From contig JBMFXK010000002.1 of assembly GCA_049964315.1 (NCBI GenBank), forward strand, positions 1 to 26,052: 26,052 nt of DNA, in the 5' to 3' direction. Below, in pieces: positions 1-26,052 of this stretch (within the stretch, counting starts at the first letter, position 1; the number at the start of each line of letters is the position of its first letter). Origin of the DNA: Clostridia bacterium. Lineage in GTDB: Bacteria; Bacillota; Sulfobacillia; Sulfobacillales; JAIMBI01. The notes beneath the pieces are model-generated. The model saw only the letters and a list, made by a program, of their open reading frames with translations, was not told the DNA's origin and made no database searches. A program made the position numbers and the translations under genes.

Positions 1-2
1 GA

Positions 3-1016
3 GCGGCGCTGGATCTGGCGTCGGCGCGGATCCGCGCCTTTTTGGAAGCGACCCGCCCGCCCCGGGAGCAAAAGGGCCCCGCGGCCGACGGGATTCAAGC
101 CCGGGTGATCTGGGAGCCGCTGCGGCGCGTGGCCGTGTACGTGCCGGCGGGACGTTTCCCCCTGTGCTCGAGCGTGCTCATGGGCGCGATTCCGGCTCAG
201 GTGGCGGGAGTCGGGGACGTTGCCCTCATGACCCCTCCGCAGCGGAACGGGCAGCCGGATGCCGCGACGCTGGCCGTCGCGGCCCTGCTCGGCATCGACG
301 AGGTTTATGCCGTGGGTGGCGTACAGGCGATTGCCGCCGCCGCTTACGGGACCGAGACGGTCGGTCGGGTCGATGCCATTGTCGGGCCGGGCAACCGTTA
401 CGTGACGGAGGCCAAGCGCCAGGTTGCGGGCATCGTCCGCATCGACGGCCTGAACGGACCCTCCGAGGTGGTCATCTGGGGGGATCATTCCGTATCGGCC
501 CGGCAGGCGGCGCTCGACCTCCTGGCCCAGGCCGAGCACGATCCGGAAAGCTGGGCCCTGGTCTTGAGCCACCAGACGGAATGGCTGGACGCGGTTGGAG
601 GGTGGGCTGAGAGGCTGGGCCGCGAGTTGCTGGCTCAACCGGGCGTCGGCGCGGTCGAGGTGGCGACCCCCGATGAGGCGGCGGTGTTCGTGAACGACTT
701 CGCTCCCGAACATCTAGAACTCTGGGGTGGCGCCGTCGGCCATGCGGACCGCATCACCTCCGCCGGGGCCACGTTTCTCGACTGCCCCACCCCGCTGGGT
801 GATTATGTCGCGGGCCCGAACCATGTCCTGCCCACCGGCGGACAGGCGCGCCGGGCCTCGGTCCTGGGCGTGGAGGATTTTCTCCGCCGGCGCACCGAAA
901 CCCGCGTCGTGAGCGACGCTGGCCGTGTCATCGAGGCCGGGGCGCAGCTGGCTAGGGCGGAGGGTCTGGAGCGTCACCGGGCTGCCCTGCTCGCGTTCCA
1001 GAAGGGCACCGTATGA
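3..1016 (+). CDS. hisD: Histidinol dehydrogenase, 5' end truncated by the window edge
   Basis: Frame is open from base 3 (AALDLASARIRAFLE...). HisD motifs IDGLNGPSEV, LLAQAEHDP, APEHLEL and GDYVAGPNHVLPT. Stop overlaps the hisB start (ATGA). Confidence 0.95.
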   Translation, partial: AALDLASARIRAFLEATRPPREQKGPAADGIQARVIWEPLRRVAVYVPAGRFPLCSSVLMGAIPAQVAGVGDVALMTPPQRNGQPDAATLAVAALLGIDEVYAVGGVQAIAAAAYGTETVGRVDAIVGPGNRYVTEAKRQVAGIVRIDGLNGPSEVVIWGDHSVSARQAALDLLAQAEHDPESWALVLSHQTEWLDAVGGWAERLGRELLAQPGVGAVEVATPDEAAVFVNDFAPEHLELWGGAVGHADRITSAGATFLDCPTPLGDYVAGPNHVLPTGGQARRASVLGVEDFLRRRTETRVVSDAGRVIEAGAQLARAEGLERHRAALLAFQKGTV

Positions 1017-1615
1017 GGGCGGCGAATGTCCGGACTCCCACCGCTGTAACCCGAACGACCCGCGAGACAGATGTCCAGGTGATCTTGGGGTCCGACGCCC
1101 CCGGCCTCGATGTGGCGGTTCCGATCTTCCAACACTTCTTGAACGCGTGCCTCACGACGTGGGGCTGCCCTGCGCGGGTTGAGGCCCGGGGCGATGTCGA
1201 CGTCGACCCGCACCATCTGGTGGAAGACGTCGGGCTCGTGCTGGGGCGGGCCCTGGCCGAACACTGGCCAGGTTACCGCGACATTGCCCGCTACGGGTGG
1301 GCCGTGGTGGCGATGGACGACGCTCGCGCCGAAGTGGCGCTGGACCTGTCAGGACGTGCCGGATGCTGGCTCGAGAAGGTGCCAGACGGCGCGGTCAATG
1401 GACTCGAGTCTGAGGTCTTAGGCGAGTTCTGGCAAGGTGTTGCCCGCGGCGGGGAGCTGACGCTCCACTTGAACATTCCGGCCGGGAACAGCCGCCACCA
1501 TCGCTGGGAGGCCGCCTTCAAGGCACTGGGACTGGCCCTGCGGCAAGCGACAGAACCCCGAGAGGGGACGCTCAGCACGAAGGGGGTGATTCGCCATGCG
1601 GGTCGCGATCATTGA
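1013..1615 (+). CDS. hisB: Imidazoleglycerol-phosphate dehydratase (monofunctional)
   Basis: R-T-T-R-E-T-D start, two metal-binding motifs DPHHLVEDVG and NSRHHRWEAAFKA, C-terminal STKGV. Lies between hisD and hisH. Confidence 0.96.
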   Translation: MRAANVRTPTAVTRTTRETDVQVILGSDAPGLDVAVPIFQHFLNACLTTWGCPARVEARGDVDVDPHHLVEDVGLVLGRALAEHWPGYRDIARYGWAVVAMDDARAEVALDLSGRAGCWLEKVPDGAVNGLESEVLGEFWQGVARGGELTLHLNIPAGNSRHHRWEAAFKALGLALRQATEPREGTLSTKGVIRHAGRDH

Positions 1616-2204
1616 TCTGGGATTCGGGAATTTGAACTCCGTGCGCTGGGCCCTGGAGCGATTGGGAGCGGAGGCGGTGATCACGGGGGACGCTGATACA
1701 GTTCTGGCCGCTGACGCCATCGTGGTGCCGGGGGTGGGCCATTTCGCGGCGGCCTCGGCGCGGCTGGCCGACACCGGTCTCGACACGGTCATCTGGCGCC
1801 GCGCTGGCGCCGTGCCGCTCCTCGGGATCTGCCTCGGCATGCAGATCCTGTTTGACCGCTCGGAAGAGGGTGGACGGGGCCTCGGCCTCCTCCCGGGTGC
1901 GGTGACCCGGCTGCGCGACCCGGCAGGGCCGCTCCCCCACGTGGGCTGGAACGCGGTTCAGGTGTCGGCCGCCGCAGGCATCATGGCGCGAGCGGGGGCG
2001 GGCGACGCGTACTTCTGCCACACCTATGCCGTCCGACCTGAGGATGCCCTGCTGGCCGCCGCCTTCACCGACTACGGCGATCGATTTGTCAGTGCGGTGC
2101 AGAAGGGCGTGGTGTGCGGCGTGCAGTTTCACCCGGAGCGGAGCGCCGCGTACGGAGCCGCAGTTCTGAAAGCATTTTTGGGACTGGCGCAATGTTCACG
2201 GTGA
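1596..2204 (+). CDS. hisH: Imidazole glycerol phosphate synthase, glutamine amidotransferase subunit
   Basis: IIDLGFGNLNSV, VPGVGHF, catalytic GICLGMQ and QFHPE motifs. Confidence 0.97.
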   Translation: MRVAIIDLGFGNLNSVRWALERLGAEAVITGDADTVLAADAIVVPGVGHFAAASARLADTGLDTVIWRRAGAVPLLGICLGMQILFDRSEEGGRGLGLLPGAVTRLRDPAGPLPHVGWNAVQVSAAAGIMARAGAGDAYFCHTYAVRPEDALLAAAFTDYGDRFVSAVQKGVVCGVQFHPERSAAYGAAVLKAFLGLAQCSR

Positions 2205-2896
2205 CGCCCGCCATAGATGTGGCGGGCGGTCGGGTGGTCCGGCTGTATCAGGGCTCGCCGGCGGCCATGACAGTCTACAACCAGGATCCGGTGGCCCAGG
2301 CCGCTTACTTTGTGGACGCGGGAGCACCCGCCCTTCACGTAGTGGATCTGGACGGCGCCTTTGGCCATCCGGGCTTGTCCGCGGAGAGCGTCCGCGACAT
2401 CGTGGCCCTGGGCGCTCCGGTCGAACTCGGGGGCGGCATCCGCACACTGGCGGCCGTGGCGCGATGGCTTGACTTCGGCGTGTCGCGGGTGCTGGTGGGG
2501 TCGGCGGTGCAAGACAGGACGCTGCTGGCCGCCATGGCGCGAGAGGCCGGTCCCGGCCGCCTCGCGGTGTCACTCGACATCCGGTCCGAACGGCTGGCAG
2601 TCCAAGGCTGGCGCGTTACGTCCGGCCTTGACGCCTCCCAAGTGGCGGAATCCCTTCGGGACGTCGGCCTCAATCAGTTGGTGGTGACGGCCGTGGAGCG
2701 AGACGGAACCGAACTGGGACCGGACTTGGCCCTGGTCCAAGCCTGGGTCTCGGCCGGTTTCCGCGTCACAGGAGCCGGCGGCGTCCGCCACGTCCACGAT
2801 CTTCGCGCGTTGAAGGCCGTACACGCAGAAGGCGCCGTCGTCGGGCGCGCCTTCTACGAGGGCCGCCTGACTATGAGGGAGGCACTGGTATGTTGA
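2192..2896 (+). CDS. hisA: ProFAR isomerase (HisA)
   Basis: PAIDVAGGRVVRL, LHVVDLDGA, GGGIR and RDGT motifs. Start placed at the ATG at 2192, overlapping the hisH 3' end, rather than the ORF-track start at 2114. Confidence 0.95.
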   Translation: MFTVTPAIDVAGGRVVRLYQGSPAAMTVYNQDPVAQAAYFVDAGAPALHVVDLDGAFGHPGLSAESVRDIVALGAPVELGGGIRTLAAVARWLDFGVSRVLVGSAVQDRTLLAAMAREAGPGRLAVSLDIRSERLAVQGWRVTSGLDASQVAESLRDVGLNQLVVTAVERDGTELGPDLALVQAWVSAGFRVTGAGGVRHVHDLRALKAVHAEGAVVGRAFYEGRLTMREALVC

Positions 2897-3648
2897 GGCC
2901 CCGGCTCCTTGCGTGCCTGGACGTGGCCGCAGACCGTGTGGTGAAGGGCCGGCGCTTTGAGGCGCTGGAGCAATTCGGGCGGCCCGAGGAATTGGCCCGT
3001 TGCTATCAGGACCAGGGCGCCGATGAAGTGGTGCTGCTCGACATCACCGCCACGCGAGAGCGGCGCGGGCCCGACCTGACGACGGTCAACCGGGTGGCCC
3101 GGACATTGTCCATCCCGTTGACGGTTGGCGGCGGACTCACGACTGCGGAGCAGGTCGGGCGCGTTCTCGCCGCCGGTGCGGATAAGACCTCCATTAACAC
3201 ATCCGCACTGAGCCGCCCGGAGCTGCTCCGGGAGGTGGCTGACCGTTACGGGACCCAGGCGGTCGTGGTGGCCGTGGATATACGCCAGCAGGGCCCGGGG
3301 TGGCGTGTCTACGGGCATGGCGGCCAAACCGCCACCGCCTGGACACTTGATGCCTGGCTGCGCGAGGCCGAGACTCTGGGAGCAGGCGAGGTGCTCCTCA
3401 CCTCCATCGACCGCGACGGCACCGGCCAGGGCTACGACATCGCCGCACTGGACGCCGCATCCCACGCGACATCCCGACCGCTCATCGCCTCGGGAGGCGG
3501 AGCCCGGCCGGCTGACCTGGAACTGGCCCTTCGGGTTCCCGGGGTGACGGCCGTGCTGGTGGCTGGAGTCCTGCACCGCGGCGAGACCACCGTCATGGCC
3601 TTGAAACGGGCTCTGGGGGCCAGGGGGCTCATCCTCCGTGGTGCATGA
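2890..3648 (+). CDS. hisF: Imidazole glycerol phosphate synthase, cyclase subunit
   Basis: CLDVAADRVVKG, GADEVVLLDITA, IPLTVGGG, LLTSIDRDGT and IASGG motifs. Confidence 0.97.
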   Translation: MLRPRLLACLDVAADRVVKGRRFEALEQFGRPEELARCYQDQGADEVVLLDITATRERRGPDLTTVNRVARTLSIPLTVGGGLTTAEQVGRVLAAGADKTSINTSALSRPELLREVADRYGTQAVVVAVDIRQQGPGWRVYGHGGQTATAWTLDAWLREAETLGAGEVLLTSIDRDGTGQGYDIAALDAASHATSRPLIASGGGARPADLELALRVPGVTAVLVAGVLHRGETTVMALKRALGARGLILRGA

Positions 3649-4243
3649 AGCCATGCCCGACCTCCTGCCGGTCGTGGTGCAGGATGTGGATACCGGGGCT
3701 GTGCTGATGGTGGCCTGGACCAACGCCGAAGCTCGCCGCCGGTCCGAGGAGACCGGGCGGGCTCACTTCTGGAGCCGGTCGCGGGGCGCGCTCTGGGACA
3801 AGGGCGCCACCTCGGGCCAGGTACTCCGGCTGGTGACCGTCCGTGAAGACTGCGACCAGGATGCCCTCCTGTACCAGGTCAGGGCGCCGCATGGCGCCTG
3901 TCACACCGGCCGTGCCAGCTGCTTCGGGGACGTTGAAACCGCCGTGTCCATGCTGGGCCGCCTGTTCCACATCCAGGAGGAGCGCCGAAACCACCCGTCT
4001 GCGGATCCATCGTACACGCGGTGTCTCGCTGCAGGCGGCATTGACCGGGTCCTGCGCAAGGTGGGTGAAGAGGCGGCCGAATTCCTGGTGGCCTGCAAGA
4101 ATCAGGATCCCGAAGAGGTGCGCGCCGAGGCTGCCGACGTTCTCTACCACCTCTGGCTCGCGCTGCACCTCTCGCACGTGAGCCTGGCCGAAGTCAGCCA
4201 GGAACTGGCCCGGCGCCATGAGCAAACGGGAGCAAGGCCGTGA
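3638..4243 (+). CDS. hisIE: Bifunctional phosphoribosyl-AMP cyclohydrolase / phosphoribosyl-ATP pyrophosphatase
   Basis: HisI motifs FWSRSR, WDKGATSG, DCDQDALL and ACHTGRASCF. HisE motifs KVGEEAAE and EAADVLYH. Confidence 0.96.
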   Translation: MVHEAMPDLLPVVVQDVDTGAVLMVAWTNAEARRRSEETGRAHFWSRSRGALWDKGATSGQVLRLVTVREDCDQDALLYQVRAPHGACHTGRASCFGDVETAVSMLGRLFHIQEERRNHPSADPSYTRCLAAGGIDRVLRKVGEEAAEFLVACKNQDPEEVRAEAADVLYHLWLALHLSHVSLAEVSQELARRHEQTGARP

Positions 4244-4505
4244 AATCCGCTCGCCGGTATGTGACGGTGCTCGGCGTGGTCACCCTTGCGCTCGACGGCC
4301 TCCCCGATGCATGTCGGATCGCGCCGTGCAAGGGACACCCACAGCCCGCTACGAACGACGGCCGGATCACGGGCCAGGGCGAGGGAGCACCCGTGCCGGC
4401 CAGGCGGCTCCATCGTCTGCGACAGGATTCTGCGAAGGTCAACGCGTGGGGTGCGGCCGCCCGAAAGTGACGCGCTTGGTCTACGCTCTGGGGCGCGACC
4501 ACTAA
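4244..4505 (+). pseudogene. Possible degraded IS110-family transposase C-terminal fragment
   Basis: Three successive frames give MHVGSRR..SPLRTTA / RRLHRLRQDSAKVNAWGAAARK / VTRLVYALGRDH. This resembles the IS110 C-terminus (ISKRG.P.LR ... Y.RL...GK...A..A.ARKL...IYA.LRD). Recognised by eye only. Confidence 0.35.
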
Positions 4506-4513
4506 CCCCCAGA

Positions 4514-4535
4514 CCGGAGCTGCGGGATGCTCCGG
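4514..4535. terminator. Hairpin between the convergent his operon and ABC permease
   Basis: Perfect 7-bp stem CCGGAGC-N8-GCTCCGG. No clear U-tract on either strand. Confidence 0.25.
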
Positions 4536-4593
4536 AGCGCCATCCAAGACCAGGCTGGGCATATCCACCGAGTCACGTCTGCGCGGGGCCGCC

Positions 4594-5364
4594 TCAGTAG
4601 TGTCCCAGGATGCCGCGGCGGCGGGCCACCCGATCCGCCGCCCGGAACGCCACGCCGCCCACCACGAACGTGACCGACAGATTCATGAGGGCCTCGACCC
4701 ATTGCATGGTTTCCGGCAGCCTCCCGCCCAGCACATCGTGCAGCACCGTCACCTGCGCCGCGAACGGCACCACCATCGCCGCTAGGTGCCAGCCCCATCC
4801 GGCCAGTGCGGCCACCGGCGACAGGATGATAAACAGGAGCAGGAACTGTACGACCTGCAGGACCTGGCCCACCCTTTTCAGCACGAGGGCGGCCGAGGCC
4901 ACGACGAGCCCGAGGCCCCAGGCCGTTCCGAGGATCATGGCCACCGGTACGAATGCGGCAGGGGTCCAGATGAAGTGGACGTGGGTCAGCAGGATGAGGC
5001 CGACGATGACCACTACGATGGGCACGAGGCTCCCGATCAGGGTGGTGAGGGCGCGCACCAGGAAGAGCCAGAATGACGCCCACGGAACCAGCATCACCTG
5101 TTCCAGGGTTCCGTTCTGAGCCTCGTTCTGCACCGACCAGCCCATGTCCCCGGTCGCGGCCATCATGATCATCCAGACCGCATACCCGAGCACGACGGTC
5201 GTGAGCCGGCCGGTTCCGATCGGCGAGTTGGTGATATAGCGCGCGCCGTAGAAGAGGCCCGCGAATATGAGGAACATGGTGAACATGGCCGACAGGCTTT
5301 CGACCGGATACCGCACCATCTCCGCAATGGTGCGCCGCCACTCCGCCACCACCAGTGCCCTCAC
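4594..5364 (-). CDS. ABC-2 type transporter permease (256 aa)
   Basis: About six hydrophobic segments and an EAQNGTLEQVML motif typical of ABC-2 permeases. GTG start at 5364 overlaps the ATPase stop (GTGA) and follows GGAGGT. Confidence 0.88.
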   Translation of the reverse strand: MRALVVAEWRRTIAEMVRYPVESLSAMFTMFLIFAGLFYGARYITNSPIGTGRLTTVVLGYAVWMIMMAATGDMGWSVQNEAQNGTLEQVMLVPWASFWLFLVRALTTLIGSLVPIVVVIVGLILLTHVHFIWTPAAFVPVAMILGTAWGLGLVVASAALVLKRVGQVLQVVQFLLLFIILSPVAALAGWGWHLAAMVVPFAAQVTVLHDVLGGRLPETMQWVEALMNLSVTFVVGGVAFRAADRVARRRGILGHY

Positions 5365-6326
5365 GGCGCCTGCACCTCCATCACTTCCCGGAATACCTCC
5401 GTGAGGTCTGCCTGATGGCGCTCCACCTTCACCAGTGGATGCGGCGCCAGCCGCTCCAGGACACGGTAGACCGTGGTGTCCGTCGGCGAGTCCAGCTGGA
5501 AGTGCAGCGTGTCCGGCCCGGTGACAGACACCGGCAGCCCGTCCATCCGCACATAGATGTCGGGAGGCCACGGCTCCGCGGCATACACCGTCATCATGGG
5601 CCGGGAGTACTGAGCCAGGACATCGACCGTGGGGCCGTCCAGAACGAGTCGCCCCGCCCGGATGATGGCCACGCGGTTACTGAGCTCCTGCGCGATGTCC
5701 AGCTGATGGGTGGTGAGCAGGATGGCGGTCCCCTCCCGGGCCAGTTCCCGGATCATGTTCTTGATGCCCACACTGGACTCAAAGTCGAGCCCCAGTGTGG
5801 GTTCGTCCAGGAGGAGGACCTGAGGGCGATGGATAAGGGCCTGACAGAGAGCCACCTTCTGCTGCATCCCGCGCGAGAGCGTCTGCACCGTACTGCGAGC
5901 CCGACTCGAAAGGCCGACCCGTTCCAGCAGCGCTTCTGCACGCCTGCGCGCCTCTCGTGGCGGGACCCGGCGGATGGAGGCCCAATACTGGAGGTTCTCC
6001 ATGACGGTGAGGCGCCAGTAAAGGTTCCGGCTGCCTTCGAGGACGGCACCCAGCCGGGCCGTAACCCAGTCGTGGGCCACATCAAGCGCACGACCCTCCA
6101 CCACCACCCGACCCTGGTCGGGGGCGACGAGGCCCGCCACCATCTTGATGGTGGTGGTCTTGCCGGCCCCGTTGGGGCCTAGAAAGGCCAGCACCTCTCC
6201 TGCGTCCACGCTGAAGGTAATGCCCTGAACCGCCGGAATGCGTCCGGTCCGGGTCTGAAACTGCTTGGCGAGATCCGAGACCTCGAGTGTGGAAGGCGTC
6301 GCGCGCTCCCCATTGCCAGTTTCCAT
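5361..6326 (-). CDS. ABC transporter ATP-binding protein (exporter type)
   Basis: Walker A GPNGAGKT, signature LSRGMQQK, Walker B LLLDEPT, H-loop TTH. Confidence 0.95.
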   Translation of the reverse strand: METGNGERATPSTLEVSDLAKQFQTRTGRIPAVQGITFSVDAGEVLAFLGPNGAGKTTTIKMVAGLVAPDQGRVVVEGRALDVAHDWVTARLGAVLEGSRNLYWRLTVMENLQYWASIRRVPPREARRRAEALLERVGLSSRARSTVQTLSRGMQQKVALCQALIHRPQVLLLDEPTLGLDFESSVGIKNMIRELAREGTAILLTTHQLDIAQELSNRVAIIRAGRLVLDGPTVDVLAQYSRPMMTVYAAEPWPPDIYVRMDGLPVSVTGPDTLHFQLDSPTDTTVYRVLERLAPHPLVKVERHQADLTEVFREVMEVQAP

Positions 6327-6584
6327 ACGATTACCCTAGCCCATCACCAGCGAAGGTCCTATTGTCCTTGAGGCCAACATTGGGCTATCGGGACCAGCGC
6401 CTTGGAATCACACGCCGGATGGATGTGGAGGCCCACACGGCCTCCCTGGCGCCTACCCTTTGCCGATGGCGGTTGGGCCCACCAGGGCTTGATGAGCCAC
6501 CGCACCAGCGTGAGGCGGCTTCGCCCCGTTGCCACAACCGCCTCGGTGGACCCGAACTACGGGGGTTACGCTGCTGGAGTCATC

Positions 6585-7751
6585 TCACATAGCCGGAATC
6601 GGAACAGATGCAAGCGTACGTTGCAGCTGTTCCATAGAAACGGGCTTTACAAGGTGGTAGGCAAATTCCGACACTCCGGGGCACCCCCCGTCGTCCCCCA
6701 GGTTCCGGTCGCTCAACGCGACCAAGGCTACATCCTGATAGTCCGAATGCTGGCGAATCCTCTTCGCGACTTGATAGCCGTCCAGAGGAGCCATGGTAAT
6801 GGCAAGAAGCGCAACCGTCGGCCGGAAAGCATGCATCAGATCGAGAATGCGCCGCCCATCAGTGGCAGTCGCCACTTCCATCCCCATCTGCGTAAGCGCT
6901 TCGGCAAGAAGGTCGACAAGGTCAGCATTGTCGTCCACGACCAGCACGCGGTGGGGAGGGGCAGATTGCAGAGAGTGGGGCGGGGTGGAGTTATCAACCG
7001 CACCGGTGCTTGCGAGCGGCAGGGTTACCACGAACGTGCTCCCGCGCCCCGGTCCGTCACTAATCACCTCGACGACTCCCCCGTGAAGCTTCACGATGGA
7101 GGCCACCAACGTCAGTCCGACGCCAATTCCTTCAGTGTCTCTATGCTCCGGTCGGCTCCAGAACCCATCAAAAACGTAGGGCAATTCCTCGGCGGGGATG
7201 CCAACCCCCGTGTCGGCCACCGTAACCCGCGCCACCCCCTCGGCGGATTCTGCGTAAATCTCGATACGGCCGCCCGCAGGGGTGAACTTGCAGGCATTAT
7301 CCACCAGATTCGCGACTACCTGCGTCAGTCTAAGGGGATCTGCCTCGAGAACTATGGGGGCGTGCGGGAGGGAGATCGTGACTGTCAGACCCGCGCGCTC
7401 CGCAAGGGGCATGGCAACCGTCATGGCCTGCTGAATCACGTCCTGCAGAACGGTCGGCGCCTTGTGGAGATGGAGTTTCCCCTGGTCAAGCCGGGCCACA
7501 TCCAATACGCCATGCACCAGCCCCGAAAGGTGATCCAGTTGCCGCTCCAGTAAGCTCCACATCGGCTGCGCCAGGCCGTCATCACTAAGCTGTTGGCGTA
7601 GCTGCTGCACGCTAAGCTGGATGGCGGCGAGCGGGTTCCGCAATTCATGGGCCAACGTGGTCAGAAGGCGGGTGCTGCGCCGGGTGGTTGCCAGAACGTC
7701 CTCCTCACAGGGCCAGTTAACGGCTCCATCCGACTTGGCCCGTGGCGCCAT
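6585..7751 (-). CDS. Hybrid histidine kinase (HisKA-HATPase-receiver-like), no evident sensor domain
   Basis: H-box LAHELRNPL, N-box NLVDNACKFT, G1 DTGVGI, G2 GIGVGL. Receiver RVLVVDD...LVKP. Start placed at ATG 7751 after AGGCGG; the frame stays open to 7982, so the start is uncertain. Confidence 0.88.
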   Translation of the reverse strand: MAPRAKSDGAVNWPCEEDVLATTRRSTRLLTTLAHELRNPLAAIQLSVQQLRQQLSDDGLAQPMWSLLERQLDHLSGLVHGVLDVARLDQGKLHLHKAPTVLQDVIQQAMTVAMPLAERAGLTVTISLPHAPIVLEADPLRLTQVVANLVDNACKFTPAGGRIEIYAESAEGVARVTVADTGVGIPAEELPYVFDGFWSRPEHRDTEGIGVGLTLVASIVKLHGGVVEVISDGPGRGSTFVVTLPLASTGAVDNSTPPHSLQSAPPHRVLVVDDNADLVDLLAEALTQMGMEVATATDGRRILDLMHAFRPTVALLAITMAPLDGYQVAKRIRQHSDYQDVALVALSDRNLGDDGGCPGVSEFAYHLVKPVSMEQLQRTLASVPIPAM

Positions 7752-8174
7752 CGTGCCGCCTAGGTCCGAATGCCCGCAGAATGGCGGACTCTTGCTGGCA
7801 GTATCCGTTTCACGATATCTGTGCTCGAGCTGGAATAGGGTCTTCGGCGGAGACCCATCGGGGAGACGCGTCTTGCGAACGCACTTCTGCTCCGAGTCCC
7901 TCGTCCTGCGCTCAGCCATGTACTCGTGGTCCTTCCCGTCACCCGAGTTCAAAATCAGTTCCCGGCTACATCGAGGACACACCGGAATAGTATCCGGTCA
8001 CGTTCCTTGGCTCGATGAGCGGTTCACGCCCCCTCCTCCAACCAGGGGCCCGAATGGATAACCGCCAGGAGCAGGCCACGTTCCTCCTGCACGCCGATAA
8101 CGCTCGCACCCGGACGAAACAATCAACAACACTTTCAAAGTGATCCGTCGGTATCCGTCCGAAGCCGCTCTAAC

Positions 8175-8202
8175 TTAAAGGGGGGTGACAGTCGTCACCC
8201 CC
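8175..8202 (-). terminator. Likely intrinsic terminator downstream of the small peptide gene
   Basis: Perfect 9-bp stem (minus strand GGGGGTGAC-GACT-GTCACCCCC) followed by CTTTAA, about 85 nt after the peptide stop. Short U-tract. Confidence 0.5.
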
Positions 8203-8285
8203 GGACATGCCGTCTCCCACCGTGTCTACGCCCACTCTCGGGTCCCTTCACGGGCCCTACCCTGGCGACCGCACGTGAGCGTCAT

Positions 8286-8447
8286 CTAGCAAAGAGGCGG
8301 GAACCCTGGATCAGTGCAATATGGACTAGGCTGGCCAATCGCAATCACACTCGAGTGCATCGTCAACGGAACTGGCGAAATCCGAGCCGTCCCCATCAAC
8401 GCTGCAAGAACCGTAACCACAGATAGGATGGACAAGAACCGTTTCAT
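8286..8447 (-). CDS. Small secreted peptide precursor (53 aa), candidate signalling propeptide; not in the ORF track
   Basis: Manual translation: MKRFLSILSVVTVLAALMGTARISPVPLTMHSSVIAIGQPSPYCTDPGFPPLC*. Basic N-terminus plus hydrophobic core (signal-peptide-like). SD-like AAAGTAGTGA 5 nt upstream. Divergent from the XRE-TPR gene and followed by a hairpin. Confidence 0.75.
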   Translation of the reverse strand: MKRFLSILSVVTVLAALMGTARISPVPLTMHSSVIAIGQPSPYCTDPGFPPLC

Positions 8448-8528
8448 CAGGCTCACTACTTTCTAATGATGCAAGCGGAAACCGCCGATGAGATGCTTAC
8501 ACGATTCGCTTAGGGTGGTATCCATTCC

Positions 8529-8570
8529 TGGCATTTGCAATTCGGGTTTGTTAACCTTGCGTTCGCAAGG
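8529..8570 (+). promoter_or_regulatory. Putative sigma-A promoter of the XRE-TPR gene with an overlapping palindromic operator
   Basis: TGGCAT (8529-8534), 17-nt spacer, TAACCT (8552-8557) preceded by an extended -10 TG (8549-8550). Perfect inverted repeat CCTTGCG-TT-CGCAAGG (8555-8570) directly before the RBS AAGGAGAG. Confidence 0.35.
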
Positions 8571-8585
8571 AAAGGAGAGCGTGCG

Positions 8586-9812
8586 GTGACAGTCCCCGGA
8601 GCACAACGGCGATTCTCTTCCGAAAAGGCAACGCCCGACCACCTTGGCAACACGGTGAGCCGGTGGCGGCGGGAGAAAGGCTACACGCAACACTATCTAG
8701 CCCACGCCATAGGAATTTCGGCGGTTGCGCTGTCACGAATCGAAACCGGGGTGAACCGTCCCACAGCGGAGTTGTGGGTGCGCTTGATTCACGCCCTCGA
8801 CATGAGCCCCTCGCCTGCGGCGTGGGAAGTATTCGTCCTCGGAGAAACCCGCTGTGGGCGCATCATCGCGCTCGCCGATGAATTACTGGACCAGGGTCTC
8901 ATCGTGGACGCCCGCTGGGTTGTCTCAGAAGCAGAGCAACTTAATCAAACATCGTTTCACGGTCGATACAATGGGGAACTGGATCGACTCTGGGGTTGCG
9001 TCGCCTTTCTGGAGGGCAACTACCTTGAGGCGTCTCGCCGTTTCGAACAGATGACGCGGAACGCCACCAAGGGACTTCGGCGTCGCCAGGCCATTGCCGC
9101 CTACGACCACAGCATAGCCCTGTTTCACCTATCCAGGTGGGCGTCCGGATTGGCCCAACTGTCAACGGCTCAACGACTCTTTGCGCAAGACGGGGACAGT
9201 CGCGGAGAAGGACTCGCGCATTGGGCACGGGGTACGGCGCTCTTGAGGATGGGTGAATATGAGTCCGCGCAGACCAACTATGAACAGGCAGCTAAATCAC
9301 TGATGGGCACTCCCGAGGCCGCGTTTCCGAAATTCGGCGCACTGATATGTGAGTCAGCCCTGGGCTTAGCGCATGGCACCACCATTCAGAAGTTGATGAC
9401 GTTGGTGGAGGAGGCCCCCGCCAGCATGCGGCCGCGCATCTACCATTTCATCGGAACCGTAACCCGCTTGAACGGCGATCCGCGACATGCGTTGGAGTGG
9501 CTCGACCGGTCCCTTTTGACGGAGCCTATTGGCAGCGAGCAGTGGTGCGACACGCAGTGCGAGCGATTGCTCTGTCTGTGCCTAACCGGCGCGACGGCTG
9601 AAGCCGCCGACCTGTGGCCGGACGTGGCCGAGCACTGGGGCTCACTGAACGAGCATAATACACTGGCACTGGCAATCATGGGAATCATGCTGAAGCAGAG
9701 TCCTCCACCCGACACCGGCCGCCCATGGATTCGGCGACACCATGAGCGGCGTGTCGACGCGGTCATAGACTGGGCATGGCGCTACGGGGTTTCCGGGCCG
9801 CAGAACCCTTGA
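8586..9812 (+). CDS. XRE-family HTH plus tetratricopeptide-repeat transcriptional regulator (RRNPP-like peptide receptor)
   Basis: N-terminal HTH (WRREKGYTQHYLAHAIGISAVALSRIETG) followed by TPR-like helix pairs (e.g. AHWARGTALLRMGEYESAQTNYEQA, YHFIGTVTRLNGDPRHALEWLDRSL). GTG start at 8586, 6 nt after AAGGAGAG. Confidence 0.85.
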   Translation: MTVPGAQRRFSSEKATPDHLGNTVSRWRREKGYTQHYLAHAIGISAVALSRIETGVNRPTAELWVRLIHALDMSPSPAAWEVFVLGETRCGRIIALADELLDQGLIVDARWVVSEAEQLNQTSFHGRYNGELDRLWGCVAFLEGNYLEASRRFEQMTRNATKGLRRRQAIAAYDHSIALFHLSRWASGLAQLSTAQRLFAQDGDSRGEGLAHWARGTALLRMGEYESAQTNYEQAAKSLMGTPEAAFPKFGALICESALGLAHGTTIQKLMTLVEEAPASMRPRIYHFIGTVTRLNGDPRHALEWLDRSLLTEPIGSEQWCDTQCERLLCLCLTGATAEAADLWPDVAEHWGSLNEHNTLALAIMGIMLKQSPPPDTGRPWIRRHHERRVDAVIDWAWRYGVSGPQNP

Positions 9813-10595
9813 GTGATTGACCTTCCATTAGGCTGCGGATCTTCGAGGCTTCCGTTACAAGTGAGTTTCCGCACGTCAGACCGGCGACCGCAAGGGTTCG
9901 GCAAAGGCAGGGGTCCGAGCCACCGCAGACTGTGACAGACCCCGGCCAGCGGCACCAGGACGACCCTACCCGAATGTGGAAAACCGAGGCAAATCCACGT
10001 ATATTCAGCCTTCATCAGGGAGGATGGTCGCAAGGGGCTGGGCTCGCGAGATGGCGGGTACCAGCAGGTCTGGAAATCCGACCACCTGCTCGTCGCGTAG
10101 TCTCCGCGACGACTTCGATCGAAAGCGTTCATCGATTATAGCGCCATGGGATTCCGCCAGTAGAAGTTCGGGCTGATACCACCGATTGTCACTCTTCCGT
10201 ATATGCCGCCAAACCGCCACGGTCAGGGCCAGAGGCAGGTATTGACGTCGGGCCCAGGTAATCCAATTGACCTGCGGTCCCTTTGAGCCGCTTGTCGGAG
10301 CATTGCCATGCTCCAACGTACCCATAAGGGTACGCCCTTCCGGTGGGTGACGGAACAGAGGACAGCAAAGTCTTCCACCAAGATGTGGTGCTCGACGGGG
10401 CCCCCGAAATCGCTCAGGCCACGCCTGCTGCCCGTTCGGCGCGGACGGACGTTGGGGATCGGCCGCGAATCGCGGAAGAACCATAAGACAAGGCTCTTCG
10501 AACAAGGCCCATGGGAAGGGGGCCCGTGAAACTTCCTACGGCAGCCCCTGCGATGCGCATCAGGGTAACAGGGGAAGTGCGATCGGACCTCGGAG

Positions 10596-12683
10596 CTAGT
10601 TGTGTCCTCGAGGTGAGAGGGACCCCAGCCCGAACGCCTCCTGGAGAGCTTCCGCAACAGTAGCAACCGTACGGATCTCCAAGAGATCTTGGAAGTTCCG
10701 GCGGATGTCCTCAAGCTCCCCGCCATTGGCTTCGGGCACGAGGGCGCGCCTGCGTCCGTGTCGTAGAGCCGCGTAGAGCTTGGCCGACAGACCCCCCACG
10801 GGCTCGACCTCACCGTGAAGCGTCACCTCACCCGTAACCGCCAGCGCCGGCCTCACTGGCCTTCCCGTAAGGGCCGACACCATGGCCAGGAGGAACGCCA
10901 GGCCCGCTGAGGGTCCGTCCCGACGGCGCTCGATCGACACCAGATGGACCGCAAGGGTGGTTCCCTGCAATGCGTCTGGAGACAGGCGGAAGTCTGTCAG
11001 GTGCTCGCGGATGTAATGAAACGCGGCTTGGGCAGACTGCTCCATGGCCTTGCCGCGAAACCCCGTCATCTGGAGGCCGCCTGGTCCTGTCACCACCGAG
11101 GCCTCAACGACCTGAATGTCACCGTCGATCGGTTCGCCGTTTTGATCGAGGCGTGTCATGAGCGCCGTGATCTCACCGGGCCGCGGGTCGACGTTGAGCC
11201 GGTGATCGTGGGTGGTCCACACGACGCCGCGAGTAAAATCAGCTGGCCTGTGCGGCTCGATCCCCTCGAATCCGATGACGCGATCTCCGAATTCGCCGGA
11301 GGCAATCTGGCTTAGCTGGTTGTGCACCCTCTGCCGGAGCTCGCCCGCGAATCCGAGGAGGGCCTGAAGCTCGGGGCCTGCGGGCGTCTTATGCGGGTAG
11401 AGAAGCTTCATCAATCCACTCAGGACCTTGTCCACAGCGCGGCGGTCCCGCTGGGTGACCGCCGGACGGTAAGAATAGCGAGCCACGATGCCGGCAATCT
11501 CAGCGTCCATCGCGTGAACGCGAAGCTCGGCCATTATGGAGCCGATCGCGTCCATAGAAAGCCCCCACTCCGGCTCGAGGGCATCCGGGGTCAGCTTCGG
11601 GATCTCCCATCCTGGAATGAACATGTGGAGGCGGTCGATGACGGCCGTGTCCAGCAGCATGGGCGGCAGGTCCCGGAAAAAGTGGGTATAGTACGGGGCC
11701 GGCTGGCCGCCCTCGGTCGTGAGGTTTCCGAGCAGCACCAAAGATGCATCCGCAGAATACTCCCGGTTGCCGCGGGAGTACCGACCGCTCTCCATATAGT
11801 CTTTCAGGATGGATGTGGTTCCGTAGACGTCTTGGATGGCGAGGCCCGCCACCTCGTCGAACACCACACAGTCCGTGAAGCCCAAAATGCCCATCTCGCC
11901 CGTGTGCAGATTTACAAACAGGTTGGCGGGTGTAGTCATGCCGCCGCTTACCACGAACGTCCGGTCCGACACGTTCCGATAGAGATAGGTCTTGCCCGTA
12001 TTTTTCGGGCCGAGTTCGATGAGGTTGACCTGCGGCTCCACCAGCGGGATAAGCCGGGCCAGCATGAGCCATTTGATGCGCCGTGCGTCCGGAAGGTCCG
12101 CCCAAGCGCCCGGATTGTAGCCCAGCGAACATAACAGGAGGTCGACCCACTCGTCGACGGTCAGGGCGCTGCGGAGGTTCAAGAAATCTTGGAACGGCAC
12201 CCCGGTAGCCACCGGTTGAAACTCGGCGACAAATATCGGAGTCTCGCCCTTAGTGCGCGCCGTACGGTAGCGCAGCGTCACCCGGCCCCAGAGGCCGCCG
12301 CCCACCAGGCCAGGATATTCCTCCACGATCTCGGGGGGCACGTCCACCCGCCCCGTCCTCCTGAGGTTCGACAGGTGACCGTAGGGACGGCCCTGGCGGA
12401 CGTCCACCTGGATCGCCAGATGATCGAGGACTCTGAGGAAGCCATTTCGGGTCAGGGCGTAGAGGAACTGCTCGTTGTTGTGAGGACCGGGCAGATAGCG
12501 TTCAACGGCCTCCACGGCCGGACCGAGGCCCATCTTCCCTACCAGGTTTTCGGCCGCGAAGCGCGGGAGACGCGCCAACACCCCGCTGCGGGTGTGGCCC
12601 TTCTCCACCACCCAGCGGGGGTCGATCGCCTCGATCCTGGCCCGCAGTTCGCGATGCGCGGCCGACGCCGCGTCCGCCATCAT
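10596..12683 (-). CDS. brxL: BrxL-like protein: BrxL N-terminal region, AAA+ ATPase and C-terminal Lon protease domain (695 aa)
   Basis: RLIPLVE..NLIELGPKNTGKTYLY, SGGMTTPANLF, DCVVFDEV and AVIDRLH match the BrxL/Lon_2 ATPase pattern. DGPSAG...TGEVTLHGEVEPVGGLSAK is a Lon_C domain. RBS AGGAG. Confidence 0.88.
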   Translation of the reverse strand: MMADAASAAHRELRARIEAIDPRWVVEKGHTRSGVLARLPRFAAENLVGKMGLGPAVEAVERYLPGPHNNEQFLYALTRNGFLRVLDHLAIQVDVRQGRPYGHLSNLRRTGRVDVPPEIVEEYPGLVGGGLWGRVTLRYRTARTKGETPIFVAEFQPVATGVPFQDFLNLRSALTVDEWVDLLLCSLGYNPGAWADLPDARRIKWLMLARLIPLVEPQVNLIELGPKNTGKTYLYRNVSDRTFVVSGGMTTPANLFVNLHTGEMGILGFTDCVVFDEVAGLAIQDVYGTTSILKDYMESGRYSRGNREYSADASLVLLGNLTTEGGQPAPYYTHFFRDLPPMLLDTAVIDRLHMFIPGWEIPKLTPDALEPEWGLSMDAIGSIMAELRVHAMDAEIAGIVARYSYRPAVTQRDRRAVDKVLSGLMKLLYPHKTPAGPELQALLGFAGELRQRVHNQLSQIASGEFGDRVIGFEGIEPHRPADFTRGVVWTTHDHRLNVDPRPGEITALMTRLDQNGEPIDGDIQVVEASVVTGPGGLQMTGFRGKAMEQSAQAAFHYIREHLTDFRLSPDALQGTTLAVHLVSIERRRDGPSAGLAFLLAMVSALTGRPVRPALAVTGEVTLHGEVEPVGGLSAKLYAALRHGRRRALVPEANGGELEDIRRNFQDLLEIRTVATVAEALQEAFGLGSLSPRGHN

Positions 12684-12697
12684 CTCATCTCCTACGC

Positions 12698-13930
12698 CTA
12701 AAACAGACGTTTTCGCTGGACGGGTCCCTCATCCTCATTTTCCACCACGGCCTGCTCCGTCAGATCCACTTCCTCCACGTGCCAGACGACGATCTCGGGC
12801 TCGCGACCATACTGAAGCCAGTGGTCGAGCCACTGCACCGACGCCCGGATCCGCGTCCTCAGGCGGGCGTCGGCCCCGCGCACGTGCCGGTCGAGAAACC
12901 GCTGCAGATCTTCCTCTGCCGGCGGTTCCCATTCGTAAGCGCGGGCGTGCACGGCGCGAATCGTAGCCAGGAGCGAGTGAATCTCCTCGGACGACAAGGC
13001 CGGCAGCCGCTCGGCGCGCATCAGTTCGGCGATCCCGCGCCGCGCGAGGGTCGCTTCGCGTTCGCGCCCTCGCTGCGAAAGCCATCCGGGACCCTTCTCC
13101 GCATCCTCCTTAGCCTCCAGCACGTCTGAGTAGAAGTTCGAGGCCACAGCCGCTATGACAACGGTGCGGGGAAGCTCCTGGGCGACGGCAAGATCGAATA
13201 GGTTACTGTACGCGAGCGCCCGTTGTCCGATAGAAGTCTTGCCGATGAGTTCGAGCTCGTCGATTAAGATGAGCCAACCCGCAAAGCCCGCCTGCCGGAT
13301 CAACTCCGCCATCAACCGGTAGTACCAGATCGGCTCGCGTGTAAAGGCGTACGGGGGGAGACGGTGATCCAGACCGAGATCGCGGAGGATCGCCTTCAAT
13401 CGCCCGACCATCAAGAACTCTCCCGATAGATCTGCTAACAGCTCGTGGCGATAGGTCATGTCCACGTGAAAGTAAGCCTCAAGCGATGCCCGCAGTCGGT
13501 CCGGGATTCCGGCATGTTCCAGGGAAGCCAGCACCTCAGAGGCCCGGGGCTGCAGCCGGTCGAGGAGCGGCGCCAGCCCCAAACGCTGGGATCCCGGGGT
13601 CCGGGTCCCTGTGGCCACCGCCTTGAACAGGGCACCCAGGTTGTTGAGGGGAGCCTCCCGGCTGATGCTGATGGCGCTGACGACATGACCAGCAGAAAGG
13701 GCGGTTCCGGTCACCGCCTGCAGGAAGTGGGTCTTGCCTTCCCCATAGTTGGCGCGCACCAGAAGCGGCCCACCCCGTCCGGTCTGCAGCATCGCTCCCA
13801 CCCGGCCCAGAAGGGCGCTCCGGCCGATGGGAAGCTTCTGGGCCAGGGCGGCAAACGGCACCCCCGCCCGGAGGCTTTCCAGAATACGCTCGGCTTCGTG
13901 CTGCTCAAGATCGTTACGGAGCATCGTCAT
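12698..13930 (-). CDS. DUF2791 / BrxD-like P-loop ATPase, second copy (410 aa)
   Basis: N-terminal EAERILESLRAGVP (typical DUF2791 start), Walker A ANYGEGKTH, Walker B WLILIDELE. RBS AGGAGG; overlaps the upstream gene by 17 nt. Confidence 0.8.
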   Translation of the reverse strand: MTMLRNDLEQHEAERILESLRAGVPFAALAQKLPIGRSALLGRVGAMLQTGRGGPLLVRANYGEGKTHFLQAVTGTALSAGHVVSAISISREAPLNNLGALFKAVATGTRTPGSQRLGLAPLLDRLQPRASEVLASLEHAGIPDRLRASLEAYFHVDMTYRHELLADLSGEFLMVGRLKAILRDLGLDHRLPPYAFTREPIWYYRLMAELIRQAGFAGWLILIDELELIGKTSIGQRALAYSNLFDLAVAQELPRTVVIAAVASNFYSDVLEAKEDAEKGPGWLSQRGREREATLARRGIAELMRAERLPALSSEEIHSLLATIRAVHARAYEWEPPAEEDLQRFLDRHVRGADARLRTRIRASVQWLDHWLQYGREPEIVVWHVEEVDLTEQAVVENEDEGPVQRKRLF

Positions 13931-15065
13931 GCGGCTCTACCTCCTGACTGAGGGCCAGCACGGCCCGTCGTACGGGAGACACCCGCCCCTGGGGCGGGGG
14001 CACCGCCACCACGGTGGTGCGCAGGTGTTCGGCCCACTTGGCCACCAACATCGTCAGGTTGTCAGGATCCTGAGACCAGACCCGGTCCCAGTCCACGTGA
14101 TCTTCGAAGCGATTCAACGCACGGGTCTCGATTTCATTCACAACCCGGGCGTCAAGCGCTGGGTACGACTTGAAGCCCGTTCGCTCATCCGTAAAGAGTT
14201 CCGGGCGTGCCGCCACCACGAGCCACACTCCTGGGAGCGCGTCACCGTCATCGATGAACTGGCGGAGCATCTCGTAGGTCTCTTCCCGGCGAAGACGGGT
14301 GTAGTACGGAATGCCCTCCACCTTCGGGGCCATCACTTGATCCAAGTTGTCGACAGTGACAAGGAGGCCGGGCAGGCCCGCCGCCAAAGCGGCCGCGCCC
14401 CAGCCTTGCAGGATCCCGCGCGCGTTCAGCTTGGACAGGGGTCGGGAGAGGCCCACGGCGGCCAGCCTGCCGCGAGTCACCTTCCCGCCCCGAAACCAGA
14501 CGGCCACATCGTCGCTGTCCTGGCTGGCCGCGCCGAGCGTCCTGTCCAGGCCAAATCCTATGGCCGTCTTGAGGTTCAGGTCGATGTCCAGGACGCTGAT
14601 CGTGCGGTCGACCGCCTCGCGCACATCGGCAAGCGCGCGCTCCCGCATCCGGCCCCGGTTTGAGACCAGCCAATCAAGGAGCCACGCAGGATCTCCCACC
14701 TCGTTAGGGTCATAGCCCATGGTGCGAATCACCTGGCGGCTGAGCGCGGTCAGCACGCTTTGATACGGAAGCTTCTGCAGTAACGCCCGCACGAATTCTT
14801 CAATCCCGCGCAGCCACTCTGTGCGGGCGTCCAACTCGACTACCAGCATACCGACGTCTCGCGCGCCCAGCCCCAGCTGGTGCAGCGCATGCGACTTGCC
14901 GCTGCCCTCCCGGCCCTGAATCCACTTCACCTTGCTGCCGCCGGCAGGGATGAACCGGGACGCGTAGTGCTCGATCCAAAACCGGTTCATGCCCTGCGGA
15001 TCCACGGACACGGCCCGGAAGCTCTCGTCAGCCAAGGGGGGCAGCCCCCACTCGACTCCGTTCAC
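13914..15065 (-). CDS. DUF2791 / BrxD-like P-loop ATPase, first copy (383 aa)
   Basis: FIPAGGSKVKWIQGREGSGKSH (Walker A), LLVTVDNLD (Walker B region), LRQFID and GFKSYPALDARV resemble BrxD-type motifs. GTG start overlaps the upstream stop (GTGA). Confidence 0.8.
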   Translation of the reverse strand: MNGVEWGLPPLADESFRAVSVDPQGMNRFWIEHYASRFIPAGGSKVKWIQGREGSGKSHALHQLGLGARDVGMLVVELDARTEWLRGIEEFVRALLQKLPYQSVLTALSRQVIRTMGYDPNEVGDPAWLLDWLVSNRGRMRERALADVREAVDRTISVLDIDLNLKTAIGFGLDRTLGAASQDSDDVAVWFRGGKVTRGRLAAVGLSRPLSKLNARGILQGWGAAALAAGLPGLLVTVDNLDQVMAPKVEGIPYYTRLRREETYEMLRQFIDDGDALPGVWLVVAARPELFTDERTGFKSYPALDARVVNEIETRALNRFEDHVDWDRVWSQDPDNLTMLVAKWAEHLRTTVVAVPPPQGRVSPVRRAVLALSQEVEPHDDAP

Positions 15066-15865
15066 CGGCTTTCCTCTACGAGTTCATACGATCCGAGGTT
15101 GTCCACGCCACCTGTCGGGCGCGGTACCGGCACGGCGCCTCGAGGATTTCGGGAGGGGTTCAGCACGAACCGCCGTCCTCGGTAGCGCATGTCGGACTGA
15201 TAGCGGAGCCGGTACAGATCGAAGGCAAACTGCCGGAGGGGATACGCTGCGGACCCATCTCGCAGGATAAGCACGTCATAGGCGCGCCGCAGCGGGACCC
15301 CTACCGCCATGCCGCCCTCCGCCCGGATGAGAAGGTCATAGGCTTCCGCCATCCCGCGCATGAACGCCTGCGCATTGAAGCGTGCCCCGAACAGCCGATC
15401 CCGCTCGCCTTGAATCAGCTTCGCCAGTACTTTTGGGCGGAGCACGTGGGTGGTTCGCTTGTTGACCATCGCGGCGTCGTCGACGAGGTTTATCTCGATC
15501 TCAAATGGGAACACCTCATAGCGAGGGTACTCGCCGCCAAATTCCACCTCGAGGCCGCGCAGCTCCGCCTCGAACGCTCGCGCCCACTCGGTCTCTTCGG
15601 CCTCGTTGGGAGCCAACATCGTACGCGACAGGATACCGTCCAGCTGTTCGAGCACGGACGCCAATTCGTCGACAACGCCCTTTCCGTCCCGAACCAGCCG
15701 GGACGCATCGAACGTATTTAACTCCTGGGCAAGCTTTGGAAGCCGGCCCACCCGGGCGACCCGCTTCACGAGCTGAACGGCACGGGCGACCACCTGAGCG
15801 GACGCTTCGTCAAAGGAATCCCAGCTCACGACCGCGCCGTCCTGAATCTCTTGGTAATCCTCCAT
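15062..15865 (-). CDS. Hypothetical protein (267 aa), first gene of the ATPase/BrxL operon
   Basis: Protein-like composition; ATG at 15865 is 7 nt after AAGGGGG; stop overlaps the next start. Helical N-terminus. C-terminal VPLRRAYDVL...YPLRQFAFDLYRL may be a winged helix (inference). Confidence 0.8.
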   Translation of the reverse strand: MEDYQEIQDGAVVSWDSFDEASAQVVARAVQLVKRVARVGRLPKLAQELNTFDASRLVRDGKGVVDELASVLEQLDGILSRTMLAPNEAEETEWARAFEAELRGLEVEFGGEYPRYEVFPFEIEINLVDDAAMVNKRTTHVLRPKVLAKLIQGERDRLFGARFNAQAFMRGMAEAYDLLIRAEGGMAVGVPLRRAYDVLILRDGSAAYPLRQFAFDLYRLRYQSDMRYRGRRFVLNPSRNPRGAVPVPRPTGGVDNLGSYELVEESR

Positions 15866-16278
15866 CCATGGTCCCCCTTGCACGCTTCGACAGCAATGGA
15901 CGAGGATTCTCGGGGGGATGGGCCAACTCCTTTCCGCCCCGACGTGGCCTGGGCTGGGGTATGAGCGAGGTAACCGGCGCGTCTCTCAACGTTACCCGTG
16001 CCGCTTGCCGAACGACTGCCCGACGCGGAGTTGCAGGAGTGGAAGAGCAAAACGGCGCGCCTTACGACTCTGACCCCGAGGATGTGGCAAGCGCGTGGCC
16101 TTGATTCCCGCTTGTATCAGCTTGTGCGCTGCATCGGCATCTTCGAGCCAAAGGCCCGTGTGAGGCGGGTCACGCGGCTGCGAGGCGAGATCTGACAGGC
16201 ACCTGCACGGCGACACCGAGCGCCGCCCGCGCGGGCATTCTCACCCATAGTTCCGCCACACTGCGCCCAGCGGGCGGG

Positions 16279-18120
16279 CTAGCTCTGAACGTGCGTGCCG
16301 TACCGTGCAACCAGGGTCACAGTGATCTGCGTTCGGTTGGCCGTGTTGGCTAAGACAAAAGAGACATGCCACGGAATTTGGCGCGGCAGCTTCACCCACC
16401 CCGCCGCCATCGCCATCCAGGCCAGTCCGTTGTACGGCATGTAGGACGTTTCCGTGAATCCCGGCGGGGCGTGGGGTTGAATGAGCGAGTGCGGTCCCTC
16501 CATCATCATCGCGGTGCCGGATTGGTCGGCGCCGAGTCCCCACCCCCACCATGGGGGTTCGGCGCTGCCCACCCGATTGAACTGGGCAGCGTCCGGCCCC
16601 GTATAGCGCACCGAGACACGCGCGACAAGTGGCCGTGGCACCGGGGCAACGAGCACGTCTGCCAAGTCCGGAGTTATATTTCCGTAGTTCGGCAGCGGGG
16701 GCTGGGCGAATACGCGTTGACGATACGGCGCGCCAATGGGACCGATAACCAGCCGTAGGAGGTCGGCAAGATACGGAGTGTAGACGGCCACGGGACGTAT
16801 AACCGCTGATATATGCCAGTATCCCTGGGAGCCCGTCCAGATCATCTGGGAGGGCAGCGCAGGCTCTTCAAAGGGGCCAATCCGTACCAGCCCTGATGCC
16901 GTTGCGAGGAATGCATAGTGCGACCCAGGCGCAACCGAGATGGGAGACCCCTGGGCGGTTGCGAGCACACTCCCGTCGGGTCTCAGGGCGTAGACGTCTC
17001 CGTTCTTTACCGCCACCACGACCCCACTTGCATCGAGGATTCCAAGGCCGCGGTATCCTCGGAGCACAGGCAGCTGGATCCCCATACTTGACTCGTCCCA
17101 GACCATAAGGCGTGTGCCGCTGGTCGTGTTCACCAGGTGTGCATCGGCACTGAGGGGACCGCTGGGACTCGAGCCGTACAACGAAAGCCCGCTCTGGGAT
17201 ATTTCCAGGACTTTAGACCCATAGTGCAGGACGAACCCGGCTCCGTCGTTTACAGGAATGATGGTCGCTCCACCTCGCGGCGGAGACACCGTCTCGATGA
17301 CGTGACTTTGGAACTGGACCTGAGGCAGCGCCCGACGGCCCGTTAGGGAAGATACGTAGACGGTGGTCACCCGCCCCGAGATGCAGGAGATGATGGCTTG
17401 GGAGCCCGCAGCGTTCTTGGTCAAGAACGAGCCACGTCCGCCCGGAACGATTGCCCGGATGCGGTCGGTCGAGTCGAGAACGTATGTCGTGAAGCGGTCG
17501 CTGAGCAGAAAGCCGTTGCCCGGCCCCGGGCGCACCCAGAAAGGGCCATGAGGGTTCGTCAGATGAATGGGCAGGAGCACAAAGCCTCCGGCCGAGGGTG
17601 ACGCCGCCGTGCGGTCGAGCCTTGTGGTGGCCAGCACGCGTCCGTTCGCTTCCACCAGGATCGCGTATGTTCGCCCGGAGATGCGCACCACCAGGAGGGT
17701 CTTCGTCACCGGAGAGGTCCATGCGGCGAGGATATGGGTGTTGCCCGAAAACACGTGCGTCCAGAGAGGTTTCTTCAGGTAATCGGTTCGGAACGCGACG
17801 GCGCGGTGACCCTCTGTCAGGACCAGAAGTCCCGAGGACAGGGCCAGGTGTGCGTGCCCATTGAAACCGACCGGCCACTCCCGACGCAGCACCCACGTCC
17901 CCTGCGTGGCGGTCCGCTGGCGGGAAACGTAAAGACCTACCACTAAGGCGGCGGCTGTGACCACGGCCAGGGCCGGGAAAAGTCTCCACCTCGGCGCTGT
18001 CTCTGGGCGACGTCGCCGCACTATAGGCGTCGGCTCCGGACCGGACCACTCCGGGACCCGTGTCAGCACATCACGGTGGAATCGCTCCTGTAAGCGTGCT
18101 CGCTCCTCCTCATCGCCCAT
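16279..18120 (-). CDS. Membrane-anchored putative anti-sigma factor with a large extracytoplasmic region (613 aa)
   Basis: ATG at 18120 after GGGGAGGTG overlaps the sigma factor 3' end. Short charged N-terminus, one TM helix (LFPALAVVTAAALVVGLYV), then about 550 aa of beta-rich sequence. Confidence 0.7.
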   Translation of the reverse strand: MGDEEERARLQERFHRDVLTRVPEWSGPEPTPIVRRRRPETAPRWRLFPALAVVTAAALVVGLYVSRQRTATQGTWVLRREWPVGFNGHAHLALSSGLLVLTEGHRAVAFRTDYLKKPLWTHVFSGNTHILAAWTSPVTKTLLVVRISGRTYAILVEANGRVLATTRLDRTAASPSAGGFVLLPIHLTNPHGPFWVRPGPGNGFLLSDRFTTYVLDSTDRIRAIVPGGRGSFLTKNAAGSQAIISCISGRVTTVYVSSLTGRRALPQVQFQSHVIETVSPPRGGATIIPVNDGAGFVLHYGSKVLEISQSGLSLYGSSPSGPLSADAHLVNTTSGTRLMVWDESSMGIQLPVLRGYRGLGILDASGVVVAVKNGDVYALRPDGSVLATAQGSPISVAPGSHYAFLATASGLVRIGPFEEPALPSQMIWTGSQGYWHISAVIRPVAVYTPYLADLLRLVIGPIGAPYRQRVFAQPPLPNYGNITPDLADVLVAPVPRPLVARVSVRYTGPDAAQFNRVGSAEPPWWGWGLGADQSGTAMMMEGPHSLIQPHAPPGFTETSYMPYNGLAWMAMAAGWVKLPRQIPWHVSFVLANTANRTQITVTLVARYGTHVQS

Positions 18121-18663
18121 GCCGCACCTCCCCATCCTCGGCCCCAAGCCAGCGCTTTAGGCGTTCTCGGCTCCGTGCGAGCCGGCTTTTCACGGTGCCC
18201 TGTGACACGCGGAGCATCTGCGCGGTCTCCCGCACGTCGAAGCTAGCCCAGTAATAAAGAAGCGTGGCCTCCCTATAAGGAGGCGGAAGGGACTGGACTG
18301 CGTCCAGCAGGTCCCCACGAGGCTCCGGCCCGGTACAGGAAGGCAGGCGGGATCCGTCACCACCTGGCGACGCCTCCAGGGTCGCCTTTGTTCGCTTCGA
18401 CTGGCCAGGATCACCCCACGAGCGAGCCAGGCCCAGTTGACCGGCCGTCCCGACTCCAGGATGCGGAAGGCGCGGTACAGAACGTCCTGCACCACTTCCT
18501 CCGCGAGTTGACGATCCTGGAGCTGTCCCAGGGCGAGGCCGCGAAGGTGGAATTCGTGCGCCGACACGAGCGCAGCCAGCGCCGCTTCCGGCGTCAACCG
18601 GGCAGAGTCGAGCGCCGTCTCGCGGTACTGGTCAGGGCGGTCTGGAATCCGACTCACTTCCAT
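18110..18663 (-). pseudogene. ECF (sigma-70 group 4) RNA polymerase sigma factor with a single frameshift
   Basis: Region 2 (DRQLAEEVVQDVLYRAF, WAWL) reads from ATG 18663 after GGAGG. Region 4 (DLLDAVQSLPPPYREATLLYYWASFDVRETAQMLRVSQGTVKSRLARSRERL) is in another frame, switching near 18328-18334 and ending at TGA 18110. The 554-nt span is one base short of a 184-aa ORF. Confidence 0.85.
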
Positions 18664-18777
18664 TCGGCCTCCGCATTGTGGTCTTGCCACTCCTTCGGGA
18701 GCGTGCAGGGCTTTCCATTCCGCGTGTCAGCTTGTCGCCAAGCACAACGCAGCGAACGAGGGCGCAGGTTCCCTGCT

Positions 18778-19260
18778 CTAGGAAATTTCTACGCGCCGGC
18801 GTGGTGATCTCGGCCGCAACCGGGGGGGAGGGGCGTGTGAAAACCGCTCAGCCCTTTCCGATAGTTCCCATGGCTGCGGAGTGCGGCGCGGTGGTGTTCG
18901 GTGCCCAGTGCATGGTTCGTGCCAGGATTGCTCAGCCCACAGGACCGGCGGCTTTATAGGTTTGCCACCGTGGGGATTAGGCACCTTGGCCATGCTGCTC
19001 TGATGAACCGCATCGACCAGCATGGCGGAAACCGTGCCCATCTCCACCACCGCACCGAGCACGGTGTAGAGCAGATCCCCCAGCTCGGCCAGAGCACGCC
19101 CGAGATCCGATGCACTGACGGCAGCCCGCCACTCGTGCAGCTCTTCCTCGATGAGCGCCATGCGCACGTCCATGGTCGCTGGCTCCGGAAGGGTCAGACG
19201 GTCGGGGCGGGCCAAGTCGAAACGTCTGTGAAATTCGCAAACCAGTTCCAGTTCGCGCAT
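18778..19260 (-). CDS. MazG-like / PRA-PH family nucleoside triphosphate pyrophosphohydrolase
   Basis: EFHRRF...RMALIEEELHE...LAELGDLLYTVLG...VHQSSMAK...GKPIKP pattern of DR2231-type MazG-like enzymes. RBS AAGGAG. The C-terminal ~45 aa look aberrant. Confidence 0.75.
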   Translation of the reverse strand: MRELELVCEFHRRFDLARPDRLTLPEPATMDVRMALIEEELHEWRAAVSASDLGRALAELGDLLYTVLGAVVEMGTVSAMLVDAVHQSSMAKVPNPHGGKPIKPPVLWAEQSWHEPCTGHRTPPRRTPQPWELSERAERFSHAPPPRLRPRSPRRRVEIS

Positions 19261-19595
19261 CGTGGTCTCCTTAACAAGCAGCGTCCCCCTTCAGCGCAAT
19301 CCGGGTGGATGGGCAAGCGGCAGCTATGTCAGGCCGTTTCGGAACGCGATTCCACGCGTGGGTGGGAATACCTAGCTGGGGATGCCCGGCCGCCAACCCC
19401 GAAGGCCGATTCGTAGTACCATTCAGGCATCCCCTTCGGTCCTCGCCGGGCAAGCCGTCCCCAGATGGGTGTCGTCTCGACCTGAGGTCGTGGGGACGGA
19501 GGAGTCCTCACAAGCATCTGGGATTCGGTCACCCGCCCCTCGAAAGATACATTGGTGCCTTGCTTCCAGACTGAACCAAGGAGGCCCATGCGGCG

Positions 19596-20156
19596 ATGGA
19601 GATTACCATCAACCGGTATCCGGTCATGGCGGCGTGGTGCTATTGCGTGGCCAGGCGCGCTCTGGGGTGGAACGACGACGAGGCGAAGTCGATGGCGATC
19701 ACGCGCGCGAACCTGGGGGCTGCCGCCAAGGCTGGGCACCTGCAGCACGGCAGCGTGAAGAAGGAGCCCTTAAGCGTCGGCCAGGACGTAAAGAGCGGCG
19801 AGACCCAGACGGTGTTCGTGGACCAGGTTCCCTTTGCCGGCATGGCACCGTACGTCGGTCTCACGGAGGACGGCCAGCACCGGGGTGTCATGCACTCGGC
19901 GGGGGTGGCGCACGTGATTGAACCCGCGGAATACGACAAGCGGGTGATACAAAAGTTCGGCGAGCACTATCCCCTGGTGGAAGCGGCGCTGATGCGGCTC
20001 GCGGAGAGCATCCCCCCGGCGCGGTTGAACAGTGAAGCCTATGCAATCTACTGCAAGTTCCGCCCTGACACGATGCGGGGTCAAAAAGGCGCGTTCGACT
20101 TGCAGCGGGTGGAGCAGCTCATTCAGGAGCAGGCTGGCCCGGATATGGCCGGCTGA
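19596..20156 (+). CDS. Conserved-looking hypothetical protein (186 aa)
   Basis: RBS AAGGAGG, protein-like composition, motifs INRYPVMAAW and AYAIYCKFRP...GQKGAFDL. No function recognised. Confidence 0.75.
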   Translation: MEITINRYPVMAAWCYCVARRALGWNDDEAKSMAITRANLGAAAKAGHLQHGSVKKEPLSVGQDVKSGETQTVFVDQVPFAGMAPYVGLTEDGQHRGVMHSAGVAHVIEPAEYDKRVIQKFGEHYPLVEAALMRLAESIPPARLNSEAYAIYCKFRPDTMRGQKGAFDLQRVEQLIQEQAGPDMAG

Positions 20157-20625
20157 GCCTCGCGCCTGGCCCGGGATGTCGTTGTACTGACGGCGGGGGC
20201 GCCTCAGCCTGGCGGGCAGCCCTTGTCCGCTCTCCACCCTAACCGCGCCTCAGGCCCGCCAACACTTGGTGCAAACGAGGGGTCGACGCGTTTTGTCCAC
20301 CTGGCTCGTGGCTATCGGGCCGGAGACGCGTATGGATCCGTGGGATGGTCAGTGCCCGCCAGGGGCCGGAGAGGGAGCGCGTAGACGCTCGACATCAGAG
20401 TCAGCACGGCCATGGCAAGCAGCCTGCCGCCTGTGAGATGGGATCCAGCGTGTGCTGCATGACTCAGGACGTTGACGGCATCGATGATCCCGACGAGGCC
20501 CCGGCGGCGACGGCTCACCATGGCGGAGTGTTCGTCGGTCCCGACCCTTTACCCCGGCCGTCAAGACAGACGCCAGGCGCACGGACATGATAATGCAAGG
20601 CACGGTATTCAAGAGGGAGGAAGAC

Positions 20626-21588
20626 ATGTTCGGCGCTCGAACGCCGCGTTCCACATGGATGCTGCCCGCTCTCGCCCTGGCGGTTCTCGCGGTAGTACTT
20701 TCGGGCTGCAGCCTGGGTCCGTCGAGCAGCACGTCTCCGTCCAAGCCCTCCAACGGGACCATCCTCGCGCAGAGGAAGATCACCACGTATGGGCTGCCGT
20801 CAGCGACTCTCTACCAGATTTTCTACGAGTGCCGCGGCCAACGGGTCGAAGTGTATCTGACCGTTCCGACGGATCGAGGACCCTTTCCTTTGCTGGTGAG
20901 CCTCCATGGCGGCGCCGCCTGGGACACCGTCCTCACGCACGAGAACTTCGGCTACACGGCCTCGATTGCCGCCCGGCTAGCGTCGTCACACTTTGCCCGC
21001 CTCTATCCCGAGTACCAGGGATACATGGAAAGCTCCGGTGACGTGATGGGGCTCTACACAGACACTCTCGATACAATCGCGGGCATCCGCGCGGCTCAAT
21101 CCATCGCGCGCATTAACCGCCATCGCCTCTACCTGCCGGGGGCTTCCATTGGCGGCGGCGTGGCACTGAAGGTTGCGAGCATGCTGCCGGGTGTGAAGGC
21201 GGTCGTCGCCGTGAGTCCGTATGTGGGGCTTCGCACCGTGCTGCCGTGGCAGCAGGCCCACGCTCAGCCCGGCACCTTCTTCGACTCGCAGCTGGGGAAC
21301 GAAGTGAGCACATACGGCGCGCACCCGTCTTTTCAGATCCTCTCCAAGGAATCTCCGGACATCACCGCCATCAACGCGCCGGTGCTGCTGCTTCAGGGTA
21401 CCGGCGACCACCACGTGGCCTGGCAGACCGTCCAGCCGTTTTCTCAGGAGATGAAGGCGGCCGGGAAAACCGTCAAGCTCATCCTCTATCCGGGCGGTCA
21501 CCATGGCTTGCATAACGCGAACGGCGCGGCTTCCCTCGCGGCCATCCACAGCTGGCTGCAGCAGTACGGGCTCTCGTTTTCGCCGTAG
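20626..21588 (+). CDS. Lipoprotein alpha/beta hydrolase (S9 peptidase / dienelactone hydrolase-like)
   Basis: Lipobox LSGC, oxyanion-region HGG, nucleophile elbow GASIGG, acid QGTGD and His GGHHG. ATG at 20626, 5 nt after GGAGG. Confidence 0.85.
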   Translation: MFGARTPRSTWMLPALALAVLAVVLSGCSLGPSSSTSPSKPSNGTILAQRKITTYGLPSATLYQIFYECRGQRVEVYLTVPTDRGPFPLLVSLHGGAAWDTVLTHENFGYTASIAARLASSHFARLYPEYQGYMESSGDVMGLYTDTLDTIAGIRAAQSIARINRHRLYLPGASIGGGVALKVASMLPGVKAVVAVSPYVGLRTVLPWQQAHAQPGTFFDSQLGNEVSTYGAHPSFQILSKESPDITAINAPVLLLQGTGDHHVAWQTVQPFSQEMKAAGKTVKLILYPGGHHGLHNANGAASLAAIHSWLQQYGLSFSP

Positions 21589-22091
21589 CGGCGAGCATGC
21601 AGGTGTCGGGCGGCGAGGGGCCCTCCCTCGACGTCGGGGGACGTAGACCCAGCCTATAGTCCCTCGCCAAGCCAGCACCGTTCCGCGGCGCACCGGCACC
21701 CGGGCCTCGGGCGATAGGCTGAGGCTATCCCCGAGGAAACCGGCGGCCCCGACCTCAGACCGGCGCCGGTGAGTGGGTGGGCTGGGCTGAGTATGTGTGC
21801 CTGGCCCGAGCGCGCGGGCCTACACTGGTCCCCCGGGGCCCGCCGCACTTCTTGACGCTTCACGCGCAGCAACAGCGTGTCGGCTCCCAGCATCCGATAA
21901 TGCATTGCGCCAATTGGTGTTCTGTATAAGTCCGGCCTGTCCTTGGGTCAAACATTCCCTGCCAGTCTCCCTCGAGGCGTGCTGGTGCCGCGCTTTTCCA
22001 ATGGATTGCAATTGCTGACGATACTTTTCGTCGGGTTTACTAAGAGTTGCCACCCGTTGAACCGTAATCCGGGGTATAGGATGCGGAGGAT

Positions 22092-23600
22092 ATGAAGTCA
22101 GGGGATCTATTGGACACCCGTCTTAGCAGAACAGGTCCCAGCGAGCAGCCCGCCGACGAGCGCCTGAGAGAGCAGGTCACGCAAGGCCGGCCGGTCCCGA
22201 GGGGTTGCAGCCGACGGTGCTTCATGGGTTTCGTGGTATTTCTCCTAACGTTCATGGTGTTGTCACTGCCGGTCGCCGTGCGAGCCAGTGGCCCCGTCGC
22301 CGACCAGGCGACTGCTCAAGCGGACTTGCTGCTGCGACTGCCGCCGTTAGTCATTCCGGGCCTCCGCACACCTGCCGGCCCGCCGCTGTCCCGCGCCTGG
22401 GTGAGCTGGGGCAACGGGCCTGCACACGGCACCACCTATCAAGACCACGCCGTCCACCTGCGCGGGGGACGGGCGGTCGAGGTGGGCGGGCCTATCGTGG
22501 ACGAGCCCGCCGTCATCCGCCCCGGCATCGCCTACGTGGGGGACAACACCGATTGGGTGGAGGCGTGGAATCTCACTTCTGATACGGAACTCTGGGCGAC
22601 CCACCTGCCCAATATGGTCATGACCACGCCTCTCGCGGTAGCAGCCGGCCGTTCCCACCCTCTCGTGATCGTGGGGCTCGGCAACAACGGGTTCCTGGGT
22701 TATCGGTCCGGACAGGGCTGGATTCGCGGCACCGGCTACAACGCCATCGTGGCCCTCAATGCCCGAACCGGTGCGCTCATGTGGGACGTCCAGACGGTGG
22801 GCGAGGATATGGCGACGCCCGTGATGTGGCACGGCAGCCTGTATGAGGTGACGGGAGCGGGCAACCTGATGGCACTGAGCGTCATGACGGGGCACGTCCT
22901 GTGGCAGATCCATCTCGGCGGCTTTGACAGCATGTCCTCCCCCGCCCGCAGCGGTGACCTCCTCTTCTTTGCCACCAACACGTATCTGTCGAGCTACCCG
23001 GCAACCCGCTCCGTGCTGTGGGCTGTCGATCTTCAGCACCGTGCCGTCAAGTGGCACGCGGCCCTGCCGGTAACCAGCGGGCTGTCTGACTGCAGTCCGG
23101 CCGTGGCCAACGGCCGCGTATTCATCGCGGGCATCACGAAGATTACAGAGCACGGGAACCCACCGTGGCTCACGGCCCGGCTCTTCGCCTTGCAGGTGGC
23201 GACCGGGCGGGTTCTATGGTCTCAGCCGCTCGGATCGGGGTCCCTGAGCCTTGACCGCGAAGAGGTGGGGGTGCCCGCTGTGGTCGGCCAGGAGGTGTTT
23301 GAGGCGAGCCCGGCAGCCCATCGCGTGTACGAATTCAGCCTCGCCGGTCGAATAAACTGGAGTGCCTCTCTGGGGTCTGACGCGGCAACCGGGTCTCCCG
23401 CCGTCTGGGGTCATCAGGTGGTATGGGGCACTCAGGGCGGGCGCCTCGTGGTGTTCGACCGCCGCGACGGGCGGTTGCTGACCGCGCTCCAGCTATCAAC
23501 CGGGGCGTTTGGCCCTGGCTCCCCGCTGGTGGTGAATCGCATCCTGGTCATCCCCACGTTGGCTGGGTGGCTTGACGTCGTCTCCCTGAAGACGCGGTAG
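22092..23600 (+). CDS. Secreted PQQ-binding-like (BamB-type) beta-propeller protein
   Basis: Repeated A-x-x-x-x-T-G-x-x-x-W blades (ALNARTGALMW, ALSVMTGHVLW, ALQVATGRVLW, AVDLQHRAVKW). Hydrophobic signal FVVFLLTFMVLSLPVAVRA. True start may be downstream of 22092. Confidence 0.82.
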   Translation: MKSGDLLDTRLSRTGPSEQPADERLREQVTQGRPVPRGCSRRCFMGFVVFLLTFMVLSLPVAVRASGPVADQATAQADLLLRLPPLVIPGLRTPAGPPLSRAWVSWGNGPAHGTTYQDHAVHLRGGRAVEVGGPIVDEPAVIRPGIAYVGDNTDWVEAWNLTSDTELWATHLPNMVMTTPLAVAAGRSHPLVIVGLGNNGFLGYRSGQGWIRGTGYNAIVALNARTGALMWDVQTVGEDMATPVMWHGSLYEVTGAGNLMALSVMTGHVLWQIHLGGFDSMSSPARSGDLLFFATNTYLSSYPATRSVLWAVDLQHRAVKWHAALPVTSGLSDCSPAVANGRVFIAGITKITEHGNPPWLTARLFALQVATGRVLWSQPLGSGSLSLDREEVGVPAVVGQEVFEASPAAHRVYEFSLAGRINWSASLGSDAATGSPAVWGHQVVWGTQGGRLVVFDRRDGRLLTALQLSTGAFGPGSPLVVNRILVIPTLAGWLDVVSLKTR

Positions 23601-23716
23601 CCGTGCGTGGAATGGCCCAACTGGTGGACAGGATACGAAGGGCGATCTAGAATATGTTTCCATTGAACATAGATTAACGTGAAATTAGCACAGTACGTGA
23701 AGTGAATGGTGGCTGA

Positions 23717-24994
23717 ATGAAACCCCAAGCGATGCGCATCATCACCGCCGCCGTCGTGTCCGTGGTGATTTCCGTTGTCCTCGCGGCGTGCGGAGGCAGC
23801 GCCCATCCCGCATCCGGCAGCATCAACCCCAATGGCCCGCTGTCTCCCTTGCCGATGGGCAGCGTGCGCTCGCGCCTCGTATTTCATCTGAGTCGGTCGG
23901 GCGCGGCGGACCTGTTGGTCTACAGCACCCGCGGCACCAAAGCCCAGGTATCGGTGTATCGGCTGCAGGGCAAGACCTGGATTAAAATGTTCTCCAGGAC
24001 AGGGCTCAACGGGATCCTGCCTCAAGGCGGCGGTCAGGGCTCCTTCACCCTCGTCGATCCCGCCCACCTGATAGGCGCATCCACGGAGCAGTTCGCCATC
24101 AACCAGTGGTCCACGGGCGCCGACGCCGGCAACACGACCCTCACGGTCTATGGCCTGGCCGGTGGCCGCATTTCCGCTCTGCTCGTGCTGCAGGACAGTG
24201 GCAGCCTGCTGGCGCAGTCGTCGGGCTCGACCCTGCGGGTGTCCGGATCCTACTACACTCCCGGTGCCTGCCTGGCTTGCGGAACACCGATGACAGTATC
24301 GATCCGGTACGATGCACAGACGGGCCAGTGGGTGGGCGTCCCGCAGAAGTTTTTCGCCGAACTGAGCGGCTCCACAGACGTGCTCCCGCCCCCGTCCGCG
24401 AGTCCTCCTTCGGCGGCAGGACCTTCCGTCACGTTCGGAACGGGGTTCAACAGCAACACCTTCACGCTGACGGGCCAGGCCAGCACGTTCGTTCCCGGGG
24501 TCATTGACGCCCTCCTTATCACACCCGACAACTTTGGCTCCTCCACCTTGAGCTGGATCCTGGAACAAAAGGAGGGCGTCGGCTGGTCACTGTACGACTC
24601 CGGCAGCGTGACCGTTCTGCCCACATATAACGAGTTGGAGAAGCCCGTCTTTATCGCGTCGACGGGAACCTTCCAGCTGTCCTTTCTGAGGGGCAACACG
24701 ATCCTGGCGTCGGGCACGTTCACGGTTGAGGCACCCCCGAGCTCCCCGTCTTCCAGCATTCCGTCGTATCCGTCCCCCTCTCCCTCGCCCAGTTCCTCCG
24801 CTCCGTCTCCTTCGCCATCCCCGTCGTCCACTCCGCCCTCGTCCTCCGTGCCCAGCCCGTCTTCGTCGCCGAGCTCGACTCCCCCGTCCAGCTCTTCTTC
24901 GAGCCCGCCATCTTCGTCGAGTCCTCCCTCGTCGAGCTCATCGCCCCCGTCGTCGTCCAGCTCATCAAGTTCATCGCCGGCTCCGTCGTCATAA
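23717..24994 (+). CDS. Lipoprotein of unknown function with a Ser/Pro-rich C-terminal tail
   Basis: Signal peptide with lipobox LAAC (Cys25), beta-rich middle region, low-complexity tail. Confidence 0.82.
   Translation: MKPQAMRIITAAVVSVVISVVLAACGGSAHPASGSINPNGPLSPLPMGSVRSRLVFHLSRSGAADLLVYSTRGTKAQVSVYRLQGKTWIKMFSRTGLNGILPQGGGQGSFTLVDPAHLIGASTEQFAINQWSTGADAGNTTLTVYGLAGGRISALLVLQDSGSLLAQSSGSTLRVSGSYYTPGACLACGTPMTVSIRYDAQTGQWVGVPQKFFAELSGSTDVLPPPSASPPSAAGPSVTFGTGFNSNTFTLTGQASTFVPGVIDALLITPDNFGSSTLSWILEQKEGVGWSLYDSGSVTVLPTYNELEKPVFIASTGTFQLSFLRGNTILASGTFTVEAPPSSPSSSIPSYPSPSPSPSSSAPSPSPSPSSTPPSSSVPSPSSSPSSTPPSSSSSSPPSSSSPPSSSSSPPSSSSSSSSSPAPSS
24731..24991 (+). repeat. Low-complexity Ser/Pro coding tract (PSSS / PSPS units)
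   Basis: About 87 codons, almost all Ser or Pro, with mixed synonymous Ser codons (TCC, TCG, TCT, TCA, AGC, AGT). Confidence 0.9.
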
Positions 24995-25160
24995 GCCGCG
25001 TAAGCATTGAAGCTCGACCGCCTGGAGACCTCCTGGGCGCCAGGTGTAGAACGGCACCCGCCATCCCAAGGCGGCCGCGGAGCGCCCCCGCCTTGTCGGT
25101 GTCTCCGGCGGGCGAGGGTGGATACCCTGGCCGTCCCAGACCGGCGCTCCAGGCACCCGC

Positions 25161-25331
25161 TCAGGGTCTTAATCCGAAGTAGCTGGCGGCGCCAAAGGCG
25201 AAACAGGCGAGGATGACGCCAATCCAGATGCGCACCAGCCAGGATCGCGTGGTGCACAGGAGATATACGAGCCACGCCGTGCCGGCGCCGAAAACGAGCA
25301 GGATGGGTCCCCAATAGAAGATGGGGTTCAT
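25161..25331 (-). CDS. Small two-TM membrane protein (56 aa); not in the ORF track
   Basis: Manual translation: MNPIFYWGPILLVFGAGTAWLVYLLCTTRSWLVRIWIGVILACFAFGAASYFGLRP*. Starts 37 nt after the helicase stop on the same strand. SD is weak. Confidence 0.6.
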   Translation of the reverse strand: MNPIFYWGPILLVFGAGTAWLVYLLCTTRSWLVRIWIGVILACFAFGAASYFGLRP

Positions 25332-25368
25332 CGGGTGCCTAATCTTCTGGATGCCTGCCGGCTGCCAC

Positions 25369-26052
25369 TCACGTCAGGGTGGCCGGGTCGATGAGGGTCG
25401 CGCCGGCCGCGAATCGGCAGAGGGCATCAATCAGGGGCAGCTGCTCGACGGTGCGGGGCTTGGCGTCCAACAGCGCCGGAGACGCGACCAGCACCGCCAG
25501 CCCCTGCGCCCGCGAGACCGCGACATTGAGCCGGTTCAGGCTGTAGAGAAACTCCGGCCCCCGGGGTGCATCCTCGAGACTTGAGGAGGCCAGGGTGTAA
25601 ATGACGACCGGCGCCTCCTGTCCCTGAAACCGGTCGACGGTTCCCACCCGGGCCCCAGTCGGGAGCGCACGGATGAGGCGGTTTACGTGCGCGTTGTATG
25701 GGGCCACAACCAGAATGTCGGGCAACGCGAGGGATCGCGTGCGTCCGTCGCGGCCGATCCAGGACCGGTCGACGAGGGCCCGAATCACTGCCCGCACCAC
25801 GTCGACTTCCTCCGGGGACACCGTCTTCCGGTCTTTATGGGAAACTGGGATGAAACGGAGGCCGGTTCCGGAGAGGGCATCGCCGCCCCCGAGCCGCTGT
25901 TGGCCGCACGCGTCATCCGAGCGGAGACGATCCTCATAGGCAATGGCCGAGATGTAGCGCCCAATGTCCGGATGCAGGCGGTGGGAGACGTCGAGAAACA
26001 CCCCCTCGTCATCGCCGATGAAGCGCGCCAGAAGCTCGCCGACATGCCGGCG
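25369..26052 (-). CDS. SF1 (Upf1/DNA2-like, AAA_12) helicase C-terminal domain, possibly of a TM0106-family nuclease-helicase; 5' end beyond the window
   Basis: SHRLHPDI, VVAPYNAHV, GTVDRFQGQEAPVVI and NRLNVAVSRAQ motifs. Frame is open to base 26052. Confidence 0.9.
   Translation of the reverse strand, partial: RRHVGELLARFIGDDEGVFLDVSHRLHPDIGRYISAIAYEDRLRSDDACGQQRLGGGDALSGTGLRFIPVSHKDRKTVSPEEVDVVRAVIRALVDRSWIGRDGRTRSLALPDILVVAPYNAHVNRLIRALPTGARVGTVDRFQGQEAPVVIYTLASSSLEDAPRGPEFLYSLNRLNVAVSRAQGLAVLVASPALLDAKPRTVEQLPLIDALCRFAAGATLIDPATLT

Follow-up and report, generated by a model that had tools for sequence, protein, structure and literature searches.

A candidate RRNPP-type receptor-propeptide pair in a Sulfobacillus-order bacterium

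Organisation of the locus

The window, by which we mean the entire stretch of 26,052 nucleotides analysed here, carries a regulator gene and an unannotated open reading frame (ORF) of 53 codons that face away from each other across a short intergenic region, with a his operon to their left and a BrxL/BrxD-like cassette to their right. GC content is 0.69-0.71 over the his operon and lower to the right of ~6 kb, reaching its minimum of 0.579 at 8-9 kb. The features discussed below are as follows.

1-4243: his operon
4594-6326, minus strand: ABC-2-type transporter
6585-7982, minus strand: sensor-less hybrid histidine kinase, downstream of the peptide gene and on the same strand
8181-8202, minus strand: terminator-like hairpin after the peptide gene, from a scan and folding
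8286-8447, minus strand: propeptide gene, 53 codons and a TAG stop, identified from the ORF list, a paralogue, homologous peptides and HMM rank
8289-8330, minus strand: conserved C-terminal tail, the last 14 codons (...QPSPYCTDPGFPPLC), presumed source of the mature pheromone
8385-8447, minus strand: predicted Sec signal peptide, residues 1-21 (MKR, hydrophobic core and G-T-A, then an inferred cleavage site), from a hydropathy and charge heuristic
8453-8464, minus strand: 12-nt leader block AGAAAGTAGTGA, common to the leader of the paralogue in an alignment of both upstream regions
8555-8570, strandless: perfect 16-bp palindrome CCTTGCG-TT-CGCAAGG, candidate operator for a dimeric HTH protein
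8586-9812, plus strand: receptor/regulator of 408 aa, with an XRE-type HTH (residues ~20-86) followed by ~16 TPR-type helices (~90-401)
10596-18147, minus strand: BrxL/BrxD-like cassette, convergent with the regulator

The regulator starts at the GTG at 8586, which is preceded by GGAAAGGAGAG at 8569-8579; the longest frame opens at a TTG at 8535 that has no Shine-Dalgarno (SD) sequence. Its description as an HTH-TPR protein is borne out by Pfam matches to HTH_3 (E 1.7e-11, residues 26-75), TPR_12 (E 7.1e-8) and TPR_2 (E 3.4e-7), and by an AF2 model (pLDDT 91.1, pTM 0.85) in which five HTH helices are followed by about 16 paired helices, the whole consisting of soluble helical repeats. Reading the sequence by eye, we noticed no signal peptide, transmembrane segment or long hydrophobic segment in the regulator.

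On the opposite strand, the small ORF starts at an ATG at 8447, 138 bp from the regulator GTG, so that the head-to-head arrangement given in the preliminary description holds exactly. An alternative GTG further upstream would extend the product to 56 aa and is absent from the paralogue. The signal-peptide-like N-terminus claimed for the 53-aa product was recovered by a heuristic based on charge and hydropathy, which was also applied to the homologues: MKR leads into 16 hydrophobic residues and then the small residues of a G-T-A site, and the product contains no Cys lipobox. At the other end, the tail places DPGFPP between two cysteines (C-TDPGFPPL-C). The signals surrounding the ORF are less distinct. 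The proposed SD-like site exists as two elements, AGAAAG at -13 and GTGAG at -5, and is weak; the 12-nt leader block, which aligns between the window and the paralogue as AGAAAGTAG(T/C)GA, could be a weak SD itself or part of a promoter or leader. The proposed downstream terminator likewise stands in part, in that a 9-bp GC-rich hairpin, GGGGGUGAC-GACU-GUCACCCCC, lies 84 nt past the stop codon, but it has a weak U-tract, and shuffled sequences yield at least as many matches of this kind.

The intergenic region contains the perfect palindrome at 8555-8570, which abuts the regulator SD and lies ~108 nt from the peptide ATG (custom script). Allowing a free 2-nt spacer, the 3.28-Mb genome contains just one further copy of the 16-bp palindrome, on contig C400, and a looser core, TTGCG-NN-CGCAA, is present three times in total. 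The closest homologous regulator (L047) has the same core 137-152 nt ahead of it, the sequence CGTTCGC directly precedes the SD at locus P0027 (L096), in the same place as the palindrome of the window, and the sister subclade shows ACGCAA elements that resemble half-sites. We regard the palindrome as a candidate operator for the regulator. A search of positions 7900-10700 against Rfam returned nothing credible.

Conservation of the small ORF and its pairing with the regulator family

The same genome contains a paralogue of the small ORF (G000:C45:134-295), likewise of 53 aa, with 42% identity (E 5.5e-8) and the same C-x-DPG-x-PP-x-C ending (C-VDPGYPPS-C). Between the two, 7 synonymous and 5 non-synonymous changes separate the last 14 codons, and 10 synonymous and 26 non-synonymous changes the rest of the ORF. 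The 7 synonymous changes in the tail fall within 9 conserved codons, and both cysteine codons differ synonymously; judged by this codon comparison, the conserved tail is under purifying selection. When a peptide HMM was built from peptides beside homologous regulators, with the window peptide and its paralogue withheld, the window ORF ranked first among 25,887 small ORFs of the genome (E 0.027). The nearest regulators that have a recognisable peptide gene, P0027 (39.5% identity) and P0032 (38%), both metagenomic, are each preceded on the opposite strand by a small ORF that is unannotated and whose product ends in ...TTDPGLPPTS and ...SGDPGLPPTT respectively. On the comparative evidence of the paralogue, the HMM rank and the ORFs beside P0027 and P0032, the small ORF at 8286-8447 is a real gene. 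That the frame might be open by chance, in intergenic DNA rich in GC, would accord with its shortness, its want of annotation and its weak SD; set against a paralogue and homologues with an excess of synonymous change, and against first place in the HMM search, this carries a practically negligible probability.

Querying 60 relatives directly with the peptide yielded no significant match, and a word-index protein search with the peptide returned nothing. Since the peptides diverge too fast for such searches, we moved to the regions beside regulator homologues. A Protein Atlas query with the peptide was uninformative.

Had homologous regulators lacked such an ORF at their side, the preliminary description would have counted this against a pair; the opposite was found. 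At 25 of 28 assessable loci, that is, those with a single regulator and enough upstream sequence, an ORF with a signal-peptide-like N-terminus lies upstream on the opposite strand, against a background of 25 comparable upstream ORFs among 1449 long ORFs of this genome (1.7%). The paired ORFs span 50-90 codons, nearly all of them 50-62. In most cases a strong GGAGG site is present and the gap measures 6-150 bp; at four loci it is ~0.3-0.7 kb. No such upstream peptide ORF was found at the remaining three loci, G005:C36, G009:C114 and one regulator pseudogene; G005:C36, at 47% identity, is the closest regulator homologue and has no recognisable peptide gene. Four further loci carry tandem regulators, and at two of these one or two peptide genes lie ~1 kb downstream in convergent orientation. 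Wherever else a peptide gene was found, it is upstream on the opposite strand. Three of the propeptide genes in four gene-called loci were uncalled and one was called, and genes of this kind are usually missed by gene callers.

Two features are retained among the homologous peptides: the n-h-c layout of the signal peptide and, at the C-terminus, a tail rich in Pro and Gly. Sequence conservation is limited to the last 10-14 residues, the 20-30 residues ahead of them diverging freely. Orthologue sets repeat the pattern, in that the last 12-14 residues (the last 12 in orthologue trios) are constant and accompanied by synonymous changes, and the pro-region is divergent. Conservation confined to the tail would be expected if a short C-terminal fragment of a propeptide were the active product. 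In a maximum-likelihood tree of the regulators, the type of tail tracks the regulator clade:

Regulator subclade of the window: DPG[F/L/Y]PP
Sister regulator subclade: GPxWPPx[L/V]
Small-genome regulator family: GPLPPQPM
Two regulator clades of another family: NGPG[D/G]PGP[L/F] and PGDPG[T/V][L/I]
Sulfobacillus-type genomes: GP[DAV]P[VI]...

This co-variation of tail and receptor could reflect the co-inheritance of neighbouring genes rather than co-adaptation.

The genes that adjoin the pair vary by lineage, and no neighbour is conserved across the regulator family. In the clade of the window they are secreted proteins and ABC-2 transporters; in other lineages they include an EAL-domain gene after tandem peptide genes and a Cys-rich secreted ORF of 70 aa. 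ABC ATPases lie near the pair in 5 of 5 loci of the window clade, but the association is not orthologous; a link to the transporter was dropped because the ABC and permease genes of the window have orthologues at 64-71% elsewhere in the relatives, accompanied by neither the pair nor the kinase.

The regulator family and its relation to known systems

Exhaustive structural comparison placed RRNPP receptors among the best bacterial matches to the regulator model (RapI, Z 22.2; NprR with NprX, Z 20.6; phage Phi105 Rap with peptide, Z 20.3; RapH, Z 19.3), with AimR (Z 17.4) and PlcR (Z 15.2) lower. TPR structures outside RRNPP score equally high, namely eukaryotic LGN/Pins (Z 23.7) and MalT domain III (Z 20.2), and the fold alone is therefore not diagnostic of peptide sensing. 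In a profile search of the PDB, PlcR was the second-best match (E 2e-9), mainly through the HTH, and the only RRNPP receptor listed. By sequence the regulator falls outside every RRNPP subfamily described, Pfam and NCBIfam giving generic HTH and TPR assignments only.

The family itself is discrete. Among 1.84 billion representatives there are ~50 full-length relatives with a single domain run at E<1e-60, and weaker matches are only generic multi-TPR or multi-HTH proteins. Across 210 genomes from the GTDB class to which this genome belongs, about 30 full-length copies were found. A search with a 4-sequence alignment gave four related loci, a word-index protein search with the regulator returned two fragments only, and plasmid and phage records contained no tblastn match at E 1e-8.

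Among characterised systems, NprR-NprX resembles the pair in having an N-terminal XRE HTH and a long TPR array within ~410-420 aa (Z 20.6 to 4gpk), and a Sec-type propeptide of ~45-55 aa with its active part near the C-terminus. There is, however, no significant sequence similarity beyond generic HTH and TPR, and the Pro/Gly-rich window tail (DPGFPP) is unlike SKPDIVG; nprX is downstream of nprR and co-directional, whereas the peptide gene here is divergent. PlcR-PapR likewise combines an HTH and TPR activator acting on a palindromic box with a Sec-exported propeptide, of which the C-terminal 5-7 residues are the signal. PlcR is shorter, however, with 285 aa and 5 TPRs compared to the 408 aa and ~8 helix pairs of the window receptor, and papR is again downstream of plcR and co-directional. 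For the TPR domain, the bacterial structures that match best are those of Rap proteins, and Phr peptides are Sec-exported propeptides, but Rap proteins are without an HTH and act on response regulators. Divergent receptor and peptide genes around a shared control region are found in Rgg/SHP and PrgX/PrgQ. The SHP and PrgQ peptides are ~21-25 aa, have no Sec signal and exit by PptAB (PMC10075063), whereas peptides of the window family are of 50-62 aa, with an n-h-c signal and a pro-region of ~30 aa, and the repeat domain of the window receptor is longer.

The rules of RRNPP_detector specify a receptor of 250-500 aa with TPR, a propeptide of 10-100 aa and a gap of -60 to 400 bp (PMC10075063). 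The pair falls within these bounds, with a 408-aa TPR receptor and a 53-aa ORF at 138 bp, and the receptor has the N-terminal HTH of the transcription-factor type. The rules also ask for an export signal on the propeptide, either Sec (by SignalP) or PptAB; here the charge and hydropathy heuristic is positive for the window peptide and for all of its homologues. The portions of the RRNPP_detector survey available to us (PMC10075063) make no mention of Sulfobacillus, Limnochorda, Symbiobacterium or Thermaerobacter, and an earlier computational listing of the pair is possible; the corresponding portions of a paper on RRNPPA evolution (PMC9765709) do not mention these taxa. Quorum sensing in acidophiles was reviewed in 2024, and that review mentions neither RRNPP nor any specific peptide system in them; the genome paper of S. 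thermotolerans Kr1 (PMC6803676) does not mention quorum sensing.

Interpretation of the pair

Our preferred reading, to which we assign a probability of roughly 0.7, is that the two genes encode an RRNPP-type peptide quorum-sensing pair with a cytoplasmic receptor, re-import and binding of the peptide being proposed by analogy with NprR/NprX and PlcR/PapR. The cognate peptide-receptor pair put forward in the preliminary description thus stands as a strong candidate, supported by the pairing across loci, the tail that tracks the receptor clade and the RRNPP architecture and fold. Very probably, the family constitutes a new receptor-propeptide subfamily of RRNPP type in Sulfobacillus-order Bacillota.

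Under this model the propeptide would leave the cell through Sec and lose its signal peptide to signal peptidase at about residue 21. The remaining pro-form of ~32 aa would then be shortened extracellularly to a small piece of the C-terminus that includes DPGFPP. The fragment would be imported through one of the Opp/Dpp-type binding-protein transporters of the genome, which encodes 15 such binding proteins, and would then bind the TPR groove and alter the binding of the regulator at the palindrome. Such a circuit would regulate at least the peptide-receptor pair itself; its wider regulon looks lineage-specific. The two cysteines that flank DPGFPP in this genome could form a disulfide. It is possible, and in our view doubtful, that the signal is a disulfide-closed loop, that is, a cyclised pheromone, resistant to proteases and acid, for an RRNPP-type receptor in a member of the Bacillota of acid-mine type, with the paralogous peptides acting as distinct pherotypes. 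To our knowledge, all characterised RRNPP pheromones are linear and unmodified.

A conserved divergent pairing is equally expected of a regulator and its target, and the peptide might accordingly be a secreted effector, for example one resembling a Sec-dependent bacteriocin, while the TPR protein senses something else. Secreted proteins, a Cys-rich 70-aa ORF or ABC-2 transporters adjoin the pair at several loci, and such neighbours make a context reminiscent of bacteriocin and immunity genes. We nevertheless consider an effector improbable: conservation restricted to the last 10-14 residues is what pheromone propeptides show, in contrast to a 30-aa antimicrobial; the pair has no conserved companion gene for a modification enzyme or for immunity; and the receptor has RRNPP architecture. 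A Sec-dependent class II bacteriocin in particular would call for a mature peptide conserved as a whole and a dedicated immunity gene next to it, neither of which is seen across the family.

The convergent defence-like operon of the preliminary description is present as the BrxL/BrxD-like cassette; its suggestion that defence might be under density-dependent control found no support in the comparison with other loci. The idea that the pair serves as a quorum-sensing switch for this cassette draws on proximity, brxL ending 783 bp from the 3' end of the regulator with which it is convergent, and on the low GC content to the right of ~6 kb, which is compatible with a shared island. Convergent orientation provides no shared promoter, however, and no copy of the palindrome lies near the cassette, the sole other copy in the genome being on C400. 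BrxL, BrxD and the other cassette genes were found at 0 of 12 homologous loci, within up to 10 kb on either side. Control of the cassette by the pair is very unlikely. The kinase was also found at 0 of these 12 loci. This bears on a further explanation, in which detection of the peptide takes place at the membrane or through a different system, for instance the hybrid histidine kinase encoded 3' of the peptide gene on the same strand, and the TPR regulator is unrelated. We saw no transmembrane or extracellular segment in the kinase, and the terminator-like hairpin separates its gene from the peptide gene; sensing by this route is highly unlikely.

Returning to the quorum-sensing pair, we note where it may be studied. 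The sequencing runs in which the locus occurs have it as low-share DNA only and come from mine drainage, soil and sediment; no RNA run contains it. A pair of the same kind (L049) is present in a same-order genome that matches Sulfobacillus thermotolerans Kr1, a cultivable bioleaching organism, and the prediction is consequently directly testable. There the pair occupies ~649.9-651.3 kb of the chromosome, and its propeptide has 54 aa.

In low-GC Firmicutes, RRNPP systems govern sporulation, competence, virulence, conjugation and phage lysogeny. The regulator family described here would extend such systems to the high-GC, acidophilic Sulfobacillus order, and its tails, rich in Pro and Gly and here flanked by cysteines, make it pertinent to ask how a signalling peptide may survive at very low pH.

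Genomic setting of the pair and a second propeptide gene

Base composition changes along the window (1-26052): GC content is 0.68-0.71 across the his operon (1-4243) versus 0.58-0.65 from about 6 kb onwards, and is lowest of all at the peptide/regulator pair. The DNA that carries the kinase gene, the pair and the defence cassette may have been acquired. The cassette encodes a Lon-like ATPase of the BrxL type (PADLOC BrxL, E 1e-117), two BrxD/SngB-like ATPases and two proteins without family matches; no BREX core genes were seen in the 26,052-nt window. A paralogous propeptide gene was found on another contig of the same genome, 133 bp away from a contig start that opens with poly-C; directly downstream come genes for an IstB-type ATPase and a transposase, both IS21-like. 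Its receptor gene is missing from the assembly, whose completeness is 84.6% and in which a single regulator copy was found.

Features in the same genome
Window 10596-18147, minus strand: defence cassette
G000:C45:134-295 (L003:134-295): paralogous propeptide gene, 53 aa, tail ...NCVDPGYPPSC

Possibly incomplete pairs among relatives

The closest relatives of the window's regulator stand opposite an operon whose products include a secreted protein and a short ABC ATPase. In one of these, the closest homologue (L095, G005:C36), there is no recognisable peptide gene, yet the palindrome core is retained; an ORF at 1757-2086 bears a weak resemblance to a peptide gene. This regulator may be an orphan receptor, or its peptide gene may have decayed. 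Elsewhere it is the regulator that is interrupted, beside an intact, divergent 60-aa peptide gene (L054), and the in-frame stop may mean that this copy has recently become a pseudogene, or it may stem from an error in sequencing.

Features of these loci
L095 258-5155 and L096 191-2391: regulator opposite an operon that encodes a secreted protein of 132-156 aa, a membrane protein and a short ABC ATPase
L054 (G006:C30) ~1345-2535, minus strand: regulator with TAA in frame

Complete pairs and candidate targets

Sulfobacillus thermotolerans Kr1 is probably a cultivable carrier of a family pair (L049), whose 54-aa peptide has the tail ...STGPAPIMLGTRQA and whose 65-bp intergenic gap contains the palindrome GTACTCGAGTAC. 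At two further loci the propeptide gene is directly followed by a secreted, cysteine-rich ORF with zero Pfam matches, which could be a bacteriocin-like target gene.

Features of complete pairs
L049 (G018:C1:648379-652575) 1525-2691, minus strand: regulator
L049 2757-2921, plus strand: peptide gene
L077:3011-3223 and L078:2991-3203: secreted ORF of 70 aa, 9 of them Cys, immediately after the propeptide gene

Within one family (L081, G130:C10:4000-9500, at 1560-5462; also L080, L058 and L061), regulators occur in tandem pairs, with two tandem peptide genes in convergent orientation about 1.1 kb downstream, their tails reading ...APSNPPAL and ...APGNPPAL. The peptide genes are followed by a gene for an EAL-domain protein (c-di-GMP phosphodiesterase; Pfam E 1e-37), a position that hints at c-di-GMP signalling under peptide control.

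Follow-up and report, generated by a model that had tools for sequence, protein, structure and literature searches.

The four co-transcribed minus-strand genes (g1 to g4) located at positions 15865-10596 of the analysed DNA, a 26-kb stretch that corresponds to an entire contig and is hereafter called the window, form a discrete unit with sharp boundaries, which is probably an uncatalogued defence module of the loader-plus-motor kind, akin to Shango and to BrxD-BrxHI. The conserved evolutionary unit is the g1-g2-g3 trio, and the BrxL-type protein encoded by g4 is one of several interchangeable partners. The reading that we favour on balance is that the cassette represents the BrxL-linked form of an unnamed three-gene anti-phage or anti-plasmid module, which would need no DNA modification. 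The features of the locus are collected in Table 1.

Table 1. Features of the cassette and its surroundings (positions in the window)
Feature	Position	Strand	Remarks
Helicase C-terminal fragment	25369-26052		Truncated by contig end
Upstream intergenic region	15866..16278	.	413 bp; presumed promoter site
g1, 267 aa	15062..15865	-	Unannotated family, always first in the trio
g1 Arg-rich motif, aa 208-221	15203-15244	-	In predicted recognition helix
g2, 383 aa	13914..15065	-	DUF2791/PF10923 ATPase, Pfam E 1.9e-16
g2 Walker A	14892-14915	-	GREGSGKS, intact
g2 Walker B	14346-14366	-	Degenerate, D-N in place of D-E
g3, 410 aa	12698..13930	-	DUF2791/PF10923 ATPase, Pfam E 1.2e-21
g3 Walker A	13730-13753	-	ANYGEGKT
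g3 Walker B	13256-13273	-	Canonical D-E
g4, 695 aa	10596..12683	-	BrxL-subfamily AAA+ protein with Lon_C
g4 BrxL_N (PF20442)	12267-12608	-	Pfam 41.6 bits
g4 MCM-like AAA+ domain, BrxL_ATPase (PF13337)	11280-12221	-	Pfam 322 bits, E 3e-96
g4 Walker A	11988-12011	-	GPKNTGKT
g4 Walker B	11853-11867	-	VVFDE
g4 Lon_C protease domain (PF05362)	10632-11129	-	Pfam 137.8 bits, E 5e-40
g4 Lon dyad	10779..10910	-	Ser592 (codon 10908-10910, in DGPSAG) and Lys635 (codon 10779-10781), 43 residues apart
ORF, 166 aa	10005-10505		Sole sizeable ORF of the downstream region
Downstream region	9813..10595	.	783 bp

Gene calls were taken from the ORF listing of the window. The genes g1 and g2 overlap by 4 nt and g2 and g3 by 17 nt, g3 and g4 are separated by 14 nt, and SD-like purine runs (AAGGGGGA, GAGGAAAG, AGGAGGT and TAGGAGAT) precede all four starts, which confirms the arrangement of four same-strand genes, each with a ribosome-binding site, described in the initial annotation; the flanking gaps of about 410 and 780 bp given there are also correct. 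The g1 ORF spans 15062-15883 (minus strand), and its start is ambiguous, being either the GTG at 15883 or the ATG at 15865, with homologues favouring the ATG-length protein. Neither a family-supported ORF nor a consensus sigma-70 site was found in the upstream gap, and the ORF of the downstream region has no match in Pfam, NCBIfam or PADLOC. By blastn, the DNA shared with a relative of 81% nucleotide identity (L084) is restricted to window positions 10625-15933. At the g4 end, the similarity breaks off less than 30 bp from the stop codon, and at the other end it reaches about 70 bp into the upstream gap, where the L084 contig ends, so that the upstream limit of the shared DNA is undefined. The neighbouring genes code for an XRE-TPR regulator, a hybrid kinase, an ECF-sigma-like protein, a hydrolase and a MazG-like protein, and this immediate neighbourhood is not clearly a defence island. 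The sole helicase on the contig is the C-terminal fragment at its end, which lies upstream of the cassette at a distance of about 9.5 kb.

With regard to g1, no match was found in Pfam, PADLOC, NCBIfam or PHROGs, and its relatives comprise 11 close homologues and, at E≤1e-3, 480 representative clusters. The protein is predicted to begin with a helical hairpin (approximately aa 15-81), to have an alpha/beta domain in its centre and to end with a domain resembling a winged helix, the AF2 models having a pLDDT of 88 for the whole protein and 96 for aa 88-267. A Foldseek search with the model gave no significant PDB match. With VIA-align, the last 100 or so residues were matched to many winged-helix domains at Z 5.5-6.8, below the trust level of the tool, and the non-significant fold matches include the winged-helix domains of ORC, Cdc6 and Cdt1; a winged-helix-like fold is thereby weakly indicated for this domain. 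The Arg-rich motif in its predicted recognition helix is invariant to nearly invariant in the 11 closest homologues, and g1 resembles a DNA-binding protein.

Both g2 and g3 match the Pfam profile PF10923 (BrxC_BrxD), and their assignment to DUF2791, a family that the cited papers place in the ORC/Cdc6 clade, holds. The Walker B Glu that g2 lacks is absent in all but two of the 23 aligned loci, and Walker A is itself lost in the clade with CRISPR-embedded loci (L013, L035, L037 and L038) and in L049. With its intact Walker A and degenerate Walker B, g2 is likely a non-hydrolysing partner, probably binding ATP without hydrolysing it. The GxGK[ST]H and GW..h.DE.E motifs of g3 are found in 23/23 aligned loci, and g3 is the likely catalytic subunit. 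The initial annotation had considered the two ATPases as BrxD-like, which is not tenable in the sense of orthology: g2 and g3 score 36.7 and 43.3 bits with the BrxD equivalog model NF033438, compared with a cut-off of 350, and BrxD orthologues were rejected on this basis. The PADLOC BrxD model gives similar values (36.7 bits for g2, 43.4 for g3), and the PADLOC SngB model (43.7 bits for g3, 24.4 for g2), for which no cut-off is given, is matched weakly, on a par with BrxD.

The description of g4 as a BrxL with a Lon domain is borne out by the BrxL_N, BrxL_ATPase and Lon_C profiles, which all match. The protein scores 392 bits with PADLOC BrxL and passes TIGR02688 (361.4 vs a cut-off of 329.3), but fails TIGR02653, the model of full-length type-1 BrxL (361.5 vs 628). 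Its top PDB match is the Acinetobacter BrxL 8EMC (E 2e-82, aligned residues 67-660). In alignments, Ser592 and Lys635 line up with the dyad of Lon protease domains, and both are absent from 8EMC and missing in 26 of the 27 aligned BREX-side BrxLs, the exception being the BrxL of the BREX-like locus G322, which has kept both residues. From its sequence, the Lon protease domain of g4 is apparently active. In the BrxL tree, the trio-linked BrxLs are separated from the BREX BrxLs by one split (support 100/99), with long branches.

A survey of gene neighbourhoods confirmed that the four-gene cassette recurs: the same genes, with BrxL-Lon, are shared by at least seven lineages, whose flanks are unrelated (the locus studied here, L084, L085, L003, L006/L009, G176 and G266). 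The g1-g2-g3 trio was found in 17 of the 400 sampled genomes of the phylum, with an identical gene order in all 17 and in further loci, and its distribution is patchy (17/278 genera). At other loci, the partner of the trio is an XPB-like ResIII/Helicase_C helicase (six loci), an SNF2 helicase (L011 and L049) or a 1704-aa AAA_11/AAA_12 helicase (L008). Since the conserved unit is the trio and its partner varies, the term 'BREX-related' initially proposed fits parts of the cassette and not the system. Three loci have the trio inserted between cas3 on one side and cas1/cas4 on the other, and in some others it lies amid housekeeping-type genes with no motor nearby (L013/L036, L045 and L048). Further neighbours in related loci include toxin-antitoxin, Fic, M78-DUF4411, RM, IS21 and McrBC-like genes, and a decayed cassette is found beside IS21 in L083. 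The trio, with or without BrxL, is a mobile and widespread module.

In the mechanism that we propose, g1, with its coiled-coil and winged-helix-like parts, would assemble with g2 and g3 on foreign or aberrant DNA, and the resulting complex would load or switch on a DNA motor, as do ORC/Cdc6 with MCM, or as has been proposed for BrxD-BrxHI and SngB-SngC. Here, the motor would be g4, an MCM-like BrxL ring, which would encircle dsDNA and block the replication of the invader. The Lon domain, with its intact Ser-Lys dyad, may in addition degrade DNA-bound proteins, as an added and non-essential layer. A bolder version, to which we give little credence, would make the cassette a bacterial ORC/Cdc6-MCM counterpart turned to immunity, in which the heteromeric ATPase pair and the winged-helix adaptor recognise invader DNA and load BrxL, whose active Lon chamber strips and degrades DNA-bound proteins; BrxL would then be a DNA-guided protease effector that needs no self-marking modification.

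The initial annotation suggested abortive infection, in which the ATPase pair would sense infection and BrxL-Lon would act mainly as a protease on host or phage proteins, the cell being killed or arrested. The dyad in register with Lon and the 138-bit Lon_C match, unlike in BREX BrxL, speak for such a role, as does the presence of the dyad in five of the seven trio-linked BrxL lineages. However, the two remaining lineages (G176 and G266) have lost the dyad while retaining the cassette and the Walker motifs of the AAA+ domain, so that proteolysis cannot be the core activity and the idea of a proteolytic effector is weakened. Furthermore, the partner in most trio loci is a helicase without protease, which points to a DNA-directed action, and the pore of BrxL binds dsDNA, with the C-terminal domain mediating ring dimerisation (PMC10164562). 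An abortive protease is unlikely.

It is also rather improbable that the cassette serves in DNA maintenance or in the life of a mobile element, its ORC-like loader and MCM-like motor acting, for instance, in the control of replication, in repair or in the partition of an integrated element, instead of in immunity. Both ATPase families come from replication-initiation clades, several trio loci are devoid of recognisable defence neighbours, and the window itself contains no integrase and few defence genes, all of which agree with such a function. Nevertheless, inspection of 24 trio loci revealed no replication origin, primase, polymerase, partition or integrase gene accompanying the trio, which is instead inserted three times in CRISPR-Cas loci and often adjoins RM, toxin-antitoxin, McrBC-like or defence-type helicase genes. 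The decay of the L083 cassette beside IS21 is likewise usual for dispensable accessory genes.

As previously noted from the sequence, no BREX core adjoins the cassette: Pfam scans of the roughly 9 kb to each side found no PglZ, BrxC/PglY, methyltransferase, PAPS reductase or BrxH-type helicase. There is no PglZ on the 26-kb contig, the window contains neither an ORF of more than 700 aa nor a PF10923 protein of BrxC length, and Pfam scans of the large ORFs of the window gave neither a PglX/PglXI methyltransferase nor a BrxP PAPS reductase. The only PglZ of the genome is encoded on another contig (C143), together with an N6_N4 methylase-like protein and an SNF2-type helicase, in BREX type-3 order. 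Independence of the cassette from a pglZ located elsewhere is supported by G266 (97% complete) and G401, two genomes with a full cassette and no PglZ match, and is tempered by this type-3-like fragment in the genome studied here. PglZ is absent from 10 of the 17 trio-bearing genomes and present in 7/17, compared with 84/401 overall, a mild excess uncorrected for relatedness. That the cassette provides a BrxL/BrxD-type module in trans to a type-3-like BREX, as the C143 genes and this excess might suggest, is highly improbable in view of the PglZ-free genomes, of the g2 and g3 scores below the BrxD equivalog cut-off, and of the described composition of type 3 BREX, which has BrxHII but neither BrxL nor BrxD (PMC12839542).

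Of all BREX components, BrxL and BrxD count among the most poorly understood. A compact cassette combining a BrxL relative with a dedicated ATPase pair, and free of methylase, PglZ and BrxC, would offer a direct test of the action of the BrxL ring and of its recruiter, and the intact Lon dyad opens the question of whether protease activity exists in any BrxL-type protein. The interchangeability of BrxL, XPB-like and SNF2 motors suggests a general loader-plus-motor logic common to Shango and BREX type 2. It also suggests a family of several hundred uncharacterised clusters, which seem to be overlooked by current defence catalogues.

The system is probably undescribed, as no system-specific model of PADLOC-DB 2.0.0, Pfam or NCBIfam was matched by the cassette and no description was found in the searchable literature. 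Among other candidates, PbeABCD, in which a CxC ABC ATPase and a DndE-like partner lie beside an SF2-HKD helicase, was rejected: the trio genes have no Pbe match in PADLOC, and the composition differs (PMC10853773). It had been considered because PADLOC PbeA is matched by helicases that adjoin the trio elsewhere. In comparison with LonA/LonB, the C-terminal domain of g4 matches Lon_C and has both the serine of DGPSAG and, 43 residues further on, the lysine, whereas its ATPase is BrxL/MCM-like and not a Lon AAA+ module (TIGR00763 123.8 vs 608, over the protease domain only). The BrxL of type 1 BREX (8EMC), a DNA-encircling AAA+ ring with a C-terminal domain devoid of Lon catalytic residues (PMC10164562), has the three-part architecture of g4 and the conserved AAA+ Walker A and B, but g4 differs by its Lon dyad, its failure with TIGR02653, its position in a separate branch of trio-linked BrxLs only and the lack of an adjoining BREX core. 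As for the loading of MCM by ORC/Cdc6 in eukaryotes and archaea, the likeness is an analogy only: ATPases of the initiator clade (as assigned in the cited papers), some of them catalytically dead, are encoded with an MCM-family ring, yet the cassette is made up of mobile accessory genes, and g1 has weak fold matches.

The closest parallels are found in BrxD-BrxHI and Shango. BrxD, a member of the ORC/Cdc6 clade that is closely linked to BrxHI in BREX types 2 and 6, has been proposed to load or activate this motor (PMC12839542), and the cassette likewise associates DUF2791 ATPases with a DNA motor, but g2 and g3 fall under the NF033438 cut-off, and the cassette stands alone, with no BrxHI, PglW, PglX, PglY or PglZ nearby. 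Shango, which protects against phages (PMC10250203), is composed of the TerB-domain protein SngA, the DUF2791 ATPase SngB and the DEAD/DEAH helicase SngC (Millman 2022; Johnson 2023 PMC10250203). Like the cassette, it is a small operon devoid of modification genes, in which a non-enzymatic first gene is joined to an ATPase of the PF10923 family and to a DNA motor, and most trio relatives pair with SF2 helicases. In contrast, Shango has a single ATPase where the cassette has two paralogues, one of them degenerate; SngA carries TerB, for which g1 has no match (Pfam and PADLOC, E≤0.01); and the place of the SF2 helicase SngC is taken in the cassette by a BrxL AAA+ ring that bears a Lon domain.

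The four genes studied here encode, in order of transcription, a protein without family match (g1), two DUF2791/PF10923 ATPases (g2 and g3) and a BrxL-Lon protein (g4), and are carried by an incomplete metagenome-assembled genome (655 contigs, 3.28 Mb, 66% G+C, approximately 85% complete), of which the window forms one complete contig of 26,052 bp. The initial annotation described them as coupled same-strand genes with ribosome-binding sites and non-coding flanks, and this description stands: in the ORF listing, g1 and g2 overlap by 4 nt, g2 and g3 overlap by 17 nt, and 14 nt separate g3 from g4; a Shine-Dalgarno-like purine run lies 6-10 nt 5' of each start, and intergenic gaps of 413 bp (15866-16278) and 783 bp (9813-10595) bound the cassette. 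A promoter/terminator scan gave no more candidates than shuffled sequence. The sole sizeable ORF of the 783-bp gap (10005-10505, 166 aa) matched nothing in any library searched, has no homologue 3' of g4 in the relatives, and was discarded as a fifth gene.

Coordinates of the four cassette genes in the window, from the ORF listing
Gene	Position	Strand	Length	Product
g1	15062-15865 (to 15883 with upstream GTG start)	minus	267 aa	protein without family match
g2	13914-15065	minus		DUF2791/PF10923 ATPase
g3	12698-13930	minus		DUF2791/PF10923 ATPase
g4	10596-12683	minus		BrxL-Lon

With regard to the rest of the window, positions 1-4243 hold a his operon (hisD, B, H, A, F, IE) at 69% G+C, and positions 4500-26052 average 62-65% with a minimum of 58% near 8000-9000, a step that may mark where core DNA gives way to accessory DNA. 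The minus-strand stretch 16279-18690 encodes first a 166-aa protein that weakly matches Sigma70_r2 and then a 622-aa protein whose only family match is a marginal CU044_5270; the two may form an ECF sigma/anti-sigma pair, which is not kept beside the cassette elsewhere. The minus-strand fragment at 25369-26052, cut by the contig end, codes for the C terminus of a large helicase (AAA_12/UvrD_C_2) matching the PADLOC model of Mokosh MkoA at 80 bits, and MkoC and DpdJ more weakly. It may belong to a Mokosh-like defence gene, placed 9.5 kb upstream of the cassette.

Recurrence of the four-gene cassette was confirmed by the neighbourhood survey, which covered about two dozen loci, those from related genomes not being independent. 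The same genes occur in the same order in an 81%-identical relative (locus L084, g3 84% identical), in loci L085, L003 and L006/L009, and in genome G266; in G176, the cassette is divided over two contigs whose ends overlap by about 210 bp. This overlap (C163, L033 end; C218, L081 end) contains three single-base differences, the break falls between g3 and the BrxL gene, and the split probably results from strain heterogeneity in the assembly. The flanks are unlike in every case, with toxin-antitoxin, Fic and M78-DUF4411 genes at L003, RM and DUF2283 genes at L084, and McrBC-like genes at L085, and beyond the four genes none is common to the relatives' cassettes and that of the window. Moreover, the DNA match to L084 is limited to window positions 10625-15933, and L083:8699-13336 (GCA_027419815.1) holds a decayed cassette, in which g1 and about 115 5' codons of g2 are swapped for unrelated small ORFs. 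Judged from these comparisons, the cassette has the character of a discrete unit, both dispensable and transferable, and not as the vertically inherited housekeeping locus that had been considered. Close to the decayed copy are an IstB helper gene of IS21 and a further pair of N6_N4 methylase/Mrr-like type. At L085, a histidinol dehydrogenase gene abuts the cassette, and the McrBC-like genes (L085:11806-13992, 6-8 kb downstream) encode a PDDEXK_7/DUF2357 protein and an MrcB_N-AAA_5 protein.

In a sample of 401 genomes spread evenly across the phylum, the g1 profile matched 18, one match being a 60-aa fragment, which leaves 17 genomes, including the source genome, in 17 of 278 genera. All 17 carry g1 followed by homologues of g2 and g3 in the same order, and only three (the source genome, G176 and G266) have BrxL after this trio. 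The conserved core is thus the trio, not the four genes. Six trio loci have an XPB-like ResIII/Helicase_C helicase of about 550 aa on the opposite strand, L049 has a small protein and a SNF2 helicase, L011 (Sulfobacillus) a SWIM-SNF2 helicase, and one metagenomic trio faces a 1704-aa AAA_11/AAA_12 helicase. Three further trios are embedded in type I CRISPR-Cas loci, with cas3 on one side and cas1/cas4 (Csa1) on the other, and the neighbours inspected at the remaining loci included no obvious partner. In the clade of these CRISPR-embedded copies (L035 in G167, L037 in G075, L038 in G223), g2 also lacks Walker A. A PADLOC search of 104 trio-neighbour proteins returned eight matches to Cas3/PbeA/DpdE-type helicases, three to five to Cas1 and three to Cas4; PbeABCD, raised by the PbeA matches, was ruled out by its composition.

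The g1 protein has no match in Pfam, PADLOC, NCBIfam or PHROGs. Nevertheless, it is a real family, with 11 close homologues in a collection of 5.8 billion proteins and, by profile search, 480 representative clusters at E<=1e-3. AlphaFold models it with confidence (pLDDT 88 overall, 96 for residues 88-267): a helical hairpin at the N terminus precedes a small alpha/beta domain, and a helix-helix-beta-hairpin unit forms the C terminus. Foldseek found no significant match in the PDB for the whole protein or for residues 88-267; the whole-protein search was uninformative, being dominated by hits of the hairpin to ESCRT-III and SMC coiled coils. AFDB clusters yielded two uncharacterised proteins, and the ESM Atlas unnamed clusters only. 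In VIA-align, the last 100 or so residues align with winged-helix domains of SelB, STN1, ORC1, Cdc6, Cdt1, forkhead and histone H5 at Z scores of 5.5-6.8, unreliable by the program's own rating, and re-fold matches of residues 88-267 are weak. As a lead from modelling, the C-terminal unit may be winged-helix-like and would probably dock nucleic acid or an ATPase. Conservation among the 11 closest homologues peaks in an Arg-rich helix (residues 208-221), of which only a few positions remain near-invariant across 60 family members.

Both g2 and g3 belong to PF10923 (BrxC_BrxD, formerly DUF2791). The initial annotation called them BrxD-like; as BrxD proper they fail, scoring 37 and 43 bits against the NCBI BrxD equivalog, whose cut-off is 350, and their PADLOC match to Shango SngB is as weak as that to BrxD. 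By these scores they are members of the family, not BrxD orthologues. Across 23 aligned loci, g3 always retains both Walker A and the D-E of Walker B; in g2, D-N, D-D or D-Q nearly always replaces D-E, and Walker A is wholly absent in one clade. Since motif decay is confined to g2, g3 is the likely subunit for hydrolysis, with g2 in a binding or regulatory role.

The reading of g4 as BrxL-Lon was upheld by its Pfam domains, namely, BrxL_N, BrxL_ATPase (322 bits) and Lon_C (138 bits). Residues 67-660 align with the solved Acinetobacter BrxL, and the protein scores above the cut-off of the short model TIGR02688 and below that of the full-length type-1 model TIGR02653. It retains the Lon Ser592 (in DGPSAG) and a lysine 43 residues on, whereas Acinetobacter BrxL and 26 of 27 aligned BREX-side BrxLs lack this dyad. 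A protease-centred abortive mechanism would build on these residues. The dyad is intact in five trio-linked BrxL lineages and absent in two (G176 and G266), the Walker motifs of AAA+ being present in all, and it is retained in the BrxL of a BREX-like locus of G322; it is thus neither unique nor indispensable to the trio context, and was dropped as a signature of trio-linked BrxLs. Proteolysis is plausible in the lineage of the window, though probably as an accessory activity, and the protease-centred mechanism is rated lower than the model favoured below. The G322 operon (L080, G322:C27:1-20000) encodes a 1178-aa protein without Pfam match, a 971-aa PglZ and an 853-aa N6_N4 methylase, with an AbiEi/AbiEii pair inserted directly 5' of BrxL. 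The Lon domain of this BrxL reaches 175 bits; BREX-context BrxLs are therefore not all protease-dead. In a maximum-likelihood tree including five trio-linked BrxLs, these form one split apart from BREX-linked BrxLs (support 100/99), a result to be read with caution because of long branches.

A role as a BREX accessory acting in trans would have a candidate partner in the source genome, where contig C143 (L002:3-7019), cut at both ends, carries a BREX type-3-like fragment. Its genes, all on one strand, encode a methylase-like protein (674 aa), an SNF2/ResIII helicase (810 aa) and a PglZ protein (630 aa), in the order of type 3 BREX, and an unknown of 241 aa. Type 3 BREX as described has neither BrxL nor BrxD (PMC12839542). 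PglZ scores above cut-off in 7 of the 17 trio-bearing genomes, compared with 84 of 401 in the phylum sample, and 10 have none. The concern that the cassette always co-occurs with PglZ holds for the source genome and fails for G266 (97% complete) and G401, which carry the full cassette and gave no PglZ match; the cassette is therefore independent of the BREX core, and this second explanation is also given a lower probability.

That BrxL and SF2/SNF2 helicases are interchangeable after a trio that stays invariant points to a division of labour: sensing and loading would fall to the trio, and the DNA motor would come from the fourth gene. BrxL forms an ATP-dependent ring around dsDNA, and restriction requires its Walker B residue (PMC10164562). 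BrxD, a member of the ORC/Cdc6 clade, is the proposed loader of BrxHI (PMC12839542). A non-immune function in DNA maintenance, to which ATPases of such kinship might also lend themselves, is rated lower. We consider a stand-alone, defence-type loader-motor module the best-supported model and moderately probable, its individual steps being what we infer from the sequences. The initial annotation took the cassette for a candidate undescribed system; no system-specific model in PADLOC-DB 2.0.0 matched it, and the literature searched gave no description of cassette or trio. Shango, in which a TerB protein is combined with an ATPase and a helicase, confers protection against phages (PMC10250203). 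The logic of the cassette resembles that of Shango and of BrxD-BrxHI, and its parts come from known defence-associated families; it is therefore not categorically new.
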